Shown here: positions 1-45,090 of the stretch, one piece after another
Layout: every line of letters starts with the position of its first letter
Position numbering within the stretch: position 1 is the stretch's first letter
Source of the DNA: Myxococcales bacterium
GTDB lineage: Bacteria > Myxococcota_A > Polyangia > Haliangiales > Haliangiaceae
Direction of reading: 5' to 3'
Length of the DNA stretch: 45,090 nt
NCBI GenBank assembly: GCA_016794525.1
Contig: JAEUJY010000077.1
Coordinates: 1 to 45,090 of the forward strand
The notes under the pieces: generated by a model
Database searches by the model: none
What the model was told of the DNA's origin: nothing
The model's input: the letters and a program-made list of their open reading frames with translations, nothing else
Made by a program: the position numbers and the translations under genes

Positions 1-14
1 CCGGCTGAGCCGGG

Positions 15-131
15 CCGCGATCAGTTTGGCCGCCTCGACCGCGCCACTTGGCCGACCCCGATCCGGGCCTCGAGGCCCTGTGGACAACCGCGATCAGTTT
101 GGCCGCCCTTGGCGCGATCAGTACCCCCGCC
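15..131. repeat. 20-bp perfect direct repeat CCGCGATCAGTTTGGCCGCC at 15..34 and 88..107, plus a degenerate third copy at about 111..131
   Basis: Read directly in the sequence. The shared core CGCGATCAGT occurs three times within 120 bp at the window start. Confidence 0.6.
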
Positions 132-208
132 CGTTGACACGGCGACCGCGGATCTCAACGCGCCGCCGGCGTGATGACGGCGGGGTGGCGGCCGATAGGG
201 CCGATAGA

Positions 209-418
209 TCAGGTCTTCAGCGCGCGCTTCACGTCCGCCCATGACACCCCCAGCGCGCCGCCGCGCGCCTCCGCGGCCCGCCGTTCGATCTCGGCGTGGT
301 CGTCGATCGAGATCCCGGGCGGGGGCTCGAAGCTGTCGAGCAAGTGCGCCGCCAGCTACTCGCGCTCGGCGACGGAGAGCGCTATCGCCTGGTCAAGCAG
401 CTCCGCCAGCGTGGCCAT
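209..418 (-). pseudogene. Putative addiction-module antitoxin (TIGR02574-like) interrupted by an in-frame TAG at 356..358
   Basis: Minus-strand translation from the ATG at 418 gives MATLAELLDQAIALSVAERE, then TAG, then LAAHLLDSFEPPPGISIDDHAEIERRAAEARGGALGVSWADVKRALKT ending at TGA 209..211. Both halves are in one frame and resemble the small antitoxin family usually paired with RelE/ParE. The amber sits where ERE-Q-LA would be expected. Confidence 0.4.
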
Positions 419-524
419 GCGTCAGCTTACCAGCTAGCCGCCTGGTATCCTCGCCAAGAGTTTCGACGGCGCCACGCGGTTGTCACCGCGCTGTCGCATT
501 CGAGGCCTACGGCCGAGGGTGACC

Positions 525-2231
525 ATGCACAAGCGCGCGCTGTGGACGATCCTGGTGGTGTTCGGGGTGCTGGCGGCGGCGGGCTGCAAGAAGAAGGTGG
601 ACGATGGCGGCGGCTCGAGCCGCCCGCCGTCGTCGACGCCGGCGCCGCCGACCCAGGCGGCGGTCGAGCTGCGGATCGCGTACGGCAGCGAGAAGAAGGC
701 GTGGCTCGAGGAGCAGATCAAGGCGTGGAACGCGACCGGGCCCAAGACGGCCGGCGGCGCGCCGATCAAGGCGGTCGGCGTGGCGAGCGGCTCCGGCGAG
801 GCGATGCAGGCGATCCTCGACGGATCGAGCCGGCCCCACGTGTTCAGCCCGGCGTCGTCGGCTTACGTCGCGCTGCTCAACCAGGCGTGGCTGTCGCGCG
901 ACGGGCACACCAAGGCGCTCGCGCCGGCGGGCGAGCCGATCGTGCTGTCGCCGATCGTGATCGCGATGTGGAAGCCGATGGCCGAGGCGCTGGGCTGGCC
1001 GGGCAAGGACATCGGCTGGGCCGACCTGGTCAAGCTGTCGCGCGACCCCAAGGGCTGGGCCACCTACCAGCGGCCCGAGTGGGGCACCTTCAAGCTGGGC
1101 CACACCCACCCCGAGTACTCGAACTCCGGCCTGCTCGCGGTGCTGGCCGCCGCGTACGCCGGCACCGGCAAGACCGCCGGGCTCACCCCCGACGATCTGG
1201 CCGCGGCACCGACCCGGGCGTTCCTCGAGGAGGTCGAGGACTCGATCGTCCACTACGGCAAGTCGACCAGCCTGTTCATCGACAAGATGGTCGAGCGTGG
1301 GCCGACGTACCTGTCGGCCGCCGTGCTGTACGAGAACCTCGTCATCGAGGCCAACTCGAAGACGCCCGCCCCGTCGCCACCGCTGGTGGCGATCTACCCC
1401 GTCGAGGGCACGTTCTGGAGCGACCACCCGTACGCGGTCCTCGACGCGGAGTGGGTCGGCGCCGACGAGCGCGCGGCGGCGCAGGCGTTCCTGGCGTTCG
1501 TGAAGGCGCGGCCGGCGCAGGAGCGCGCGCTGGCGCTCGGGTTCCGCCCGGCCGATCCGGCGATCGCGATGGCCGCCCCGATCGACGCCGCCCACGGCGC
1601 CGACCCGCAGCAACCGCAGACGCTGCTGGCGGTGCCCGACGGCGCGACGCTCGAGAAGCTGGTCGCCGCGTGGCGCGCCACCAAGAAGGCCAGCGAGGTG
1701 ACGCTGGTGTTCGACAAGTCGGGCAGCATGGAGGGCCAGCCGCTGGCCGAGGCCAAGTCGGGCGCCGCGACGTTCCTCGACACGCTCGACGATCGCGACC
1801 GGGTGACGCTGGTGTTCTTCGACGACAAGGTCTACCCGCCGATCGGCCCGGTCGAGCTGGGGCCGTCCCGCGCGATGCTGCGCCAGCGCATCGAGGGCAC
1901 GATCGCCTCGGGCGGCACCGCGCTCTACGACGCGGTGGCCGAGGCCCACGCGGCGATGCGCGGCAAGGTCGCCAAGAACCCGCACCGCATCCACGCGATG
2001 GTGGTGATGACCGACGGCGTCGACGAGAACTCGTCGACCACCTTGCCCAAGGTGACCAAGCAGGTCACCGTCGAGGGCGACGCGGCGGTCAGCATCTTCA
2101 CGATCGCCTACGGCACCGAGACCAACCCCGACGCCCTGACCCAGATCGCGGAGAAGTCGCGCGGCACCTTCTCGCGCGGTAGCGTCGCCGACATCCGCGC
2201 GGTGTTCCGCGACATCGGCACGTTCTTCTGA
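525..2231 (+). CDS. Lipoprotein: periplasmic solute-binding (PBP type 2-like) domain fused to a C-terminal von Willebrand factor A domain
   Basis: Signal peptide plus lipobox MHKRALWTILVVFGVLAAAGC followed by a KKK tract. The N-terminal roughly 380 aa is paralogous to CDS 3039..4247 (shared KLGHT.P..SNSGL and FSPASS/WSPADS motifs). The C-terminal part carries a MIDAS-type DxSxS motif (VTLVFDKSGSM), later T and D residues, and AYGTE. Confidence 0.8.
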   Translation: MHKRALWTILVVFGVLAAAGCKKKVDDGGGSSRPPSSTPAPPTQAAVELRIAYGSEKKAWLEEQIKAWNATGPKTAGGAPIKAVGVASGSGEAMQAILDGSSRPHVFSPASSAYVALLNQAWLSRDGHTKALAPAGEPIVLSPIVIAMWKPMAEALGWPGKDIGWADLVKLSRDPKGWATYQRPEWGTFKLGHTHPEYSNSGLLAVLAAAYAGTGKTAGLTPDDLAAAPTRAFLEEVEDSIVHYGKSTSLFIDKMVERGPTYLSAAVLYENLVIEANSKTPAPSPPLVAIYPVEGTFWSDHPYAVLDAEWVGADERAAAQAFLAFVKARPAQERALALGFRPADPAIAMAAPIDAAHGADPQQPQTLLAVPDGATLEKLVAAWRATKKASEVTLVFDKSGSMEGQPLAEAKSGAATFLDTLDDRDRVTLVFFDDKVYPPIGPVELGPSRAMLRQRIEGTIASGGTALYDAVAEAHAAMRGKVAKNPHRIHAMVVMTDGVDENSSTTLPKVTKQVTVEGDAAVSIFTIAYGTETNPDALTQIAEKSRGTFSRGSVADIRAVFRDIGTFF

Positions 2232-2262
2232 TCGCACCGTCCTACTGATCGCCACACCACCC

Positions 2263-3042
2263 ATGGCCCCTCGCTCTCCCTTCGCGCGCGTGTTCGCCCG
2301 GGCCGCCGCCGGTCCGGTCAACCTCGGCGTGGCCGGGGCCGCGGTGGTCGGCGCGGTCGCGCTCGCCAGCTGGCCGATCGCGGTGCTGGGCGGCGCGGCC
2401 TACGCGGCGCTGGTCGCGGTCGACATCACCAACAGCGGCTTCCGCCGCAAGGTGCTGTCGGGGCGCGACGCCCGGCCGGCGCTGCCCGATCCCAAGACGC
2501 TCGAGGATCCCGCGCTCAAGAAGGCGGCGACCGCGGTCGCGACCGCCCGCGCCGAGATCGATCGCGTCGCCAAGGGCGTGCCCGATCGCATCCGCGCCAA
2601 CGTCGCCGGATCGCTGGCCGCCACCGACGAGCTGGTCGGGCACGCCGCCGCGTTGATCGTGCGCGGCGACGCGCTGGCCCGCTACCTGGCCAAGGCCAGC
2701 CGCGCCGACGCCGAGCTCGAGGTCGAGCAGCTCGACGCGCTGGTCGCGGCTGCGACCGACGACGCCGCCCGCCAGCAGTACGCGCTGGCCGCCGAGGCCG
2801 GCCGCGCGCGGGTCAAGTCGCTCGACGAGATCGCCAAGGCCCACCAGCGCATCCTGGCCAACCTGACCCGGCTGGTCGCGGCGCTGCGCGGCGTGCCGAC
2901 CAGCCTGGTGTCGCTGCAGGCCCTCGACGATCAGGCGTCGGACTCGCTCACCGGCAACGTCAGCGGCGATCTGGAGCGGATGAACATCGAGCTGCGGGCG
3001 TTCGAGGACACCCTCGCAACCCTGGTGGAGGTACCGACGTGA
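2263..3042 (+). CDS. Membrane protein with two N-terminal TM helices and a long coiled-coil/helical C-terminal region (hypothetical)
   Basis: Normal amino-acid composition. Hydrophobic stretches VNLGVAGAAVVGAVALASWPIAVLGGAAYAALVAV are followed by a charged helical domain. The stop TGA 3040..3042 overlaps the GTG start of the next gene (GTGA), implying translational coupling. Confidence 0.6.
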   Translation: MAPRSPFARVFARAAAGPVNLGVAGAAVVGAVALASWPIAVLGGAAYAALVAVDITNSGFRRKVLSGRDARPALPDPKTLEDPALKKAATAVATARAEIDRVAKGVPDRIRANVAGSLAATDELVGHAAALIVRGDALARYLAKASRADAELEVEQLDALVAAATDDAARQQYALAAEAGRARVKSLDEIAKAHQRILANLTRLVAALRGVPTSLVSLQALDDQASDSLTGNVSGDLERMNIELRAFEDTLATLVEVPT

Positions 3043-4247
3043 AGCAGAAGGTCGCGATCATCGGAGCGTTCGTCGCGTTCGCCGTGGTGCTGATCCTCGT
3101 GGTCGGCGGCGGCGGCAAGAAGAAGGGTGGTGACAAGCCGGCGCCAGGACCGCCGCCGGCCCCCGCCGGCAGCGGCACGTCGTCCGCCGGCGGCAAGGTC
3201 ATGATCGACTTCCTGTACTCCAGCGAGAAGAAGGACTGGATCGACGCGGCGATCGTCGAGTTCGAGAAGGCCAACCCCGACGTCGACGTGGTCGCGGCCA
3301 GCAAGGGCTCGCTCGACGCCGCGTCCGGGATCCTCGACGGCAGCCTCAAGCCGGTGCTGTGGAGCCCGGCCGACTCGCTGATCGTCAACCTGCTCGCCAC
3401 CGACTGGCAGACCAAGTACGGCAAGCGGCCGTTCCCCGCCGACGGCGAGGCCGGGCCGCAGCAGCTGTTGCTGTCGCCGCTGGTGTTCGCGGTGTGGGAA
3501 GACCGCGCCAAGGTGCTGATGGCCGCGTCGGGCGGCGACAGCCTGACGTGGAAGGCGATCCACAAGGCGGTCACGTCGCCCAAGGGCTGGTCGGCGATCG
3601 GCGGCAAGCCGGCCTGGGGCTTCGTCAAGCTCGGCCACACCGACCCCAACAAGTCCAACTCGGGCCTGCAGGCGCTCTTGCTGATGACGCTCGAGTACTA
3701 CACCAAGACCAGCGGCCTCACCGTCGACGAGCTGTTCGACGAGAAGTACCAGACCTGGGTCAAGGAGATCGAGAAGGGCGTGCCGACCTTCGAGGCGTCG
3801 ACCGGCACGTTCATGACCGACATGGTCCGGTTCGGCCCGTCGAAGTACGACATCGCGGTGGTCTACGAGAGCCTCGCGATCTCGCAGCTCGAGAACGCGC
3901 AGGGGCGCTGGGGCAACCTGCGCATCTACTACCCGCCGGTGACGCTGTGGAGCGATCACCCGGTGGTGATGCTCGGCGGCGACTGGGTCACGCCGGCGCA
4001 GGCCAAGGCCGCCGAGCGGCTGATCGCCTACCTGCGCGGCCACGAGGCGCAGAGCATGGCGCTGCGGTTCGGCTTCCGCCCGGCCGACACCTCGCTGCCG
4101 CTCAAGACCAGCGACGGCGCCAACCCGTTCACGCGGCTCGCGCAGTACGGCCTGGCGCTCGAGCTGCCCGAGGCGGCGACCGCGCCCGACGGCGCCGTGG
4201 TGCGCAACCTCCTGATGATGTGGTCGCGCGTCGCGCGGCCGCAGTAG
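3039..4247 (+). CDS. Membrane-anchored periplasmic solute-binding protein, paralog of the N-terminal domain of CDS 525..2231
   Basis: GTG start, N-terminal TM anchor IIGAFVAFAVVLILVV followed by GGGGKKKGG. Clear paralogy with gene 525..2231 (LYSSEKKDWIDAAIVEFEKANP vs IAYGSEKKAWLEEQIKAWNATGP; KLGHTDPNKSNSGL vs KLGHTHPEYSNSGL). No vWA domain. Confidence 0.8.
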   Translation: MKQKVAIIGAFVAFAVVLILVVGGGGKKKGGDKPAPGPPPAPAGSGTSSAGGKVMIDFLYSSEKKDWIDAAIVEFEKANPDVDVVAASKGSLDAASGILDGSLKPVLWSPADSLIVNLLATDWQTKYGKRPFPADGEAGPQQLLLSPLVFAVWEDRAKVLMAASGGDSLTWKAIHKAVTSPKGWSAIGGKPAWGFVKLGHTDPNKSNSGLQALLLMTLEYYTKTSGLTVDELFDEKYQTWVKEIEKGVPTFEASTGTFMTDMVRFGPSKYDIAVVYESLAISQLENAQGRWGNLRIYYPPVTLWSDHPVVMLGGDWVTPAQAKAAERLIAYLRGHEAQSMALRFGFRPADTSLPLKTSDGANPFTRLAQYGLALELPEAATAPDGAVVRNLLMMWSRVARPQ

Positions 4248-4253
4248 CGGTCG

Positions 4254-4847
4254 CTACTTCTTCATCACGAGCACCGTCAGCACGCCCTGCAGCTGCGGCG
4301 CGGTGGCGCTCGAGACGTTGGCGGCGGTGGCGTTCGGGTCGACGGCGATGGCCTTGACCTCGACGGTGTGGTTGCCGGGCGTCAGGTTGTACGAGCGGGC
4401 CATCGACCAGTTGGCGATCATCTGGCCGACCGCCGCCGAGTTGGCGGCGACCACCCGGCGCACGCCGCCCTGGTTGGACGCGATGCCGTCGACGAAGATC
4501 GCGATGTCGACGGCCGAGTAGGCGGTGCCGGCGGCGGTGCACTGGATGCCGCCGTTGGTGCTGACGTGGACCGCGGCGTCGTCGGGCACGGTGATCACCT
4601 GCTGCAGGCCGGGGATCAGCACGTAGCTGGTGATCGCCGACGTCACCGTGAGCTGGCCGGTGCCGTAGATCTCGTAGAGGTTCTGGCCGGTGGTGCCGGC
4701 GGGGCCCGCCGGCCCGGTCGCGCCGATGTTGCCGGTGGCGCCGGTCTGGCCCGGGGGACCCTCGGGGCCGGGCTCGCCGTCGAGACCCGCCGGCCCCGAG
4801 CAAGCGACCGCGAGCAGGAGCGTACCGATCGGCCAGAGCGTGCGCAT
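4254..4847 (-). CDS. Collagen-like triple-helix repeat lipoprotein with a C-terminal globular (BclA/C1q-like) domain
   Basis: Start MRTLWPIGTLLLAVACS (lipobox) at 4845..4847. Thirteen consecutive G-X-Y triplets (GPAGLDGEPGPEGPPGQTGATGNIGATGPAGPAGTTGQN) are followed by a roughly 140-aa beta-rich domain. Convergent with the SBP gene, with stop codons 6 bp apart. Confidence 0.7.
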   Translation of the reverse strand: MRTLWPIGTLLLAVACSGPAGLDGEPGPEGPPGQTGATGNIGATGPAGPAGTTGQNLYEIYGTGQLTVTSAITSYVLIPGLQQVITVPDDAAVHVSTNGGIQCTAAGTAYSAVDIAIFVDGIASNQGGVRRVVAANSAAVGQMIANWSMARSYNLTPGNHTVEVKAIAVDPNATAANVSSATAPQLQGVLTVLVMKK

Positions 4848-4893
4848 CGCGCCGACGCTATCAGAGCGCTCGCCGGCTGTGTCAGCATGCGGC

Positions 4894-6000
4894 ATGCGTC
4901 GCTTCGCCGTCGTCGCTCTCGCCGCGCTCGCGTGCTCGAAGTCCTCGGCCCCGCCGCCGGCGGCGGCCCCGCCGCCGGCCACGCCGCCGACCCCGGTCCC
5001 CGCCGCGCCGGCGAGCTGCCTGCGCGACGTCGGCCAGGTCCAGGCCGCGCGCGGCGCGCCGAGCCAGCCGATGCGGCCGACCCACACCTTCTCGATCGTC
5101 GCGCGCGATCCGGTCACCGGCGATCTCGGCGTCGCGGTGCAGTCGCACTGGTTCGCGGTGGGTGCGCTCGTGACCTGGGCCGAGCCCGGCGTCGGCGCGA
5201 TCGCGACGCAGTCGTTCGCCGAGCCGGCCTACGGGCGCAAGGGCCTCGAGCGGATGCGCGCCGGCGCCAGCGCCCCCGACGCGCTGGCCGCGATCCTGGC
5301 CGAGGACGCCAAGCGCGACGTGCGGCAGGTGGCGTTCGTCGACGGCAAGGGCCAGGTCGCGGCCCACACCGGCGCCGCGAACATCGCGTTCGCCGGGCAC
5401 CACACCGGCGCCGGCTACTCGGTGCAGGCCAACATGATGGCCAACGATCGCGTCGTGCCGGCGATGCAGGCCGCCTACGAGGGCGCCACCGGGGACCTCG
5501 CCGAGCGCCTGCTGGCCACGCTGGCGGCGGCGCAGGCGGCGGGCGGCGACGTCCGCGGCTGCCAGTCGGCGGCCATGCTGATCGTCAAGGGCACGCCCTC
5601 GGCCGAGCCGTCCCACGACACGCTCGTCGACCTGCGCGTCGACGACGCCGCCGATCCGATCGGCGAGCTGGGCCGGCTGCTCAAGCTGCAGCGGGTCTAC
5701 GATCACATGAACGCTGGCGACGCCGCGGTCGAGCGCGGCGACGTCCCCGGCGCCAAGCAGCACTACGGCGCCGCGGCGGCCGCCGCCCCCGACCTGACCG
5801 AGGTCCGCTACTGGAGCGCGGTCGCGCTGGCCTCGGCCGGCGAGCTCGACGCCGCGCTGCCAATGTTCACCAAGATCTTCGCCGAGGACAGCCGGTGGAT
5901 CGAGCTGACCCGCCGCATCCAGCCGGCGGTGGTGCCCGCCACCCCCGAGGGCGACGCGGTGATCCAGAAGATCCTGACCGCCGCGCCGCCGCCGCGCTGA
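4894..6000 (+). CDS. DUF1028 family (Ntn-hydrolase-like) lipoprotein with a C-terminal helical extension
   Basis: Start MRRFAVVALAALACS. The mature part contains THTFSIVARDPVTGDLGVAVQS, matching the TFSI-ARD N-terminal nucleophile signature I associate with DUF1028. Divergent from the collagen-like gene with a 46-bp gap. Confidence 0.7.
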   Translation: MRRFAVVALAALACSKSSAPPPAAAPPPATPPTPVPAAPASCLRDVGQVQAARGAPSQPMRPTHTFSIVARDPVTGDLGVAVQSHWFAVGALVTWAEPGVGAIATQSFAEPAYGRKGLERMRAGASAPDALAAILAEDAKRDVRQVAFVDGKGQVAAHTGAANIAFAGHHTGAGYSVQANMMANDRVVPAMQAAYEGATGDLAERLLATLAAAQAAGGDVRGCQSAAMLIVKGTPSAEPSHDTLVDLRVDDAADPIGELGRLLKLQRVYDHMNAGDAAVERGDVPGAKQHYGAAAAAAPDLTEVRYWSAVALASAGELDAALPMFTKIFAEDSRWIELTRRIQPAVVPATPEGDAVIQKILTAAPPPR

Positions 6001-6030
6001 TCACGCCGGCGGGGTGATACGCTCACGGCG

Positions 6031-6621
6031 ATGGATCAGGATCGCGAGCTGCTCGAGCGGTGGCGCGCAGGCGACCAGGCCGCCGGCCGCGATCTGTTCG
6101 CGCGCTACTTCGATCCGCTGTTCCGGTTCTTCGCCAACAAGTGCAACGAGCCCGACGAGCTGGTCCAGGCGACGTTCTTCGCGCTGGTGAAGGCCCGCGA
6201 TCAGTTCGCCGGCCGCTCGAGCTTCCGCACCTACCTGTTCACGATCGCGCGCAACGAGCTGTACCGCTGGCTGCGCACGTTCAAGCGCGAGCGCGGCTTC
6301 GACCCCGAGCTGTCGTCGATCGCCGAGGTCGCGACCACCGCCGGCTCGCGGCTGGCCCGCAACGAGGAGCACCGCCGGCTGTGCGCCGCGCTGCGCACGC
6401 TGCCGGTCGAGTCGCAGACCCTGCTCGAGCTGCACTACTGGGAGGGCCTCGACGCCACCGCGCTGGCCGAGGTCTTCGACGCCCAGGTCGCCACCATCCG
6501 CCAGCGCCTCTCGCGCGCCCGCCTCGCCCTCAAGGACGCCCTGGCCGCCAGCGCCGGCGCCCCGCTGCCCCTGGCCACGGTCGAGGACATGGACACCTGG
6601 GCGAAGTCGCTGGCGGGATAG
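6031..6621 (+). CDS. ECF (sigma-70 family group IV) RNA polymerase sigma factor
   Basis: Region 2-like FFALVKARDQFAGRSSFRTYLFTIARNELYRWLR and region 4-like LPVESQTLLELHYWEGLDATALAEVFDAQVATIRQRLSRARLAL. No anti-sigma gene follows it. Confidence 0.85.
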   Translation: MDQDRELLERWRAGDQAAGRDLFARYFDPLFRFFANKCNEPDELVQATFFALVKARDQFAGRSSFRTYLFTIARNELYRWLRTFKRERGFDPELSSIAEVATTAGSRLARNEEHRRLCAALRTLPVESQTLLELHYWEGLDATALAEVFDAQVATIRQRLSRARLALKDALAASAGAPLPLATVEDMDTWAKSLAG

Positions 6622-6643
6622 GGCGCCCGGTGGGCGGGCCACT

Positions 6644-6655
6644 TTTTTCGGTCAC
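6644..6655 (+). promoter_or_regulatory. Conserved motif TTTTTCGGTCAC lying 28 nt upstream of the start codon of lipoprotein paralog A
   Basis: The same 12-mer occurs at 7800..7811 and 8948..8959, each with an identical 28-nt spacing to the ATG of paralogs B and C. A -10-like CTTCAT/CTGTAT/GTGTAT follows at a fixed offset. Confidence 0.45.
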
Positions 6656-6683
6656 AACGCCGACCGACCTTCATCCATTGGGC

Positions 6684-7742
6684 ATGAAGCGAACCGTTGT
6701 GGCACTCCCGCTCGCCCTGGCTCTGGCCGCGTGTGTCGATAGCCCTGGGGTCGGGCAGGACGAGAGCGCGGTCGTAAACGGCGATGGCGAAGCCTGTCCC
6801 AAGCTGGGCTGCAGCTCGAACTCGGCGTACCTGGGACCGACCGAGTTCCACGAGCTGGAGGAGACCGGGACTTACGCGAACGCCGAGGGCCTGTACCTCA
6901 AGGGCTTGATCAAGAACGGCGTGACCTGGCGTCCCGACGTCACCGGCACGGTATTGATCGGCTATCGATGGGTGCTGGTCGGCGGGATGCTGACCCGTCA
7001 GACGCTCAGCGGGGCGAACCTGGTCAACGCAGAGCTGGTGGTCAAGAACGCGGCCGGCACCCTCGAGTACCGGATCCGCATCACCAACGCGTCGCAGAAT
7101 CAGCAGTTCTGGCAGGCGCCGATCACCAGCGTGAACACCTACGAGCTCAAGTGGCGGCAGGTGGTGCCGACCTCGACCGACTTCGTCCCGGTGTGCAAGA
7201 ACCCGCCGAACCCGGAGACCGAGGACGGCCCCATCCAGAACACGATCGAGTCGATCCTGTTCACGGGCGATCGCTACGACACCGACACGCTGACGGTCAC
7301 CGCGTCGACGCCGGCCGAGGCGACGACCTGGTTCAACATCGGCTGCGCTGGGACGGTGCTCGCGAAGCTCGCGCTCAACCGGCACACCGACGCGACCAAG
7401 TCGGCCCAGGTCACCACCACTCGCGCCCAGCGCCAGGCGATGCTGAAGATGTACACGTCGGACGTGTGTGGCACGGGCGACGCGCTCACGGTCAGCGGCA
7501 CGCCGCTGCGCTGGTGGAGCGCCACCGGCCTCACCAGCAAGGTCATCCCGACGACCTCCAAGGAGGCGCTGTGGACCCAAAACGGCGCCCTCTGCCTCGA
7601 CACGCATCGGCTCGACGGCACCGCGGACGACATGACCAAGCAGATCGAGGACGCCTGCAAGCGAGCCAACCGGCCGGTCCCGCCACCCTGCGTCGATGTC
7701 TCGAGCCCCTGGGACTTCCGGACCGAGAGCCAGGCTCAATGA
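6684..7742 (+). CDS. Secreted lipoprotein, paralog A of a tandem triplicated Cys-rich family
   Basis: Start MKRTVVALPLALALAAC. Blocks GDGEACPKLGCSSNSAYLGPTEFHELEETGTY, VCKNPPN, FNIGCAGTVLAKLALNRHT, YTSDVC, GALCLDTHRL and ANRPVPPPC are shared with paralogs B and C. Confidence 0.8.
   Translation: MKRTVVALPLALALAACVDSPGVGQDESAVVNGDGEACPKLGCSSNSAYLGPTEFHELEETGTYANAEGLYLKGLIKNGVTWRPDVTGTVLIGYRWVLVGGMLTRQTLSGANLVNAELVVKNAAGTLEYRIRITNASQNQQFWQAPITSVNTYELKWRQVVPTSTDFVPVCKNPPNPETEDGPIQNTIESILFTGDRYDTDTLTVTASTPAEATTWFNIGCAGTVLAKLALNRHTDATKSAQVTTTRAQRQAMLKMYTSDVCGTGDALTVSGTPLRWWSATGLTSKVIPTTSKEALWTQNGALCLDTHRLDGTADDMTKQIEDACKRANRPVPPPCVDVSSPWDFRTESQAQ
7259..7560. repeat. Roughly 300-bp direct repeat, about 88-90% nt identity, between paralog A (about 7259..7560) and paralog B (about 8404..8690)
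   Basis: The DNA aligns directly across the GDRYDTDTLTVTASTPAEATTWFNIGCAGTVLAKLALNRHTDATKSAQVTTTR region. This region is identical at the protein level in A and B but diverged in C. Confidence 0.6.
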
Positions 7743-7799
7743 GCTAACGATCTCAGGCCGTTACGTCGCCGGGTCGCCCAGATGGGGTGACCCGGCGCG

Positions 7800-7811
7800 T
7801 TTTTCGGTCAC
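7800..7811 (+). promoter_or_regulatory. Second copy of TTTTTCGGTCAC, 28 nt upstream of the ATG of paralog B
   Basis: Direct sequence comparison. It is flanked upstream by GGTGACC, which forms an inverted repeat with GGTCAC. Confidence 0.45.
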
Positions 7812-7839
7812 GGCGCGCGTCTTCCTGTATCTACGGGGC

Positions 7840-8889
7840 ATGACGCGACACATCATGGCGCTGGCGGCGGCGCTGGCGGCGGGCTGAACTGGCGAACTGG
7901 CGACCGGAAGCGGCGAGAGCCTGGTCATCAACGGTGATGGCGAGGCCTGCCCGAAGCTCGGCTGCAGCTCCAACTCGGCGTACCTGGGCCCGACCGAGTT
8001 CCACGAGCTCGAGGAGACCGGCACGTACCCCAACGCCGAAGGCCTGTACCTCAAGGGCCTGGTCAAGAACGGCTTGACCTATCGCCCCAACGTCACGGGG
8101 ACGGAGTTGACCGCCTCGCGCTGGGCGTTGGTCGGTGGCTTCTGGATCTACCAGACACTCAGCGGGGCGAACCTGGTCAACTCCGAGCTGGTGGTCAAGA
8201 ACGCCACCGGCTCGCTCGAGTACCGCATCCGCATCGCGAACGCGTCGACGATCCAGAAGTTCTGGCAGGCCCCGATCACCACGGTGAACACCTACGAGCT
8301 CCAGTGGCGCCTGGCCACCTCCACCTACTACACCCCGGTGTGCAAGAACCCGCCGAACCGCCTGGATGACACCGGCAACTGGAACAACATCCTCGAGGCG
8401 ATCCTCTTCACCGGCGATCGCTACGACACCGACACCCTGACAGTCACCGCGTCGACGCCGGCGGAGGCGACGACCTGGTTCAACATCGGCTGCGCCGGGA
8501 CGGTCCTGGCGAAGCTCGCCCTCAACCGGCACACCGACGCGACGAAGTCGGCGCAGGTCACCACCACGCGGGACCAGCGGCAGGCGATGCTGAAGATGTA
8601 CACGTCGGACGTGTGCAACAGCGGCGACGCGTTGACCGTGACCGGCACGCCGTTGCGCTGGTGGAGCGCCACCGGCCTCACCAGCAAGGCGATCGCGGTC
8701 TACTCCAACGAGGCGCGGTGGACCGCCGATGGCGCGCTGTGTCTGGACACGCACCGGCTCGATGGGACCCCGGATGACAGGACCGCGCAGATCGCGGACG
8801 CCTGCCAGCGCGCCAACCGACCGGTGCCCCCGCCCTGTGCCGACGTCACGACCAGCTGGGACTTCCGCACCGAGAGCCAGGCGCACTAA
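7840..8889 (+). pseudogene. Lipoprotein paralog B with an in-frame TGA (7885..7887) exactly at the lipobox Cys codon
   Basis: A single reading frame gives MTRHIMALAAALAAG, then TGA, then TGELATGSGESLVINGDGEACPKLGCSSNS and the rest through 8889. Paralog C has Cys at the same position (LAAVGC). Downstream the protein is about 90% identical to A. Confidence 0.6.
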
Positions 8890-8947
8890 CGACACGTTTT
8901 CAGATGGTTGGACGCGGGGGCACCGGAAAAGGGTGACCCCGGTGTGC

Positions 8948-8959
8948 TTTTTCGGTCAC
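8948..8959 (+). promoter_or_regulatory. Third copy of TTTTTCGGTCAC, 28 nt upstream of the ATG of paralog C
   Basis: Direct sequence comparison. It is preceded by GGGTGACCCCGG, the same arrangement as upstream of B. Confidence 0.45.
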
Positions 8960-8987
8960 AGGGGACCGCCGCGTGTATCAACCCGGC

Positions 8988-10070
8988 ATGACCCGACACA
9001 TCCTGGCACTCGCGACGGCGCTGGCGGCGGTGGGCTGTACGGACGACCTGGTGACCGGAAGCGACGAGAGCCCGGTCATCAATGGAGATGGCGAGGCCTG
9101 CCCCAAGCTCGGGTGCAGCTCGAACTCGGCGTACCTGGGCCCGACCGAGTTCCACGAGCTCGAGGAGACCGGCACCTACGCCAACGCCGAGGGCTTCCGG
9201 ATCACCAGCTTCACCAAGACGGTGGGCGGCGTGACCACGACCTACCGCCCCGACGTCACCGGGACGACGCTGGTGGGCAAGCGGTACAGCACCTTGATCC
9301 ACGGCTGGTACACCGCGCTCAGCGGCCCCGACCTGGTCGGCGCGGTGTTCAACGTCGACCGCACCGTCCGCGGTGTCGTCACGGCGAGGTACCAGATCGG
9401 GATCACCGCGGCGAGCACCGCGCAGGAGTACTGGCAGCCGCCGGCCGGCCTGCTGAACACCTACGAGCTGCAGTGGCGCATGATCTACCCGAGCGCCACC
9501 CACCTCGTGCCGGTCTGCAACAACCCACCCAACCGTCTCGATGGCGAGGGGACGTGGTGGCGCAAGACCACCGAGGCGGTACTGTTCACGGGCGATCGCT
9601 ACGACACCGAGTCGCTGACCGTGACCGCCGGCGATCCAGCGTCGTCGGGTGACTGGTTCAACATCGGCTGCTCGGGCACCGTGCTGGCCAAGCTCGCGCT
9701 CAACCGCCACACCTTCGCCACCCAGTCGTCCACGGCGCCGACCACGATCGCGCAACGCCAGGCGATGCTCAAGATGTACGCCTCGGACGTGTGTAACACC
9801 GGCGACGCGCTGACCGTGGTCGGCACGCCGCTGCGCTGGAACAGCACCACCGGCCTGGCCAGCCCCCCGATCGCGGTGAACAGCTACGAGGCCCGGTGGA
9901 CTGCCAGCGGGGCGCTCTGCCTCGACACCCACCGCCTGAACGGCACCCCCGACGACATGGACGCGCAGATCGCCGCCGCGTGCGCCGCCGCGGGCAAGGC
10001 GGTGCCGCCGCCGTGCGCGGGCGCGTCGACGAGCTACTACCTGCGCACCACCAGCCCCGCGCTGCCCTGA
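8988..10070 (+). CDS. Secreted lipoprotein, paralog C of the tandem family (more diverged)
   Basis: Start MTRHILALATALAAVGC; a GTG at 8973 is an alternative start. All family Cys blocks are retained. Convergent with the kinase gene, whose stop is 7 bp away. Confidence 0.8.
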   Translation: MTRHILALATALAAVGCTDDLVTGSDESPVINGDGEACPKLGCSSNSAYLGPTEFHELEETGTYANAEGFRITSFTKTVGGVTTTYRPDVTGTTLVGKRYSTLIHGWYTALSGPDLVGAVFNVDRTVRGVVTARYQIGITAASTAQEYWQPPAGLLNTYELQWRMIYPSATHLVPVCNNPPNRLDGEGTWWRKTTEAVLFTGDRYDTESLTVTAGDPASSGDWFNIGCSGTVLAKLALNRHTFATQSSTAPTTIAQRQAMLKMYASDVCNTGDALTVVGTPLRWNSTTGLASPPIAVNSYEARWTASGALCLDTHRLNGTPDDMDAQIAAACAAAGKAVPPPCAGASTSYYLRTTSPALP

Positions 10071-10077
10071 CCCGGTG

Positions 10078-12606
<2,529 letters not shown>

Positions 12607-12638
12607 GGCGCGCGGGGGTTCCGATAGTATCCCGGGCC

Positions 12639-14120
12639 GTGGACGAACCCGAGGTCAACTCCGTCGAAGCCGTGCCCAGTCCGATCGAGTGGGTGGGGCT
12701 GGCGCTGGGCGGCGCGCCGTTCGCGGTCAGCCATTCGGTGACCCGCATCAGCACGAGCAACGGCGCGGTGTCGGTGTACTACCGCGACTGGGTGGCGCTC
12801 GGCTGTGGCGTCGCGGCGGCGGTGATCGGAGTGCACGCGTTGATCCGGCTGCGCTCGACGGCGCCGGCGCGGCGGACGCTGCGCGTGCTGGTGGCGCTGG
12901 CGCTGCTGGTGGCGGGCGTCGTGCAGGTGCTGCGCGGCGTCGGGACCATCGACGGTCCGAAGGCGGAGGCGCCGGCGATCACGACCGGCCCCGCGACCCC
13001 GCCGCCCGCGGCGGTCGACCCGGCGGTGGCGTGCGACGGCGGCGACAGCGAGGCGTGCAACCGCGCCGGCATGGCGGCGATCGCCGCCGAGCAGTGGACG
13101 ATCGCGCGCCAGCGCTTCGAGACCGGCTGCGGGCGCAAACACGGCGAGAGCTGCAAGAACCTCGGCGTCATGTACGACCACGGCGACGGCGTCGAGCGCA
13201 ACCAGGTCAAGGCGGTCGGCTACTACGGCCAGGCCTGCGACGCCGGCAACGCGGTCGGCTGCTTCAACCTCGGCATGGCCCGCTACCAGGGCGCCGGCGT
13301 CGATCGCGACGTGCCCGGCGCGGCCGGCATGTTCAAGCGCGCGTGCGAGGCCGACAGCGCGGCGGCGTGCAACCAGCTGGCGATCATGCTGGGCGACGGC
13401 GTCGGCGTGCGCGAGGACGACGCGGCGGCGTTCGCGCTGTTCACCAAGGCGTGCGACGCCAAGCTGGCGGTCGCGTGCCGCAACGCCGGGCTCAAGCTCG
13501 ACGACGGCGACGGCGTGGCCAAGGATCCGGCCAAGGCGGTGGCGCGGTTCGTCGAGGCGTGCGACGGCGGCGACGGCGCCGGCTGCTCCGACGCCGGCGC
13601 GCGCTACCAGGCCGGCCGCGGCGTGACCGCCGATCCCGCGCAGGCCCGCACGTACTACGAGCGCGCGTGCCGCCTGAACTACGGCGACGGCTGCAACCGG
13701 CTGGGCCGCCTCGCCGAGGACGGCGTCGGCGAGCCCAAGGATCTCGCCAAGGCCGCCGCGCTGTACGAGCAGGGCTGCGCGCTGGGCGCCGGCTACGGCT
13801 GCTCGAACCTGGCGTTCCTCAAGGGCGGCATCACCAAGCAGCTGCCGCTGTACCAGCGCGCGTGCGAGCTGGGCGCCGCCGGCGTCTGCGTCGACCTCGG
13901 CATGGAGCTGTACACCGGCAAGCACCTGAAGAAGGACGTCGCGGCGGCGCTGCCGCTGTTCGAGCGCGGCTGCGCGCTCGGCGACGAGGTCGGGTGCCGC
14001 AACGCCGGCATCCAGTACTTCCGCGGCGAGGGCACCAAGGCCGATCGCGTGAAGTCGCACGACCTGCTGGTGCGGGCGTGTCAGCTCGGCGACGCCGCGT
14101 CGTGCAAGGAGCTCGAGTAG
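12639..14120 (+). CDS. Sel1-like repeat (SLR) protein with N-terminal TM helices
   Basis: About ten tandem units of roughly 36 aa, of the form C..G....C..LG..Y..G.GV..D...A...Y..AC (for example CKNLGVMYDHGDGVERNQVKAVGYYGQAC). This is the typical Sel1/HcpA-type repeat pattern. Confidence 0.8.
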   Translation: MDEPEVNSVEAVPSPIEWVGLALGGAPFAVSHSVTRISTSNGAVSVYYRDWVALGCGVAAAVIGVHALIRLRSTAPARRTLRVLVALALLVAGVVQVLRGVGTIDGPKAEAPAITTGPATPPPAAVDPAVACDGGDSEACNRAGMAAIAAEQWTIARQRFETGCGRKHGESCKNLGVMYDHGDGVERNQVKAVGYYGQACDAGNAVGCFNLGMARYQGAGVDRDVPGAAGMFKRACEADSAAACNQLAIMLGDGVGVREDDAAAFALFTKACDAKLAVACRNAGLKLDDGDGVAKDPAKAVARFVEACDGGDGAGCSDAGARYQAGRGVTADPAQARTYYERACRLNYGDGCNRLGRLAEDGVGEPKDLAKAAALYEQGCALGAGYGCSNLAFLKGGITKQLPLYQRACELGAAGVCVDLGMELYTGKHLKKDVAAALPLFERGCALGDEVGCRNAGIQYFRGEGTKADRVKSHDLLVRACQLGDAASCKELE

Positions 14121-14124
14121 CCCG

Positions 14125-15498
14125 TCACTTCGGGGTCAGCACCAGCCCGAGCTTGACGTCGACGTCGGTCGGGTCGCCGTCGCCGTCGATGACCGGCGTG
14201 AACTGCCACTTGGCCATCACGCCCTCGATGCACGACGCCAGGGTGTCGTCCACGCCGGCGGCGTTGCCGTCGGTGAGCGCGCCGCGATCGGTGACGGTGA
14301 AGGTCAGCGAGACCTTGCCGGCCAGCGTGCCGTCGCTCACCAGCGACTTCTTGTAGCAGCGCTGCAGGCTGGGCATGTAGGTCGTCGAGATCTTCCGGAT
14401 GATGCCGTCCACCGACGGATCGCCGGGCGGGCGCGGGGTGACCACCGGCTTGATGCGGCCGGGCGGGCCGGGCTCGGGGCCCTTGACGATCGGCGTGACG
14501 GGGCGGTTGGTGTCGGGATCGATCACCGGGTTCTGGCTGGTGCCGGGGCGGTAGGCGTCGTCGGGGCGCACGCGGCCGGTCTGATCGCCGATGCTGGCGG
14601 TCTGGTCGTTGCGCTTGATCTCGTCGAGCTGCTGCGCGAGGTCGGTGCCCGGCTTCTTGGCCGACAGATCGCCGACCGTGCGGCCGCTGTCGCCGTCGGG
14701 GGCGAACAGCAGATCGGCCATGCGGGTCGGATCGCCGGGCTCGGTCGTCGCGGGCGTCGTCGTCGGCGCCGCCGGGCGGCTGGTGCTCGGCGTCGGCTTG
14801 TGGCTCGGCGCGGGCGCGGTCGGCTCGGGCTTGCTCGGCGCCGGCTGGGTGCCGGGCTCGGGCTCGGGCGCCGGATCGGTGTCGAAGATCGGATCGCTGG
14901 CGTCGATGAGCGCGATCGTGTCGTCGGTGTAGGTCTCGGTCGCGCGGTGCGCCATCGTCGGCTTGCCGGGCGGATCGTTGAGGTTGGCGGCGATCATCAC
15001 GCCGAGGTGCGCCACCAGCGACGCGGCGGCGAACGCGGCGACGCGGCCGTCGATGCGATCGGCCAGCGTGCCCTTGAGCGCGCGCGGCAACGTGGGCGCC
15101 GGCGCGGGCGCGGGCAGGCGCACGCCCTGGAACAGCACGCGCACCTCGCCGACGTCGACGCGGCCGTGGGCGGTCAGCGGCAGCACGACCGTGGTCGCGC
15201 CCGCGGCCACCTTGCCGTGGGCGTCGCACTCGGCGCGGGTCCACACCGCGTCGCCCACCGCGATCCGCACGTCCATGCCCGCGGCCAGCCGCAGGCGGAT
15301 GCCGGCGGCCGTGATCGTCAACAGCTCCCAGTTGCGCGGCAAGGTCGGCAGCGGCAGCTGGATGCTGGCGCGGGCCGACTGGCCGATCGAGAAGGGCCGC
15401 TGGCCGCGCACGATCTGCTCGGCGACCACGGTCCCCGACAGCACGATGCCGAGGCGAAGAGCGGGAGGATTCGCAGGCTTGGCAGGAGTCGCGGACAT
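14125..15498 (-). CDS. AgmX/PglI-like membrane protein: N-terminal cytoplasmic domain, one TM helix, Pro/Thr-rich linker, C-terminal TonB-C-like domain
   Basis: TM helix AAFAAASLVAHLGVMIAA. Long linker PAPEPEPGTQPAPSKPEPTAPAPSHKPTPSTS. The C-terminal roughly 90 aa (IIRKISTTYMPSLQRCYKK...WQFTPV) is typical of TonB/AgmX-PglI C-terminal domains. Family assignment is from memory. Confidence 0.6.
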   Translation of the reverse strand: MSATPAKPANPPALRLGIVLSGTVVAEQIVRGQRPFSIGQSARASIQLPLPTLPRNWELLTITAAGIRLRLAAGMDVRIAVGDAVWTRAECDAHGKVAAGATTVVLPLTAHGRVDVGEVRVLFQGVRLPAPAPAPTLPRALKGTLADRIDGRVAAFAAASLVAHLGVMIAANLNDPPGKPTMAHRATETYTDDTIALIDASDPIFDTDPAPEPEPGTQPAPSKPEPTAPAPSHKPTPSTSRPAAPTTTPATTEPGDPTRMADLLFAPDGDSGRTVGDLSAKKPGTDLAQQLDEIKRNDQTASIGDQTGRVRPDDAYRPGTSQNPVIDPDTNRPVTPIVKGPEPGPPGRIKPVVTPRPPGDPSVDGIIRKISTTYMPSLQRCYKKSLVSDGTLAGKVSLTFTVTDRGALTDGNAAGVDDTLASCIEGVMAKWQFTPVIDGDGDPTDVDVKLGLVLTPK

Positions 15499-15561
15499 GG
15501 GAATGCAAACGCGCGACCGGCCGGGGCGATCTAGCCGAGCGCCAGCGAGGCTCCCAGCCGG

Positions 15562-16653
15562 TCAGCGCACGACGGTCAGGTGCACTCGCCCCGGCGTCGA
15601 CGGTGGCGGCGGCAGCGCGGGCGCGAGCGGCTGGCCGCGCCAGGCGTCGAGCCGGCTGCCCTGGTGGGCGTAGGCGACCGGGCAGGTGGCGGCGCACGGC
15701 TTGGGGGTGTCGAACGCCTGGCGGATGTCGTCGACGCCGTAGTCGGCCAGCGGCTTGGCGCCCAGGCCCATCTTGGGCGTGCACAGGTGCACCAGCCCGT
15801 CCTCGCACACGGTGAAGAAGCGCGCGCCGGCGCGGCACTTCCACTCGACCTGGCCGCGGTCGAGCAGGTCGCTCTGGAAGTCCTCGCTGAACACGCTGGT
15901 GCCGTGGCGATCGAGCGCGCGGATCTGCTCGTAGACCTCGCGGGCCGCGGCGTCGACCGGCAGCGGCCGCCCCGAGGGATCGCGGGCCAGCGAGCACTTC
16001 GCGTCGAAGCCGAGCGCGTGCACCGCCTGCGCCACCGCCAGCGCCTCGGCCGGCGGCGCCGCGCCGAAGACGGTGTTCACGCGCACGCGGAAGCGCGCGT
16101 GCTCGGCGAGCAGCCGCAGCTTGCCGCGCAGGGGCTTCCACGACTTCTTGCTGACGTCGTTGGGCGTGAGGTTGTCGAGGCTGAGCTGCAGCGCGTACAG
16201 CCCGGCGTCGTTGAGCTCGTCGATCAGCGCGCGCGTCAGCAGGTAGCCGTTGGTGTTGAGCGCCGGCGTCATGCCGCGCGCGTGCACGTGGCGGACGATC
16301 GCGACGATGTCGGGGTGGAGCAGCGTCTCGCCGCCGGTGAGCGTGACGAACACCGTGCCCAGCGCGGCGAGGCGATCGATGCGCACCTTCATCGCGTCGA
16401 GCGGCACCGGCGGCGACACCTTGTCGTACTCGGTGCAGTAGCCGCACGCGAGGTTGCAGCGGCGGGTGACGACGACGTGCGCCATCAGCGGCCGATCGGT
16501 GTCGAGCGCGGCCTTGGCCAGCCCGCGCAGGACGCGGAAGTCGGCGCGCAGCTGGTGGCGGCGCTGGTGGCGAGGCTGGCGGGCGGGGTCGATCGCGGGG
16601 AGGGCGGCTGCGGACATGGCGGGCGGTATTGCGACCCCCGGGCCATCGTCCAA
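15562..16653 (-). CDS. Radical SAM domain protein
   Basis: CNLACGYC (the CxxxCxxC 4Fe-4S/SAM motif) lies near the N-terminus. GGETLL and NTNG blocks follow. There are additional C-terminal Cys residues (CTPK...CAATCPVAY). The start is ambiguous between 16653, 16617 and 16485. Confidence 0.75.
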   Translation of the reverse strand: MDDGPGVAIPPAMSAAALPAIDPARQPRHQRRHQLRADFRVLRGLAKAALDTDRPLMAHVVVTRRCNLACGYCTEYDKVSPPVPLDAMKVRIDRLAALGTVFVTLTGGETLLHPDIVAIVRHVHARGMTPALNTNGYLLTRALIDELNDAGLYALQLSLDNLTPNDVSKKSWKPLRGKLRLLAEHARFRVRVNTVFGAAPPAEALAVAQAVHALGFDAKCSLARDPSGRPLPVDAAAREVYEQIRALDRHGTSVFSEDFQSDLLDRGQVEWKCRAGARFFTVCEDGLVHLCTPKMGLGAKPLADYGVDDIRQAFDTPKPCAATCPVAYAHQGSRLDAWRGQPLAPALPPPPSTPGRVHLTVVR

Positions 16654-16740
16654 GCGCTGGAGATCGCTAGGCCGGGTGTCAAGGTTCGACCATTCCCTGG
16701 CAGTTCAGCGCTGACGGCTGGCTGGTACGTTTGTACGGCG

Positions 16741-17214
16741 ATGCTCCGCCGCGTCTTGCCCCTCGCGCTGTTGATCGGATGTAGCCATCCGCGGCCCGCG
16801 CCCGCGCCACCGCCGCCGCCCGCGAGCCCGCAGGTCACGATCCACGTCGACGCGCTCGGCTTCAGGGCCGACGCGACGTTGACGATCGAGCTGGTGATCG
16901 ACAGCGGATACGGCTGCAGCAAGCACTACCCGATCGCGATGCCACCGCTCGAGCCGACGCCGTCGCCCGCGCCGTGTCCGGCGCCGCCGCCCGACATCCA
17001 CGAGCAGTTCACCGAGCCGCTCGCCGGACGCGACGTCATCACGATCGGCAGCGCCGCGCTGGCGCCGGGCCGCACCTTCAGCGTGATCGTCACCGGGCCG
17101 GCGGCCACCGGCTGTGACCTGCTGCGAGGATGGGCGCGCAGCACCGTCAGCGGCGCGACGAGCGACGTCCCGCCGCTCGCGATGGTCGCGATCCCGCAGC
17201 CGTGCCCGGCGTAG
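16741..17214 (+). CDS. Small Cys-containing lipoprotein (hypothetical), first of two tandem paralogs
   Basis: Start MLRRVLPLALLIGCS. It shares architecture with the next gene (a GC...IG...G.AA.GC block). Confidence 0.6.
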   Translation: MLRRVLPLALLIGCSHPRPAPAPPPPPASPQVTIHVDALGFRADATLTIELVIDSGYGCSKHYPIAMPPLEPTPSPAPCPAPPPDIHEQFTEPLAGRDVITIGSAALAPGRTFSVIVTGPAATGCDLLRGWARSTVSGATSDVPPLAMVAIPQPCPA

Positions 17215-17246
17215 ATCGTCGACGGAGATCGCGCGTCGGAAGCACC

Positions 17247-17747
17247 ATGCCCCGCACGCTCGCCGCCCTCGCCCTCGCCGCGCTCGCCACCACCGCCTGC
17301 ACCGAACCGCTCGCTCCCAGCGCCCAGGCCACCACGCCGGTGCGCTTCGCGCTGTCGCTCGACGCCCACGCGTTCCTGCCTGGCTCGACCGTCTCGGTCG
17401 AGGTGTGGAACCAGGCCGCGCTCGCCGCGCGCGCGCGCAGCGGCGATTGCGTGATCGGCCGCAGCGCCGCCGGCGAGGAGATCATCTGTCCGCCCGGCGT
17501 CACCTACCAGCCGCCGCCCGAGCCCGAGCGGTTCACGTTCACCGTCGACGAGCTGGCCCACGGCTTCGCGATCGCGGCGCTGTCGATCGGCCGCGGCGAG
17601 GCCTACGAGATCGCGATCGGCGGGCGCGCCGCCGACGGCTGCAACCACGCCGGCGCCAACGCGCGCGGCGTCGCCGACCGCGACGAGATCACGCTGGCCG
17701 ACCTCGACGTCTACCAGACCACGATGGCGTGCCGGCCCGCCGGCTGA
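17247..17747 (+). CDS. Small Cys-containing lipoprotein (hypothetical), second of two tandem paralogs
   Basis: Start MPRTLAALALAALATTAC. GRAADGCNHAG here corresponds to GPAATGCDLLRG in the first paralog. Confidence 0.6.
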   Translation: MPRTLAALALAALATTACTEPLAPSAQATTPVRFALSLDAHAFLPGSTVSVEVWNQAALAARARSGDCVIGRSAAGEEIICPPGVTYQPPPEPERFTFTVDELAHGFAIAALSIGRGEAYEIAIGGRAADGCNHAGANARGVADRDEITLADLDVYQTTMACRPAG

Positions 17748-19841
17748 TCACGCCACGCGGATGCGCGCGTCGATCGCGATCACGCCCTGGCCCGGGCCGC
17801 GGGTGACGATCGGGTTGAGGTCGAGCTCGAGCACCGCGCCCAGGTCGCCCATCAGGCGATCGACGCGCAGGATCGCGTCCTGCAGCGCGGCGCGGTCGGC
17901 CACCGGGCCGCCGCGGAAGCCGTCGAGCAGCGCCTGCGCCCGCACGCCATCGACGAGATCGCGGGCGTCGGCGTCGGTCAGCGGGTGGACGCGGAAGCCG
18001 ACGTCCTTCCACAGCTCGACCGCGACGCCGCCGATGCCGAAGCCGATCAGCGGGCCGAAGCCCGGCGTGCGGGTCGCGCCGACGAACAGCTCGACGCCGC
18101 GCGGCACCATCGGCTGGACGGTGACGCCGGCCATCTCGGCGGCGCGGCCGATCGCCGCGAGCCGCGCGTGGATGTCGGCGAACGCCTGGCGCACGGCGGC
18201 GGCGTCGGCGACGTCGAGGATCACGCCGCCGACGTCGGTCTTGTGGGTGATCGTCGCCGAGGCGAGCTTGATCGCGACCGGGTAGCCGACCGCGTCCGCG
18301 GCGGCGGCGGCGGCGTCCGCCGAGGTGGCGAGCTGCGTGCTCGGCTGCGCGATGCCGTAGGCCGCGAGCACGGCGCGGGTGGCGTCGGGCGGTAGCCAGC
18401 CGTGGTGATCGCCGATCGCGGCGCGCGCGGCGGCGGCGTCGACGGCGAGCTCGGGCACCGCGCCGGCGCCGCGGGCCAGCCAGCGACCGTAGCGCACCAC
18501 GCGCGCCAGCGCGATCGCCGCAGCCTCGGGGAACGCGTACGACGGGAACCGGCCCTCGCGCAGCGACGACAGCGCCGCCGGCACGCCGTGCATGCCCATG
18601 AACGACGTCAGCACCGGCTTGGTCGCGCCGGCGCCGCCGCGCTGGATCGCCGCGGCCACCGCGGCGGCCTCGGTGCCGACCGGCGGCACGAACAGCACGA
18701 TCACCGCGTCGACGCCGGGATCGGCGAGGAGCAGCGGCAGCGCGCGCTCGTAGGCCGCGGGCGTGGCGCTGGCGATCATGTCGACCGGGTTCTTGACCGA
18801 CGCCTCGGGCGGCAAGAACTCGCGCAGCGCCGCGGTGGTCGCGGCCGACAGCTCGGGGACGATCAGGCCGTGGCTCTCGCAGGCGTCGGCGGCCATGATG
18901 CCGGGGCCGCCGGCGTTGGTGAGCAGCGCGACGCGGTTGCCATGCGGCACCGGCTGGTTGGCCAGCACCATCGCCACGTCGAACAGCTCCTCGATCGTGT
19001 CGGTGCGGATCACGCCGGCCTGGGTGATCAGCGCCTCGACCGCGACCTCGCTGCCGGCCAGCGAGCCGGTGTGCGAGCTGGCGGCGCGCGCGCCGGCGCC
19101 GGTGCGGCCGCTCTTCACCGCGACGATCGGCTTGGTGCGCGCGACGCGCTGGCAGGTCGCGAGGAAGCGGGCCGGGTTGCCGAAGCTCTCGAGGTACAGC
19201 AGCACCACCTGCACCTGCGGATCGGCGCCCCAGTACTCGATCAGGTCGTTGCCCGAGACGTCGGCCTTGTTGCCGATCGACACGAACTGGTGGATGCCGA
19301 TGCCCAGCTCCTTGGCGTAGTCGAGGATCGCCAGCCCGACCGCGCCCGACTGCGACGAGAACGCGACGTTGCCGTGGGGCGGCCAGGTCGGCGCGAAGGT
19401 GGCGTCGAGCGCGACCGCCGGGTCGGCGTTGAGCAGGCCGAGGCAGTTGGGGCCGACCATCCGCATGCCGGCGGCGCGCACCTTGGCCAGCATCGCGTCC
19501 TGGATCGCGCGGCCGGCGTCGCCGGTCTCGGCGAAGCCGGCGGTGATGATCAGCACCGCCTTGACGCCGGCGGCGACGCAGTCGTCGATCACCGCCGGCA
19601 CCCGCGCCGCGGGCACGACGATCACCGCGAGGTCGACGGCGTCGGGCACCGCGCGCAGATCCGGATACGCGCGCACGCCCTGGACCGACGTCGCGCCCGG
19701 GTTGACCGGATAGACCGCGCCGGTGAAGCCGTTGGCGATCAGGTTGTGGAAGATCTCGGCGCCGATCGTGCCGCGGGTGCGCGACGCGCCGATCACCGCG
19801 ACGGTCCGGGGCTTGAGCAGCGAGTCCAGCGAGTGCGCCAT
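17748..19841 (-). CDS. Acetate/acyl-CoA ligase (ADP-forming), fused alpha and beta domains
   Basis: N-terminal CoA-binding domain PRTVAVIGASRTRGTIGAEI. His-loop SSHTGSLAGS. C-terminal ATP-grasp region. The 697-aa length is typical of the NDP-forming acyl-CoA synthetase family. Confidence 0.9.
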   Translation of the reverse strand: MAHSLDSLLKPRTVAVIGASRTRGTIGAEIFHNLIANGFTGAVYPVNPGATSVQGVRAYPDLRAVPDAVDLAVIVVPAARVPAVIDDCVAAGVKAVLIITAGFAETGDAGRAIQDAMLAKVRAAGMRMVGPNCLGLLNADPAVALDATFAPTWPPHGNVAFSSQSGAVGLAILDYAKELGIGIHQFVSIGNKADVSGNDLIEYWGADPQVQVVLLYLESFGNPARFLATCQRVARTKPIVAVKSGRTGAGARAASSHTGSLAGSEVAVEALITQAGVIRTDTIEELFDVAMVLANQPVPHGNRVALLTNAGGPGIMAADACESHGLIVPELSAATTAALREFLPPEASVKNPVDMIASATPAAYERALPLLLADPGVDAVIVLFVPPVGTEAAAVAAAIQRGGAGATKPVLTSFMGMHGVPAALSSLREGRFPSYAFPEAAAIALARVVRYGRWLARGAGAVPELAVDAAAARAAIGDHHGWLPPDATRAVLAAYGIAQPSTQLATSADAAAAAADAVGYPVAIKLASATITHKTDVGGVILDVADAAAVRQAFADIHARLAAIGRAAEMAGVTVQPMVPRGVELFVGATRTPGFGPLIGFGIGGVAVELWKDVGFRVHPLTDADARDLVDGVRAQALLDGFRGGPVADRAALQDAILRVDRLMGDLGAVLELDLNPIVTRGPGQGVIAIDARIRVA

Positions 19842-19964
19842 CGCGTGAGCCTACGCGGGGTTGCGTCGGCGCGGGGGCGACGTGGCGGCGGCGAACGGTC
19901 GCGGCCGGCGCATAGACGGCGCGCGGCACGCAACCGCGGCGCGTCGCGGCCGATAGGCGGCGGC

Positions 19965-21986
19965 ATGAATGCACCAAGGCTCGTCGCGTTGCTCTCGGTC
20001 GGTGGCTTGCTCGTCGGGTGTGGTGGCGGTCGCCTGGCGCCGCCAGCGCGGCCCACCGCGGTCGCGAAGGTGGACCTCAAGCGGGCGAAGGCGCCGGCCA
20101 GCGCGGTGATCCTGGGCACCGGCGGCGCTGGCGACGCGACCACGCTGACCCTGCCGAGCGGGCCGCAGCGCGTGACCGTCGCGCCGCTGTTCGTGCGCGG
20201 CGAGGCGGATGATGCGGTCGGCGGGATCGGCTCGGTCGATCTGATCGTGCAGGCGGCCACCAGCGGGCAGGTGAAGGTCGGCGTGTTCGAGGACGTCGCC
20301 GGCGGCGCCGGGCCCGAGTGGCGGGCCGGCGTGTGGCTCGCGGCGTACGTCGCGGTGAGCGTGCTCGACAAGGACCTCACCGACTTCGCGTTCGAGGCCA
20401 CCTCGAGCGGCCACGTCGACGGCGCGTCGGCGTCGGCGCTGATGTCGGCGGGCCTGGTCGCGGCGATCCTCGGCTGGCCCGTCGACGCGGCGGCGACGAT
20501 GACCGGGACGATCAACCCCGACGGCACCGTCGGGCCGGTCAGCGGCATCCCGCAGAAGTTCGCGGCGGCGCTGGCCGCGGGCAAGCGCCGGCTCGGCTAC
20601 CCGGTCGGCCAGCGGCTGGCCGTCGACGCCGCCACCGGCGCCGAGGTCGACCTGGTGGCGCTGGCGCGCGAGCGCGGCGCGGAGGCGGTCGAGGTCGCCG
20701 ACATCTACGGCGCGATCGAGCTGATGACCGGGCGCGCGCTGCCGCGGCCGCAGCCGCTGGCCGGCGCGGCGATGGAGCTGCCGGCCGAGATCGCCGATCG
20801 CGTCGGCGCGCGGGTCGACGTCTGGGACAAGCGGGTCGACGCGCTGCACGAGGCGCTGGACGACGGCTACGGCCTCGGGGAGGTCGGCACCGCGGCGCTG
20901 GGCGCGTACGTGCGCTCGACCGTCGCCCACGATCGCGCCTTCAAGCAACGCAAGCAGGGGATGGTGGCCCCGGCCTACCACGGCATGGTGGCCGCGTGGA
21001 TCGCGGCGTCCGCCAGCCGCGACGCCGCGATCGTGCTCGGCCTGGCCATCGACGGCGACATCGACGGCGCGGCGCGCGAGCTCGATCGCCTGACCGCCGA
21101 GTTGACGACGTCGACGGACGCGGTGCGCGCGATCGGCACCCGCAAGCCGGCGACGATGGGCGACCACCTGCTGATGCTGTCGGCGTTCGACGCGGCGATC
21201 GACGGCTGGAGCCTGCAGGGGTTCGCCGAGGCGCTGGTCCGCCGCACCCGGCTGCGCCTCGAGGTTCTGCGCGAGGACGGCGACGACTACGCGCTCGCCG
21301 CGGTGGGCCGCGACGTCGTGGCCGCGACCACGGCGATCGCGCGGGCGCGCGCCGCGGTGCTGCTGGCGCAGGACGCGGCGGAGATCGAGGCGGCGCCGTC
21401 GGCGGTGTACCGCTGCTCGCTGCCGGCGGTGAAGCGGCTCGCGACGTCGTTCGCGGCGGCGGCGGGGTCCAACCTGGCCTACGTCGAGGCGCTGGGCGGC
21501 ATCACCTCCGACCTCGGTCGCGACCTCACCGCGACGAGCGAGCCCGACTACCTGGTCGCGGCGGTCGGCAGCCGCGTCGGGGACGCCACCGGCGTGCCGG
21601 CGACCCTCAAGGCCGCGTGGGGCGAGGACTCGGTCGGCTGGCGGCTGTTCACGCTCGCCGCGAGCCAGCAGTCGTACTTCCGCAGCTCGCTGCTCGCGTC
21701 GCGCTGGCACTCGCTGCGCGTGCGGGCCGGCCTCGACGGCCGCGCCTACGCCATCGGCAATGAGCGCGCCCTGCTCAACATGCTCGAGTTCGCCGAGCAG
21801 CGCGCGCGCGAGCACGCCCACGCGGCGCAGGTCGCGACCGGCGCGGTGCCGCTGCAGGCGCAGCTGCACTACCAGACCGCGCGCGGGCTGCGCGACGGCG
21901 ACGCGGCCGACAAGCTCGACGCGCTCGCCGCGTACTGGGCGGCCTCGGCCTACGCGCAGTCGGCGTTGATGCTGGCCCGCAACTGA
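19965..21986 (+). CDS. Lipoprotein with a Lon-protease (S16) proteolytic domain and a large C-terminal helical domain; no AAA+ module
   Basis: Start MNAPRLVALLSVGGLLVGC. HVDGASASALMSAGLVAAILG aligns with the Lon Ser motif (DGPSAG) and SGIPQKFAAALAAGKRRL with the Lys motif (GGxKEK...AG.K). The catalytic Ser and Lys appear to be retained. Confidence 0.7.
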   Translation: MNAPRLVALLSVGGLLVGCGGGRLAPPARPTAVAKVDLKRAKAPASAVILGTGGAGDATTLTLPSGPQRVTVAPLFVRGEADDAVGGIGSVDLIVQAATSGQVKVGVFEDVAGGAGPEWRAGVWLAAYVAVSVLDKDLTDFAFEATSSGHVDGASASALMSAGLVAAILGWPVDAAATMTGTINPDGTVGPVSGIPQKFAAALAAGKRRLGYPVGQRLAVDAATGAEVDLVALARERGAEAVEVADIYGAIELMTGRALPRPQPLAGAAMELPAEIADRVGARVDVWDKRVDALHEALDDGYGLGEVGTAALGAYVRSTVAHDRAFKQRKQGMVAPAYHGMVAAWIAASASRDAAIVLGLAIDGDIDGAARELDRLTAELTTSTDAVRAIGTRKPATMGDHLLMLSAFDAAIDGWSLQGFAEALVRRTRLRLEVLREDGDDYALAAVGRDVVAATTAIARARAAVLLAQDAAEIEAAPSAVYRCSLPAVKRLATSFAAAAGSNLAYVEALGGITSDLGRDLTATSEPDYLVAAVGSRVGDATGVPATLKAAWGEDSVGWRLFTLAASQQSYFRSSLLASRWHSLRVRAGLDGRAYAIGNERALLNMLEFAEQRAREHAHAAQVATGAVPLQAQLHYQTARGLRDGDAADKLDALAAYWAASAYAQSALMLARN

Positions 21987-21992
21987 TCGCGG

Positions 21993-23297
21993 TCAGCGGA
22001 AGATCACCGGCACCGCGGTGAGCTGGCGGTCGCGTGAGTCGGGTGGGGCGTCGACGCCCAGCGCGCCGCCGTCGTGCTCGCCCCAGCAGCGCACCGAGCG
22101 ATCGGCGAGCAGCGCGCAGGCGTGGTACTGCCCGGTGGCCACCGCGATCGTGTCCTCGGTGCCGGGGATCGCGCGCGGTCGACGGAACGACCAGTCGGTG
22201 CTGAAGGACCACTGGCCCCAGCACCACACGTCGCGGCTGGGTGAGAGCGCGCAGCTGCGGCCGTGGCCGGCGCTGACCGCGACGCCGTGGACGCCGCCGC
22301 CGGCCCAGACCCACCAGCGGCGATCGGCGAACACCTGTTCGTGGGTCTTCGGCGGCGCTGTCGGTTCGGGCGGACAGCAGCGATCGGGTCGCGGCGGATC
22401 GCGCGGGTCGCGCGGTGGCGGCGCGTCGGTCCAGCGGCACACGACGCCGCGCTGGTCGTACGGATCGCACTGCGCGTTGTCGGGGACGCGCTGATCGCCG
22501 AGCTGGCCGAACTCGTCGGCGCCGCCGCACCACACCAGCGTGTCGGTGTCGGCGAAGCAGACGTGGCGCCAGCCGATGCCGATCGCCGTCGCCTTGGCCA
22601 GCGGCTTCGACACCGTCGCGCGCAGCACCGGCCCCGGGACGTTGCCGAAAAGCCCGGCGGTGTTGAAGCCCCAGCAGCGTGGGCCGCCCTCGGCGACGAA
22701 CGCGCACGCGACGTCGTCGCCCGCGACCAGCCGGGTCGCGCCATGCAGGCCGACGACGCGCCCGGGCCGCGCCGCCGCGTGCGGATCGCCGCCGTGGCCG
22801 ACCTCGCCGGGGTGGCCCCAGCACCACACCGCGCCGTCGCGATCGCGCGCGCAGGTCTGGCCGCCGCCCGCCACCACCTCGACCACGCCGCTCACGCCCT
22901 CGACCGTCGCGATCGTGTCGCGCGACACCAGCGTCCCATCGCCGAGCTGCCCGTTGCGGTTGTCGCCCCAGCACGCCACCGTGCCGTCGCCGCGAGCCAC
23001 GCACACGTGCCGCGTGCCCACCGCCAGCGACACCACGCCCGTCAGCCCGATCCGCGTCGCCACCGCCGCCGCCGGTATCGCCGCCAGCCCCACCGCGCCC
23101 CAGCACCACACCTCTCCCGACTCCGCCAGCGCGCAGCTCCGCCGGTCGCCCACCCCGATCGCCTGGATCGCCGGCCCCGCCCCCGCATCCACCGCCACCG
23201 CCGCCGCATCCACCGCCACCCCGCCATCCGCCGGCGGCGCCGCCGCGCGCCCCGCCGTCCCGCACGCCATCAGCATCAACAGCATCCATCGTCCCAT
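21993..23297 (-). CDS. RCC1 (regulator of chromosome condensation)-repeat lipoprotein
   Basis: Start MGRWMLLMLMACG. Repeated units H.CA.....V.CWG.N..GQLG (for example GTRHVCVARGDGTVACWGDNRNGQLG, GQYHACALLADRSVRCWGEHDGGALG). Confidence 0.8.
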   Translation of the reverse strand: MGRWMLLMLMACGTAGRAAAPPADGGVAVDAAAVAVDAGAGPAIQAIGVGDRRSCALAESGEVWCWGAVGLAAIPAAAVATRIGLTGVVSLAVGTRHVCVARGDGTVACWGDNRNGQLGDGTLVSRDTIATVEGVSGVVEVVAGGGQTCARDRDGAVWCWGHPGEVGHGGDPHAAARPGRVVGLHGATRLVAGDDVACAFVAEGGPRCWGFNTAGLFGNVPGPVLRATVSKPLAKATAIGIGWRHVCFADTDTLVWCGGADEFGQLGDQRVPDNAQCDPYDQRGVVCRWTDAPPPRDPRDPPRPDRCCPPEPTAPPKTHEQVFADRRWWVWAGGGVHGVAVSAGHGRSCALSPSRDVWCWGQWSFSTDWSFRRPRAIPGTEDTIAVATGQYHACALLADRSVRCWGEHDGGALGVDAPPDSRDRQLTAVPVIFR

Positions 23298-23317
23298 CGC
23301 CCGACAAACGCCCCACC

Positions 23318-23592
23318 CGGGGACAGGATCTACCCCTCCATCACTTCGAAATCACTCCAGATAATCAGCCCACCGCGTCGCAAAAGGGGACAGGATCCTG
23401 GGTCGCAAGCATCCAGAATCAATTGCGATTTTCGGCCGAGCGCGGCGAAATGCCACCGACTCCGGCGGCGACGGCAACGAGAAACACGCAAACTTTCAAC
23501 GTCTTACGACCCAGGGAAGTGTCCCTTTTCGCGACGCGCGGCCCGATTTTTCAGCAATGATTTCATCGCGATGGAGGGGTAGATCCTGTCCC
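23318..23592. repeat. Roughly 275-bp AT-richer palindromic (MITE-like) element with 23-bp perfect terminal inverted repeats GGGACAGGATCTACCCCTCCATC (23321..23343 and 23570..23592) and nested imperfect inner inverted repeats
   Basis: The right arm is the reverse complement of the left arm. Identity is perfect for 23 bp, about 65% over the next 40 bp, and again high for the inner pair 23376..23410 / 23500..23538. Local GC is well below the window average. Confidence 0.55.
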
Positions 23593-24414
23593 TCGGGCGC
23601 AGCGGGCGCCGAGCTCGACGCTGCGGCGGCCGGGCTCGCCGCTCCAGCGGCGGGCGACCCGGAAGGCGTGGCGCTCGGCGGTGGTCCAGGCGCCGCCGCG
23701 CACGACGCGCTGTCCCTCGACCCGGCAGGTACCGCCGGGGCCGTAGGGGGCGTAGAGGTCCGCGGTCCACTCCCAGACGTTGCCGGCCATGTCGAGCGCG
23801 CCGGCGGCGCTGGCGCCCTGCGGGTAGCTGCCGACCGGCGCGGTCTGCGAGTGGCCGTCGTCGCCCCCGATCTCGGACGTCCGCGCGTGGCCGAGCGACG
23901 TCAGCTTGGCCGCGCAGTCGGCGCCGCAGGCGTTGAGCCGCGTGCCATCGGGCGGCGCTTCGCCCCACGGATACGTGCGTCGATCGCCGCCGCGCGCCGC
24001 GTACTCCCACTCCGCCTCCGTCGGCAGACGGCCGCCGCTCCACGCGCAGACCGCCTGCGCCTCGGTCCAGTCGATGCAGTTCATCGGATGGTCGCCGCGG
24101 TCGGCGAAGTTCGCGTTGCACGGGGCGTACGGCTTCGGCGGCGGCGGGCACGCGCCGGCGGCGGCGCACGCGGCGTACGCGGCCACCGTCACCTCGGTGC
24201 GGTCCAGGCAGAACGACGCCACCGCCACGTCGTGCTGCGGATACTCGTCCTCGGCGCCGACGCCGTCGGGCGACCCCATCTGGAAGGTCCCGCCCGCGAC
24301 GAGCACGCTGCCGTGGGCGCACGCGTCGACCGGCGGTGGCGGCGAAGGCGGTGGCACATGCTCCGCCTTGTCAGCACAGGCGGCGACGAGCACCAGCGCG
24401 ACGGCGCTCCGCAT
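23563..24414 (-). CDS. Formylglycine-generating-enzyme (FGE/SUMF1) family lipoprotein
   Basis: Start MRSAVALVLVAACADK. FGE-family blocks: FQMGS, YPQHDVAVASFCLDRTEVT, RLPTEAEWEYAARGG, YPWG, DMAGNVWEWTAD, RVVRGGAW. The last 9 codons and the stop are encoded inside the right TIR of the palindromic element. Confidence 0.8.
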   Translation of the reverse strand: MRSAVALVLVAACADKAEHVPPPSPPPPVDACAHGSVLVAGGTFQMGSPDGVGAEDEYPQHDVAVASFCLDRTEVTVAAYAACAAAGACPPPPKPYAPCNANFADRGDHPMNCIDWTEAQAVCAWSGGRLPTEAEWEYAARGGDRRTYPWGEAPPDGTRLNACGADCAAKLTSLGHARTSEIGGDDGHSQTAPVGSYPQGASAAGALDMAGNVWEWTADLYAPYGPGGTCRVEGQRVVRGGAWTTAERHAFRVARRWSGEPGRRSVELGARCARGTGSTPPSR

Positions 24415-24577
24415 CCTGCGAGTGGAGCATGCTTCGCCGCCTCGTCGCTCCACACGCCGTCCTCACGACGTTCGGCGCCCACGACGATCGGCGCTCTGCG
24501 GCTACACATGTCCGCGCCCGCCGGTGAAAACGCGCGCCAGGCCGAATTTACTGATTGATTCCAGATGGCTAAGACCC

Positions 24578-24591
24578 TAGATCCTGTCCCC
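24578..24591 (+). repeat. Fourth copy of the core TAGATCCTGTCCCC, immediately abutting the ATG of CDS 24592..26058
   Basis: The same 14-mer forms the core of both TIRs of the palindromic element. It is preceded by TGATTGATTCCAGATGG, which resembles TGATTTC..GATGG in the TIR flanks. Confidence 0.5.
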
Positions 24592-26058
24592 ATGACGATT
24601 CGGGTGCTGATGGCGCTGGCGCTGCTGGGGTGTAAAGGGAAGCCGGCGGCGGTGAAGGAGCAGCGGGTGGCGGATGCGCGGGTGGCGGCGGGGGAGCGGT
24701 GGGGCGGGGCGATCGAGATCGCGGGGCAGGTGCCGCTGGAGTTCGAGCTGATGTGGATGCCGGGGCCGGCGGCGACGATGGCGATCCCGCAGCAGGGGCT
24801 GGCGGCGACGGCGCTGGTGGACGTGACGGCGACGGGGAACGCGATGACGTTCACGCTGCAGCCGCCGGGCGCGGCGCCGGCGGCGTACGCGCGGTTCGCG
24901 GTGGAGCGCGCGGCCGACGGGACGACGGCGCGCGGGACGCTGAAGCAGAACGGGGCGGAGCTGCCGGTGCGGATGCGCCGGCTCGCCGACGGCGAGGTGG
25001 TCGGCGCGGCGCCGGTGCGCCCGCAGGAGCCGAAGCCGCCGCTGCCGTACGACGCGCGCGAGGCGAGCTACGCCAGCAAGGACGGCACGCGGCTGGCCGG
25101 GACGCTCACCGTGCCGCGCGGCGGCGGGCCGCACCCCGCGGTCGTGCTGATCACCGGCACCGGCGCGCAGGACCGCGACGAGTCGCTCGCCGGCCACAAG
25201 CCGTTCCTGGTGCTGGCCGACCACCTGACCCGCCACGGCGTCGCGGTGCTGCGCGTCGACGATCGCGGCGTCGGCGGCTCGGGCGGCGATACGGCGGCCA
25301 CCGACCTCGACGGCAAGGTCGAGGACGCGCTGGCCGGCGTCGCGTGGCTGCGCCAGCAGCCCGACATCGACGGCGCGCGGGTCGGCCTCGTCGGCCACAG
25401 CGAGGGCGGCGTGATCGCGCCGATGGCCGCGAGCCGGCCCGACGCGCGGATCGCGTTCATCGTGCTGCTCGCCGGGCCCGGCGTCACCGGCGCGCAGGTG
25501 TCGCTGCGCCAGCTCGAGCAGATCATGCGGGTCGGGGGCTCGGACGAGGCCACGATCAAGGCCGCCGTCGATGGCCAGCGCGTGCTGCTGGCCGCGCAGG
25601 CGCGCACCGCCGATCCGGTCGAGCTGCGCAAGGCGATCGAGGCCCGCATCGACCAGCTCGCGCAGCTGGCGTCGCCGGTCGAGCGCGCGCAGTTCACCGG
25701 CGACGCGCGCACCGCGATGATCACCAACGGGCTGGCCGGCCTGGCGTCGCCGGCGTCGCGCTCGTTCTCGCTGACCGACCCCGCGCCCTACCTCGCCAAG
25801 GTGCGCTGCCCGGTGCTCGCGCTCGGCGGCAGCCTCGACCTGCAGGTCGCCGCCGACGAGAACCTCGCCGCGATCCAGGCCGCGCTCGCTCGCGGCGGCA
25901 ACCCCGACGTCACCGTCGCCACGCTGCCCGGCCTCAACCACCTGTTCCAGCCGGCGCGGCGCGGCCTGATCGACGAGTACGCGCAGATCGAGACGACGTT
26001 CGATCCGGCGGCGCTCGAGCGCGTGTCGACCTGGCTCACCGCCCGCGCCGCGCGCTGA
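24592..26058 (+). CDS. Alpha/beta-hydrolase fold lipoprotein
   Basis: Start MTIRVLMALALLGC. Nucleophile elbow GHSEGG. Later Asp/His region (LGGSLD, LNHLF). A roughly 150-aa N-terminal extension precedes the hydrolase core. Confidence 0.8.
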   Translation: MTIRVLMALALLGCKGKPAAVKEQRVADARVAAGERWGGAIEIAGQVPLEFELMWMPGPAATMAIPQQGLAATALVDVTATGNAMTFTLQPPGAAPAAYARFAVERAADGTTARGTLKQNGAELPVRMRRLADGEVVGAAPVRPQEPKPPLPYDAREASYASKDGTRLAGTLTVPRGGGPHPAVVLITGTGAQDRDESLAGHKPFLVLADHLTRHGVAVLRVDDRGVGGSGGDTAATDLDGKVEDALAGVAWLRQQPDIDGARVGLVGHSEGGVIAPMAASRPDARIAFIVLLAGPGVTGAQVSLRQLEQIMRVGGSDEATIKAAVDGQRVLLAAQARTADPVELRKAIEARIDQLAQLASPVERAQFTGDARTAMITNGLAGLASPASRSFSLTDPAPYLAKVRCPVLALGGSLDLQVAADENLAAIQAALARGGNPDVTVATLPGLNHLFQPARRGLIDEYAQIETTFDPAALERVSTWLTARAAR

Positions 26059-26592
26059 TCACGGCGGCGGCGCGAAGCACGGCTCGAGGTACGGCTGCAT
26101 CGCCGCCAGCACCGCGTCGATCGCCACCGGCTGCCAGCCGTCGGCGAGGATCGCCACCGCGACGTCGCCGACGGTCCGCTGCGCCGTCCGGTGATCGCTG
26201 CCCAGCTCGACGGTCGCGAACGACTGCCAGCGATCCGACGTCGCGGGCCGATCGGCGGGCCGCACCGCGAAGACGTGGATCGGCGCGACGTCCCAGGTCG
26301 GCGGGTAGGCGTGGGCGCTGACCTCCTCGCGATCGGGCCGCCGCTCGTGCTGCACCGCCATCGTCGCCAGCACCGGCTCGACCCGGCTGGCCGCCTCGCG
26401 CGCGGCCAGCATCGCGTCGCGGCAGCGCGCGGCCCACGCGGTCGGCGGCAGGCCGGCGTCGACGGGCGGCGGCGCGGCCAGGTTGCGCGGCGGCGCGATC
26501 GGCGCGCGGTCGCGGCGGTCGCTGCGATCGCACGCGACCACCATCGCCAGCGCGATCAGCGGCGTGCGCACGCGGCGAGGATACGCCGCCAT
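26059..26592 (-). CDS. Hypothetical lipoprotein, last gene of the uppS-cdsA operon
   Basis: Start MAAYPRRVRTPLIALAMVVAC (lipobox), lying 3 nt after the cdsA stop. Composition is moderately protein-like (W, Y, H present). No family recognised. Confidence 0.5.
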   Translation of the reverse strand: MAAYPRRVRTPLIALAMVVACDRSDRRDRAPIAPPRNLAAPPPVDAGLPPTAWAARCRDAMLAAREAASRVEPVLATMAVQHERRPDREEVSAHAYPPTWDVAPIHVFAVRPADRPATSDRWQSFATVELGSDHRTAQRTVGDVAVAILADGWQPVAIDAVLAAMQPYLEPCFAPPP

Positions 26593-26595
26593 CGC

Positions 26596-27471
<876 letters not shown>

Positions 27472-27504
27472 GGCCGCGCAGCTAACCGCGCGGGGCCCGA
27501 GCGG

Positions 27505-28254
<750 letters not shown>

Positions 28255-28348
28255 GGCGAAGGCGCGAGGTATCACGCGCAGGCGCCGCGTTGCAACATGG
28301 CGGTTCTTCCCGTACGCTCGAGAGACCGGCGCAACACGGGAAAAATCC

Positions 28349-29188
28349 ATGGGAATCTTCTCGAGACTCGGCACGCTGATCAAGTCCAACATCAACGACC
28401 TCATCACCAAGGCCGAGGATCCGGAGAAGATGCTCAGCCAGGTGCTGCTGGAGATGCAGCAGCAACTGGCCGACGCCAAGAAGGCCGTCGCGGTCGCCAT
28501 CGCCGACGAGAAGAAGCTGCAGAAGCAGACCGTCGCCGAGCAGGACAAGGCCAAGGAATGGGAGCGCAAGGCGATGGTCGCCGTCCGCGGCGGCGATGAC
28601 GGCCTCGCGCGCCAGGCGCTCGCGCGCAAGCAGGAGCACGAGAACGTCGCCGGCCAGTTCCAGACCCAGTGGGTCGCGCAGAAGCAGGCCGTCGAGAAGC
28701 TCAAGGACGCGCTGCGGCTCCTCAACAACAAGATCGAGGAAGCCAAGCGCAAGAAGAACATCCTCATCGCGCGGAAGAAGCGCGCCGAGGCGCAGCAGCA
28801 GATCGCCAACACGATGCAGGGCCTGGGCGACACCAGCGCGTTCGACACGTTCGATCGCATGGCCGACCGCATCGCGTTGATGGAGGCCGAGGCCGAGGCC
28901 GGCGCCGAGCTGGCCGGCGAGCTGTCGGGCGACACGCTCGAGTCGAAGTTCCTGGCCCTCGAGGCCGGCGGCGCCAACGACGACGACGCGCTGGCCGAGC
29001 TGAAGGCCAAGATGGGCCTGCTCGAGGCGCCCAAGAGCGCCGACAAGATGCTCAAGGCCGGCGACGACAAGGACGAGACGCCGGGCGCCAAGGAGACGGT
29101 CACCGCCGGTGGCCTGTCGGCCGAGGACCTGAAGGAGCTCGAGGATCTCGACCTGTCGGACCTGGAGCCGAAGGCCGAGGCCAAGTAG
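28349..29188 (+). CDS. pspA: PspA/IM30 (Vipp1) family protein
   Basis: MGIFSRLGTLIKSNINDLITKAEDPEKMLSQ is the canonical PspA N-terminus. Long coiled-coil with an acidic C-terminal tail. Divergent from uppS. Confidence 0.9.
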   Translation: MGIFSRLGTLIKSNINDLITKAEDPEKMLSQVLLEMQQQLADAKKAVAVAIADEKKLQKQTVAEQDKAKEWERKAMVAVRGGDDGLARQALARKQEHENVAGQFQTQWVAQKQAVEKLKDALRLLNNKIEEAKRKKNILIARKKRAEAQQQIANTMQGLGDTSAFDTFDRMADRIALMEAEAEAGAELAGELSGDTLESKFLALEAGGANDDDALAELKAKMGLLEAPKSADKMLKAGDDKDETPGAKETVTAGGLSAEDLKELEDLDLSDLEPKAEAK

Positions 29189-29330
29189 CCCGCGTCAACG
29201 GACCGTCACCCCGTGACGGGGACACCGCGGCGGGCGTGAAACACCGACCACACCGCACATGCTAACGCCCCGAGATCGTGATCGAGCAGGCCCGCCGTCC
29301 GGCGGAACGCCGCTTGCACATCCCGGGGCC

Positions 29331-30278
29331 ATGCGCGTCCGTGCCGCTGCGATCTTGCTGGCGCTCCTCACCGCCGGGCCGGCCCTGGCCGAGGATCGCC
29401 CGCGGCAGCGCGTCGGCAAGGTGACCCTGCGCGTCACCCAGGTCTTCCCCGAGACCCACCAGGCGCTGGTCTACGACAAGGCCACCAACAAGCACGTCGT
29501 CGTCACCGAGGGCGAGCAGCTCGGGAAGTACGAGATCGTCGAGGTCGGCGACGACGAGCTGATCGTCCGGGTGAGCGGCCGCGAGCTGGTGCTGCCGGCC
29601 GAGCAGCCGGCAACCCCGACGACCCCCGCGGCGCCCGCCAAGCCAGCGGATCCAGGGCTGCTCGACCCCTACGCGCCGTCGACGCCCGCGCCGCCGTCGA
29701 CCGCGGCCCCGACCGGCCCCGGCCCGCTCGATCCCTACGCCGGCATCGCCCCGACGCCCGCCGAGATCCGCGTGGTCGTGGCGCCCGAGGCCCAGCGCGC
29801 CGGCGGCAGCGCCGCCCCGCTCGACCCCTACGCGCCGATCGCCACCCCGGCGACCCCCGCCAAGCCGCCGGCGGTCGCCAAGCCCGATCCCAAGCCGCCG
29901 GTGGTCGCCAAGCCCGACGCCACGCCCGCCGCGCCGACCCCGCCCGCCACGCCCGCGGTCGAGGCGATCCGCCTGGAGTCGATGACCCTCAAGCGCGGGG
30001 AGCTCGCCAGCGCGCTCGGCGACTTCGACTCGCTGCACAAGGCGATCGGCTTCGTGCGGACCGGCACGGGTGTGCGCCTGACCACGATCGCGCCGGGCTC
30101 GTACTTCCACGGCATGGGCCTGCGCTCGGGCGACGTCGTCACCGCGATCAACAACGCGCCGCTGCGCACCCTCGACGACGCGGCCGCGGCCTACGCCCGG
30201 CTGGGGTCGGCCAAGAAGCTCGACCTCGCGGTGGTGCGCGCCGGCGAGCGCGGCACGTTGCACTTCGCCCTCAAGTAG
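29331..30278 (+). CDS. Secreted Pro-rich protein with a repeated LDPYAP motif and a C-terminal PDZ domain
   Basis: Signal peptide MRVRAAAILLALLTAGPALA. The motif (L)LDPYA(P/G) occurs three times within a Pro/Ala/Thr-rich linker. PDZ core GMGLRSGDVVTAINNAPL. Confidence 0.7.
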   Translation: MRVRAAAILLALLTAGPALAEDRPRQRVGKVTLRVTQVFPETHQALVYDKATNKHVVVTEGEQLGKYEIVEVGDDELIVRVSGRELVLPAEQPATPTTPAAPAKPADPGLLDPYAPSTPAPPSTAAPTGPGPLDPYAGIAPTPAEIRVVVAPEAQRAGGSAAPLDPYAPIATPATPAKPPAVAKPDPKPPVVAKPDATPAAPTPPATPAVEAIRLESMTLKRGELASALGDFDSLHKAIGFVRTGTGVRLTTIAPGSYFHGMGLRSGDVVTAINNAPLRTLDDAAAAYARLGSAKKLDLAVVRAGERGTLHFALK

Positions 30279-30300
30279 CCGGTTCTGGTATCGTCGGGCC

Positions 30301-30927
30301 GTGCGTGTCGTCCTGCGGCTGGACTCGCCGTCCGAGTGGATCCGGGTGTTCGACCCGCGCGACGGCACGCTCGCGGTCGCGGCGGCGCCGAAGCCGGCGA
30401 TGGGCGACAGCCTGCGCGTCGACCTGATCTGCGGCGACGGCGGGCCGCGGGTGATCTTGCGCGGCCAGGTGATCGGCCACCGCGGCGAGGGCGTGGCGCT
30501 GGTCGGGCTCGGGCCCACCGAGCGCGAGAAGGTCAACTACATGAACGGGTTCGTCCGCGGCGGGTTGCTCAACCTGCGCGAGCGGCGGCGCATCCCGGTG
30601 CGGCTGGCGGTCACCTACGGCGGGCTCAAGGGCCCGGTGAAGAGCCACACCCGCGACATCAACGATCAGGGCGTCTTCGTGATGACCGAGGAGCCGCTGC
30701 CCGAGGACGCCGAGGTGCACCTGATCATCACGATCCCGGGCCGCGGCGAGCCGCTGTCGGTGGTCGGGCGGGTGACGCACACGGTGGTGCCCGAGGACGA
30801 CGACGTCGCCGGCATGGGCATCGTGTTCCGCTCGAGCCCGACCGACGCCGCGATGATCGCCGCCACGATCGACGCGCTCGAGCAAGAGTTCCTGGCCGGC
30901 ACGCTGCCCGAAGACACGCTGGCGTAG
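30301..30927 (+). CDS. PilZ-domain (c-di-GMP-binding) protein
   Basis: GTG start. RERRRIPVRL (RxxxR) followed by TRDINDQGVFV (D.S..G) matches the PilZ c-di-GMP binding motifs. An N-terminal second PilZ-like half is present. Confidence 0.7.
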   Translation: MRVVLRLDSPSEWIRVFDPRDGTLAVAAAPKPAMGDSLRVDLICGDGGPRVILRGQVIGHRGEGVALVGLGPTEREKVNYMNGFVRGGLLNLRERRRIPVRLAVTYGGLKGPVKSHTRDINDQGVFVMTEEPLPEDAEVHLIITIPGRGEPLSVVGRVTHTVVPEDDDVAGMGIVFRSSPTDAAMIAATIDALEQEFLAGTLPEDTLA

Positions 30928-30936
30928 CCCTGCAAC

Positions 30937-32805
30937 TCAATCCACGATCAGCCAGCGCGTCGCGTGCGCCGGCAGGTCGAGCGCGAGCGTGCCATCGACG
31001 GTCGCCACCGGCGCGTCGGTGAGCGCGTCGCGCAGCGCGGCGCCGACCGGGACCGCGACGATCGCGCGGACGGCGCGGGCGGTGCGGTTGGCGACGAACA
31101 GCGCGCGGACGCGGCCGTCGTGGGCGGCGAAGCTCGCGGTGGCGACGCCGGCGGGGCGCGTCGCGATCCACTCGTCGCGCGGGGCCAGCGCGGCCAGGTC
31201 GGCGGCGAGGCCGGCCAGATCGTCGAGCGAGCCGGGGCGCATGCGGCCGGCGCGCCGCGGCGGCGCGAGGTCGTCGCCCAGCGGCTGGTCGAGCTCGTCG
31301 AGCGTCGGCGCGTCGGGGCCGAACACGACGACGCGGCGATCGGCGGCCAGCCGGTGCAGCGCGCGCCACAGCCCGCGATCGATCCGGCGCAGCGTCGGCG
31401 CGACGAACGCGCGGGCCGGGATCGCCGCGAGGTCGGCGTCCTCGGCGACCACCGCCGCCGCGACCTGGCCCAGCTCGAGCGCGTCGGCGATGGCGTCGGC
31501 CCAGCGGCGGGCCCGCGGCGCGTCGGCGTCGGCGCACAGCTCGGCGGCGCCCGCCGGGCCGAGGCCGAGCAGCTCGAGCGCGACCGGCGGCACCGGCGCC
31601 ACCAGCGACGACGCGCGGGCCACCCGGGCGTCGGCACGGGCCGCGATCAGCGCGACGTCGACGACGCGGCGCAGGCCGGGCAGATCGTGGCGCGCGATCG
31701 CCGCGAGCAGCGCGCCGACCCGGCGGCCCTCGGCGGTGACCGCGCCGGCGGCGTCGACCAGCCCGCCGATCCAGCGATCGCGCGCGACGCCGGCGATCCA
31801 GGTGGCGCCGCGGGCGCCCGCGGCCAGCGCGGCCAGCGCGATCGCGGCGCGATCGTCGTCGGTGGTCGGCGCGAACAGCGGCGAGTGCCCGGCCGGCAGC
31901 CGCACCAGGTGCGGGGCCCGCGCCGCCTGCACGCGCGCGGCGATCGCCGTGGTCGGCTGGGTGCCGCTGGCCAGGTCGACCTGCCGCGGCCACGGCGTCG
32001 CGTCGTCGTCGTCGCGCGGCGCCAGCGTCGGCGCCACGCCCACCCGGGCCACGCCCGCCAGGCCGGCCTCGTCGAGGATCGCCGACCACCGCGCCGCGGC
32101 GCGGGCGGCGGCCTGGCCGTTCCACCGCACCCAGGCGGCGCAGGTCGCGGCCTCGTCGGCGGCGAAGCGTCGCGGCGGCTCGACGTCGCGGTGGGCGCGC
32201 CACGCGGCGATCGCGTCGGGGTGGTAGTCGAGATCGTAGGCGCCGCTGCGCGCCAGGTACGGCCGCCCGGCGTCGAGGCCGATCGCCACCACCGGCCCGT
32301 CGGGCGCGAGGCGCGGCACGGCGATCGCCGCGACCCACTGGTAGAACGCGGCCAGCGCGTCGGTGAACGCGGCCGACGCCAGCGACGGCAGCGGGAACGC
32401 CCGCGGCACCAGCGGCGCGAACGCCGGCCCGCCGTGCGCCGCGCGCGCCCACATCGCCTCGTCGCGCACGACGTGATCGGGCAGCCCGGCGAACGTCTCC
32501 TCGAGCGCCGCCAGCGGCCCGAGCTCGAGGCACACCGCCAGCCCGGCGGCCGCCGCCGCGTCAATCGCCGCGCCCAGGTCGCGGTCGCCGCTGCCGTCGA
32601 AGCCGCCGCCGCGGCGCGCGTGCACGCCCCAGGTGACCGGCAGCTCGACCAGCGTCAGGCCCAGCCCGCGCAGCGCGGCCAGCGCGCGCGGCCACGCGGC
32701 CCGCGGCGTGCGCGCGTACGCGAACGTGGCGCTCCACCACGGCAGCGCGCGGTCGCCGACGATCAGCCCGCGGTCGTCGAGGTGGGTGCGGCGATGTTCT
32801 TCCAC
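30937..32805 (-). CDS. Glycoside hydrolase family 35/42-like (beta-galactosidase-like) protein, possibly catalytically degenerate
   Basis: After a junk N-terminal extension the ORF reads LGLTLVELPVTWGVHARRGGGFDGSGDRDLGAAIDAAAAAGLAVCL, resembling the GH35 GLN.V..YV.WN.HEP..G.FDF block with HEP replaced by HAR. The GTG start at 32803..32805 overlaps the Nudix gene by 43 bp; an alternative CTG start overlaps the Nudix TGA. Confidence 0.45.
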   Translation of the reverse strand: MEEHRRTHLDDRGLIVGDRALPWWSATFAYARTPRAAWPRALAALRGLGLTLVELPVTWGVHARRGGGFDGSGDRDLGAAIDAAAAAGLAVCLELGPLAALEETFAGLPDHVVRDEAMWARAAHGGPAFAPLVPRAFPLPSLASAAFTDALAAFYQWVAAIAVPRLAPDGPVVAIGLDAGRPYLARSGAYDLDYHPDAIAAWRAHRDVEPPRRFAADEAATCAAWVRWNGQAAARAAARWSAILDEAGLAGVARVGVAPTLAPRDDDDATPWPRQVDLASGTQPTTAIAARVQAARAPHLVRLPAGHSPLFAPTTDDDRAAIALAALAAGARGATWIAGVARDRWIGGLVDAAGAVTAEGRRVGALLAAIARHDLPGLRRVVDVALIAARADARVARASSLVAPVPPVALELLGLGPAGAAELCADADAPRARRWADAIADALELGQVAAAVVAEDADLAAIPARAFVAPTLRRIDRGLWRALHRLAADRRVVVFGPDAPTLDELDQPLGDDLAPPRRAGRMRPGSLDDLAGLAADLAALAPRDEWIATRPAGVATASFAAHDGRVRALFVANRTARAVRAIVAVPVGAALRDALTDAPVATVDGTLALDLPAHATRWLIVD

Positions 32806-33578
32806 GTGCGATCCTCGAGGACGAAGCGGCTGGGCCCGACCGCCAGCGGGTGATCGGCCGGCATCGGCGCGCTGTCGCCGGTGCCGTCGGTGGCGTAGCC
32901 CGGATCCCAGGGCAGGAGCAGCGCGAAGCCGCCGCCGGGCAGCGGCGCCATCCGCGGCATGATCGGGTGCGGGTGCGCGGCGGCGGCGGCGGCCAGCGCG
33001 AACGCGGCGTCGATCGACGTCGCGGCGGCGAGGTCCGACAGGATGCGCACCTGCGGCGGCGGCAGCGCCAGCGCCTGCGCGCGGGCCAGCGCCTCGGCCG
33101 GCGTCGCCCACGCCTCGTCGACGGTCTCCTGCGCGTCGAAGCTGGGCCGCTGGCCCTCGGGCAGCGCCGCCAGGTAGAACCGCGCCGAGAACCGCTTGCC
33201 CTCGGCCGACGGCGTGATCCAGTGCGCGTAGTAGGCGAGCCGCTCGGGCGCCAGCGTCAGGCCGGCCTCGGCCAGGAGCGCCGCCATCGGCGCGCCGGCC
33301 AGCAGCCGCGTGCGCAGCGCCGCCACCGTCGCGTGATCGACCGGCGCGCTGGCCAGCAGCACGCCCGCCTCCTCGAACAGCTCGCGCGCCGCGGTGACGC
33401 GCAGGTCGCCGCCGTCCTCGGGATCGGCCGCGCCGCCGGGGAAGACGAACGCGCCACCCATGAACGACGCGTTCTTGCGGCGCCGCAGCAGGAACACCTC
33501 GAACCCGGCCGCCGCCGGGCGCAGCAGGATCACGGTCGCGGCGTCGCGCGGCGTCGGGTACACGCCTGGCTGTATCAC
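32763..33578 (-). CDS. NUDIX hydrolase
   Basis: Nudix box GGAFVFPGGAADPEDGGDLRVTAARELFEEAGV (GX5EX7REUXEEXGU). The GTG start at 33576..33578 is inferred. The upstream part of the track ORF is antisense shadow of the TolB-like gene. Confidence 0.65.
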   Translation of the reverse strand: MIQPGVYPTPRDAATVILLRPAAAGFEVFLLRRRKNASFMGGAFVFPGGAADPEDGGDLRVTAARELFEEAGVLLASAPVDHATVAALRTRLLAGAPMAALLAEAGLTLAPERLAYYAHWITPSAEGKRFSARFYLAALPEGQRPSFDAQETVDEAWATPAEALARAQALALPPPQVRILSDLAAATSIDAAFALAAAAAAHPHPIMPRMAPLPGGGFALLLPWDPGYATDGTGDSAPMPADHPLAVGPSRFVLEDRTWKNIAAPTSTTAG

Positions 33579-33629
33579 TGCGCGCGCCGGTCGCGCAACG
33601 CGCGGCTCGCGGTCGTGGTACGTCGAGCC

Positions 33630-34721
33630 ATGGCCGCTCGGTTGCCGCTGACCGCGATCGCGACCGCGACCGCGCTCGCGCTGCTCGCGGGCGGGTGCAA
33701 GGATCGCAAGCGCACCCGCGGCGCGGTGCGGGTGGTGGTCGACGCCCCCGGCGCGCCGATCGACGCCGGCGTCCCCGATCTGGGCTTCGTCCGTGGCGAC
33801 GTCGTGATCGATCAGCTGCGCGAGGGCCGCCACCAGCCGGCGCGGCTCGACCCCGCCACCCGAAGCTGGGTGCTCGTCGGTGACGGCGTCGGCGACCTGT
33901 ACGCGACCGGACACCGCCTCGGCGACGGTCTGCTGGCGATCGCCACCGCCGGCGCCCACGAGGACGATCACCAGGAGCAGCTGGCGATCGTGACCGGCGC
34001 CCGGGTGGCGCGGTTCGGCCCCACCGCGAAGCAGGTGCGCAACCCCAGCGCGGCCGGCGGCGCGGTGGTGTTCGCCAGCGACCTGGCCAGCTACAGCGAC
34101 CTGTACGCGATCACGCCGACCGCGCCGCCGCGGCGCCTCACCGACGACGCGGCCGGCAACTTCGAGCCGGCGCTCGCCCCCGACGGCGCGCGGGTGGCGT
34201 TCGCGTCGTCGCGCGACGGCAACGCCGAGCTGTACGTGCAGCCGGTGGCCGGCGGCGCCGCGCGGCGCCTCACCGACGCCAGCCGCGACGACTGGAACCC
34301 GGCGTGGTCGCCCGACGGCGCCCAGCTGGCGTTCCTGTCGGATCGCACCGGCAGCGATCGCGTGCACCTGATCGCGGTCGCGGGCGGCGAGGCGCGCCGG
34401 CTGTCGAGCGAGCCCGGCACCACCGCGATGGAGGAGCAGCCGGCGTGGTCGCCCGACGGGCGCGCGGTGGCGTTCGTGCGCATGGGCGGCGGCCGCGCGG
34501 CGATCACGATCGTCGAGGTCGCCACCGGCGCGACCCGCACGCTGACGCCCGACGGCGACGCCGACCGCGGCTTCGCGTGGAGCCCCGACGGCCAGGCGAT
34601 GATCGTCGCGCGGCGCGCGGCGGGCGGCGCCGCGACCGTCGTGCTGGTGCGCGTCGCCGACGGCGCGGTGATCGACCGCTGGCCCGGCGACCCCGCCTAC
34701 CTGCGCTGGATCGCGCCGTAG
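33630..34721 (+). CDS. TolB-like beta-propeller (PD40/WD40-like repeat) lipoprotein
   Basis: Start MAARLPLTAIATATALALLAGGC. Repeated units such as PALAPDGARVAFASSRDGNAELYV, PAWSPDGAQLAFLSDRTG, PAWSPDGRAVAFVRM and FAWSPDGQ. Confidence 0.8.
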   Translation: MAARLPLTAIATATALALLAGGCKDRKRTRGAVRVVVDAPGAPIDAGVPDLGFVRGDVVIDQLREGRHQPARLDPATRSWVLVGDGVGDLYATGHRLGDGLLAIATAGAHEDDHQEQLAIVTGARVARFGPTAKQVRNPSAAGGAVVFASDLASYSDLYAITPTAPPRRLTDDAAGNFEPALAPDGARVAFASSRDGNAELYVQPVAGGAARRLTDASRDDWNPAWSPDGAQLAFLSDRTGSDRVHLIAVAGGEARRLSSEPGTTAMEEQPAWSPDGRAVAFVRMGGGRAAITIVEVATGATRTLTPDGDADRGFAWSPDGQAMIVARRAAGGAATVVLVRVADGAVIDRWPGDPAYLRWIAP

Positions 34722-34737
34722 CGCGCCGGCGCCGCGG

Positions 34738-35145
34738 TCACGGCAGGTCGGCGAGCCCGGGGCTGGCGAACCGCGTGCCGGCCGGGAACGTCAGCCCGAA
34801 CTCGCGCGCCAGCGCGGCCAGCAGCGCGTCGTGGCTGGGCAGCGTCTCGACCACCGTCGAGCCGTCGTGGGCGCGGCGGGTGAGCGTGCGATCGACCAGC
34901 GTCAGCCGGCCGGTGGTCGTCGCGCGGGCGACGATCAGCCGATCGCGGAAGTGCGACCGCGGGTGCGCGCTGGTGTACCAGTTGCCGACGATCCGATCGA
35001 TCTCGGGCATCTCCTCGAGCGTGAACTCGTTGACGTCGGCCCACTCGTCGCCCAGCCGCACCTGGTGGAACAGCCGCGCGTCGGGGCTGCGGCGGGTGAA
35101 GCCGTCCCACGCGCCCTCGGCGATGATCCGCCGCGGCTTCATCAA
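34738..35145 (-). pseudogene. 5'-truncated arylamine N-acetyltransferase (NAT) remnant, C-terminal domain only
   Basis: FHQVRLGDEWADVNEFTLEEMPEIDRIVGNWYTSAHPRSHFRDRLIVARAT is the NAT C-terminal region. The N-terminal domain carrying the Cys-His-Asp triad is absent. The upstream frame is R-rich shadow. Confidence 0.55.
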
Positions 35146-35590
35146 GCGCGTCGTCGCGCGCGGCGGCGATCGCGTCGCGGTGCGCGGCGGGGTGGTCTAC
35201 CGCAACGGCCAGCCGCTGGCGTACGGCCCGCCGCACCCATGCGCGCTCGAGGACCGCGACGAAGGCACCGCGGCGCGGTCGTGGCGGCACGAGACCGCGA
35301 CCTGCCGCGAGGAGACGATCGGTCGGCACCGCCACCAGGTCGTCGTCGCGGCGACGCCTGACGGCGAGCGCGACTTCCCGGCCGAGGCGGCGCCGGGCGA
35401 CGACGAGCGCGGCCGCCTGGTGCCGCCGGGCCACGTCTTCGTGCTCGGCGACAACCGCCCCAACAGCAACGACTCGCGCTTCTGGGGGCCGGTGCCGGTG
35501 GGCAACGTCCGGGGCACCGCGCTCTACGTCTGGCTGTCCCGCGGCCCCGATGGCATCCGCTGGCAACGGATCGGCCACGTGATCGAGTAG
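35123..35590 (+). pseudogene. 5'-truncated signal peptidase I (LepB, S26) remnant
   Basis: GFIKRVVARGGDRV...GHVFVLGDNRPNSNDSRFWGPVPVGNVRGTALYVWLS matches boxes D and E of signal peptidase I. The TM anchor and the catalytic Ser box are missing. Its 5' end overlaps the 5' end of the NAT remnant head-to-head. Confidence 0.55.
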
Positions 35591-35742
35591 CCGCGATCAC
35601 AGCTGCCGAGGATCGGACGTCAGCGCGACAGATCCGCCCGGGTGGCTGCGCGATCCTCCACGGCCGATGCGCGGCGAAGCCGGTTCTGCGGCGATCGCGC
35701 GCTGGCGCGTCGGTTGCTACCGCCCGCCGGCAGGAGGAGACG

Positions 35743-37164
<1,422 letters not shown>

Positions 37165-37206
37165 CGTCAGCGGGAATGCGCCGCGCCCTCGCCGCGTTGC
37201 CGCTCG

Positions 37207-38058
37207 ATGAGGCTCGCCATGGTGGTCGTCGGCGTCCTGCTCGGCACGGCGGCGCCGGCTGCCGCCGATCTGGTCGCCTGGGTCGATGACGTCGCCGAGC
37301 CGGCGATCGACGCGCCGGTCGCCGGTGGCCACCTCGCCGTGACCCAGCGCGCGATGCCGTACGGCTCGGGCTACCAGTACGTCCAGCTCACGGCCGCCTT
37401 CGACCCGGCGCACGGGCCACGGCGGACGACGCTGCTGTTCGAGGGCCCGACGATGTGCGCCAGCACGATCCGCGTCGGTCGTGGCGTCGAGGTCGCGGTG
37501 TGCACCAACCGCTTCGGCGACACCCGCGAGGTGACGCGCTGGCGGCTGGATCGCACGACCGGCCGCCTGGTCGCGGGCGCGCCGCGCTGGCGCAGCCCCT
37601 ACGCCGAGGGCGCCCAGGCGGTGCTGCGCGCGCTGTACGCCGGCCGCGAACGCACGGCCGAGGCGGCGCTCGAGCAGCTCGGCGACAGCCCCGATGGCCA
37701 GGTCTCGGTCGGCTGGTGGTGGGCCGCGCACCGTCTGCTGGCAGCGTGGTCGACGATCGCGCGCCTGCCGCCTGCCGCGGCGCGCGCCGCGCTGACGCCG
37801 CACGTCGCGCGCTTGCTCGCGCCCGACGACGACGGCAGCCCCAACCTGGTCGCGGCCCTGGCCGCCGACCTGCGCGCGGTCCCGCGCTGCAGCTACACCG
37901 ACCTCGCCGGCCGCGCGCGACCGTTTCGCGTCGTCGGGGTCCGCGCCCGCCTGGCGCCGGTGGTGGCGCGTGTCGAGCGCTTGCTGGCCGCCGGCGACGC
38001 GACGCAGCGCGCCCAGGCTGTCGCGTTGCGCCAGGCTCGTGTGCGACCGCCGCCGTGA
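37207..38058 (+). CDS. Secreted hypothetical protein
   Basis: Signal peptide [20 protein letters not shown]. Reasonable composition (W, Y, C present). It sits co-directionally downstream of the vWA lipoprotein. No family recognised. Confidence 0.5.
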
Positions 38059-38083
38059 CGCACGGCGCGCGGCGGCGGCCCCG

Positions 38084-40114
<2,031 letters not shown>

Positions 40115-40161
40115 GGTCGCAGTCTAGCGCCGAAGCTGACAGCGGCCTGTCAGGTATCGCG

Positions 40162-40692
40162 TCACAGCCGGTAGGCGAGGCCGGCGCTGAGGCCGAGGCC
40201 CGGGATGGCGCCGCCGGCCGCGCTGACGTAGCCGCGCGCTTCGAGTGCGAGGCGCAGCCGCAGGTGGTCGCCGCCGAGGTCGAGGCCGAGCCGCGGCGCG
40301 ATCAGCGGGCCGTTGTGCCTCTCGTGCATGTCCTCTTTCTCCCAGGTGCTGGCCTGGAAGCCCAGGTCGAGCCCGACCAGGTGGCAGACCGACCCGGTGA
40401 CGTTGCAGCCCTGGTGCTCGGCGCCGACCCGCAGCTCGAAGTGGCTGCCTGAGCCCTCCGAGTCGCCGGCCTGGCCCACGCGCAGCGAGCCGTGCCCCCA
40501 CCAGGGGCCAGCGAGGCGGGTGCCGACCTCGGCGCCGGCGTCGAACGCGATGAACTGATCGACCGACGCCGACGTCAGCGCCGCGACGTACGTCTGGCCG
40601 GTTTCGGTGGCGGCAGGTGCGACCTCGTCGGCGATGGCGAGCGACGGCAACGACAGGGCCAGGGCGGCGGTCAGGGCGAGACGCGGGTGCAT
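40162..40692 (-). CDS. Small outer-membrane beta-barrel protein (hypothetical)
   Basis: Signal peptide [21 protein letters not shown]. Alternating amphipathic beta-strands. C-terminal GLAYRL. Confidence 0.55.
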
Positions 40693-40825
40693 GCCGCCGG
40701 TGGTTGTGAGGCTCATGCCGGCGCGGCGCCAGCCCTGAGGCGGCCTCCGCGCAGGCAGGTGTGCAGCGGTCACCAGCCGGCGTCGAGGTCCGGACACCCG
40801 GCGCCGACCGGCGTACGATCGGCCG

Positions 40826-41737
40826 ATGCTGCGAGGGAGCGCGCTCGTCGTCACGCTGGTCGCGGCCTGCGCGACCCCGCCCGGCACCGAGGCCACGTCG
40901 CGGGCGCCGCTGGGCGCGCGGCCGGCGGTGACCGCCGCCACCTGGGCCGCGCTGGCGGCCGATCCGGCGATCGCCGCGGTCGAGGGCGACGTCGCGCTGG
41001 CGTGCGCCGCGGCGCCGGTCGGCACCGACGCGATCGCGCCGCGCTGTGACGCGGTGGTGATCGCCGCCGACGGCGCGCGCGCGCCGCTGGGCCGCGCCGA
41101 TCTGCTGGCGGCGGCGCGGCTCGACGCCGGCCGGCTGGTGCTGCTGACCGCGGGCGGCGAGCTGCGGGTGCGGGCGGGCGGCGATGAGCAGGTGCTGGCC
41201 CGCGACGCGCGCGATCCGCGGGTCGCGCCGGATCGCCGGGTGATCGCGTTCACGCAGTACCCGCCGGGCGGCGGTCCGGGTGGCGCGCCGGGGCGGCTGG
41301 TCGCGCTCGATCTCGATCGCGGCGCGCGCTGGGTGATCGCCGACGATCCGCTGGCGTCGTCGCCGTTCCCGATCCCCGGCGGCGGCCAGGTGCTGTACGT
41401 GTCGGCGCGCACCGGCCTGGCGGCGCTGTACGTCGCCGAGCCGGGCTTCGCGCCGCGCCAGCTGACCAACGTCGGGCGCCGCGTCGTCGACGACGCCTTC
41501 GTGCCGGTGCCGGGCCGCGAGCTGGCCTGGCTCGACGCGAGCCACGCGATCTACACCGCCACCTACGGCGGGGTGGCCCGGCTGTGGGCGCTCGACGTCG
41601 CGACCGGCGCGGCCCGCGACCTCGGGCCGGGGCGCCGGCCGCGGGCGGTGGCCGGCGGGGTCGAGGCGGTGATCGACGGCGCGACCCGCGCGCTCGACCG
41701 CGCGGCGATCGTCGCGGCGCTCGAGGTGGCGCCGTGA
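40826..41737 (+). CDS. Hypothetical lipoprotein (beta-propeller-like), translationally coupled to the M23 peptidase gene
   Basis: Start MLRGSALVVTLVAACATP. The stop TGA 41735..41737 overlaps the GTG 41734..41736 of the next gene (GTGA). Confidence 0.55.
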   Translation: MLRGSALVVTLVAACATPPGTEATSRAPLGARPAVTAATWAALAADPAIAAVEGDVALACAAAPVGTDAIAPRCDAVVIAADGARAPLGRADLLAAARLDAGRLVLLTAGGELRVRAGGDEQVLARDARDPRVAPDRRVIAFTQYPPGGGPGGAPGRLVALDLDRGARWVIADDPLASSPFPIPGGGQVLYVSARTGLAALYVAEPGFAPRQLTNVGRRVVDDAFVPVPGRELAWLDASHAIYTATYGGVARLWALDVATGAARDLGPGRRPRAVAGGVEAVIDGATRALDRAAIVAALEVAP

Positions 41738-42972
41738 TCCGCCGCGCGCTGATCGCGACGCTGGCGTTGGCCACCACCGCGCAGGCCGGGCCGTACCGCT
41801 GGCCCACGTCGCCGGCCGGCGTCAACGCGCACCTCGATCACGGCAACCTCACCGACTACGCCTGCGGCAACAACACGTACAGCGGCCACCGCGGCACCGA
41901 CATCGGCGTCGGGCGCAACACGCAGGTGGTCGCGGCTGCGGGCGGCACCGTCAAGCACCGCACCGACGGCTTCGGCGACGGCTTCATCGGCTCGACCGAC
42001 GGCGGCGGCTTCGGCAACGCGGTCGCGCTGTACCACGGCGCCGGCGAGGAGACGATCTACGGCCACATGACCGCGGGCACCGGCATCCCGGCGCTGGGCG
42101 CGGTGATCGCGTGCAGCGATCCGATCGGCCGCTCGGGCACGTCGGGCAACTCCAGCGGACCGCACCTGCACTTCGAGACCCGGGTCGCGGTCAGCGAGAC
42201 CGGCTCGTACTACTCGGGGCAGGCCGAGGATCCGTACGCCGGGCCGTGCAGCGTCGCGGTCAGCGCATGGACGAACCAGAACGGCGGCGCGCCCACCGCG
42301 ACCTGCGCCGGCGGCTCGACGCTGATCGACGACGCGGCGTTCGTCGCCGACGTGACGATCCCCGACGGCACCGAGGTCGTGGCCGGCGTGCCGTTCGTGA
42401 AGACGTGGCGGCTGCGCAACCGCGGCACGTCGACCTGGGGCGCCGGCTACCAGCTGGCCCACCTCGACGGCCCCGACTTCGGCGCGGCGGCGATCGCCGC
42501 GAGCGCGGCGCCCGGCGCCGAGGTCGAGCTGACCGCGACGATGACCGCGACCGGCAGCGGCGTCGTGCGGTCGCGGTGGCGGATGACCCACGACGGCACC
42601 GGCTTCGGCGAGATCGTCTGGGTCGAGGTGGACGTCGTCGCGGCGCCGTCGACCGACGCCGACGGCGACGGCGTCGGCCCCGGCCAGGACTGCGACGACG
42701 CCGATCCGGCGACCCACCCCGGCGCGGTCGAGGACTGCGACGGCGTCGATCGCGACTGCGACGGCGCCAGCGACGACGGCCTGACCCGCGCCTGCTGCGA
42801 CACCGGCCTCGAGACCTGCAGCGGCGGCGCCTGGGGCGCGTGCTCGGTCGAGTGCGCGCCGGTCGACGGCGACGAGGGCGGCTGCTGCCAGACCGGCGGC
42901 GACGGCGTCGGCGCCGCAGGCCTCGGCGGCCTGGCGCTGGCCGCGCTGGTGGCGCGCCGGCGGCGGCGCTGA
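41734..42972 (+). CDS. M23 family metallopeptidase with an NBR1-like/Ig-like domain and a MYXO-CTERM-type C-terminal sorting signal
   Basis: Signal peptide IRRALIATLALATTAQA. M23 motifs HRGTDIG and GPHLHFE. Cys-rich Asp-rich region. C-terminus GCCQTGGDGVGAAGLGGLALAALVARRRRR. Confidence 0.75.
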   Translation: MIRRALIATLALATTAQAGPYRWPTSPAGVNAHLDHGNLTDYACGNNTYSGHRGTDIGVGRNTQVVAAAGGTVKHRTDGFGDGFIGSTDGGGFGNAVALYHGAGEETIYGHMTAGTGIPALGAVIACSDPIGRSGTSGNSSGPHLHFETRVAVSETGSYYSGQAEDPYAGPCSVAVSAWTNQNGGAPTATCAGGSTLIDDAAFVADVTIPDGTEVVAGVPFVKTWRLRNRGTSTWGAGYQLAHLDGPDFGAAAIAASAAPGAEVELTATMTATGSGVVRSRWRMTHDGTGFGEIVWVEVDVVAAPSTDADGDGVGPGQDCDDADPATHPGAVEDCDGVDRDCDGASDDGLTRACCDTGLETCSGGAWGACSVECAPVDGDEGGCCQTGGDGVGAAGLGGLALAALVARRRRR

Positions 42973-42976
42973 CCGC

Positions 42977-44764
42977 TCACCCGCCCGAGTCGGTGACCGC
43001 TTCGAGCGGCTCGCCCGGGCACGCGGCCGGCAGCGTCACGCGCAGCAGCACGCCGCGCCACTCGGTGTTGGCGCCGGACACGACGAGCTGCCGCCCGTCG
43101 GCGGCGGTGGTGAGCGCCAGGCCGGCGAGCGGGAAGTCGAGACCGTAGGTCCCGCCAAAGCTCGACGAGATGAACAGCGCACCGCACATCTCGGTCGCGA
43201 TCGCGTACGCGCCTTGATCGACGTCGTGCTCGCCGATGTAGTGGTGGACCAGGATGACCACGTCGCGATCGCCGACCCGCTCGCGCCGACCGATGCGCGT
43301 GCCGGCCCACATGCAGTCGGTGAAGTTGTAGTCGGTCTCGCCCTGCGACGCCTCGCCGCGATCGATGCGATCCTGGAGCTCGTCGAGAGCGTCCTGGCCC
43401 GCGCGCTTGGCGGCGGCGTCGCACGCGCCGCTGCACTCGCCCTCGAAGCGCTCGGTCGCGATCGGGCGACCGCCGATGGTGAGCCGCAGCTCGGCCTCGA
43501 TCCCCGCGCACGCGCGAAGCCCGCGGGGGTGCAGGTCGCGCGCGCTCAGCGCCGCGCCCGCGGTCGGCGGGGCCGGCGGGGCGCTGAGCACGATCGGCGG
43601 TGGCACACCCGCGCACGCGCGCTCGGCCAGCTGCGTCTCGATCGCCGGGTCGCCGCCCTCGGCGGCGTGGCGCACCCACAGCCGCGCCAGCTGGGTGCGC
43701 GCCATGATGTCCTTCGGGCGCACGGCCGCGATCGCGTCGGCGATCGGCGCGCGGTACAGGAGCTCCAGCCAGGTGCGCCACGCGGGCGACACCAGCCGGG
43801 CGAGCTGATCGGCGGTGGCGTCGTCGCGCGCGGCGAGGGCGTCGGCGTAGACGGCCTCGGCCCACCCACGCGCCTCGGCGGTGATCCGCTGCCGCAGCGC
43901 GACGCGCAGCGGTGCCAGCGCCGCGACCTGATCGTGACTGCGCGCCAGCCGGAGCAGGCGCCCGAGGTCCAGGTGCAGCGTGGTCCCCGCGGGCGTGGCG
44001 TCCAGCGCCGCCACCAGCGCGGCGACGGCCGCGGGCACGTCGACCTCGCGCATCAGCGCGACCTCGAGCCAGGCGCCGCGCAGCGCCACGCGAACGGCGG
44101 GCAGCGCCGCATCGACCAGCGCCTGGGCCCGATCGGCGCGCCCCAGCGCCACCAGGGCCTGCGCGCGACCTTCGACGTAGGTGCTCTCGGTGAACGGCGC
44201 TGCCTCGGTCGCGGGCCGATCGTAGCGCGCGGCCGCCCCCGCGACGTCGCCGCTGATCGCCTGGTCGCGGATCGCCGCGAAGTCGACGTACCAGTTCGGC
44301 TCGGGCAGCGTCGCGCCGACCAGCGCGCGCGCCTGATCGGAGATCAGGTTGCGCGGTAGATCGATCTGGCTGAAGGCCGCCACCGCGGGCCGGAGCCCCG
44401 CGCGGTCATCGATCGCGTAGTGCAGCGCGATCGCCTTGGCCCACGCCGCCTGGGTGGGGCCGTCGCCGTCGTCGCGCGCGTCGTCGACCAGCACGCGCGT
44501 GATGACCGCGGCCAGCGCCGGCGTGAGGTCGGGCGTGTAGTCATCGAGCACGTCGCGTCCGGCCAGGAGGCAGCGCAGGCTGCGCGAGCGCGCCAGCAGG
44601 TCGGCCTGCGCCCTGGTCGGATCCGGTGCGTGCAGCCACGCGTCGCCGCGCACCACGGCCATCGCCGCGTCGGGCGGCGCGGTCGCGGGGCCGGGCTCGG
44701 CCTTGCGGCCGCGACCACAGCTGGCCACGGCCACCGCGACGACGACCCACCTGTTCGGCGGCAT
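42977..44764 (-). CDS. Large hypothetical lipoprotein
   Basis: Start MPPNRWVVVAVAVASCG. 596 aa with a helical N-terminal two-thirds and a C-terminal Cys-containing domain (ECSGACD, FTDCMWAG). Confidence 0.55.
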   Translation of the reverse strand: MPPNRWVVVAVAVASCGRGRKAEPGPATAPPDAAMAVVRGDAWLHAPDPTRAQADLLARSRSLRCLLAGRDVLDDYTPDLTPALAAVITRVLVDDARDDGDGPTQAAWAKAIALHYAIDDRAGLRPAVAAFSQIDLPRNLISDQARALVGATLPEPNWYVDFAAIRDQAISGDVAGAAARYDRPATEAAPFTESTYVEGRAQALVALGRADRAQALVDAALPAVRVALRGAWLEVALMREVDVPAAVAALVAALDATPAGTTLHLDLGRLLRLARSHDQVAALAPLRVALRQRITAEARGWAEAVYADALAARDDATADQLARLVSPAWRTWLELLYRAPIADAIAAVRPKDIMARTQLARLWVRHAAEGGDPAIETQLAERACAGVPPPIVLSAPPAPPTAGAALSARDLHPRGLRACAGIEAELRLTIGGRPIATERFEGECSGACDAAAKRAGQDALDELQDRIDRGEASQGETDYNFTDCMWAGTRIGRRERVGDRDVVILVHHYIGEHDVDQGAYAIATEMCGALFISSSFGGTYGLDFPLAGLALTTAADGRQLVVSGANTEWRGVLLRVTLPAACPGEPLEAVTDSGG

Positions 44765-44841
44765 GCGGCGAGTGTAACGCGCGGACCGGTCGCGTCGTTC
44801 CGGCGTGGGGGGCCTGATAGGGTGCCGGCGTGACCCTCTCC

Positions 44842-45090
44842 ATGCGCGCATCCCTCGCGGCTCGCATCCGCGGCTTCTACGCGATCCTCGACGCCGACGA
44901 CGAGGCGCTGGCCGCCGCGCTGGTCGACCCCGCCGGCTGCGCCGCGCCGGTGCTGCAGGTCCGGCTCAAGCACGCCCGCCCCGCCGAGCTGCTGGCCGCG
45001 GCGCAGATGGCGCGCCGCGTGACCCGCGCGGCCGGCGCGCTGTTGATCGTCAACGACCGCCTCGACGTCGCGCTCGCGGCCGACGCCGAC
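44842..45090 (+). CDS. thiE: Thiamine-phosphate synthase, 5' part (runs off the window end)
   Basis: [11 protein letters not shown]...[47 protein letters not shown] matches the ThiE N-terminus (YAITD...VQLR.K...IND). Confidence 0.7.

Follow-up and report, generated by a model that had tools for sequence, protein, structure and literature searches.

We will start with the described systems which come closest to the genes studied here. PspA/IM30 operons which also contain an AAA+ ATPase of two domains, a helical protein anchored in the membrane ('divergent Snf7') and a PBPb solute-binding protein are a described theme (Ravi et al. 2024, mSystems; PMC11237479); neither vWA nor SBP_bac_11 is mentioned in that work. 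Other PspA homologues are anchored by small membrane proteins, LiaI in B. subtilis and PspM/Rv2743c in mycobacteria. Among binding proteins, Sbp, CysP and SubI serve ABC importers. Periplasmic binding folds are also found in sensing, coupled to a membrane partner: LuxP/LuxQ and TorT/TorS are binding-protein co-sensors of membrane signal transducers. Finally, BatA/BatB, from the aerotolerance operon, and the YfbK-type 'Ca-activated chloride channel homologues' are membrane-anchored proteins which display, from the inner membrane, a vWA domain whose MIDAS is intact.

The window, the whole stretch of 45,090 nucleotides which we have analysed, contains a cassette of three co-transcribed genes, all of them on the + strand: A (525..2231), B (2263..3042) and C (3039..4247). 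Upon re-examination these coordinates and gene structures are as given in a preliminary description of this DNA. The GTGA overlap between B and C reported there is real: it contains the TGA stop of B and the GTG start of C, with a GGAGG Shine-Dalgarno sequence 8–9 nt upstream (3026..3042, + strand, read directly). In orthologous loci the B-C junction measures 0–12 nt. From these signals B and C are predicted to be translationally coupled.

Gene A codes for a lipoprotein of 568 aa, in which an Sbp-like type-II solute-binding domain is fused to a vWA domain. An alternative TTG start at 480 would lengthen its ORF; the ATG at 525 leads to a canonical lipobox and fits the length of an orthologue found in the database (568 aa, 97% identical, named 'VWA domain-containing protein'). 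The N-terminus is a lipoprotein signal peptide, MHKRALWTILVVFGVLAAAGC followed by KKK, with the lipobox LAAAGC and Cys21 (525..587, + strand); this cysteine is invariant in 62 orthologues. Position +2 is Lys; of the 49 orthologues with a recognisable lipobox, 25 have K there and 6 have R. In M. xanthus, lipoproteins of the inner membrane are associated with a Lys at +2 (PMC3222651), and the one in A points to the inner membrane as the probable location.

Pfam finds SBP_bac_11 in residues 49–341 of A (E 1.2e-20) and VWA in residues 392–548 (E 1.1e-15, 58.8 bits vs a cut-off of 23.8). The AF2 model has a mean pLDDT of 87.9 and a pTM of 0.83. In this model the binding domain (residues 47–385; 663..1679, + strand) is a genuine type-II periplasmic binding fold, as the preliminary description had proposed. 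Its best Foldseek matches are Sbp (5um2, 1sbp), AfuA, TbpA and FbpA; 6lkg_A, labelled 'two-component system protein mediate signal transduction', is also among the top fold matches. The nearest solved relatives are sulfate-binding proteins, namely SubI, Sbp and Xanthomonas Sbp. The profile of the domain finds SubI/Sbp in the PDB (E 1.7e-6 to 4e-4), the sole significant matches (6ddn 1.7e-6, 1sbp 1.8e-4). A C-terminal 'RP.D' motif is common to these proteins and the domain, and a Ser invariant in the family is aligned with Sbp Ser45 in a weak segment of 3.4 bits. However identity is only about 15–17% and the profile match lies mainly in the C-terminal third. The family has invariant motifs (YGSEK, GSG, SPAS, HTxPxxSNSG, HYGKST, YEN, YPxEGTFWSDHP and GFRP), found at strand-to-helix junctions of the model.

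The vWA domain of A (1698..2168, + strand) has a complete MIDAS, as had been noted earlier: the DxSxS motif (D397, S399, S401; 1713..1727, + strand) is complemented by T465 and D497, and all five residues are invariant in the 62 orthologues and across phyla. Foldseek matches it with ITIH vWA, BatB (3ibs) and a Catenulispora vWA; the JGI label for A orthologues is 'Ca-activated chloride channel family protein'. The cassette differs from the Bat system by the absence of the MoxR ATPase, DUF58 and TPR partners, the NCBIfam BatA score is 21 vs a cut-off of 380, and the fusion with a binding-protein domain is specific to the A family. The architecture had been considered unrecognised. This is not so as far as its name is concerned, since NCBI has thousands of homologues under 'substrate-binding and VWA domain-containing protein', but we have found no functional description of the fusion protein or of the cassette.

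Gene C (3039..4247, + strand) codes for a protein of 402 aa, the stand-alone paralogue of the binding domain of A. Pfam finds SBP_bac_11 in residues 59–347 (E 5.9e-18), and the two domains are 35% identical over 353 residues (E 2e-53), so that the paralogy already proposed is clear. Nearly all signature residues are common to A and C across four phyla. C is anchored by an N-terminal TM helix (residues 5–23; 3051..3107, + strand), with a hydropathy of up to 3.07 and conserved I7 and F11. Mean column identity in 16 C orthologues is 69%. Neither A nor C reaches the cut-off of any NCBIfam model of transporter binding proteins: the best one is WtpA, with 17.7 bits vs 242.75.

Gene B (2263..3042, + strand) codes for a predicted inner-membrane protein of 259 aa. 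Its family is large, with 1003 cluster representatives at E<=1e-3, and B has no match in Pfam or NCBIfam; the Rv2743c model of Pfam is grazed by 2 of 113 members (E about 0.009). B had been described as a two-TM coiled-coil protein. A membrane hairpin of two helices is indeed predicted in residues ~17–57 (2311..2433, + strand), with a turn at a conserved S-W-P, a moderate hydropathy of 1.4–2.0, and 3 K/R before and 5 after it; it should be taken as a prediction, because pLDDT is below 50 in this region. The hairpin contains nine invariant residues (G25, L34, W37, P38, G43, A46, Y47, L50 and D54), so that both B and C have invariant residues within their putative membrane segments. The term coiled coil is loose: residues ~70–255 (2470..3027, + strand), presumably cytoplasmic, form an antiparallel bundle of about 190 residues in the AF2 model, which is confident (pLDDT >85) in residues 70–230. 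We have detected no similarity of B with PspA, Snf7 or the known Psp membrane partners, and no kinase, HAMP, MCP or other recognisable signalling or output domain.

We have searched for the conservation of the triad, as the preliminary description suggested, across 108 related loci: 28 from Myxococcota species, found through B, and 80 from metagenomes, found through A. Wherever the flanking sequence suffices, A adjoins C, B or both. There are four gene orders: A-B-C in Myxococcota, C-A-B in Chloroflexota, A-C-B, and A-C-PspA-B-AAA+ ATPase. Nearly all complete Myxococcota loci have A directly upstream and C directly downstream of B, while their flanks are unrelated. The metagenome loci are distributed among A-B-C, A-C-PspA-B-AAA+ (15 complete), A-C-B (5) and C-A-B (5), an order which includes Longilinea, a genus of Chloroflexota; another 13 show A only, every one of them on a truncated contig. 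The cassette extends beyond Myxococcota to other phyla, including Chloroflexota and Actinomycetota. In the latter, the gene after A in Miltoncostaea is homologous to B (hhalign 97.7%, E 1.6e-12). Only A-B is found in this genus and in Streptomyces, only A-C in two other loci (L086 and L114); therefore B or C can be dispensable. The co-location is far beyond chance, since the same genes are together in more than 80 independent loci.

The order with PspA brings the cassette close to the operons of Ravi et al. PspA is present in 22 loci; its assignment scores 45.2 bits, where Pfam sets the gathering cut-off at 33.9. Conservation of the AAA+ ATPase extends over 18 ORFs. The gene of 287 aa between them belongs to the B family according to hhalign (96.3%, E 1.5e-9, 198 columns), and the A proteins of this clade are only 42–48% identical. 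PspA, an AAA+ ATPase, periplasmic binding proteins and a helical membrane protein just before the ATPase are thus common to both arrangements. They differ in that the binding proteins of the cassette are Sbp-like SBP_bac_11 paralogues, one of them fused to vWA, instead of PBPb(+OmpA), in the absence of an ABC ATPase or permease, and in the sequence of B, which is unlike Snf7 or PspA. The linkage with our cassette does not appear in this main survey of Psp systems (PMC11237479). The operon of the window itself has neither PspA nor the AAA+ ATPase: no PspA and no matching AAA+ ATPase is encoded in the 45 kb, nor in the 6 kb on either side of some 43 A-B-C loci, so that the link comes from one clade of relatives.

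The lack of a transporter, noted earlier for the window, holds beyond it. There is no ABC permease or ATPase within ±10 kb of the cassette in three near-identical genomes, and in the 108 related loci plus the window just 1 ORF has Walker A and ABC signature motifs together. The natural reading of a conserved three-gene unit without a transporter is a role other than transport, in agreement with the earlier suggestion of ligand sensing. Given also the recurrence in several phyla and the PspA operon of one lineage, the cassette is probably an undescribed envelope-sensing module.

In the reading that we prefer, to which we give somewhat less than an even chance, A and C are a periplasmic sensor at the inner membrane, B links this sensor with the cytoplasmic face, and the function of the whole is connected with membrane maintenance of the PspA type. 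The three proteins would form one complex, which reports periplasmic conditions to the cytoplasmic side. A would be held by its lipid and C by its TM helix, and both would expose their Sbp-like domain to the periplasm. Judging by its conserved motifs, the cleft would take a small anionic ligand, for example a tetrahedral oxyanion or the anionic part of a larger molecule. The MIDAS metal ion could clamp a carboxylate of a partner, most likely C or another envelope protein, and ligand binding would alter the A-C assembly through this contact. B may touch the anchors within the membrane through its unusually conserved hairpin and present its bundle in the cytoplasm. As in one related lineage A, C and B orthologues share an operon with PspA and the AAA+ ATPase, we infer that the cassette could serve to recruit or control membrane maintenance of the PspA (ESCRT-III-like) type as its output. 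B is next to PspA in those operons and, like LiaI or PspM, is a small protein with two predicted TM helices, which suggests an analogous role as membrane adaptor; however it has no sequence relationship with them, and LiaI lacks the large bundle. In the lineage of the window, either the effector gene would lie outside the cassette's neighbourhood or B would work alone. Several features speak against this reading: B has no output domain and is unrelated in sequence to PspA or Snf7, its hairpin is only moderately hydrophobic in a low-confidence region of the model, PspA is missing from the A-B-C loci, some lineages lack B or C, and a distant B homologue is found without A or C. Compared with the known co-sensor systems, the cassette has two binding domains and a vWA domain, and its partner B has no recognisable signalling domain.

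The resemblance to Sbp has other possible meanings. A and C might be orphan binding proteins which pass sulfate, thiosulfate or a related anion to a distant CysTWA-like ABC permease, with the vWA domain and B only organising them at the membrane. Their closest solved relatives by profile and fold and the strong conservation of the cleft motifs agree with it, and membrane tethering is common among binding proteins. It is nevertheless very unlikely: more than 100 loci of at least four phyla have no neighbouring ABC permease or ATPase, with ABC motifs in just one ORF, the NCBIfam transporter scores are far too low, the binding proteins come as a pair of paralogues, one fused to vWA, and transport offers no rationale for their co-conservation with B or, among the relatives, with PspA and AAA+. 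Sequestration or detoxification of anions or metals in the periplasm, loosely like the ter/TelA resistance to toxic anions and with no signalling, appears improbable rather than remote. The Sbp-like domains would take a toxic oxyanion, a divalent cation would sit in the intact MIDAS, and B, with its membrane-associated helical architecture, would stabilise the membrane; one locus, in Thiodictyon, has pstS and a gene for a CHAD-domain protein in its vicinity. But this neighbourhood is a single case, ter genes are absent from the neighbourhood of the cassette, about 170 B-family members scanned have no match to TelA or any other Pfam family, and stoichiometric capture by tethered proteins would have little capacity.

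The preliminary description had also considered adhesion at the surface. The vWA domain would bind a ligand of the matrix, of prey or of kin cells at the cell surface or outer membrane, and the binding domains a surface carbohydrate or anion. An intact MIDAS is a hallmark of many adhesins, and myxobacteria use vWA adhesins. Yet Lys or Arg follows the lipobox Cys in 31/49 orthologues, which predicts retention in the inner membrane; C should be an inner-membrane protein, because its anchor is a plain N-terminal TM helix; B, PspA and AAA+ are placed at the cytoplasmic face of that membrane; and the cassette is also found in Actinomycetota and Chloroflexota. Ligand sensing is retained, while a surface adhesin has, in our opinion, very little probability.

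Where C ends, a consensus scan gives weak evidence of a terminator-like hairpin (4235..4254, + strand); with 2 sites found vs 1.2 expected it can only be taken as suggestive. The next gene is convergent: its ORF occupies positions 4254..5117 on the minus strand.

Genes A, B and C are found on the same strand in positions 525–4247, and the gene after C is convergent with them. At the N-terminus of the product of gene A (525..2231, +; 568 aa) there is a lipoprotein signal peptide, which ends in LAAAGC. Its Cys21 is invariant, a lipobox is recognised in 49 of the 62 orthologues, and by the bacterial criterion [LVI][ASTVI][GAS]C the product is a predicted lipoprotein. The preliminary description had proposed a periplasmic binding fold fused to a complete vWA/MIDAS domain, and both halves are confirmed: Pfam places SBP_bac_11 in residues 49–341 (E 1.2e-20, 74.7 bits, cut-off 25) and VWA in residues 392–548 (E 1.1e-15, 58.8 bits, cut-off 23.8). 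The AlphaFold2 model, built from an alignment of 62 orthologues, has a mean pLDDT of 87.9 and a pTM of 0.83. In Foldseek searches its N-terminal half resembles type-II periplasmic binding proteins; two sulfate-binding proteins, 5um2 and 1sbp, rank first, and AfuA, TbpA, FbpA and PotF come next. The probability is 1.00 for Sbp, AfuA, TbpA and FbpA, with target-normalised TM values of 0.62–0.74. The C-terminal half resembles the vWA domains of ITIH and BatB. The MIDAS residues D397-x-S399-x-S401, T465 and D497 are invariant in 62/62 orthologues and in the cross-phylum alignment; with a profile score above its cut-off, the predicted vWA domain has a complete MIDAS.

In the product of gene C (3039..4247, +; 402 aa) a strongly hydrophobic anchor at the N-terminus precedes an SBP_bac_11 domain (65.9 bits, cut-off 25 in Pfam). 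This protein is a paralogue of the binding domain of A (35% identity, E 2e-53), and its conservation is very strong: the mean column identity among C orthologues across Myxococcota is 69%. The domain of A and protein C have in common a signature which is invariant in four phyla: (Y)-x-S/T-E-K, G-S, S-P-A, S-P, P-x-x-S-x-S-G, Y-E, Y-P, H-P and G-F-R. In the AlphaFold2 model of A these motifs sit at strand-to-helix junctions, the places which in type-II binding proteins line the cleft between the lobes. Searched against the PDB, a joint profile of the two paralogues matches sulfate-binding proteins and nothing else (SubI 6ddn, 1.7e-6; Sbp 1sbp, 1.8e-4; 5um2, 4e-4). The sulfate ligands of Sbp we take to be Asp11, Ser45, Ser130-Gly131-Gly132, Ala173 and Trp192. 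HMMER aligns the invariant serine (S90 in A) with Ser45, in a low-scoring segment; the invariant S-x-S-G loop, which it leaves unaligned, is a possible counterpart of S130–G132. We infer that the ligand of both binding domains may be anionic.

Gene B (2263..3042, +; 259 aa) codes for a hydrophobic stretch followed by a helical bundle. The stretch has 40 residues rich in Ala, Gly and Val, turns at a conserved S-W-P and is flanked by three K/R residues before it and five after it. The bundle is modelled confidently by AlphaFold2 (pLDDT 85–97 in residues 70–220). The protein had been described as a coiled coil with two transmembrane segments: the membrane hairpin stands as a prediction, while the model fits an antiparallel helical bundle better than a coiled coil. 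This caveat aside, the preliminary description was correct in every particular, coordinates, domains, paralogy and the GTGA overlap included. C begins with a GTG codon that overlaps the TGA stop codon of B, and GGAGG lies upstream of it.

The family of B is large, with 1003 cluster representatives at E<=1e-3, or about 1000 clusters at 50% identity, and it has no Pfam model. Pfam and NCBIfam searches with B and about 170 relatives gave no consistent family, only scattered coiled-coil noise, and a sequence search of the PDB with B gave no match. With hhalign, B profiles gave a probability of 0.2% against a PspA-like alignment of related operons and of 0.1–0.3% against yeast Snf7. Snf7 and PspA Pfam matches are absent among the family members scanned, and none of the PspB, PspC, LiaI-LiaF-TM, Toastrack and PspM Pfam families matches B or the ~170 relatives. 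The Rv2743c model touches 2 of 113 members (E ~0.009). Since there is neither a consistent Pfam family nor any hhalign similarity, we keep B out of ESCRT-III/Snf7 and of the known Psp partners. We also considered B as a TelA/XpaC-like, PspA-like or Snf7-like protein and dropped these assignments, which nothing in the profile searches supports. A homology search seeded with distant members of the family mainly recovered the close relatives again; one distant homologue with 23% identity (locus L033, 8001..8834) has no A or C nearby, so the family is broader than the cassette. It is flanked by a gene for a zinc-ribbon protein and by molybdopterin synthesis genes (MoaE, ThiS-like, MoCF_biosynth).

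The three genes are adjacent in three near-identical Myxococcales genomes and in Archangium minus, with entirely different flanking genes. A scan with the B profile, one genome per species, gave 28 loci, all in Myxococcota: Haliangiales, Kofleriaceae, Anaeromyxobacter, Archangium, Vitiosangium and Myxococcaceae. In nearly every one with complete flanks A is directly upstream of B and C directly downstream. One Kofleriaceae locus (L013, 4916..10130) has B-C without A; a TonB_C-domain protein is found upstream in its place and a caspase-domain (Peptidase_C14) protein downstream. A search of the Myxococcota loci for a further gene conserved along with these three found none, only synteny at the level of clades, such as a tRNA-guanine transglycosylase gene. 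In one of the near-identical genomes (L001, 12492..13699, GCA_016708565.1) C is split into ORFs of 113 and 295 aa in different frames, which points either to a pseudogene with a frameshift or to an error in the long-read assembly.

A metagenome scan with a profile of A alone gave 80 more loci, which were classified by local profile searches. The order A-B-C is found in about 43 loci, metagenome and 28 species loci taken together. There are 15 complete loci with the order A-C-PspA-B-AAA+, plus five forms truncated by contig ends, five with A-C-B and five with C-A-B. Two loci have A-C alone, followed by over 3 kb of unrelated sequence, and 13 show A only, all of them with less than 500 nt after A. 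Among the C-A-B loci there is a match to a deposited protein of Longilinea, which belongs to Chloroflexota, and the flanks of loci of this type are unrelated (PHP, sugar SBP, MprF, amylase, TetR). In one of them (L078, 10744..13455) a MprF-like lysyl-phosphatidylglycerol synthase is found ~2.4 kb downstream, which could be a coincidence or a link with membrane lipids. Plasmids also carry the genes: A is followed by a clear B homologue in Miltoncostaea (Actinomycetota; hhalign 97.7%, E 1.6e-12), by a weakly similar protein of B-like architecture in Streptomyces and by a C-like paralogue in Thiodictyon (Gammaproteobacteria; hhalign 99.5%). The A-C pair of the Thiodictyon plasmid pTs417 (L036, 1..5000) lies near pstS, a CHAD-domain gene and a hemolysin III gene. 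Genes of the pstS and CHAD-domain types are associated with phosphate and polyphosphate, a hint of a phosphate-related context in this single genome.

A clade in which A is 42–48% identical to that of the window has a different arrangement. In 22 of its loci C is followed by a PspA homologue, a 248-aa protein which matches PspA_IM30 (PF04012) with 45.2 bits (gathering cut-off 33.9). Downstream of PspA there is a protein of ~285 aa, conserved in 24 ORFs, which is followed by an AAA+ ATPase conserved in 18 ORFs. The ~285-aa protein has the architecture of B, with the W-P hairpin, an N-x-x-F motif and a helical domain, and its family aligns with the B family over 198 columns in a profile-profile comparison (hhalign 96.3%, E 1.5e-9). 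As A and C are also present there, counterparts of all three genes of the window's cassette share an operon with PspA and AAA+ in this clade. The complete five-gene operon (SBP-vWA, SBP, PspA/IM30, B-family, AAA+) is found at L095, 8920..12277, and in 14 other loci (for example L071, L083, L112 and L116), which come from a soil and sediment lineage with ~60% GC. By its placement beside PspA, B might plausibly play a role analogous to that of LiaI or PspM.

The location of the products can be predicted. In A a Lys is found at +2 after the lipid-modified Cys, and K/R occupies this position in 31 of the 49 orthologues with a recognisable lipobox. In Myxococcus xanthus 8 of 12 inner-membrane lipoproteins have a +2 Lys, and a signal sequence with this residue sent mCherry to the inner membrane (PMC3222651). 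The anchor of C is a plain N-terminal TM helix. Basic residues on either side of the hairpin of B place both its termini in the cytoplasm, according to the positive-inside rule. There are invariant residues inside the hairpin of B and inside the anchor of C; with the translational coupling of both genes, they suggest that B and C are in contact within the membrane.

The explanation which we tentatively prefer, at somewhat less than even chances, is that A, B and C form a sensing complex at the periplasmic side of the inner membrane, with PspA and the AAA+ ATPase acting in some lineages. A and C would bind an anionic ligand in the periplasm, the MIDAS site of A would mediate a cation-dependent contact with a protein, and B would relay the state of A and C to the cytoplasmic face, where PspA and the ATPase may act in those lineages. 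The main weaknesses of this explanation are that neither the window nor any of the A-B-C loci examined encodes PspA or AAA+, that B has no recognisable output domain and that B or C is dropped in some lineages. A more daring proposal, which we consider doubtful, is that these genes are an unrecognised and widespread periplasmic input module for ESCRT-III-like membrane remodelling by PspA/IM30 and AAA+. They would be a ligand- or ion-gated sensor which signals the place or time of envelope damage to the repair machinery in the cytoplasm, and B would define a new family of PspA membrane adaptors.

Other functions have to be weighed against the sensing complex. A and C might be orphan binding proteins serving a distant ABC importer: they do have the fold of such proteins. 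Neither of them reaches any curated transporter model in NCBIfam, the best being WtpA (17.7 bits, cut-off 242.75), and A has no SBP equivalog match whatsoever in NCBIfam. No ABC permease or ATPase is found within ±10 kb of the cassette in the three near-identical Myxococcales genomes and A. minus. The lack of a transporter noted in the preliminary description holds more widely: we looked for a co-conserved one in 108 loci and the window and found none, the only ORF with Walker A and a LSGGQ-type signature being on the opposite strand, ~4 kb away. A and C lack two marks of the binding proteins of an ABC importer, an equivalog model and a co-encoded permease/ATPase, and we think a distant importer very unlikely. 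A surface adhesin, suggested in the preliminary description and compatible with a vWA domain, is disfavoured by the predicted inner-membrane topology of A, B and C, and we give it equally little credit. The likeness to sulfate-binding proteins would also suit a device for the sequestration of oxyanions or metals, which we find improbable, if a little less so. Functions beyond those named share the remaining probability.

The cassette of the window differs from the Psp system, as the window encodes no PspA/IM30 homologue (profile search, E<=0.01) and B matches no recognised membrane partner. The closest described theme is an operon of PspA, AAA+, a membrane-helical protein and PBPb (Ravi et al. 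2024, PMC11237479). That survey, the most comprehensive on Psp partners, pairs PspA with an AAA+ ATPase of two domains, the N-terminal one inactive. One example is from Archangium gephyra. Neither vWA nor SBP_bac_11 is mentioned in its main text or supplement, and the five-gene combination is not mentioned in it. A Bat/MoxR-type system was rejected: the partners MoxR, DUF58 and TPR are not found within ±10 kb of the cassette in the same four genomes. The BatA model of NCBIfam scores 21.4 (cut-off 380). PADLOC models of anti-phage defence match neither A, B nor C. The architecture had not been recognised as a described system; in fact the fusion is already named in databases as "substrate-binding and VWA domain-containing protein", with thousands of homologues, and what stands is that we found no functional study of it in the literature. 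Searches for SBP_bac_11 with VWA, or for PspA with von Willebrand and solute-binding, found nothing relevant. The conserved cassette of three genes, the permutation of its order among phyla, the B family and the operonic link with PspA/AAA+ appear to be undescribed.

The signalling of envelope damage to PspA/IM30/ESCRT-III-like proteins is poorly understood outside a few model systems, and the cassette would offer a concrete candidate, open to testing, for a periplasmic input into the repair of membranes. It is also a clear case of binding proteins of transporter type re-used without a transporter. As a small, self-contained unit carried by culturable genera (Archangium, Vitiosangium, Corallococcus, Sorangium and Streptomyces), it is within reach of genetics and biochemistry.

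The neighbours of the cassette in the window have features of their own. Directly upstream of A and divergent from it (1..423, −) there is a gene for a ParE toxin, truncated at the edge of the window, with an Unstab_antitox antitoxin gene; the assignment is taken from the near-identical loci L001–L003. Convergent with C (4254..5117, −) we find a gene whose product has a Gly-X-Y repeat like that of collagen (GLDGEPGPEGPPGQTGATGNIGATGPAGPAGTTG); its orthologue in L001 and L002 has a weak match to Pfam Collagen. In positions 6031..10070 a gene for an ECF sigma factor (6031..6621) precedes a tandem array of three paralogous genes for a secreted protein with an ADYC domain (PF20032). Their copy number varies between strains, as L001 and L002 have one to two.

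Follow-up and report, generated by a model that had tools for sequence, protein, structure and literature searches.

The region between positions 6,031 and 10,070 of a 45,090-nt stretch of DNA from a Myxococcales bacterium (GCA_016794525.1 JAEUJY010000077.1:1-45090; the whole stretch is referred to here as the window) probably represents a single instance of a conserved signalling module with three parts, namely an ECF sigma factor, genes for lipoproteins of the ADYC family and a membrane Ser/Thr kinase. The module occurs in the Kofleriaceae and Haliangiales (Myxococcota) and includes one to four ADYC genes.

The sigma factor gene

The gene at 6031..6621 (+ strand) encodes a 196-aa protein with the Pfam domains Sigma70_r2, Sigma70_ECF and Sigma70_r4_2 and a TIGR02937 score of 91.8 bits (cut-off 42.9), which confirms its previous identification as an ECF (group 4) sigma-70 factor. 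The nearest solved structures are those of RpoE (E. coli sigma-E) and AlgU. When the register of sigma-2.2 is fixed by alignment to E. coli RpoE, this region reads E-P-D-E-L-V-Q-A-T-F and retains an acidic motif (E40-P-D42-E43), with Asp or Glu at positions 40, 42 and 43 in 93%, 89% and 100% of an alignment of 54 homologs, respectively. The linker (F-D-P-E-L-S-S-I-A-E-V-A-T-T-A-G-S) is strongly conserved in the homolog alignment, in which its Ser/Thr residues reach 87–98% conservation, and the sigma-4.2 helix is IRQRLSRAR.

No anti-sigma domain was found in the genes neighbouring the sigma gene, as the earlier note had observed; its description of the factor as an orphan in a self-contained regulon does not hold, given the convergent kinase gene that is conserved along with the sigma gene. 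On the upstream side, a gene whose product combines DUF1028 and TPR with a signal peptide resembling that of lipoproteins (4690..6000, + strand; Pfam DUF1028, 238 bits) stops 30 nt short of the sigma gene; the two are therefore probably co-transcribed, and the sigma gene would be expressed in this way without autoregulation in the window. Synteny with the DUF1028 gene extends to the nearest relatives (loci L001-L005 and L014) and not to the wider set of modules.

The convergent kinase

A Hanks-type Ser/Thr kinase of 842 aa (Pfam Pkinase, 114 bits) is encoded at 10078..12606 on the - strand, convergent with the last ADYC gene and with 7 nt between the stop codons. Its kinase domain spans approximately residues 65-255 or beyond, keeps the VALK, HRDFKPDN, DFG and APE motifs and is followed by one hydrophobic segment (GMIGAGVITAGAITVALVG) and a 510-aa C-terminal domain. 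A single-pass membrane topology is suggested by this one segment. The C-terminal domain has no Pfam match, is homologous across modules and may act as a sensor of something outside the cytoplasm.

Among 46 ADYC clusters with both flanks, a sigma gene is located immediately upstream in 36, a convergent kinase gene downstream in 38, and both are present in 33. The arrangement persists between clusters whose ADYC proteins are as little as 28% identical, and genomes carry several paralogous modules each.

The ADYC lipoproteins

The three genes between sigma factor and kinase, ADYC-A (6684..7742, + strand), ADYC-B (7840..8889, + strand) and ADYC-C (8988..10070, + strand), are paralogous, their mature proteins being 62–79% identical (79% between A and B). 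They had been described as belonging to no recognizable family; however, all three match Pfam ADYC (PF20032) with 97.2, 96.2 and 74.6 bits, respectively, far above the gathering threshold of 27 bits. The Pfam model covers about 176 residues, whereas the conserved unit here is the entire lipoprotein of 330–380 aa, with a segment CPxxGCxxNS...FHEL at its N-terminus and a beta domain that varies. Structure prediction, proposed beforehand together with the HMM search, yielded a confident fold for ADYC-A (AlphaFold2, pLDDT 91.6) with no structural relative in the PDB, and a literature search found no papers mentioning the ADYC domain.

ADYC-A (352 aa) carries a signal peptide with the lipobox LAAC (Cys17), followed by eight conserved Cys, and ADYC-C (360 aa) has the lipobox AVGC, as expected of bacterial lipoproteins; across 110 homologs the lipobox Cys is conserved to 90% or more. 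These proteins would constitute an exported, disulfide-rich lipoprotein output. In ADYC-B the lipobox Cys codon is replaced by an in-frame TGA (7885-7887), so that this copy lacks the lipobox Cys; the remaining frame is open. Of the three paralogs noted earlier, B is thus disrupted and is probably a pseudogene. Its ortholog in locus L001 shows a frameshift instead of the TGA, and P0010 is an intact relative. A and C share an identical N-terminal segment of 33 aa in spite of eight synonymous codon differences, which indicates strong constraint.

A probable shared ECF-type promoter

Exact copies of the 12-mer TTTTTCGGTCAC lie at 6644-6655, 7800-7811 and 8948-8959 (+ strand), and 28 nt separate the end of each from the ATG of an ADYC gene (6684, 7840 and 8988), in agreement with the coordinates and offset reported earlier. 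No further matches occur in the 45-kb window at up to two mismatches (0.48 expected; at least three in 0 of 100 shuffles). Sequence comparison indicates that the 12-mer is part of a sigma-type promoter preceding each lipoprotein gene.

The putative ADYC-A promoter (6644..6680, + strand) consists of a T-run/A+T patch (6643-6648), a -35 block (CGGTCACA, 6649-6656), a 16-nt spacer and a -10 block (ATCCATTG, 6673-6680). Those of ADYC-B (7800..7836, + strand; -35 block CGGTCACG, 7805-7812; -10 block ATCTACGG, 7829-7836) and ADYC-C (within the element 8912..8984, + strand; -35 block CGGTCACA, 8953-8960; -10 block ATCAACCC, 8977-8984) have the same spacer, and the ATG lies 3 nt past the -10 block in all three. 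The hexamers CTTCAT, CTGTAT and GTGTAT, initially regarded as -10-like, do lie at a constant offset, but the element conserved in the family is located 3–4 nt further downstream (ATCCATT, ATCTACG and ATCAACC at A, B and C, against the consensus CTCTA[CT]C), that of copy A being a poor match at 16-nt spacing (6.8 bits).

The consensus was built from 41 non-redundant ADYC upstream regions and consists of an A/T-rich patch followed by cgGTcAC[ag]-N16-CTCTACC. Over these diverged loci the ECF-type promoter can be described as an A/T patch, G-[T/G]-[C/A]-A-C, a 16-nt spacer and CTCTA[C/T]C, with conservation of G (100%), A (98%) and C (100%) in the -35 element and of T (85%), C (100%), T (88%), A (93%) and C (93%) in the -10 element, and with an A/T content of up to 76% in the patch against a background of 29%; as the position-weight matrix itself served to select the sites, these frequencies are in part circular. 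The comparison with shuffled sequences is free of this circularity: at 15 bits or more the matrix finds 75 matches in 1.0 Mb (both strands) versus 11–23 in shuffles. Approximately 49 of the 75 directly precede ADYC genes, most of the others that were followed up precede different lipoprotein genes, and four lie ahead of the sigma gene itself, at a distance of 100–230 nt (loci L037, L044, L040 and L018). The 11-mer TTTTCGGTCAC, searched in 68 loci (about 1.1 Mb), occurs solely before ADYC genes of orthologous loci.

The two-part element thus recurs in dozens of diverged loci and, at the same spacing, precedes ADYC genes that are just 28–58% identical as well as those of single-ADYC modules, which gives strong comparative support to the proposal that the members of a multiplied target family beside an ECF sigma gene share a promoter. 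Further support comes from the -35 variants, which follow the recognition helix of the sigma factor encoded next to them: RLSRAR in sigma-4.2 appears only with GT[CT]AC, RTRLHRAR with G[GA][AC]AC and RVRLLRAR with GTAAC, a covariation that is confounded by shared descent. RNA polymerase with the sigma factor would initiate at each ADYC gene from that gene's own ECF-type promoter, made up of the A/T-rich patch, a -35 GGTCAC, the 16-nt spacer and a -10 (A/C)TC(T)A(C/T)C.

Promoters of the RpoE/AlgU type have the consensus GGAAC-N16/17-TCnnA. Those described here resemble them in the AAC/CAC-type -35, the 16-nt spacer and the TCTA-type -10, and differ in that the -35 of the window's subfamily is GTCAC instead of GGAAC, an RseA-like anti-sigma is absent and half of the family promoters are immediately followed by the start codon.

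Probable leaderless transcripts and terminator-like hairpins

A Shine-Dalgarno sequence is present in none of 21 promoters whose start codon lies within 10 nt past the -10 block and in 11 of 17 with longer leaders; copies A, B and C of the window lack it. With 3 nt between the -10 block and the ATG, the ADYC mRNAs of the window, the exact start of which is predicted, would be leaderless or nearly so; the missing Shine-Dalgarno at starts close to the -10 element backs the earlier suggestion that these transcripts are leaderless, which is considered probable.

An inverted repeat GGTGACC...GGTCAC had been noted before B and C and taken as operator-like. The stronger repeat before B is in fact CGCCGGGTCGCCC/GGGGTGACCCGGCG, the arms of a hairpin (7767-7797) whose 13 bp include 11 G-C pairs and which is followed by CG and TTTTT (7800-7804), the first bases of the 12-mer; the whole element (7767..7804, + strand) is located after ADYC-A. 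The predicted RNA fold of this element (terminator scan and folding) has -41.6 kcal/mol and z = -4.5, a value equalled in 0 of 200 shuffles, and the G+C-rich stem-loop, running straight into a U-run, has the form of an intrinsic terminator. A weaker hairpin (8912-8945, + strand; z = -1.25) lies next to the T-run 8948-8952 before ADYC-C, and a weak 5-bp hairpin (6625-6639, + strand; z = -0.2) is found after the sigma gene, before the T-run of ADYC-A. The repeat before B, and less clearly that before C, is therefore better read as a terminator-like hairpin, as the T-run comes next. Every ADYC gene would then be its own transcription unit, the preceding unit being ended by hairpin and T-run, and this T-run may also serve as the A/T-rich patch of the following promoter.

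Relation to known kinase-associated sigma factors

ECF groups without an anti-sigma factor and with a conserved kinase as neighbour, which is their signature, are an established category (PMC7826278). Direct phosphorylation has been demonstrated for EcfP/PknT and EcfK/PknS, in EcfK including linker sites (PMC7826278, PMC8999054, PMC13147305), and phosphosites within the sigma-2/sigma-4 linker are relevant to the activity of EcfK (PMC13147305). The system described here resembles ECF43 (EcfP/PknT of Vibrio parahaemolyticus, EcfK/PknS of Xanthomonas citri) in the putative single-pass membrane Ser/Thr kinase encoded beside an ECF sigma gene (here a Hanks-type kinase at 10078-12606), in the lack of an anti-sigma factor and in its nearly invariant linker Ser/Thr residues, comparable to the EcfK linker phosphosites. 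In ECF43 the acidic DxxD of sigma-2.2 is swapped for uncharged residues and a conserved Thr (QTTA/STTA) (PMC13147305, PMC8999054), whereas in the sigma factor studied here and in its 53 homologs [ED]-x-D-[ED] is retained, the final Glu of DxxDxxQE being the only loss. With its acidic motif kept, the protein lacks this hallmark of ECF43. The targets differ as well, being ADYC lipoproteins here, as opposed to genes for polymyxin resistance or type VI secretion in ECF43.

The kinase-associated groups other than ECF43 have a conserved kinase, no anti-sigma factor and a DAED-like motif (PMC7826278, PMC8999054), all of which are found in the present case. They include ECF59, 61, 62, 217, 267 and 283 and subgroups of ECF27, 40 and 210 (Casas-Pastor 2021 classification); the reviewed representatives of ECF59, 61, 62, 217 and 283 come from Planctomycetes or Actinobacteria, unlike the host here, and, going by the descriptions of these groups, none has ADYC as a conserved third gene. 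The sigma factor may be activated through phosphorylation by the kinase, for which the likeliest sites would be the unusually conserved Ser/Thr cluster of the sigma-2/sigma-4 linker (S95, S96, T102, T103, S106). As the acidic sigma-2.2 motif is kept, RNA polymerase binding may be possible without phosphorylation, unlike in EcfP, and the kinase could act otherwise.

Alternative interpretations

That the 12-mer is functionless in itself, as a leftover of recent tandem duplication, or is the operator of a dimeric repressor at the palindrome GGTCACC-N5-GGTGACC, is disfavoured and very improbable: the three genes are tandem duplicates and the palindrome does occur before B and C, but the motif has remained exact while the surrounding intergenic sequence diverged, it recurs at the same spacing before distantly related ADYC genes and in single-ADYC modules, and neither A nor most other loci have the palindrome, which is followed by a terminator-like T-run. 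It is also unlikely that the kinase is a mere conserved neighbour or co-regulated gene and that the sigma factor is controlled by an unlinked anti-sigma factor, by transcription of the DUF1028 operon or by proteolysis. The intact acidic DxxD-type motif, with which the sigma factor may be active alone, and the possibility that kinase-linked groups beyond ECF43 work differently (PMC8999054) would agree with such control; against it stand the convergent adjacency in 38 of 46 clusters over deep divergence, a sensor domain that diverges along with the rest of the module, the lack of an anti-sigma domain near the sigma gene and the nearly invariant Ser/Thr residues in a normally variable linker.

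A different role for ADYC, as a signalling component that binds the extracytoplasmic domain of the kinase (a co-sensor, ligand-presenting partner or feedback inhibitor), is conceivable but rather doubtful. ADYC is the sole gene between sigma factor and kinase throughout the family, both it and the kinase C-terminal domain are predicted to be extracytoplasmic and are Cys-rich, and the 33-aa segment identical in A and C denotes strong constraint. Nevertheless, there are one to four copies per kinase, one of them decaying here; ADYC genes with the same promoter exist without a sigma or kinase gene within 10 kb (loci L047 and L049), and the same promoter type precedes unrelated lipoproteins, so that ADYC as output of the regulon fits better. 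A signalling role of ADYC is compatible with the promoter assignment.

With ADYC as its probable output, the sigma/kinase/ADYC module is, as judged from sequence, a previously undescribed version within the known kinase-associated ECF sigma factors. Should ADYC turn out, as is possible though not expected, to be an obligatory third signalling partner that binds the kinase ectodomain and sets or feeds back on kinase activity, the module would represent a new three-component sigma/kinase/lipoprotein pathway, multiplied within genomes as parallel channels with separate -35 specificities.

Gene organization

The region studied opens with a gene for a DUF1028/TPR protein (4690–6000, + strand), followed 30 nt downstream by the gene encoding the ECF sigma factor (6031–6621, +), both assigned by Pfam/NCBIfam scan. 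Three tandem genes come next, ADYC-A (6684–7742, +), ADYC-B (7840–8889, +) and ADYC-C (8988–10070, +), hereafter A, B, and C. Their products had been regarded as a lipoprotein family that could not be placed, but it can be, since all three match the Pfam family ADYC (PF20032) with 97, 96, and 75 bits, respectively, against a cut-off of 27 bits. The set is closed by a gene for an 842-aa Hanks-type Ser/Thr kinase (10078–12606, −), convergent with C.

The stop codons of C and the kinase gene are 7 nt apart (10070–10078), there is no terminator between them and the tight spacing is maintained in the nearest relatives (10–18 nt); read-through from C into the kinase gene, or the reverse, could occur. 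Two further genes flank the region, one for a collagen-like Gly-X-Y repeat protein (4254–5117, −), upstream of the DUF1028 gene and on the opposite strand, and one for a 493-aa Sel1-repeat protein (12639–14120, +), divergent from the kinase gene. Of these two neighbors only the collagen-like gene recurs in related loci (L001–L005).

A conserved sigma factor/ADYC/kinase module

Homologs of A were found only in Kofleriaceae, Haliangiales, and other Myxococcota metagenome-assembled genomes. The nearest loci keep a fixed order (collagen-like gene, DUF1028, sigma factor, ADYC genes and, on the opposite strand, the kinase) with one, two, or four ADYC genes. Scanning with each species represented by a single genome gave 62 ADYC loci, which were searched with the proteins of the window and a sigma-factor profile; synteny was counted over the 46 non-redundant ADYC clusters that have sufficient flank on either side. 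A sigma factor gene lies directly upstream on the same strand in 36 of the 46, a convergent kinase gene with a homologous C-terminal domain lies downstream in 38, and both occur together in 33. The other clusters mostly contain part of this set in a rearranged order, and a few (L047, L049) have no sigma factor or kinase gene within 10 kb of ADYC. The pattern persists down to 28% ADYC identity, and three to five modules are found in a single genome.

The sigma factor, described in the earlier note as an orphan, is thus not one, because the kinase is conserved together with it and with ADYC across these clusters. A conserved kinase neighbor is a recognized signature of kinase-associated ECF groups that have no anti-sigma factors (PMC7826278). 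A literature search on Kofleriaceae and sigma factors returned nothing. The original idea of a sigma-type promoter common to a multiplied target family needs broadening: the unit is a conserved module present in many paralogous copies within one myxobacterial lineage.

A predicted ADYC promoter

The 12-mer TTTTTCGGTCAC occurs exactly at 6644, 7800, and 8948, each copy ending 28 nt ahead of its ATG, as had been claimed. No additional matches were detected in the window with two mismatches allowed; the expectation is 0.48, and none of 100 shuffled sequences contained three matches. When the upstream regions of A, B, and C are aligned the 12-mer is the sole long invariant block, and on its 3′ side there follow a short conserved T..ATC and then GGCATGA at the start codon.

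The upstream regions of ADYC genes from diverged loci share a two-part element while the remaining intergenic sequence is dissimilar, which upholds the core of the earlier proposal. Alignment of these regions with an iteratively refined two-block matrix gave, from 41 non-redundant sites, a consensus consisting of an A/T-rich patch, the −35 block cgG-T-c-A-C-[ag], a 16-nt spacer and the −10 block C-T-C-T-A-C-C. The patch is 76% A/T versus a background of 29%, the −35 block is nearly invariant at G (100%), A (98%), and C (100%), and in the −10 block conservation reaches 85% (T), 100% (C), 88% (T), 93% (A), and 93% (C). With a threshold of at least 15 bits, the matrix gave 75 matches on both strands of 1.0 Mb of loci compared with 11–23 in shuffled sequence, and about 49 of the 75 are directly upstream of ADYC genes. 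The 12-mer therefore reads as part of a predicted ECF-type promoter, with −35 and −10 blocks at 6649–6656 (CGGTCACA) and 6673–6680 (ATCCATTG) for A, 7805–7812 (CGGTCACG) and 7829–7836 (ATCTACGG) for B, and 8953–8960 (CGGTCACA) and 8977–8984 (ATCAACCC) for C. The −10-like hexamers first pointed out overlap these family −10 blocks, but were positioned 3–4 nt too far upstream. A scan of 5900–10300 for sigma-70-type promoters found none. Among the matches listed from a metagenome scan with TTTTCGGTCAC-N16-YATC there were unrelated contigs and none linked to an ADYC gene; these matches are due to chance only and uninformative on the regulon.

The −35 variant follows the sigma-4.2 helix of the adjacent sigma factor: RLSRAR is paired only with GT[CT]AC, RTRLHRAR with G[GA][AC]AC and RVRLLRAR with GTAAC, a correspondence which is suggestive but confounded by phylogeny.

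The element is not confined to ADYC genes. Of 11 non-ADYC matrix matches examined, 10 precede genes for proteins with an N-terminal signal peptide and lipobox-type Cys, among them one for a trypsin-like protease, and the remaining one (L020) precedes a gene without a signal peptide; in five of the 11 the ATG lies 6–8 nt past the −10 block. Motifs before non-ADYC lipoprotein genes are located at L010 9866(+) and 5519(−), L012 13572(+), L054 9340(−), L067 1142(−), L027 9851(−), L061 13912(+), and L035 7530(+). Because the promoter motif also precedes such genes near the modules, the regulons seem to be made up of exported lipoproteins. A second motif copy is present 100–230 nt 5′ of the sigma gene in four modules (L037 9151, L044 8923, L040 9144, L018 9053), the pattern expected of an autoregulated ECF sigma factor, and suggests autoregulation in these four. 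No motif copy occurs upstream of the sigma gene of the window. In one relative, L001, an additional and more distant ADYC copy (7691–8731, 45% identity) with no recognizable promoter motif is inserted after the sigma gene and ahead of the A ortholog.

Hairpins and transcript starts

The intergenic region between A and B contains a hairpin (7767–7797) of 13 bp, 11 of them G-C pairs, with a predicted energy of −41.6 kcal/mol (z = −4.5), followed on its 3′ side by CG and then by the TTTTT that belongs to the 12-mer. Hairpin and T-run together have the form of a textbook intrinsic terminator. Since the TTTTT of the 12-mer trails the hairpin, the run would have a dual role, as terminator tail of the upstream gene and as A/T-rich patch of the next promoter. 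The hairpin before C (8912–8945) is weaker (z = −1.25) and after the sigma gene there is a 5-bp stem only. In single-ADYC modules the A/T patch is present without a hairpin, which argues that the promoter role of the T-run is the general one. The hairpin arms before B and C (GGGTCACC/GGTGACCC; 7767–7797 and 8912–8945, and also in L001 and L004) duplicate the −35 sequence GGTCAC, so that the region has the same heptamer twice in direct and once in inverted orientation; this might be more than a terminator.

The −10 blocks of A, B, and C all end 3 nt 5′ of the ATG, and none of the three genes is preceded by a Shine-Dalgarno sequence. Family-wide, the spacing between −10 block and start codon has a bimodal distribution. 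Starts at most 10 nt past the −10 block are found for 21 promoters, none of which has a Shine-Dalgarno sequence (0/21), and about a dozen of them show a clean ATG at 3–7 nt followed by a signal peptide, whereas among 17 promoters with leaders longer than 10 nt (13–58 nt) GGAG-like sites are present in 11. This comparison supports the proposal that the ADYC transcripts are leaderless, which they probably are.

Proposed kinase control of the sigma factor

ECF43 sigma factors (EcfP, EcfK) do not have the acidic DxxD of sigma-2.2, and a phosphorylated conserved Thr provides the charge; EcfK additionally requires a linker phosphosite (PMC8999054, PMC13147305). With the register set by alignment to E. 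coli RpoE, the sigma-2.2 motif of the window is E40-P-D42-E43-L-V-Q-A47, and among 54 homologs acidic residues occupy position 40 in 93%, 42 in 89%, and 43 in 100%. The sole loss is the last Glu of DxxDxxQE (acidic in 6% of the 54). Because positions 40, 42, and 43 stay acidic, this family lacks the defining feature of ECF43. In keeping the motif it resembles the kinase-linked groups outside ECF43, which are said to retain a DAED-like motif and perhaps use a different mechanism (PMC8999054). The system is a new variant among known kinase-associated ECF systems, outside ECF43.

The sigma linker is strongly conserved, with Ser/Thr at positions 95 (87%), 96 (98%), 102 (91%), 103 (96%), and 106 (74%) of the 54 homologs, and these residues are the proposed targets of the kinase. 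The kinase retains its catalytic motifs and has one hydrophobic segment followed by a 510-aa C-terminal domain with six Cys, for which a Pfam search gave no match even at E = 1.

ADYC proteins

In a profile search ADYC proved to be a large, uniform family: 2350 clusters (50% identity) had E ≤ 0.001, 896 of them E ≤ 1e-30, and the best 150 of the 2350 are nearly all 330–380 aa long with a full-length match. A literature search on "ADYC domain" returned nothing, NCBIfam has no matching model, and the predicted fold has no relative in the PDB. A lipobox follows the signal peptide in A (LAAC) and C (AVGC); besides the lipobox Cys, eight Cys and several polar residues are conserved at ≥90%. The paralogs are unevenly conserved: A (6792–6890) and C (9096–9194) share the 33-residue segment ACPKLGCSSNSAYLGPTEFHELEETGTYANAEG without any difference, the B counterpart being at 7945–8043, while in the adjacent beta domain the paralogs are 41–75% identical overall (C versus A/B, 41–45%). 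The codons of the segment differ between A and C at 8 synonymous and 0 non-synonymous positions, which indicates strong local purifying selection and not gene conversion.

All three tandem copies belong to ADYC, as said, but B is broken by an in-frame TGA (7885–7887) exactly in place of the lipobox Cys codon. Its L001 ortholog (9954–11002) is broken in another way, by a frameshift after GDGEA, which leads to the rejection of recoding of the TGA (e.g., as selenocysteine) and points to (independent) decay or assembly errors. There is an intact relative, P0010, and P0011 (Myxococcales MAG, JNK64) is identical to the C-terminal 260 residues of B. The signal peptide and linker of B are 74–75% identical to C versus 47–50% to A, and the rest of the protein is A-like (75–81%); since it is part C-like and part A-like, this mosaic suggests recombination between paralogs.

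ADYC proteins might be part of the sensor as well as the output of the system. ADYC copy number is variable, stand-alone ADYC genes have the same promoter (L047, L049) and the targets of this promoter include other lipoproteins, all of which favors ADYC as output rather than also part of the sensor.

Judged from these sequence patterns, the ADYC family gains its first regulatory context: its members would be lipoproteins that are induced and exported, in many cases translated from leaderless mRNAs. The multiplication of modules within genomes, with −35 elements that track sigma-4.2, offers a natural set of candidate sigma/promoter pairs without cross-talk. Experimental work on kinase-linked ECF sigma factors is almost confined to ECF43, in which phosphorylation takes the place of the absent acidic patch; as the acidic patch is kept here together with a nearly invariant cluster of linker Ser/Thr, this sigma family could reveal a second mode of kinase control over a sigma factor.

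What the first reader, a model, noticed from the sequence alone, without database searches (positions are those of the whole stretch)
7840..7890. In-frame TGA exactly at the lipobox cysteine codon of the middle lipoprotein paralog
Paralog B reads in one frame as MTRHIMALAAALAAG, then TGA (7885..7887), then TGELATGSGESLVINGDGEAC and the rest of the protein. Paralogs A and C have the invariant lipobox Cys (TGY) at this position. A single TGC/TGT-to-TGA change would explain it. The rest of B is intact and about 90% identical to A over long stretches. The alternatives are a very recent pseudogenisation, a base-call error, or an on/off variant. Selenocysteine recoding is implausible at a lipidation site.
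Basis: seen in the sequence. Interest (0 to 1): 0.6.

Follow-up and report, generated by a model that had tools for sequence, protein, structure and literature searches.

The report
Recent nonsense mutation in lipoprotein paralog
The middle gene of three tandem lipoprotein genes in a myxobacterial metagenome genome has a stop codon in place of the cysteine that anchors the protein to the membrane, and it is most likely an ordinary, very recent knock-out (or an assembly error), not a recoding signal.

Summary
Gene B (7840..8889, +) has one in-frame TGA, at 7885..7887 (codon 16). All 13 other B/C orthologues I aligned have TGC/TGT there, and 68 family members have the lipobox Cys.

A, B and C are ADYC-domain (PF20032) lipoproteins downstream of an ECF sigma factor in a Myxococcales MAG. 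NCBI annotates only a truncated 260-aa ORF, JNK64_17295.

B is a mosaic: its 5' ~200 nt resemble C and its body resembles A. It is present in some related genomes and absent from others. An intact orthologue exists (L017). The body of B is under purifying selection (dN/dS 0.11-0.21; window branch 14 synonymous vs 5 non-synonymous), so the lesion is very recent.

The TGA is not a lone change. Seven of eight window-specific substitutions in the first 87 nt turn imperfect repeats into perfect 12-nt and 8-nt tandem repeats (0 of 200,000 random sets match). This suggests templated slippage or a read-misalignment/polishing artefact.

There is no TGA-specific SECIS-like hairpin, Rfam hit or tRNA. TGA ends genes A and C.

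Verdict: an ordinary recent pseudogene or null allele (~0.65), assembly artefact (~0.27), recoding very unlikely. Low interest.

The parts
7840..8889 (+). Paralog B: ADYC-domain lipoprotein gene of 349 codons, interrupted only by TGA at codon 16
   Evidence: Translation. Pfam PF20032, 96 bits against a cut-off of 27, with Cys restored. GC3 0.94.
7885..7887 (+). In-frame TGA replacing the lipobox (+1) cysteine codon
   Evidence: TGC/TGT in the 13 other B/C copies aligned. Cys near-invariant in the family.
7886..7903 (+). Perfect 8-nt tandem repeat GAACTGGC x2.2 that overlaps the GA of the TGA. It is created by four window-specific substitutions: 7887 T>A, 7890 G>T, 7892 A>G, 7896 C>A
   Evidence: TRF, 5' alignment, simulation. 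The 24-mer is unique in the window.
7857..7886 (+). 12-nt tandem repeat GGCGCTGGCGGC x2.6 in the signal-peptide h-region ((ALAA)x2). It became perfect through window-specific 7860 A>G, 7863 C>G, 7867 A>G and a one-codon deletion
   Evidence: TRF, 5' alignment, simulation.
7798..8034 (+). C-like 5' segment of the mosaic gene: upstream region, signal peptide, linker and the conserved NGDGEACPKLGCSSNSAYLGPTEFHELEETG block
   Evidence: Sliding identity is 0.73-0.97 for B-C against 0.47-0.92 for B-A. In the 5' tree each B groups with the C of its own genome.
8035..8889 (+). A-like body of the mosaic gene. This is a distinct B lineage under purifying selection
   Evidence: Sliding identity, body tree, dN/dS 0.11-0.21, 14 S: 5 N on the window branch.
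8691..8727 (+). Short gene-conversion tract from C into B: six window-specific changes, all to the state found in C genes
   Evidence: 3' alignment. Codons 286, 287 and 290.
8107..8889 (+). Truncated 260-aa ORF (TTG start) that NCBI annotates as hypothetical protein JNK64_17295 / MBL8623075.1. It lacks the signal peptide and the first two invariant Cys
   Evidence: P0003 is 100% identical.
7767..7805 (+). Intrinsic-terminator-like hairpin (13 bp, 11 G-C) plus T tract after gene A
7806..7831 (+). Conserved GGTCAC-N14-TGTATC motif between the terminator and the ATG of B. Copies lie upstream of A (6650..6675) and C (8954..8979). It may be an ECF-type promoter giving a near-leaderless mRNA (inference)
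   Evidence: One search finds 3 sites against 0.12 expected, but the sites are paralogous copies. The motif is conserved in orthologous loci.
6684..7742 (+). Paralog A: intact ADYC lipoprotein with lipobox LAAC, ends in TGA
8988..10070 (+). Paralog C: intact ADYC lipoprotein with lipobox AVGC, ends in TGA
6031..6621 (+). ECF sigma factor gene immediately upstream of the array
   Evidence: Pfam Sigma70_r2/ECF/r4_2 and TIGR02937.

Best explanation
B is a recently inactivated copy (a null allele or young unitary pseudogene) of an ADYC-domain lipoprotein gene. B is a mosaic paralog, with a C-like 5' end and an A-like body. It sits in a tandem array that gains, loses and homogenises copies by homologous recombination. 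In this genome a multi-nucleotide, repeat-templated mutation in the signal-peptide/linker region rewrote TGT ACG GAC GAC to TGA ACT GGC GAA. The likely mechanism is slipped misalignment between two adjacent imperfect 8-nt repeats, or an 8-nt deletion plus an 8-nt duplication. This replaced the lipobox Cys codon with a stop. Translation from the normal ATG then ends after 15 residues. The first downstream in-frame starts (TTG 8074/8107) would give a cytoplasmic fragment without the signal peptide, the lipid anchor or the first conserved disulfide cysteines, so no functional product is expected. What is shown: the stop, its uniqueness among orthologues, the mosaic structure, purifying selection on the body, and the repeat-creating pattern of the changes. 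What is inferred: that the change exists in the cells' DNA rather than only in the assembly, the slippage mechanism, and the loss of function.
For: TGA sits at codon 16 in an otherwise open 349-codon frame. TGC/TGT is present in all 13 other B/C copies, and an intact B orthologue exists in L017 (P0107). B bodies form one clade with dN/dS 0.11-0.21, similar to A and C. The window-specific changes in codons 46-349 are 14 synonymous and 5 non-synonymous, and 3 of the 5 lie in a C-derived conversion tract. Neutral evolution can therefore have lasted only a small fraction of the terminal branch. Seven of eight window-specific substitutions in the first 87 nt convert quasi-repeats into perfect 12-nt and 8-nt tandem repeats. 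None of 200,000 random sets of eight substitutions does so. That pattern points to a templated process, not random base-call noise. The neighbouring genes (SBP, DUF1028, sigma, A, C, kinase, Sel1-like) have the same lengths as in L001/L015, so the assembly is not generally error-ridden. B is dispensable: it is absent from the syntenic arrays of L001/L018, L020 and L022. TGA is an ordinary stop here, since it ends A, C and the DUF1028 gene. There is no in-frame start until 8074.
Against: No reads and no second assembly of this population were available, so an assembly artefact cannot be excluded. Lesions in other B orthologues (a 4-nt deletion in L015, a 55-nt deletion in L036, homopolymer insertions in L016) are each confined to one assembly. 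Each is missing from a 98.6-99.5% identical sister contig. Most lie in repeated or homopolymeric sequence. This shows that the paralog array is error-prone in metagenome assemblies. The ancestral sequence used for the repeat argument is inferred from paralogs and orthologues, and I chose the test statistic after seeing the pattern.
Confidence: 0.65

Rival explanations
1. Assembly, consensus or polishing artefact. The cells carry an intact Cys codon. The TGA and the neighbouring changes arose when reads were misaligned by one repeat unit, or when strain variants differing by small indels were merged, in a GC-rich quasi-repetitive stretch of a three-copy paralog array.
For: Misalignment by one unit would produce exactly the observed kind of 'templated' cluster. 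Other assemblies of this array carry assembly-specific lesions. L036 has a 55-nt deletion in B and a 6-nt deletion in C that start after the same GCGTAC. L016 has 7 one-base indels relative to L036. L015 has a 4-nt deletion that is absent from the 99.5% identical L017. The 237-kb contig of a 74% GC organism suggests a long-read or hybrid assembly (inference).
Against: The rest of the window's syntenic region has no frameshift or stop in any gene. The stretch around the TGA is unique in the window and only about 80-85% identical to C, so it is not a collapsed repeat. From general knowledge, real single-lesion pseudogenes are commoner in bacterial genomes than consensus substitution errors that create stops.
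Confidence: 0.27
2. The UGA is decoded, either as selenocysteine or by near-cognate readthrough (Trp/Cys). B would then still yield some full-length protein.
For: UGA aligns with Cys in homologues, which is the classic signature of Sec/Cys pairs. The codon is followed by A, a context reported to be leaky for tRNA-Trp in E. coli (my recollection of Engelberg-Kulka 1981, not checked here). The body of the gene is well conserved.
Against: The only downstream hairpin (+31..+64, z = -2.1) encodes the conserved VINGDG segment and is also present in A and C, which have no UGA. There is no Rfam match at E<=1 and no tRNA in the window. TGA terminates A and C. No orthologue shares the TGA. Sec or Trp at the Lgt-modified +1 position has no precedent that I know of. 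Body conservation is explained by the recency of the lesion.
Confidence: 0.03
3. A reversible on/off (phase-variable) switch driven by the tandem repeats in the 5' coding region.
For: Two perfect short tandem repeats flank or overlap the stop. The 5' end of B is actively exchanged with C, so conversion from C could in principle restore the Cys codon.
Against: There are only 2.2-2.6 copies, far fewer than known contingency tracts. Losing or gaining an 8-nt unit leaves the TGA in place and shifts the frame. No related contig shows repeat-number variation at this site.
Confidence: 0.03
4. An old, decaying pseudogene shared by the clade.
For: Several B orthologues carry some lesion. B is missing from some genomes.
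Against: The lesions all differ, and each is absent from a near-identical sister contig. L017 is intact. dN/dS is 0.11-0.21 among B orthologues, and the window's B has no second lesion.
Confidence: 0.02

Closest known systems
Bacterial lipoprotein precursors (type II signal peptide with lipobox, processed by Lgt, LspA, Lnt)
   Same: A, C and the restored B have a basic n-region, an Ala/Leu h-region and [AG]-C at residues 15-17. The Cys is near-invariant in the family.
   Different: In the window's B the Cys codon is a stop, so no substrate for Lgt can be made. Lipidation itself was not tested for any member.
Pfam PF20032 ADYC domain family (uncharacterised, mainly Myxococcota)
   Same: All three paralogs score 75-97 bits against a cut-off of 27.
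Young unitary pseudogenes / null alleles made by a nonsense mutation in a redundant tandem paralog
   Same: There is a single disabling lesion, intact orthologues exist, selection is unrelaxed elsewhere in the gene, and the gene is dispensable in relatives.
   Different: The lesion is part of a multi-nucleotide, repeat-creating cluster rather than a simple point mutation.
Templated (misalignment) mutagenesis at imperfect direct repeats, as described for phage T4 and E. coli (Ripley; Schultz and Drake; recalled, not read here)
   Same: Clustered base changes each convert one copy of a quasi-repeat to the sequence of its neighbour.
   Different: This is inferred only from comparative sequence. 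The direction and number of events are unknown, and a read-misalignment artefact would look the same.
Bacterial selenoprotein genes (e.g. fdhF) with UGA plus an adjacent SECIS hairpin
   Same: The in-frame UGA sits where homologues have Cys.
   Different: There is no UGA-specific hairpin, no Rfam hit and no conservation of the UGA, and the site is a lipidation site.

Membership tests
PF20032 ADYC domain | Score above Pfam's gathering threshold (27 bits) | tested here: met
   A 97.2, B (Cys restored) 96.0 and C 74.6 bits.
Bacterial lipoprotein precursor (PROSITE PS51257-type signal) | Basic residue near the N-terminus, an uncharged h-region, and [LIVMFWSTAG]2-[LIVMFYSTAGCQ]-[AGS]-C with Cys at about residue 15-35 | tested here: not met
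   For B as encoded, the Cys codon is TGA. A (LAAC), C (AVGC) and B with Cys restored do meet the rule.
Bacterial lipoprotein precursor | Diacylglyceryl modification and LspA cleavage of the product | not testable with these tools
   Needs biochemistry or proteomics.
Recent (unitary) pseudogene / null allele | A disabling lesion in a gene whose orthologues are intact | tested here: met
   TGA at codon 16. The intact orthologue P0107/L017 has TGC. The other 13 B/C copies have TGY.
Recent (unitary) pseudogene / null allele | No relaxation of selection yet on the rest of the gene | tested here: met
   dN/dS 0.11-0.21. 14 S: 5 N on the window branch.
Recent (unitary) pseudogene / null allele | The lesion is present in the organism's DNA, not only in the assembly | not testable with these tools
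   No reads are available, and neither A nor P0003 is on record in other assemblies.
Bacterial selenoprotein gene | In-frame UGA aligned with Cys in homologues | tested here: met
Bacterial selenoprotein gene | SECIS stem-loop immediately 3' of the UGA, specific to the UGA-bearing copy | tested here: not met
   The hairpin lies at +31..+64, with z = -2.1, and lies in the VINGDG-coding stretch that A and C (no UGA) share almost unchanged; their hairpins were judged by eye from the alignment, not folded. No Rfam match.
Bacterial selenoprotein gene | tRNA-Sec and selA/selB/selD in the genome | not testable with these tools
   Only the 45-kb window is available, and it holds no tRNA.
UGA-reassigned genetic code (tables 4/25) | UGA not used as a terminator | tested here: not met
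   A, C and the DUF1028 gene end in TGA.
Phase-variable contingency locus | A long simple-sequence tract whose copy-number change toggles the reading frame or promoter | tested here: not met
   Only 2.2 and 2.6 copies. A change of one unit would not remove the TGA. No copy-number variation is seen in related contigs.

The most novel reading that the evidence does not exclude
Loss-of-function of the B cassette might be recurrent and selected. B is a laterally exchanged, dispensable surface-lipoprotein cassette: B orthologues are 92-95% identical between genomes whose A and C genes are only 83-89% identical. Four of five B orthologues carry different disabling lesions, three of them in the 5' part of the gene (the L016 insertions lie near the 3' end), and other strains lack B entirely. 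If those lesions are real rather than assembly errors, populations may keep switching B off, for example under phage, predator or kin-recognition pressure. The repeat-rich 5' end and exchange with C would supply both the mutations and the repair template. A still bolder variant is low-level decoding of the UGA.
Probability: 0.07. Interest if true: 0.5.

Novelty: new member of a known kind. Interest (0 to 1): 0.15.

Why it matters
It matters little beyond annotation. The NCBI record lists a truncated 260-aa 'hypothetical protein' (JNK64_17295) that should probably be flagged as a pseudogene or checked against reads. The locus is a neat small example of birth-and-death evolution, gene conversion and templated mutation in a tandem array of uncharacterised myxobacterial lipoproteins. 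It also shows that such arrays are error-prone in metagenome assemblies. It gives no evidence for stop-codon recoding at a lipidation site.

Tried and rejected
- **Exact-protein look-ups.** Look-ups of A and of the PGAP product P0003 in other assemblies found nothing on record. No independent assembly of this population could be compared.
- **Protein search for an intact allele.** With Cys-restored B as query, no hit above 94% identity appeared apart from the window's own truncated call.
- **Selenocysteine.** The downstream fold, the Rfam scan at E<=1 and the tRNA scan were all negative or non-specific.
- **Code reassignment.** Rejected because A and C end in TGA.
- **Old pseudogene.** Rejected because of the intact L017 orthologue and the low dN/dS.
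- **Donor for the TGA-bearing string.** No other copy occurs in the window within 3 mismatches.
- **Frameshift scan.** A crude GC3-based scan of the whole window was too noisy to use. I relied instead on matching gene lengths in the syntenic loci.
- **Literature on templated mutagenesis.** The search returned nothing directly useful, so that comparison rests on my own knowledge.

Full report
**1. Observation.**
Window 7840..7887 reads ATG ACG CGA CAC ATC ATG GCG CTG GCG GCG GCG CTG GCG GCG GGC TGA. The frame then continues without another stop for 333 codons to TAA at 8887..8889. Its GC3 is 0.94 in a 74% GC window, so this is the coding frame.

Paralog A (6684..7742) has GCG TGT and paralog C (8988..10070) has GGC TGT at the aligned codon. 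With Cys restored, B satisfies a PROSITE-type lipobox rule. No in-frame ATG/GTG/TTG exists between the TGA and TTG 8074.

**2. What the genes are.**
A, B and C each match Pfam PF20032 (ADYC domain) at 75-97 bits against a cut-off of 27. No NCBIfam model matches them. They follow an ECF sigma factor gene (6031..6621) and precede a convergent Ser/Thr kinase gene (10078..12606, minus strand).

An alignment of 69 family members shows eight (near-)invariant cysteines in the mature part and a near-invariant Cys after the hydrophobic N-terminus. This fits an exported, disulfide-bonded lipoprotein.

**3. Source.**
The window's own genome is an NCBI MAG labelled 'Myxococcales bacterium'. Its annotation calls only a 260-aa ORF from TTG 8107 (JNK64_17295, MBL8623075.1; P0003 is 100% identical), on a 237-kb contig.

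**4. Related loci.**
Syntenic contigs were recovered from genome and metagenome collections. Classification by blastn and ORF reading gives these arrays:
- window: A-B-C
- L015 and L017: Z-A-B-C
- L016 and L036: A-B-C
- L001/L018, L020 and L022: A-C, with no B
- L019: an A/B-intermediate gene followed by C

B is therefore a dispensable, variably present member of the array.

**5. B is a mosaic.**
Sliding-window identity shows that 7798..8034 is closer to C (0.73-0.97) than to A. From about 8035 onward B is closer to A (0.7-0.95) than to C (0.43-0.8).

In a tree of the body, all B copies form one clade, sister to the L019 gene and then to the A clade. In a tree of the first 200 nt, each B groups with the C gene of its own genome. 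So the 5' ends of B and C evolve in concert within each genome.

The window's B also carries a short patch (8691..8727) in which six window-specific changes all match the C state. Gene conversion is thus active in this array.

B bodies are more alike between genomes than the flanking genes are. Window against L036 gives 95% for B but 83.6% for A and 83.4% for C. This suggests that the cassette has been exchanged between lineages (inference).

**6. State of the codon elsewhere.**
In the 5' alignment of 14 B/C copies, every copy except the window's B has TGC or TGT. L017 (SXGT01299685.1) encodes a fully intact B (P0107).

Other B orthologues carry lesions of other kinds:
- L015 has a 4-nt deletion at the EAC codon. 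It is the only indel in 5 kb relative to the 99.5% identical L017.
- L036 has a 55-nt deletion. It begins after the same GCGTAC at which the C gene of that contig has a 6-nt deletion.
- L016 has two +1 homopolymer insertions. That contig has seven one-base indels relative to L036, and L036 lacks both insertions.

Each lesion is confined to one assembly. Most lie in sequence repeated among the paralogs or in homopolymers, so assembly error is a reasonable explanation for them. I cannot exclude that some are real.

**7. Selection.**
Nei-Gojobori estimates for codons 46 to the end give dN/dS of 0.11-0.21 among B orthologues. The values are 0.15-0.27 for A and 0.14-0.32 for C.

Changes unique to the window's B in that region are 14 synonymous and 5 non-synonymous. 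Three of the five lie in the C-derived conversion patch. With about 3 non-synonymous sites per synonymous site, neutrality over the whole terminal branch would predict roughly 40 non-synonymous changes.

The gene was therefore under purifying selection until very recently. If the stop is real, it is young.

**8. The stop is part of a repeat-creating cluster.**
The nearest 5' relatives are C of the window and C of L022, which read GGC TGT ACG GAC GAC CTG GYG ACC. The window's B reads GGC TGA ACT GGC GAA CTG GCG ACC.

That is four substitutions within 10 nt (7887, 7890, 7892, 7896). Each one replaces a base of one half of an imperfect 8-nt repeat (GTACGGAC | GACCTGGC) with the base of the other half. 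The result is the perfect repeat GAACTGGC GAACTGGC GA at 7886..7903.

Upstream, three more window-specific substitutions (7860, 7863, 7867) and a one-codon deletion turn GCACTCGCGACG GCGCTGGCGGCG into two perfect GCGCTGGCGGCG units.

Only one of the eight window-specific substitutions in the first 87 nt (7913) is not of this kind. In 200,000 simulations of eight random substitutions on the inferred ancestor, none produced two such repeats. Only 11 matched the longest run. The statistic was chosen after I saw the pattern, and the ancestor is inferred, but the effect is large.

The changes therefore arose by a templated process. In cells this could be slipped misalignment between adjacent quasi-repeats, or paired small duplication and deletion. 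In silico it could be misalignment of reads by one repeat unit during consensus building or polishing. A lone random base-call error does not explain the cluster.

**9. Recoding.**
- The only notable hairpin downstream of the UGA lies at +31..+64 (z = -2.1). It is formed by the conserved VINGDG-coding sequence, which A and C also contain without any UGA.
- Rfam finds nothing at E<=1 in 6000..10500.
- The window has no tRNA gene.
- TGA terminates A, C and the DUF1028 gene, so the code is standard.
- No orthologue shares the TGA.

Selenocysteine or a reassigned codon is not supported. Low-level near-cognate readthrough cannot be excluded by sequence alone, but there is no positive evidence for it.

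**10. On/off switching.**
The repeats have only 2.2 and 2.6 copies. Gain or loss of an 8-nt unit would not remove the TGA and would shift the frame. Related contigs show no copy-number variation. Conversion from C could in principle restore the Cys codon, but that is ordinary recombination, not a dedicated switch.

**11. Verdict.**
The most likely reading is an ordinary, very recent loss-of-function allele of a dispensable mosaic paralog, made by a repeat-templated multi-nucleotide mutation (confidence about 0.65). The main rival is an assembly or polishing artefact in an error-prone paralog array (about 0.27). The remainder is split among recoding or readthrough, phase variation and an old pseudogene.

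The decisive test is the read pile-up at 7860..7896, which these tools do not provide. Novelty is low: this is a new instance of a known kind of event in an uncharacterised protein family.

Noticed in passing
window 7798..8889; L001, L015-L022, L036: B is a mosaic paralog with a C-like 5' end and an A-like body. It is present in some related genomes and absent from others. In each genome the 5' end of B groups with that genome's own C gene (concerted evolution). B bodies are 92-95% identical between genomes whose A and C genes are only 83-89% identical, which suggests lateral exchange of the cassette.
   Followed up: partly
window 8691..8727: Six window-specific changes in B all match the state of C genes. 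This is a short gene-conversion patch, and it accounts for 3 of the 5 non-synonymous changes on the window branch.
   Followed up: yes
L015 6055..6065; L036 4990..5000 and its C gene; L016 1610..1790: Other B orthologues carry assembly-specific lesions: a 4-nt deletion, a 55-nt deletion (with a 6-nt deletion at the same GCGTAC in the neighbouring C gene), and homopolymer +1 insertions. Each is absent from a 98.6-99.5% identical sister contig. They are probably assembly errors but could be real null alleles.
   Followed up: partly
window 6650..6675, 7806..7831, 8954..8979: A conserved GGTCAC-N14-T(G/T)(T/C)ATC motif lies between an intrinsic-terminator-like hairpin with T tract and each paralog's ATG. 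It ends about 8 nt before the ATG and is conserved in orthologous loci. It may be an ECF-sigma-type promoter giving near-leaderless transcripts. The three sites are paralogous copies, so the enrichment is not independent evidence.
   Followed up: partly
[not shown]
   Followed up: partly
window 8107..8889: The public annotation (JNK64_17295, MBL8623075.1) lists a 260-aa 'hypothetical protein' from a TTG start and does not flag an interrupted gene.
   Followed up: yes
window 4254..5117 (minus strand): This ORF has a short collagen-like Gly-X-Y stretch (GPAGLDGEPGPEGPPGQTGATGNIGATGPAGPAGTTG). It is conserved in L001 and L015, where it has a weak Pfam Collagen hit.
   Followed up: no
L034 1..130: A 126-nt fragment 98% identical (translated) to residues 60-101 of the B query, i.e. 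nearest to B of the window, abuts unrelated sequence right after '...NSEL' followed by TAG. This is either a chimeric contig or a rearranged copy.
   Followed up: no
L015 3691..4731: L015 and L017 carry a fourth, more divergent ADYC paralog (Z, 346 aa) between the sigma factor gene and A. The window lacks it.
   Followed up: no

Follow-up and report, generated by a model that had tools for sequence, protein, structure and literature searches.

The gene pair and its boundaries

The window, the whole 45,090-nucleotide stretch of DNA analyzed here, carries a radical SAM gene and, downstream of it on the minus strand, a gene for a membrane protein, hereafter referred to as the partner (Table 1). 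As originally predicted, the two open reading frames (ORFs) are co-directional and lie 63 bp apart. The program-made ORF of the radical SAM gene spans 15562..16653 (−) and counts 363 amino acids (aa) from a TTG codon. However, the probable initiation codon is not TTG 16653 but ATG 16617, which yields a protein of 351 aa; orthologs begin at the equivalent ATG, and one of them (P0001) is 350 aa in length. Residues of the radical SAM enzyme are numbered from this ATG henceforth. The partner gene is also initiated with an ATG codon, and the exact protein that it encodes in the window had no record in the public assemblies looked up.

The pair is bounded upstream by a divergent lipoprotein gene, for which no Pfam match was obtained, and downstream by a convergent Sel1-repeat gene. 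Therefore, the unit holds no more than two genes. The divergent region upstream of the radical SAM gene is 123 bp in length, and both this region and the 63-bp gap are too small for a peptide-sized ORF, which agrees with the earlier remark that a precursor peptide is absent. A scan for sigma-70 promoters and terminators revealed no sigma-70 promoter-like site in the region scanned and no minus-strand terminator-like site in the 63-bp gap; the single terminator-like site was located inside the partner gene, on the wrong strand. An Rfam scan of the region gave no match at E ≤ 1. A hairpin predicted in the intergenic RNA (−44 kcal/mol, z = −2.3) was considered as a conserved element and rejected, as L004 carries a deletion of the 5′ arm, which is missing from unpaired loci as well.

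Table 1. Coordinates of the genes and features at the radical SAM locus, numbered along the window.
Feature	Position	Strand	Evidence or remark
Convergent Sel1-repeat gene, downstream boundary of the unit	12639..14120	+	
Partner gene, TonB-like bitopic membrane protein of GltG/PglI architecture, 457 aa	14125..15498	−	
AgmX/PglI-type, TonB-C-like C-terminal domain, residues 364–456	14131..14409	−	Invariant C381 and C423; NF033768, 38.1 bits
Pro-rich disordered periplasmic linker, about residues 180–345	14464..14961	−	pLDDT below 50
Single transmembrane helix, residues 151–174, with S160-x3-H164	14977..15048	−	Helix in predicted model
Cytoplasmic FHA-like beta-sandwich, residues 12–127	15118..15465	−	pLDDT above 90; Foldseek matches to FHA domains
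Intergenic spacer between the two genes, 63 bp	15499..15561	−	Sequence
Promoter-like element GATCG-N14-GCGTT, 9 nt before the partner ATG	15508..15531	−	Fixed spacing across orthologous loci
Radical SAM gene	15562..16617	−	PF04055, 67.4 bits; start at the ATG equivalent in orthologs
Predicted Twitch-like auxiliary-cluster region, C261-X12-G274-X4-C279 ... K306-x-C308-X3-C312	15682..15837	−	Four Cys and G274 invariant
CNLACGYC, the CX3CX2C motif for the SAM-binding [4Fe-4S] cluster (C54, C58, C61)	16435..16458	−	Invariant in 26 sequences from many phyla
Divergent lipoprotein gene (MLRRVLPLALLIGC...), upstream boundary of the unit	16741..17214	+	ATG 16741

Features of the two proteins

The upstream gene product belongs to the Radical SAM superfamily, as had been proposed: the CNLACGYC motif is present, and the PF04055 score lies above the gathering threshold of 29.5 bits. 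The extra C-terminal cysteines noted in the original prediction are real as well, since C261, C279, C308, and C312 are invariant across phyla. In the predicted model of the enzyme (pLDDT 84.7), a single helix precedes the barrel, and the best structural matches obtained with Foldseek were the Twitch/SPASM enzymes SkfB, BlsE, and PqqE. The invariant CX12GX4C motif, together with C308/C312 and the closeness of the SkfB and BlsE folds, indicates that the protein is a Twitch-like radical SAM enzyme with one predicted auxiliary cluster, as judged from its sequence and model. Like SkfB, BlsE, BtrN, DesII, and AbmM, it has a partial TIM-barrel core that leads into a beta-hairpin and a helix at the C terminus (Foldseek E 1e-12 to 1e-8, TM about 0.5–0.58), and the plan of these Twitch enzymes, in which CX9-15GX4C and further Cys accompany one auxiliary cluster, is the same. 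However, identity to them is 16–20% in sequence alignments that cover the core alone, and the second half of the Cys motif reads K-x-C-X3-C in the window enzyme. Several of the Twitch/SPASM enzymes nearest in fold modify sugars.

The enzyme was not classified as a SPASM protein (TIGR04085/PF13186), as four C-terminal Cys are conserved rather than the seven of the motif that includes CX2CX5CX3C and serves two auxiliary clusters, and no SPASM Pfam match was found. It shares with the SPASM peptide maturases PqqE, MftC, anSME, and SuiB a broad clade, weak core matches, and structural similarity; unlike them, it has no seven-Cys motif, RRE domain, or precursor gene. None of the NCBIfam equivalog cutoffs was reached (MoaA, PqqE, HpnH, BlsE, viperin, Tes, NirJ/Ahb, MftC, and others were considered), the best match being MoaA with 65.5 bits against a cutoff of 284, and every match was confined to the core. 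Assignment to a housekeeping subfamily, named in the original prediction as an outcome that would speak against it, did not apply: the family is uncharacterized and is not a standard housekeeping subfamily. No curated family cutoff was reached in this HMM classification. A role in defense was considered and rejected, as PADLOC gave generic pVip-model matches over the core only.

The Pro-rich stretch and the TonB-C-like C-terminal domain originally predicted for the partner were recovered; the stretch is disordered, and the protein has a single transmembrane (TM) helix. The C-terminal domain scored just under the cutoff of 40 bits for NF033768, the AgmX/PglI C-terminal domain; membership in this family is favored by the invariance of C381 and C423 and by a fold like that of TonB-CTD. 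PF03544 (TonB_C) reached 14 bits (cutoff 24.6; E = 0.072), and Foldseek matched the domain to the TonB CTD 6i97_D, the FusB CTD 7zc8, and 6sly (E 4e-3 to 6e-2). A sequence search of the PDB with the partner returned no meaningful match. At its N terminus, the partner additionally carries an FHA-like beta-sandwich, a feature omitted from the original prediction, which matched FHA domains in Foldseek with E about 1e-3 and target-normalized TM of 0.5–0.65. No match to PF00498 (FHA) was found even at E = 10, and the domain was not assigned to that family; the canonical pThr residues of FHA domains (GR ... SxxH ... N) are replaced by IGQS / LPRNW, and the domain is FHA-like by fold alone.

Among 39 partner orthologs, S160 of the TM helix never varies, and conservation of H164 is at least 90%. 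SxxxH is the motor-coupling motif of TonB and TolA, and the partner shares with the TonB family this motif in the TM helix and a Pro-rich spacer. Within the linker, alignment of the orthologs revealed a conserved island, DATRxADLLF...DLxxQL. Like TonB and TolA, the partner combines a TM anchor bearing SxxxH, a Pro-rich spacer, and an alpha/beta C-terminal domain with a TonB-CTD-like fold (6i97_D, 7zc8). Unlike them, it carries a 125-residue FHA-like cytoplasmic domain before the TM helix, has no exbBD or tolQR nearby, and has a conserved C-terminal Cys pair typical of the myxobacterial subtype. The window genes scanned against Pfam included no ExbB/ExbD, TolQ/R, or AglR/Q/S motor gene.

The partner also resembles GltG (PglI, MXAN_4867) and GltJ (AgmX) of the Myxococcus xanthus Agl-Glt machinery: it is a bitopic protein that crosses the inner membrane with one TM helix, its periplasmic part is Pro-rich or flexible, and its C-terminal domain is TonB-C-type and belongs to the AgmX/PglI subtype. 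In GltG, which has been described as FHA plus TonB_C (PMC3169522), the N-terminal cytoplasmic domain is an FHA domain, whereas the FHA-like domain of the partner is invisible by sequence and is without the canonical pThr-binding residues. In addition, the partner is 457 aa in length versus 640 or 674 aa in GltG/GltJ, falls far below the cutoffs of the equivalog HMMs, and, unlike both proteins, is monocistronic, without glt/agl gene context, and preceded by a conserved promoter-like element of its own. These features suggest that the partner is a TonB/TolA-like transducer of GltG/PglI build, with a degenerate FHA-like domain, an SxxxH-bearing TM helix, a Pro-rich linker that would span the periplasm, and a TonB-C-like domain that probably contains a disulfide. 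It would presumably be energized by an ExbBD/TolQR/AglRQS-type motor encoded elsewhere.

Conservation of the adjacency and the element ahead of the partner

The original prediction had made conserved adjacency in related genomes the measure of a functional pairing between the radical SAM and TonB-like genes, and by this measure the pairing failed. Only 1 of 80 species-representative radical SAM loci, namely L004 (94% identical), has the partner downstream, and orthologs of the enzyme at 59–75% identity (L001, L002, L005–L013, and L090) are unpaired. At least 8 lineages contain orthologs of the partner. In 3 of them, namely the clade of the window, L089/L098, and L086, the gene is paired (11 loci), and about 22 loci from at least 5 lineages are unpaired. 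The unpaired partners of L088/L091/L097 (68–70% identity) and L084 (63%) are closer to that of the window than the paired ones of L089 (62%) and L086 (57%). Among the lineages sampled, the paired arrangement is limited to the clade of the window and two more Kofleriaceae-like lineages; checked from the orthologs of either gene, it was absent in every other lineage sampled.

The interval between the two genes also varies, being 36 bp in L086 and containing a (CTCGGT)n repeat of roughly 270 bp in L089/L098. Among the three paired lineages, the genes on either side of the pair are not the same (AcCoA ligase/lipoprotein ... Sel1/kinase versus DoxX/DUF2277 ... OMP-like/HEAT/kinase), which indicates that the pair was held together through rearrangements. 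In L087, the radical SAM gene looks fragmented, and the partner protein of the same contig (P0126) also has an out-of-frame stretch; we attributed the fragmentation to assembly frameshifts. As six-frame ORF clustering of the neighbors was swamped by high-GC shadow ORFs, a GC3-filtered gene caller was used instead, which is itself imperfect and, for example, chose a 1194-aa antisense ORF over an acetyl-CoA ligase gene.

The partner gene is preceded by a promoter-like element at a fixed distance. The pattern GAyC-N15-GCGTT-N9-ATG was found at 33 of the 37 partner loci, whether paired or unpaired, against a background of 0.0035 matches per 130-nt window. Its ATC-N16-CGTT geometry is like that of an ECF-type −35/−10 pair, and no Shine-Dalgarno sequence was found within the 9 nt ahead of the partner ATG. 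Judging by its sequence, the element resembles an ECF-type promoter whose mRNA would have no leader or almost none, and the partner is probably transcribed from this promoter of its own as a leaderless message. The window also contains an ECF sigma factor gene at 6001–6621. A sigma-54 reading (GG-N10-GC) was rejected: the window and L088 agree with it, but in L084, L085, L086, and L089 the dinucleotides essential to such a promoter do not coincide with the conserved positions.

The radical SAM family and the meaning of the pair

The radical SAM family is small, with about 141 representatives at 50% identity from several phyla, and lipid and sugar enzymes recur at its loci. CDP-OH_P_transf directly adjoins the radical SAM gene in L053, L068, and L075 and lies nearby in L027, L046, L051, and L081. 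LPG_synthase_TM, the family resembled by the membrane protein HpnL, occurs near the gene at 14 loci; VTT/DedA adjoins it in L062 and L081, PAP2 in L090 (where the radical SAM protein is 75% identical), and PAP2_3 in L055, and YdjC follows it after a 4-bp gap in L011. Moreover, the enzyme is fused to GT2 in P0164 (56% identity) and P0165/L014 (53–54%) and to VTT in P0175. On the basis of these recurrent neighbors and fusions, we propose a lipid head-group role for the family: guilt by association, to which a single phylum, Gemmatimonadota, contributes heavily (about 11 loci), points to remodeling of the head group of either a lipid or a lipid-linked sugar. No lipid-related partner family was found near the gene in this window, no hopanoid (hpn/shc) gene was seen at the loci of this family, and no conserved small neighbor gene was found across about 90 loci.

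The radical SAM enzymes Cds (calditol synthase) and HpnJ (hopanoid cyclitol ether) act on lipid head groups (PMC13459092), and in the HpnI, HpnK, HpnJ pathway, a glycosyltransferase (HpnI) and a deacetylase of the YdjC type (HpnK) are encoded alongside the radical SAM enzyme (PMC12583986). Our literature search found no described system combining a radical SAM enzyme with a phosphatidyltransferase or PAP2. The likeness to HpnJ/Cds is one of functional analogy only; GT, YdjC-type, and LPG_synthase_TM partners recur beside or fused to the family of the window enzyme. HpnJ is a larger radical SAM protein with a B12 domain and was not among the 25 NCBIfam matches listed. The window enzyme would be cytoplasmic and carry a single auxiliary [4Fe-4S] cluster of the Twitch type besides its SAM cluster. 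Its most likely role would be to remodel, by radical chemistry, a head group (sugar, cyclitol, or alcohol) that is borne by a membrane lipid or by a polyprenyl-phosphate carrier. HpnJ and calditol synthase would be its functional precedents, and the sugar-modifying Twitch enzymes BlsE, DesII, and BtrN its structural relatives.

The rarity of the adjacency and the conserved promoter-like signal of the partner argue for ordinary local gene order rather than a new radical-SAM/TonB system. We consider it probable that the two neighboring genes are separately controlled and have unrelated functions, those proposed above for the enzyme and the transducer, and that their adjacency is a lineage-restricted gene order. 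Against separate genes, the 63-bp gap holds no terminator, so that read-through co-transcription is possible, and the pair was kept in three lineages despite different flanks; against the lipid part of this explanation, the window itself is without lipid-family neighbors. The same gap (36 bp in L086), the shared direction of the genes, their retention in the three lineages, and the envelope-related nature of both products, if the lipid proposal holds, would fit a lineage-specific two-gene operon with a functional link, in which a lipid or glycolipid made by the radical SAM enzyme is needed or handled by the transducer, or both genes serve a shared envelope-stress response. This we regard as unlikely, as the pair is broken in L084 and L088/L091/L097, which are intermediate by partner identity between paired lineages, 79 of the 80 representative radical SAM loci are without it, the promoter-like element is kept at paired and unpaired loci alike, and the repeat splits the genes in L089/L098. 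It is very unlikely that a true radical SAM–transducer module exists in a Kofleriaceae-like subclade, acting through a lipid or glycolipid head group that is placed or sensed in a PMF-dependent manner, or through an FHA-like domain modified by the radical SAM enzyme.

A RiPP-like peptide or protein maturase, acting on the neighboring membrane protein or on an unannotated precursor peptide, would account for the presence of SkfB, PqqE, and SuiB among the top structural matches and for weak NCBIfam matches of the radical SAM core alone to SPASM maturases. However, the two intergenic regions leave no space for a precursor gene, no RRE (PqqD-like) domain is present, only a single helix stands before the barrel in the predicted model, and four rather than seven auxiliary Cys are conserved. 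Furthermore, no small neighbor is conserved across the loci, the recurrent neighbors are lipid and sugar enzymes, and most members of the family occur without the membrane protein, all of which makes a maturase highly improbable. The gliding-motility link of the original prediction fared no better. The overall architecture of the partner fits GltG (FHA, TM, Pro-rich, TonB-C; PMC3169522), and its C-terminal domain is of the AgmX/PglI type, but its scores were 29.9 bits against a cutoff of 650 for the GltG equivalog, in a match that covers the C-terminal domain alone, and 17.6 against 450 for GltJ. Of the window genes that were scanned against Pfam, none was GltD/E/F/H/I/K- or AglRQS-like, and the partner stands alone with varying neighbors at every orthologous locus. 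It is hardly credible that the pair is part of an Agl-Glt-type gliding machine with the partner acting as GltG or GltJ.

As the evidence points to incidental, lineage-restricted synteny, the pair itself is of little importance; were the module reading true, it would be a radical-SAM-dependent TonB-like system without described precedent. The rigidly spaced ECF-like motif offers a handle for the sigma factor and the envelope signal of this GltG-like TonB-type family. The most useful by-product of the analysis is the lipid lead, as the neighbors and fusions of the radical SAM family give a testable hypothesis: that, much as HpnJ and calditol synthase do, it may represent a new radical enzyme that remodels the head groups of lipids or of lipid-linked sugars.

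Layout of the locus and the radical SAM protein

The window (G+C content of ~74%) contains a radical SAM gene and, downstream, the gene of a GltG/PglI-like TonB-type membrane protein (hereafter, the partner). Both ORFs were found, on the minus strand; their co-directional arrangement with a 63 bp gap is as the original prediction had described, and this anatomy has since been extended. The radical SAM protein most likely starts at ATG 16617 and comprises 351 aa, as this start agrees with the lengths and N-termini of its orthologues. Because a divergent lipoprotein gene and a convergent Sel1-repeat gene flank the pair, the unit consists of two genes at most. It has no space for a precursor-peptide ORF, consistent with the earlier remark that none was visible. 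The closest public relative is the Myxococcales MAG L004, with 94% protein identity for both genes.

Features of the radical SAM/partner locus and of comparison loci
Feature	Location	Strand	Remark
Radical SAM ORF	15562-16653	minus	
Partner ORF	14125-15498	minus	457 aa
Promoter-like element	15508-15531	minus	directly before partner ATG
Lipoprotein gene	from ATG 16741	plus	divergent, upstream of radical SAM gene
Sel1-repeat gene	ends 14120	plus	convergent, downstream of partner
Beta-sandwich with FHA-domain matches	partner residues 12-127		confident; model and Foldseek
Single transmembrane helix	partner residues 151-174 (14977-15048)		model
Pro-rich disordered segment	partner, between transmembrane helix and C-terminal domain		model
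C-terminal alpha/beta domain	partner		Foldseek matches: TonB and FusB C-terminal domains
(CTCGGT)n repeat	L089:5682-5955; L098, upstream of position 1261		

Elsewhere in the window, gene calls are ambiguous at 17748-21986: an acetate/acyl-CoA ligase gene with strong Pfam hits (17748-19841, minus strand) overlaps with an ORF of 1194 aa on the plus strand whose GC3 looks coding, and a 672-aa minus-strand ORF (19851-21869) has no Pfam match. Tandem ADYC-domain genes (PF20032; 7888-10070 and 10078-12606) adjoin an 842-aa Ser/Thr kinase gene, an arrangement that is syntenic in locus L087. A DUF1028-TPR gene and, after it, an ECF sigma factor gene (4678-6621) lie ~10 kb from the radical SAM gene; a DUF1028 gene is also located 11 bp downstream of the radical SAM orthologue in loci L002 (9061-10128) and L003 (1646-2713), which may be coincidence.

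Pfam detected the radical SAM core alone (PF04055, 67.4 bits). Among the best 25 of 55 NCBIfam matches, none came near its cutoff (top, MoaA, 65.5 versus 284 bits) and all were confined to residues 53-247 of the 363-aa translation, mostly ~55-170; PDB sequence matches (BlsE, PqqE, AbmM, MoaA, and SkfB) were likewise core-only. When aligned, 26 homologues drawn from Myxococcota, Alphaproteobacteria, Gemmatimonadota, Cyanobacteria, Chloroflexota, Bacteroidota, and further groups revealed a sharply delimited family, in which RRCNLxCGYCxEYD and four C-terminal cysteines (C261-X12-G-X4-C279 and K-x-C308-X3-C312) are invariant. Judged from the alignment, these cysteines form the Twitch/SPASM CX9-15GX4C signature and would suffice for a single auxiliary cluster. 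The AlphaFold model (pLDDT 84.7) was nearest to SkfB, BlsE, PqqE, AbmM, DesII, and SuiB (TM ~0.5-0.58) and contained no RRE-like N-terminal domain. We concluded that the protein is a Twitch radical SAM protein. Its family is small: a search of 1.84 billion library proteins gave 141 representatives at 50% identity (E <= 1e-30).

The partner membrane protein and its promoter-like element

The C-terminal 70 residues of the partner scored 38.1 bits against the AgmX/PglI C-terminal domain model (cutoff 40), and the protein scored far under both the GltG and GltJ equivalog cutoffs. In TonB and TolA, an SxxxH motif in the transmembrane helix provides coupling to proton-channel partners. The partner helix carries S160-x3-H164 (S160 invariant and H164 at least 90% conserved among 39 orthologues), with a conserved juxtamembrane motif, LADRIDxR, ahead of it; this resembles the motor-coupling signature. 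A sequence search did not detect the FHA domain, and as the canonical GR/SxxH phosphothreonine-binding residues are substituted, the FHA-like domain is probably not a phosphothreonine reader. The partner shares its FHA-like plus TonB_C-like architecture with GltG/PglI, for which FHA plus TonB_C has been reported (PMC3169522), and is related in architecture to GltJ/AgmX (PMC11135422). Among those window genes that were searched with Pfam, none was of the ExbBD, TolQR, or Agl/Glt type. We regard the partner as a GltG/TonB-like transducer paralogue.

Approximately 36 nt before the partner ATG are conserved across orthologues irrespective of the upstream gene. The pattern GA(T/C)C-N-N14-(G/A)CGTT-N9-ATG, with essentially fixed spacing, was present in 33 of 37 partner loci (background, 0.0035 matches per 130-nt window), at the same position in L004, L084-L089, L091-L102, L104-L108, L110, L112, L114-L118, and L121, and was kept down to ~30% partner protein identity. 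The four loci without it form a distinct subgroup (L109, L111, L113, and L119; 31-33% identity) whose partner abuts an upstream gene ending in KKAPF-stop, which suggests a different, operonic arrangement in this paralogue group. The geometry of the element (ATC-N16-CGTT, with CGTT 9 nt ahead of the ATG and a Shine-Dalgarno sequence lacking) looks like that of an ECF-sigma-type -35/-10 promoter for a leaderless mRNA; a sigma-54 reading was rejected, as conservation does not fall on the diagnostic GG/GC positions. Since the element is conserved whatever lies upstream, the partner appears to bring its own regulation. The gap contains no terminator, so read-through from the radical SAM gene is possible. 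In L089/L098, a simple repeat of ~270 bp separates the radical SAM stop from the element.

Conservation of the pairing

Among 80 species-representative radical SAM loci, the partner was found downstream in L004 only; Kofleriaceae/Haliangiales orthologues with 59-75% identity have different neighbours (L001, L002, L005-L013, and L090). The partner family, confined to Kofleriaceae-like Myxococcota (42 clusters), was sampled in 9 loci by gene look-up and 38 metagenome loci. The radical SAM gene lies directly upstream in the window clade (L004, L087, and L092-L096; partner 82-100% identical), L089/L098 (62%), and L086 (57%), and is missing there in L088/L091/L097 (68-70%), L084 (63%), L099/L100 (55%), L085/L101/L102/L104 (46-50%), and around a dozen more at 30-37%. 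The paired lineages, three of at least eight, are not the three closest. Their flanking genes vary, indicating that the pair outlasted rearrangements on both sides.

In L091, the unpaired partner orthologue is separated from the PLDc_2 gene (its flank in L088) by genes for an ISL3-family transposase and a DUF3800 protein (2419-3654) just upstream, which hints at IS-mediated rearrangement in this lineage. In long-read MAG contigs, the radical SAM gene of L087 is broken into three small ORFs (4980-5954), and partner protein P0126 is out of frame at residues ~196-245, an observation grouped with L004:8263-8265; these breaks are most likely assembly frameshifts, not pseudogenes.

Recurrent partners and proposed role of the radical SAM family

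No universal neighbour of the radical SAM family was found among the loci compared; nevertheless, a theme recurs across phyla. A CDP-alcohol phosphatidyltransferase gene directly precedes the radical SAM gene, in the same orientation, in L053 (a gammaproteobacterial MAG) and two Anaerolineales loci (L068 and L075), and is adjacent or nearby in L027, L046, and L051 (two alphaproteobacterial, one Chthoniobacterales). A flippase-like LPG_synthase_TM gene, of the kind that HpnL resembles, is near the radical SAM gene in 14 loci, mainly in Gemmatimonadota, where it is mostly immediately adjacent, and also in Alphaproteobacteria and one Haliangiales contig. Adjoining genes further include VTT/DedA (L062 and L081), PAP2 (myxobacterial L090, 75% identical to the window radical SAM protein), PAP2_3 (Dehalococcoidia locus L055), and a YdjC deacetylase gene 4 bp after the radical SAM gene (L011); GT4 and GT2 glycosyltransferases are nearby in L058 and L090, respectively. 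Fusions to the radical SAM protein involve GT2 (P0164, 56% identity; P0165 = L014, 53-54%), VTT (P0175), and a methyltransferase (P0184). These recurrent partners are makers, trimmers, or translocators of phospholipid head groups and polyprenyl-phosphate-linked sugars. None of these families occurs near the radical SAM gene in the window, where CdsA and UppS lie ~10 kb away.

The originally implied dedicated radical-SAM/TonB-like system is unsupported, given the lineage-restricted adjacency, the partner's own element, and the different kind of radical SAM partners elsewhere. A functional link limited to the window's subclade would agree with the persistence of the pair despite rearranged flanks and with the terminator-free gap, but the restricted adjacency and the partner's own element weigh against it, and we consider it improbable.

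The combination of glycosyltransferase, deacetylase, and radical SAM protein mirrors the hopanoid HpnI/HpnK/HpnJ module (PMC12583986), and for HpnJ and calditol synthase, ring contraction of lipid-linked sugars by radical SAM chemistry has been established or proposed (PMC13459092). Based on the recurrent lipid and sugar partners and this precedent, we tentatively propose that the family may remodel head groups, of sugar, cyclitol, or alcohol type, on membrane lipids or on lipid-linked intermediates. The recurrent adjacency and fusion suggest an undescribed radical SAM enzyme whose substrates would be the head groups of lipids or lipid-linked sugars.

Follow-up and report, generated by a model that had tools for sequence, protein, structure and literature searches.

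A probable transposase-less TIRtron derivative between lipoprotein genes in an uncultured member of the Myxococcota

TIRYTs, the TIR-associated tyrosine transposases, and the families of terminal inverted repeats (TIRs) that accompany them in TIRtrons were described by Di Nocera et al. (2013, BMC Genomics 14:522; PMC3733652). Within the Y1/HUH transposases of the IS200 family they fall into the RAYT-like branch, and they are equivalent to TnpA-Y1 subclass 2.1 of Quentin et al. (2018; PMC6006769), for which a C-terminal HTH-like extension has been reported (PMC6006769). The TIRYT literature reports no biochemical demonstration of a TIRYT acting on its TIRs, and the system has hardly been studied since it was named in 2013. 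We found no literature linking RAYTs, REPINs or TIRYTs to Myxococcota.

Here we analyzed a 275-bp palindrome (23319-23593) in a 45-kb window, this being the whole stretch of 45,090 nucleotides under study. The palindrome is a genuine relic of a mobile element, if a fairly commonplace one, and very probably a non-autonomous, transposase-less derivative of the TIRtron type (a "miniature TIRtron") whose related full copies encode a TIRYT. The features of the locus are as follows.

21993..23297, - strand: RCC1-repeat lipoprotein gene, downstream of the palindrome and on the same strand as the FGE gene (Pfam RCC1_2, RLD)
23319..23385, - strand: unit A, outer left arm (four-unit alignment; family profile E 3.6e-9)
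23386..23450, - strand: unit B, inner left arm, in tandem with A (profile match 23386-23443, E 1.9e-8)
23451..23502, no strand: central spacer, the hairpin loop (RNA and DNA folds)
23503..23525, + strand: B', inner terminus of the right arm in degenerate form (CGACCCAGGGAAGTGTCCC), pairing with B (unit alignment)
23526..23593, + strand: unit C, outer right arm, ending in GATGGAGGGGTAGATCCTGTCCCT (unit alignment; profile E 7e-8)
23563..24414, - strand: FGE-sulfatase family lipoprotein gene, 283 aa, P0001 (Pfam PF03781, E 1e-56)
23601..26058, no strand: 2458-bp segment with the FGE gene, unit D and the hydrolase gene (blastn collinearity, junction sequences)
24526..24591, + strand: unit D, solo, closest to B (unit alignment; profile match 24551-24591, E 1.7e-7)
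24592..26058, + strand: alpha/beta hydrolase (S15/S9-like) lipoprotein gene (Pfam; lipobox LLGC after the ATG at 24592)

Direct reading of the sequence places a 23-bp perfect inverted repeat, GGGACAGGATCTACCCCTCCATC, at 23320-23342, with its exact reverse complement at 23570-23592. A first-pass annotation, made from the letters of the window, had reported these perfect TIRs with the left arm one base further right (23321-23343). The arms extend to 90 nt (23320-23409 and 23503-23592) with 76% complementarity and 93 nt between them, and the nested inverted pair of that annotation corresponds to GGGGACAGGATCCTGGGTCG (from 23386) and CGACCCAGGGAAGTGTCCC (23507-23525). The region is AT-richer than its flanks, as had been noted, with a GC content of 0.585 in 23300-23599 versus 0.74-0.79 on either side. 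The view of it as one long hairpin-capable element was borne out by folding, with -184 kcal/mol (z -13.5) for RNA of the - strand, -155 kcal/mol (z -11.6) for RNA of the + strand and -80 kcal/mol (z -10.1) for DNA; none of the shuffled sequences was as stable. Searching the whole window against Rfam at gathering thresholds gave no match.

The core motif GGGACAGGATC, allowing at most one mismatch, is present at four positions of the 45-kb window (23320+, 23387+, 23582- and 24580-), all within 1.3 kb, whereas shuffled windows held a mean of 0.77 matches and 0 of 100 reached four. The count given by the first-pass annotation thus stands; the copies are parts of four units (A, B, C and D) of one ~66-nt repeat and not a regulatory motif in their own right. 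These units align across ~66-90 nt and share the pattern TGATT-N19-GATCCTGTCCC at fixed spacing; the copy in unit C has a terminal CCCT instead of CCCC. Both arms of the palindrome are double (A+B in the left arm, B'+C in the right), with outer ends GGGGACAGGATC. On the - strand unit A ends in ...TGATTTCGAAGTGATGGAGGGGTAGATCCTGTCCCC, its outer end being the GGGG at 23319, and unit B has its outer end GGGGACAGGATCC at 23386, exactly where Logan contig L147 departs from the window sequence. The GGGAAGTGTCCC form of B' is the subfamily norm, found also in L115, L118, L129 and L146 (DamhWin alignment). Single units show no conserved internal hairpin, RNAalifold on sets of 22, 14 and 12 units giving energies from -1 to -4 kcal/mol, and a search for covarying column pairs found none. 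By the unit profile the window contains one doublet and one monomer, four units in 45 kb, and it carries no Y1 gene. A promoter-like pair, TGATT-N17-TAGATC, was considered and dropped after the transposase link described below.

We searched a genome collection with the unit pattern TGATT-N19-GATCCTGTCCCC, for which ~0.001 chance matches are expected per 10-Mb genome. It matched 69 loci, 45 of them from Myxococcota-type metagenome-assembled genomes (MAGs); JADZFZ01 contributed 19 of these loci, with 21 matches between them, JANNBP01 eight and JADJGV01 four. The other 24 were single matches in unrelated taxa. Copy numbers and transposase genes described here are those of related genomes and loci, as the collection did not include the source genome. 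The core is mostly arranged as pairs of inverted, divergent copies whose outer ends are 120-280 bp apart, an arrangement seen at 17 loci in addition to the window, and JANNBP01 alone holds 15 core copies across its 8 loci. Uniqueness of the TIR, which the first-pass annotation had named as speaking against its reading, is thus not what we found, the TIR occurring well beyond the present locus. That annotation had also proposed counting copies and looking for target-site duplications: the TIR is indeed multi-copy in related genomes, but the flanks of the 18 doublets hold no direct repeats and hence no target-site duplications, an outcome that HUH transposition would predict. The GATC beside the JANNBP01 doublets is part of an extended palindrome. 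A scan of viral contigs with TAGATCCTGTCCCC gave 77 single, chance-like matches and no phage link.

At eight loci inverted units enclose a gene. In L079, L086, L091 and L119 paired units ~800-900 bp apart each enclose one ORF of 216-250 aa, and in L148, L149, L155 and L172 they likewise surround a Y1 transposase gene. The outer ends of all eight read GGGGACAGG(A/C)TC. Those of L155 and L172, both metagenomic full elements, are identical to the window's termini over 21 nt, including that of unit A, and L148 and L149 carry tandem double units at the end or ends flanking the transposase gene, as in A-B of the window. The central spacer of the palindrome occupies the position of the transposase gene in these full elements; tblastn of the window with P0170 and P0171 for a transposase remnant gave only a spurious match outside the spacer (E 0.83).

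The ORFs of L079, L086, L091 and L119 exceed the cutoff of Pfam Y1_Tnp (PF01797) and match NCBIfam REP_Tyr_transpos with E 1e-12 to 1e-17. P0170 (L148) and P0171 (L149) also exceed the Y1_Tnp cutoff, as thus do all six proteins tested, and the ORFs of L155 and L172 were recognized by tblastn with these two proteins. In both L155 and L172 the transposase ORF is the only one of at least 150 aa on its own strand between the ends, and L155 has an additional 278-aa ORF on the opposite strand. In alignment A2 of the L079, L086, L091 and L119 proteins the HUH histidines H60 and H62 and the catalytic Y120 are invariant, and the alignment of these proteins has a conserved C-terminal extension of ~90 aa; for an HTH-like domain (Bac_DnaA_C, HTH_23 or HTH_28), P0170, P0171, P0121 and P0127 yielded no match besides Y1_Tnp at Pfam E <= 10. 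The best PDB match of the transposase is E. coli TnpA-REP (4ER8). BLASTP against published TIRYTs (sml 1152/4509, tkm 1558, aba 2776, pca 3049 and gsu 2396; supplement 5 of PMC3733652) gave E values between 1e-22 and 1e-36, the identity over ~180 aa being 30-39%, while canonical RAYTs (eco b228, pfs 3939 and sml 2816) reached only E >= 1e-8. Judged by these similarities, the transposases group with published TIRYTs and not with canonical RAYTs. The window terminus GGGGACAG in turn fits the published TIRYT TIR motif, GGGGWSAS or GGGG[AT][CG]A[CG]. The units of the window thus belong to a family that is dispersed in multiple copies in related Myxococcota and has both doublet and gene-containing forms, which supports the earlier suggestion of a small non-autonomous mobile element.

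The palindrome was at its present site before the split from the lineage of the sister genome JADJGV01. There (L129) the RCC1 ortholog lies at 2620-3924 with the palindrome in the same place, and the 23601..26058 segment is replaced by 10 bp, as it is in L158; the sister genome kept the palindrome and lost the FGE and hydrolase genes by deletion. Between the window and L129 we found no compensatory changes in the hairpin, and thus no evidence of selection on the hairpin structure itself. Since no clean pair of filled and empty sites was found, we infer transposition from the distribution of the family rather than from observation.

The units meet genes in more than one way. The GGGG of unit A at 23319 stands 21 bp upstream of the RCC1 start (ATG at 23297), the distance claimed for the left TIR by the first-pass annotation, and the CCCC end of unit D at 24591 directly abuts the hydrolase ATG at 24592, again as claimed. 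On the other side, the right arm supplies the FGE gene with a nine-residue tail and a stop codon. The PF03781 domain ends at codon 23593-23595, after which the 3' end of the gene enters unit C, whose - strand encodes GTGSTPPSR and the stop, in keeping with the first-pass annotation, which had assigned the last nine codons and the stop to the right TIR; the last nine codons occupy 23566-23592 and the stop codon 23563-23565, within the arm and just inside its 23-bp perfect part. FGE homologs stop 1-4 residues past G(F/L)RCA, without GTGSTPPSR, in a C-terminal alignment, so the comparison of C-termini that had been suggested shows a TIR-encoded tail absent from homologs. The FGE protein itself is a 100% match to an NCBI MAG protein, and an exact look-up of the RCC1 protein returned no record. 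Across the family, 36 units point toward the 3' end of a convergent gene versus 25 that face gene starts; the convergent ORF runs into the unit in at least 12 of the 36, and 14 units lie 0-25 nt from a co-directional gene start. Gene context was assigned by a GC3>GC1>GC2 strand rule, which reproduced the known genes of the window. Antisense frames, too, are high in GC3 in DNA of 75% GC.

The palindrome would have kept both inverted-repeat arms from the ends of an element whose full copies carry one TIRYT gene, and unit D at the hydrolase start is a solo unit of the same family. As IS200/IS605 and E. coli TnpA-REP suggest by analogy, a TIRYT may move, or may have moved, units and doublets in trans via single-stranded DNA with the arms paired as a hairpin. 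In the FGE-to-RCC1 transcript the palindrome would form a very stable intercistronic hairpin, which may act as a 3' stabilizer or a barrier to read-through. It would not be an intrinsic terminator, because after the hairpin the transcribed strand reads CCCCGGGUGGGGCGUUUGUCGGGCG and has no U-tract.

Could the palindrome instead be a host regulatory feature, either an operator or promoter palindrome for the RCC1 and hydrolase genes or an RNA that stabilizes or attenuates the FGE-to-RCC1 transcript, with its mobile resemblance secondary? In the direction of transcription, the distance to the gene start that follows is indeed only 21 nt for unit A and 0 nt for unit D, 14 family units share such a placement, RNA of the transcribed - strand folds ~29 kcal/mol better than that of the + strand, and unit A differs between the window and L129 at only 1 of 67 positions. 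That conservation is, however, not significant as a sign of purifying selection on the left arm when set against the 5-6% third-position divergence of the neighboring genes. Moreover, a transposase gene is found between such units and many genomes carry dispersed copies of them, convergent 3' ends outnumber starts among the genes they face, and unit C runs antisense into the FGE gene. No sigma-70-like promoter was found on either strand of 23000-24900, and the sole terminator-like site (23529-23541) is on the + strand, the transcribed strand being the -. Together with the lack of an Rfam match and of compensatory substitutions, this makes a regulatory origin decidedly unlikely, and the repeated regulatory palindrome that the first-pass annotation had offered as an alternative is not needed, while a secondary local effect of the palindrome on the FGE-to-RCC1 transcript is possible.

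Two other kinds of mobile element resemble the palindrome. Its 275-bp length, perfect 23-bp TIRs, AT-richer composition and intergenic position would suit a classical MITE, an internally deleted DDE insertion sequence moved by cut-and-paste with target-site duplications, yet 0 of 18 doublets have flanking direct repeats, the only gene type between the ends at eight independent loci is a Y1/HUH transposase, and no DDE gene was seen between units; we regard this origin as extremely improbable. The partner enzyme of the element described as "MITE-like" is a Y1/HUH TIRYT rather than a DDE enzyme, and in the absence of target-site duplications the term MITE is valid only loosely. A canonical REPIN, in which two short REP hairpins with a GTAG foot form a doublet served by an E. 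coli/Pseudomonas-type RAYT, also seems very improbable. The inverted doublets, the link to a RAYT-like Y1 gene, NCBIfam REP_Tyr_transpos as the best model and a GTAG in units A and C (GGGGTAGATCC) would fit it, but the single units lack a conserved internal hairpin or covariation, and the GTAG is not conserved, JADZFZ01 having GTCGATCC and other genomes CCGGATCC or GTGGATCC. The REP_Tyr_transpos scores, too, fall under the equivalog cutoff, and TIRYT matches are 15-25 orders of magnitude better than those to canonical RAYTs.

The miniature TIRtron reading is the one that we favor, and a mobile-element origin explains the AT-richer palindromic intergenic region, the same 14-mer at three gene boundaries and the nine-residue FGE tail that homologs lack. 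For annotation this is a warning that such C-terminal tails and odd ATG-abutting motifs derive from repeats. The Myxococcota family offers a clean set of autonomous copies, miniature doublets, solo units and double-ended variants in several uncultured hosts, and could be used as a model for the action of a Y1 transposase on long inverted repeats. Because the outer ends are found time and again next to start codons, or give a convergent gene its stop and a short C-terminal tail, one might go further and see TIRYT units in Myxococcota not as mere passengers but as recurrent builders of gene boundaries, with the FGE-side terminus having promoted the adjacent 2.5-kb deletion. This we consider unlikely; if true, a domesticated Y1 transposase system would shape gene ends and gene content in Myxococcota.

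Among known systems, REPINs/BIMEs and their RAYTs (TnpA-REP) are reportedly the subject of work by Nunvar (2010), Bertels and Rainey (2011), Ton-Hoang (2012) and Messing (2012). Like them, the present elements are non-autonomous, hairpin-capable inverted doublets at gene ends, without target duplications, and the same repeats flank one related HUH tyrosine transposase. The present units are, however, ~66-nt and non-palindromic, in contrast to the 20-40-nt REP hairpins with a GTAG foot, their doublets span 120-280 bp, and the resemblance of their proteins to canonical RAYTs is only distant. With IS200/IS605 and the miniature derivatives of these, the PATEs, they share the Y1/HUH fold and an expected single-strand mechanism without duplications, but the ends of IS200/IS605 are differing subterminal hairpins, whereas here they are inverted copies of one unit, and there is no tnpB. 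Bacterial MITEs (Correia/NEMIS, RUP, ERIC, Rickettsia RPEs) are likewise small, have TIRs, are co-transcribed as hairpins and give stop codons or in-frame peptides to neighboring genes; where their partner is known, it is a DDE transposase, and the target is duplicated. The TIRtron/TIRYT system differs in that uncultured Myxococcota are not mentioned as hosts in its literature, that the present subfamily has tandem double units at its ends, and that the present proteins (216-250 aa) are shorter than many published ones and have no C-terminal Pfam HTH match. The two share several features: a Y1/HUH protein with N-terminal MPRxARxVxPGxPHHVxxRGNNR and 30-39% identity to published TIRYTs, long inverted repeats around the gene with ends that fit GGGGWSAS, and gene-less repeats that occur in moderate numbers as monomers, dimers and clusters.

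The inverted repeat of 23 bp claimed by the first-pass annotation is present and perfect, with GGGACAGGATCTACCCCTCCATC at 23320-23342 and its exact reverse complement at 23570-23592 by direct reading; the right arm stands where it had been placed, and the left arm is offset by one base. A repeat finder lengthened the arms to 90 nt (23320-23409 and 23503-23592; 76% complementary, 93 nt between them), in agreement with the imperfect palindrome described. The 45-kb window indeed has four copies of the core motif, GGGACAGGATC, all at 23320-24590, within the 1.3 kb originally noted, whereas shuffled sequences had a mean of 0.77 copies and 0 of 100 reached four. GC content is lower in the element (0.585) than in its surroundings (0.74-0.79), also as described. 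The whole region (275-303 nt) folds into a single hairpin as minus-strand RNA (-184 kcal/mol, z -13.5), plus-strand RNA (-155 kcal/mol, z -11.6) or DNA (-80 kcal/mol, z -10.1), which bears out its proposed hairpin potential.

Aligned with the oriented motif at their 3' ends, the four motif regions match over 66-90 nt and have TGATT-N19-GATCCTGTCCC in common at constant spacing. By this alignment, each motif copy belongs to a unit (A, B, C or D) of a single repeat, and these four units were the only window matches of a profile made from 69 units of the family. The units and their neighbouring genes (Pfam) are:

21993-23297, minus strand, RCC1-repeat protein gene
23319-23385, minus strand, unit A, in tandem with B
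23386-~23450, minus strand, unit B, in tandem with A
23503-23525, plus strand, B', degenerate inner terminus in the right arm
23526-23593, plus strand, unit C, which with B' makes the mirror arm
23563-24414, minus strand, FGE-sulfatase protein gene (283 aa; identical to NCBI MAG protein P0001)
~24526-24591, plus strand, unit D, a solo unit
24592-26058, plus strand, S15/S9-type alpha/beta hydrolase gene

The repeat is not confined to this locus. We scanned a collection of one genome per species, the source genome not being among them, for TGATT-N19-GATCCTGTCCCC and found 69 loci, 45 of them in Myxococcota-type MAGs: 19 (21 matches) in JADZFZ01, eight in JANNBP01, four in JADJGV01, four in Kofleriaceae DATLIC01 and DASZXE01, three in JACCYD01, two in JALYRN01 and five single loci in others. 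The remaining 24, all single matches from unrelated taxa, fit the chance expectation for a pattern that fixes 17 bases, searched in ~6e11 bases; per 10-Mb genome, ~0.001 matches would arise by chance. Flanks of matches were conserved far past the search pattern. Four Serratia loci with one match each (L092, L098, L123 and L145) are not family members: their flanks are orthologous to one another and show no relation to the Myxococcota units, indicating a chance site inherited within the genus. When loci were re-searched with the 11-nt core alone, the usual arrangement was a divergent inverted pair with GGGG ends outermost, 120-185 bp long in most genomes and 234-278 bp in JADJGV01 and the window. 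The 20-nt terminus of the window element retrieved 23 metagenome loci, 20 of which had family units, mostly doublets. In L090, L101, L105, L111, L133, L143 (JANNBP01), L095 and L124 (2895-2960) the palindrome extends beyond the GGGG ends via a second module, GATCTGCAAGTGCTC, sometimes followed by short tandem arrays (TGTCCCCGATCTGGAAGTGCTC twice in L105; GGTCATTCCC-like repeats in L124). The window subfamily has a similar GGAAGTG within its inner motif, GGGAAGTGTCCC.

The family also has a partner gene. At four loci (L079, L086, L091 and L119), unit pairs ~800-900 bp apart enclose a single ORF of 216-250 aa that matches Pfam Y1_Tnp above cutoff. Scores of the four ORFs against the NCBIfam model 'REP-associated tyrosine transposase' (E 1e-12 to 1e-17) fall short of the equivalog cutoff. 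Their alignment shows no variation at the HUH histidines or the tyrosine, and E. coli TnpA-REP (4ER8) is the best match among solved structures. A protein search returned > 2,400 relatives, of which two were fetched. In L148 (Myxococcales MAG JADJUF01) the gene is bounded on both sides by tandem double units, and L149 has a double left unit, its ends being exactly GGGGACAGGATC; this end architecture is that of A-B and B'-C in the window. In L148, the right double unit is tandemly duplicated together with the final ~40 nt of the transposase gene (3646-3787 and 3829-3970; 183-bp period). Two of the loci from the metagenome scan, L155 and L172, are also full elements, with termini equal to the window's over 21 nt and with Y1 genes of 222 and 216 aa, which were recovered by tblastn with the two transposases (P0170 from L148, P0171 from L149). 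The same queries detected no coding remnant in the 52-nt centre of the palindrome. Since full elements match its architecture (L148 and L149) and its termini (L155 and L172), the window palindrome consists of the two ends of an element of this kind that lacks the gene. The mobile-element reading is supported by these identical termini, the dispersed copies and the Y1 gene between units. The sole terminator-like match, a small GC hairpin with TTTTT after it in the inner part of unit C (23529-23550, plus strand), lies just 3' of the transposase gene in full elements and may be that gene's terminator.

The palindrome, between the same-strand FGE and RCC1 genes, affects the FGE reading frame. FGE homologs stop 1-4 residues past a conserved G(F/L)RCA, whereas the window protein continues from ...GARCAR into GTGSTPPSR and a stop; unit C supplies these nine final codons, as had been proposed for the right repeat, and the codon adjoining it is exactly where the Pfam domain stops. 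Such running into gene ends is a habit of the family: the ORF is still open at the unit edge in at least 12 of 36 units facing a convergent gene, and 14 of the 25 units facing a co-directional gene start lie ≤ 25 nt from it. The hairpin may have a role on the FGE-to-RCC1 transcript; no U-tract follows it on the transcribed strand, and a promoter scan of both strands of 23000-24900 gave no sigma-70-like promoter. Lipoprotein-like signal peptides start the RCC1, FGE and hydrolase proteins. For the hydrolase, divergent from FGE, an in-frame ATG at 24565 would add nine codons (MAKTLDPVP) within unit D (24565-24591); the ATG at 24592 is favoured because of its lipobox context and the called 488-aa product.

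The sister genome JADJGV01 (locus L129) carries the same element in the same place and aligns collinearly to the window on either side of it (90.7% and 95.8% identity), with 4231-4240 in place of window 23601-26058 (FGE, unit D and hydrolase); the tail of metagenome contig L158 has the same variant. This difference could reflect insertion in the window or loss in the sister lineage. Because L129 retains TCGGGCGC beside unit C, the reverse complement of the last FGE-domain codons (..C-A-R), and a short piece similar to the 3' end of the hydrolase gene, we infer deletion in the L129 lineage, in which case the element would have inserted at the 3' end of FGE before the split. The 8 nt of FGE 3' end remaining next to unit C and the hydrolase-like piece, both present in L129 and L158, point to a 2.5-kb deletion that began 8 nt from the element end, with GCGC microhomology. 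Between window and L129, 19 of 278 aligned positions of the element differ, with no compensatory hairpin changes among them; unit A has one difference in 67 nt, and given that third positions of neighbouring genes diverge by 5-6%, this conservation is not significant. The RCC1 lipoprotein is diverging far faster than its neighbours (21993-23297 versus L129 2620-3924; 59/435 residues and 16% of third positions differ), compared with 5/292 residues and 5% for a CdsA-like gene. In L157 (1221-1347; WBZL01, a further relative), two tandem units end 1 nt past the stop codon of the CdsA-like ortholog, a site that is unit-free in the window (gene at 26596-27471). As the left neighbour gene differs, the two loci do not make a clean filled/empty pair, and none was found among the loci compared. 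A Logan contig (L147; SRR30545106) is 99.6% identical to window 25414-23386, through hydrolase, FGE, C and B, and departs at 2029/2030, precisely where unit B has its outer end (23386), into unrelated DNA with a 135-aa ORF without a Pfam match and an IS66 TnpB gene. This junction could be a real rearrangement at the unit end or an assembly jump at the repeat.

Di Nocera et al. 2013 (PMC3733652) gave the name TIRYTs to RAYT-like genes bordered not by REPs but by long TIRs with GGGGWSAS in common, and the name TIRtrons to the units; the TIR families, moderately abundant, form monomers, dimers or clusters. TIRYTs were equated with subclass 2.1 by Quentin et al. 2018 (PMC6006769). The window terminus, GGGGACAG, fits this motif. 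Compared with sequences from the 2013 supplement (PMC3733652), the Myxococcota proteins shared 30-39% identity with TIRYTs over ~180 aa (E 1e-22 to 1e-36) and matched canonical RAYTs at E >= 1e-8 at best. Single units showed neither a conserved internal hairpin nor covariation, and GTAG is not conserved among family units; they are therefore TIRs, not REPs. Subclass 2.1 is reported to have an HTH-like C-terminal domain, whereas Pfam detected none in the Myxococcota proteins. There was no sign of target-site duplications at the family doublets, direct repeats flanking 0 of 18 pairs. By analogy with IS200/IS605 and E. coli TnpA-REP, a TIRYT would act in trans on the units, which would move through single-stranded DNA. 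Within the literature library searched, we found nothing linking RAYT, REPIN or TIRYT with Myxococcota. The element belongs to the known, little-studied TIRYT/TIRtron kind, and what is new is its host clade and its double-unit ends.

Follow-up and report, generated by a model that had tools for sequence, protein, structure and literature searches.

The window analysed here, the whole 45,090-nt stretch of this Myxococcales contig (G+C content 74%), raises the question of how two genes, one for an arylamine N-acetyltransferase (NAT) and one for a type I signal peptidase (SPase I), came to lie head to head with their 5' parts missing. The two open reading frames involved, listed as 34738..35145 on the minus strand and 35123..35590 on the plus strand, had been read in a first-pass annotation as the scar of a deletion. 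The results presented below make it very probable that a chromosomal deletion of about 2.4 kb, arising by illegitimate recombination at the level of microhomology, left these frames behind as two dead gene remnants.

The minus-strand frame matches the Pfam family of NAT (PF00797; E=1.6e-17) over profile positions 141-235 of 240 only and does not span the full-length fold, whereas the orthologue in the relative L087 spans positions 1-235 of the same profile. The homologous part, the NAT 3' remnant, occupies 34738..35139 (minus strand, stop codon at 34738-34740) and encodes approximately 134 C-terminal residues, corresponding to residues ~150-283 of the 283-aa orthologue. The motif NWYTSAHPRSHF, which had been quoted for this remnant, is present in the window. 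At the protein level, identity of the remnant to the C-terminal NAT region is 93% for L084, 91% for L085, 88% for L086 and L087, and 67% for L088. The alignment of the L087 protein with NAT1 of Mesorhizobium loti (PDB 2BSZ; E=1e-53) extends from end to end and identifies the Cys-His-Asp triad of the L087 protein as C71 (within GGYCFEHN), H110 and D125. In the window the triad is absent; the remnant begins at the equivalent of residue ~150. Thus, set beside bacterial NATs such as those of M. loti and Mycobacterium smegmatis (PDB 1GX3), the remnant matches the family profile in its C-terminal part but has lost the triad together with all of the N-terminal and central regions, only ~150-283 being left. 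Judged by these matches, it clearly derives from a bacterial NAT gene and, because the triad and the N-terminal and central parts are gone, could not be an active NAT. The description of this frame as the C-terminal part of a NAT and nothing else is accordingly borne out.

The plus-strand frame starts with an ATG at 35123 and ends at 35590; the SPase I (S26A) 3' remnant within it extends over 35138..35590 and encodes about 150 C-terminal residues (~145-294 of the orthologue). Its matches are likewise partial, covering positions 73-167 of 168 in PF10502 (Peptidase_S26, Pfam; E=1.5e-23) and 70-160 of 162 in the NCBIfam signal peptidase I model TIGR02227. Protein identity is 79% to L087 and L001 and 54-55% to L088 and L003. 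Compared with the type I signal peptidases of known structure (LepB/SPase I, MEROPS S26A; from E. coli, PDB 1B12 and 1KN9), the remnant scores well against the profiles and keeps both the Lys box that holds the general base and the GDNRxxSxDSR box (FIKRVVARGGD and GDNRPNSNDSRFWG, respectively), but the N-terminal membrane segments and the Ser box with the nucleophile are gone. The motif GDNRPNSNDSRFWGPVP, also quoted for this remnant, is found in the window as well. In L087, the equivalent Lys and GDNRxxSxDSR boxes align with those of the Escherichia coli enzyme; against the E. coli SPase I structures, GSMQPTL of L087 lies opposite the Ser box (GSMMPTL in E. coli) and FVKRVVA opposite the Lys box. 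A Ser box (SM.PTL) is seen in L003, too (TSMAPTF), and is absent from the window. The membrane anchor is also absent: the remnant begins at FIKRVVA, and the hydrophobic N-terminal ~100 residues of the L087 SPase correspond to deleted DNA. Of the two residues S108 and K147, the former falls within the deleted part and the latter is retained. The earlier reading of this frame as an SPase I devoid of transmembrane anchor and Ser box therefore stands.

The plus-strand frame sits within a longer, 428-aa stop-free frame, 34304-35590, which runs antisense through the 3' end of the neighbouring PD40 gene and the NAT stump and continues in frame with the SPase stump. This frame is open because the third-codon positions coincide, and it could be mistaken by a gene caller for a long 'signal peptidase'.

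Where, then, are the missing halves, and where exactly does the break lie? A tblastn search of the 45-kb window, with queries from seven relatives of NAT and seven longer relatives of SPase, gave only scattered matches at chance level (E 0.2-1) besides the remnants. The N-terminal halves of NAT and SPase are found neither in the upstream frames, in agreement with the first-pass annotation, nor elsewhere in the window, and no frameshift-corrected reading restores them; a local inversion or a frameshift as the source of the truncation was rejected on this ground. In these searches the NAT homology ends at 35139 and the SPase homology begins at 35138. At the DNA level, blastn homology on the left (NAT) side has its end point at 35138 in each of the five relatives L084-L088, and that on the right (SPase) side begins at 35130-35138 in four relatives. 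A base-by-base comparison with the two parental sequences, left and right, as represented in L084-L088, L001 and L003, combined with the blastn end points, places the junction at 35137..35139. The dinucleotide CT (35137-35138) comprises the only bases exactly common to both parental sequences at this point, within an imperfect 9-nt similarity at 35130-35138 in which 7 of 9 bases match. The 23-bp overlap of the two remnants that had been described does not hold up: it reflects chance start codons, and the homologies themselves abut at a single breakpoint.

Comparison of the segment 33001-38200 with L084-L088, L001 and L003 (blastn) shows that both outer flanks are collinear and co-oriented around this breakpoint. 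Specifically, window positions 33007-35138 align with 8169-10395 of L087o and positions 35130-37163 with 12809-14866, such that the window skips positions 10396-12817, that is, 2,422 bp. Absent from the window are NAT codons 1 to ~149, a regulator gene, a VOC gene, an ArsC-family gene, the divergent intergenic region between the latter and SPase, and SPase codons 1 to ~144. Long direct repeats flanking the lost segment were not found in the intact L087 locus, and repeats around the junction in the window are limited to high-GC background. A scan of the vicinity of the joint for promoter and terminator consensus sequences gave no sites and no sigma-70-like promoter, although such a scan is uninformative at 74% GC.

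The structure of the intact locus comes from relatives, and the decisive search was a scan of metagenome contigs with the NAT stump, which gave L084-L088. With the SPase stump as the query, the genome contig collection yielded best matches of only 30-40% identity (MAGs of Myxococcales/Kofleriaceae, then Gammaproteobacteria), none of them syntenic. The closest NAT protein match apart from these loci, in L002 (85%), was rejected as evidence on the junction, the 634-bp contig being a three-part chimera: within 1-634, only ~108-360 match the NAT stump of the window (97%), and the flanks are unrelated, the left one with a lower G+C content. Short NAT and SPase proteins in the databases were similarly rejected as candidates for conserved short ORFs, their shortness being due to contig ends, a run of N or frameshifts.

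In window orientation, the ancestral gene order derived from tblastn and ORF reading of L087 is GH-like (−), NUDIX (−), PD40 (+), NAT (−), regulator (−), VOC (+), ArsC-family (−), SPase I (+), lipoprotein (+) and uvrB (−), where the lipoprotein gene between SPase and uvrB is not present in every relative. Between the NAT gene of L087 (283 aa, minus strand) and its SPase I gene lie the regulator (217 aa, minus strand, with HTH_11 and WYL domains), the VOC/glyoxalase-family gene (~140 aa, plus strand) and the ArsC-family gene (102 aa, minus strand; NF041106, score 96 bits, cut-off 85). The SPase I itself (plus strand) comprises 260-294 aa, 294 when read from an upstream ATG, and the 260-aa reading already covers positions 6-167 of 168 in PF10502. 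Both NAT and full SPase are intact at the syntenic position in L087 and L088, and in the latter, an outgroup, the five-gene core NAT-regulator-VOC-ArsC-SPase is contiguous. The NAT frame reads past the breakpoint of the window in all five loci L084-L088 and is full length where the contig allows (as in L087); its N-terminal half is covered by tblastn in L084-L086 and L088. L084 and L085 have four genes of this core (NAT, regulator, VOC and ArsC-family) but lack SPase. In L001, the SPase sequence consists of the N-terminal membrane region, a run of N (~1226-1237) in the Ser-box region, and then the rest of the protein.

These loci separate two parts of the original proposal. That a deletion took the 5' ends of both genes is supported by the intact syntenic relatives and the collinear flanks. 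In contrast, the idea that the two genes were divergent neighbours with a shared promoter region does not survive: NAT and SPase are indeed divergent in the intact relatives, but they are 1.6 kb apart with three genes between them, and the immediate divergent partner of SPase is the ArsC-family gene rather than NAT. The NAT gene most likely is co-transcribed with the regulator, to judge from its start, which in L087 lies 2 nt past the regulator's stop on the same strand.

On the left of the junction, the PD40/TolB-like beta-propeller gene (33630..34721, plus strand; Pfam PD40, with the NCBIfam TolB-like match below the cut-off) is convergent with the NAT remnant and syntenic in all relatives. 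On the right, directly 3' of the SPase remnant, a putative 473-aa lipoprotein with weak VWA/MIDAS similarity (35743..37164, plus strand) is syntenic in L087, L084 and L001, followed by the anchor of this flank, uvrB (38084..40123, minus strand; Pfam UvrB domains, tblastn identity 89-97%), which is syntenic in L084, L085, L087, L088 and L003. The surroundings vary in several other ways. Between the lipoprotein gene and uvrB, the window alone carries a 283-aa ORF (37207-38058, plus strand) of coding-type composition, with no match in Pfam or NCBIfam; in L087 and L084, the stops of the lipoprotein gene and uvrB are ~6 bp apart. L084 contains an extra ~3.6 kb between PD40 and NUDIX (~5733-9324), with one very large ORF for a secreted protein, which is absent from the window and L087. 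Relative to L087, L085 has ~0.87 kb extra between the VOC and ArsC-family genes (L085o ~2128-3004) and L084 ~100 bp extra there, and in L001 a fragment of an IS4-like transposase (11-508) adjoins the ArsC-family gene where relatives have VOC.

Taken together, these observations are best explained by a single deletion. Under this explanation, one break would have occurred within NAT at about codon 150 and the other within the SPase gene at about codon 145; the intervening DNA, with three whole genes and two 5' halves, would have been lost in one event of ~2.4 kb, and the ends would have been joined over no more than a few common bases. With collinear flanks, and with NAT and SPase divergent from the outset, a plain deletion yields exactly this head-to-head joint. 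Both remnants are dead, the NAT stump without its triad, the SPase stump without anchor and Ser, and each without its own promoter and start codon, and they are presumably silent or meaningless rather than expressed. In its abutting truncated genes, intact syntenic relatives, collinear flanks and few-base homology at the joint, the locus resembles other deletion-derived pseudogene remnants produced by short-homology illegitimate recombination. The event is ordinary bacterial gene loss.

A mild peculiarity compared with ordinary deletion pseudogenes is that in related strains the same accessory SPase gene was hit by another deletion, placed independently of the first. This 888-bp deletion, common to L084 and L085, begins in the ArsC/SPase intergenic region and ends 42 nt short of the SPase stop, with the junction at ~2175-2215 in L084 (L084o 12400-12500) and ~285-335 in L085 (L085o 3319-3418); L085 also lacks the lipoprotein gene. 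In L003, a 1-nt insertion at ~115-130 (GGACC, compared to GGCC in the near-identical L088) shifts the SPase frame between the Ser and Lys boxes, and this SPase is either a pseudogene or the product of a sequencing error. Separate events have thus led to at least two losses of this SPase copy. Because L084 and L085 lost the same gene by a separate deletion, the copy at this locus is accessory and dispensable in its lineage. SPase I is generally essential. Given this essentiality and the close relatives that lack the present copy, the organism presumably possesses another, housekeeping SPase I elsewhere. A literature search on SPase I paralogues in myxobacteria gave nothing usable.

With respect to the age of the event, substitutions polarised by outgroups number 3 synonymous and 1 non-synonymous on the window branch of the NAT C-terminal part, against 3 and 4, respectively, on the L084 branch; for the SPase C-terminal part, the numbers are 10.5 and 4.5 in the window and 7 and 7 in L087. 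In these lineage-specific counts and the dN/dS derived from them, all of which are small, the remnants show no excess of amino acid change. As the remnants do not bear the marks of prolonged neutral decay, the deletion probably is recent. The absence of stop codons says little at 74% GC and GC3 near 1.

Several other explanations of the joint have to be weighed. If the short ORFs were functional, stand-alone C-terminal domains of NAT and SPase maintained by selection, one would expect what is in part observed: both frames are open, with strong coding-type composition (GC3 of 0.93-1.0 in the two remnants), the window branch has few non-synonymous changes relative to synonymous ones, and an ATG is available, by chance, right at the joint (35140-35142, minus strand). 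However, a recent deletion would give the same low dN/dS, all catalytic residues of NAT and the Ser of SPase are missing, and the native promoters and starts are deleted, with no sigma-70-like promoter found in their place (weak evidence at this GC content). Among the relatives, moreover, no equally short conserved genes occur at the locus, where the syntenic genes are full length; we consider this explanation hardly conceivable. Extremely improbable, too, is an inversion or translocation by which the N-terminal halves and the three genes would survive at another place in the genome. If two co-oriented genes were the end points of an inversion, one of its junctions would likewise show two 5'-truncated genes head to head, but NAT and SPase are divergent already in the intact relatives, and an inversion would flip one flank, whereas both are collinear; furthermore, the missing halves are nowhere in the window. 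The collinearity of both flanks is the reason why we favor a deletion over an inversion. An artefact of assembly or amplification, in which the contig joins positions that are 2.4 kb apart in the real chromosome, is very unlikely, even though the junction is unique to the window: the protein, genome-contig and metagenome-contig collections searched contain no identical or nearly identical sequence, the best protein relatives of the stumps reach 79% (SPase) and 85-93% (NAT), and two neighbouring proteins of the window have no exact match either. The metagenome contigs of this group are not free of errors, as seen in the chimeric L002, the run of N in L001 and the 1-nt indel in L003. Nevertheless, the breakpoints share no repeat of k-mer length in the intact sequence, only 2 nt exactly or 9 nt imperfectly, and hence there is no basis for a de Bruijn or overlap collapse. 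Unlike in typical chimeras, the order and orientation of the flanks are preserved, and a natural deletion of the same gene, with one common junction, is found in two relatives. We infer that the joint is biological rather than a product of assembly.

The remaining alternative concerns the origin of the right-hand side. Over 30937-40123, compared with L084 and L087, the synonymous divergence of the window from its closest relative is a mosaic that varies by gene between 0.07 and 0.24; relative to L084, dS is 0.10 in the GH-like gene, 0.15 in NUDIX, 0.20 in PD40, 0.08 in the NAT C-terminal part, 0.24 in the lipoprotein gene and 0.07 in the 3' part of uvrB. Because it changes gene by gene, this pattern indicates frequent homologous recombination among strains at the locus. 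It could also suggest that a divergent segment, with the SPase 3' half, the lipoprotein gene and the 283-aa gene, was imported by homology-facilitated illegitimate recombination and replaced resident DNA, one end being anchored by homologous recombination in or near uvrB and the other joined illegitimately within NAT. The outcome, a scar with two dead stumps, would be the same as in a simple deletion. Consistent with an import, divergence from L084 jumps across the joint, from NAT to the lipoprotein gene, and falls back within uvrB; on the right-hand side, the alleles of L084 and L087 are about equally distant from that of the window; the 283-aa gene is confined to the window; and similarity at the joint amounts to just 2-9 nt, as is typical of illegitimate ends. 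However, PD40, to the left of the joint, is comparably divergent from L084 without any structural change, and the mosaic is not confined to the right-hand side. The divergence is accounted for by ordinary allelic recombination and so needs no link to the joint. The imported lipoprotein allele could, in addition, be that of the window or that of L084, and no donor sequence was found. On balance, an import is unlikely, and we retain the deletion by illegitimate recombination as the explanation of the joint.

A broader reading would make the stretch from uvrB to PD40 a hot spot of structural change in this uncultured lineage of high GC content, from which an accessory SPase I has been removed repeatedly by selection rather than by neutral drift, and in which the joint itself could stem from a homology-facilitated illegitimate import. 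The enzyme may be costly without partner genes, for instance, and the at least two independently placed deletions, possibly together with a frameshift, may belong to such a pattern. We regard this reading as quite unlikely.

The value of the finding lies mainly in annotation, and it opens no new question on the NAT or SPase families. Both ORFs should be flagged as pseudogene remnants rather than as 'signal peptidase I' or 'N-acetyltransferase', and the 428-aa frame should not be annotated as a gene. Beyond this, the locus represents a clean example, resolved to the base, of a short-homology deletion in a very GC-rich genome.
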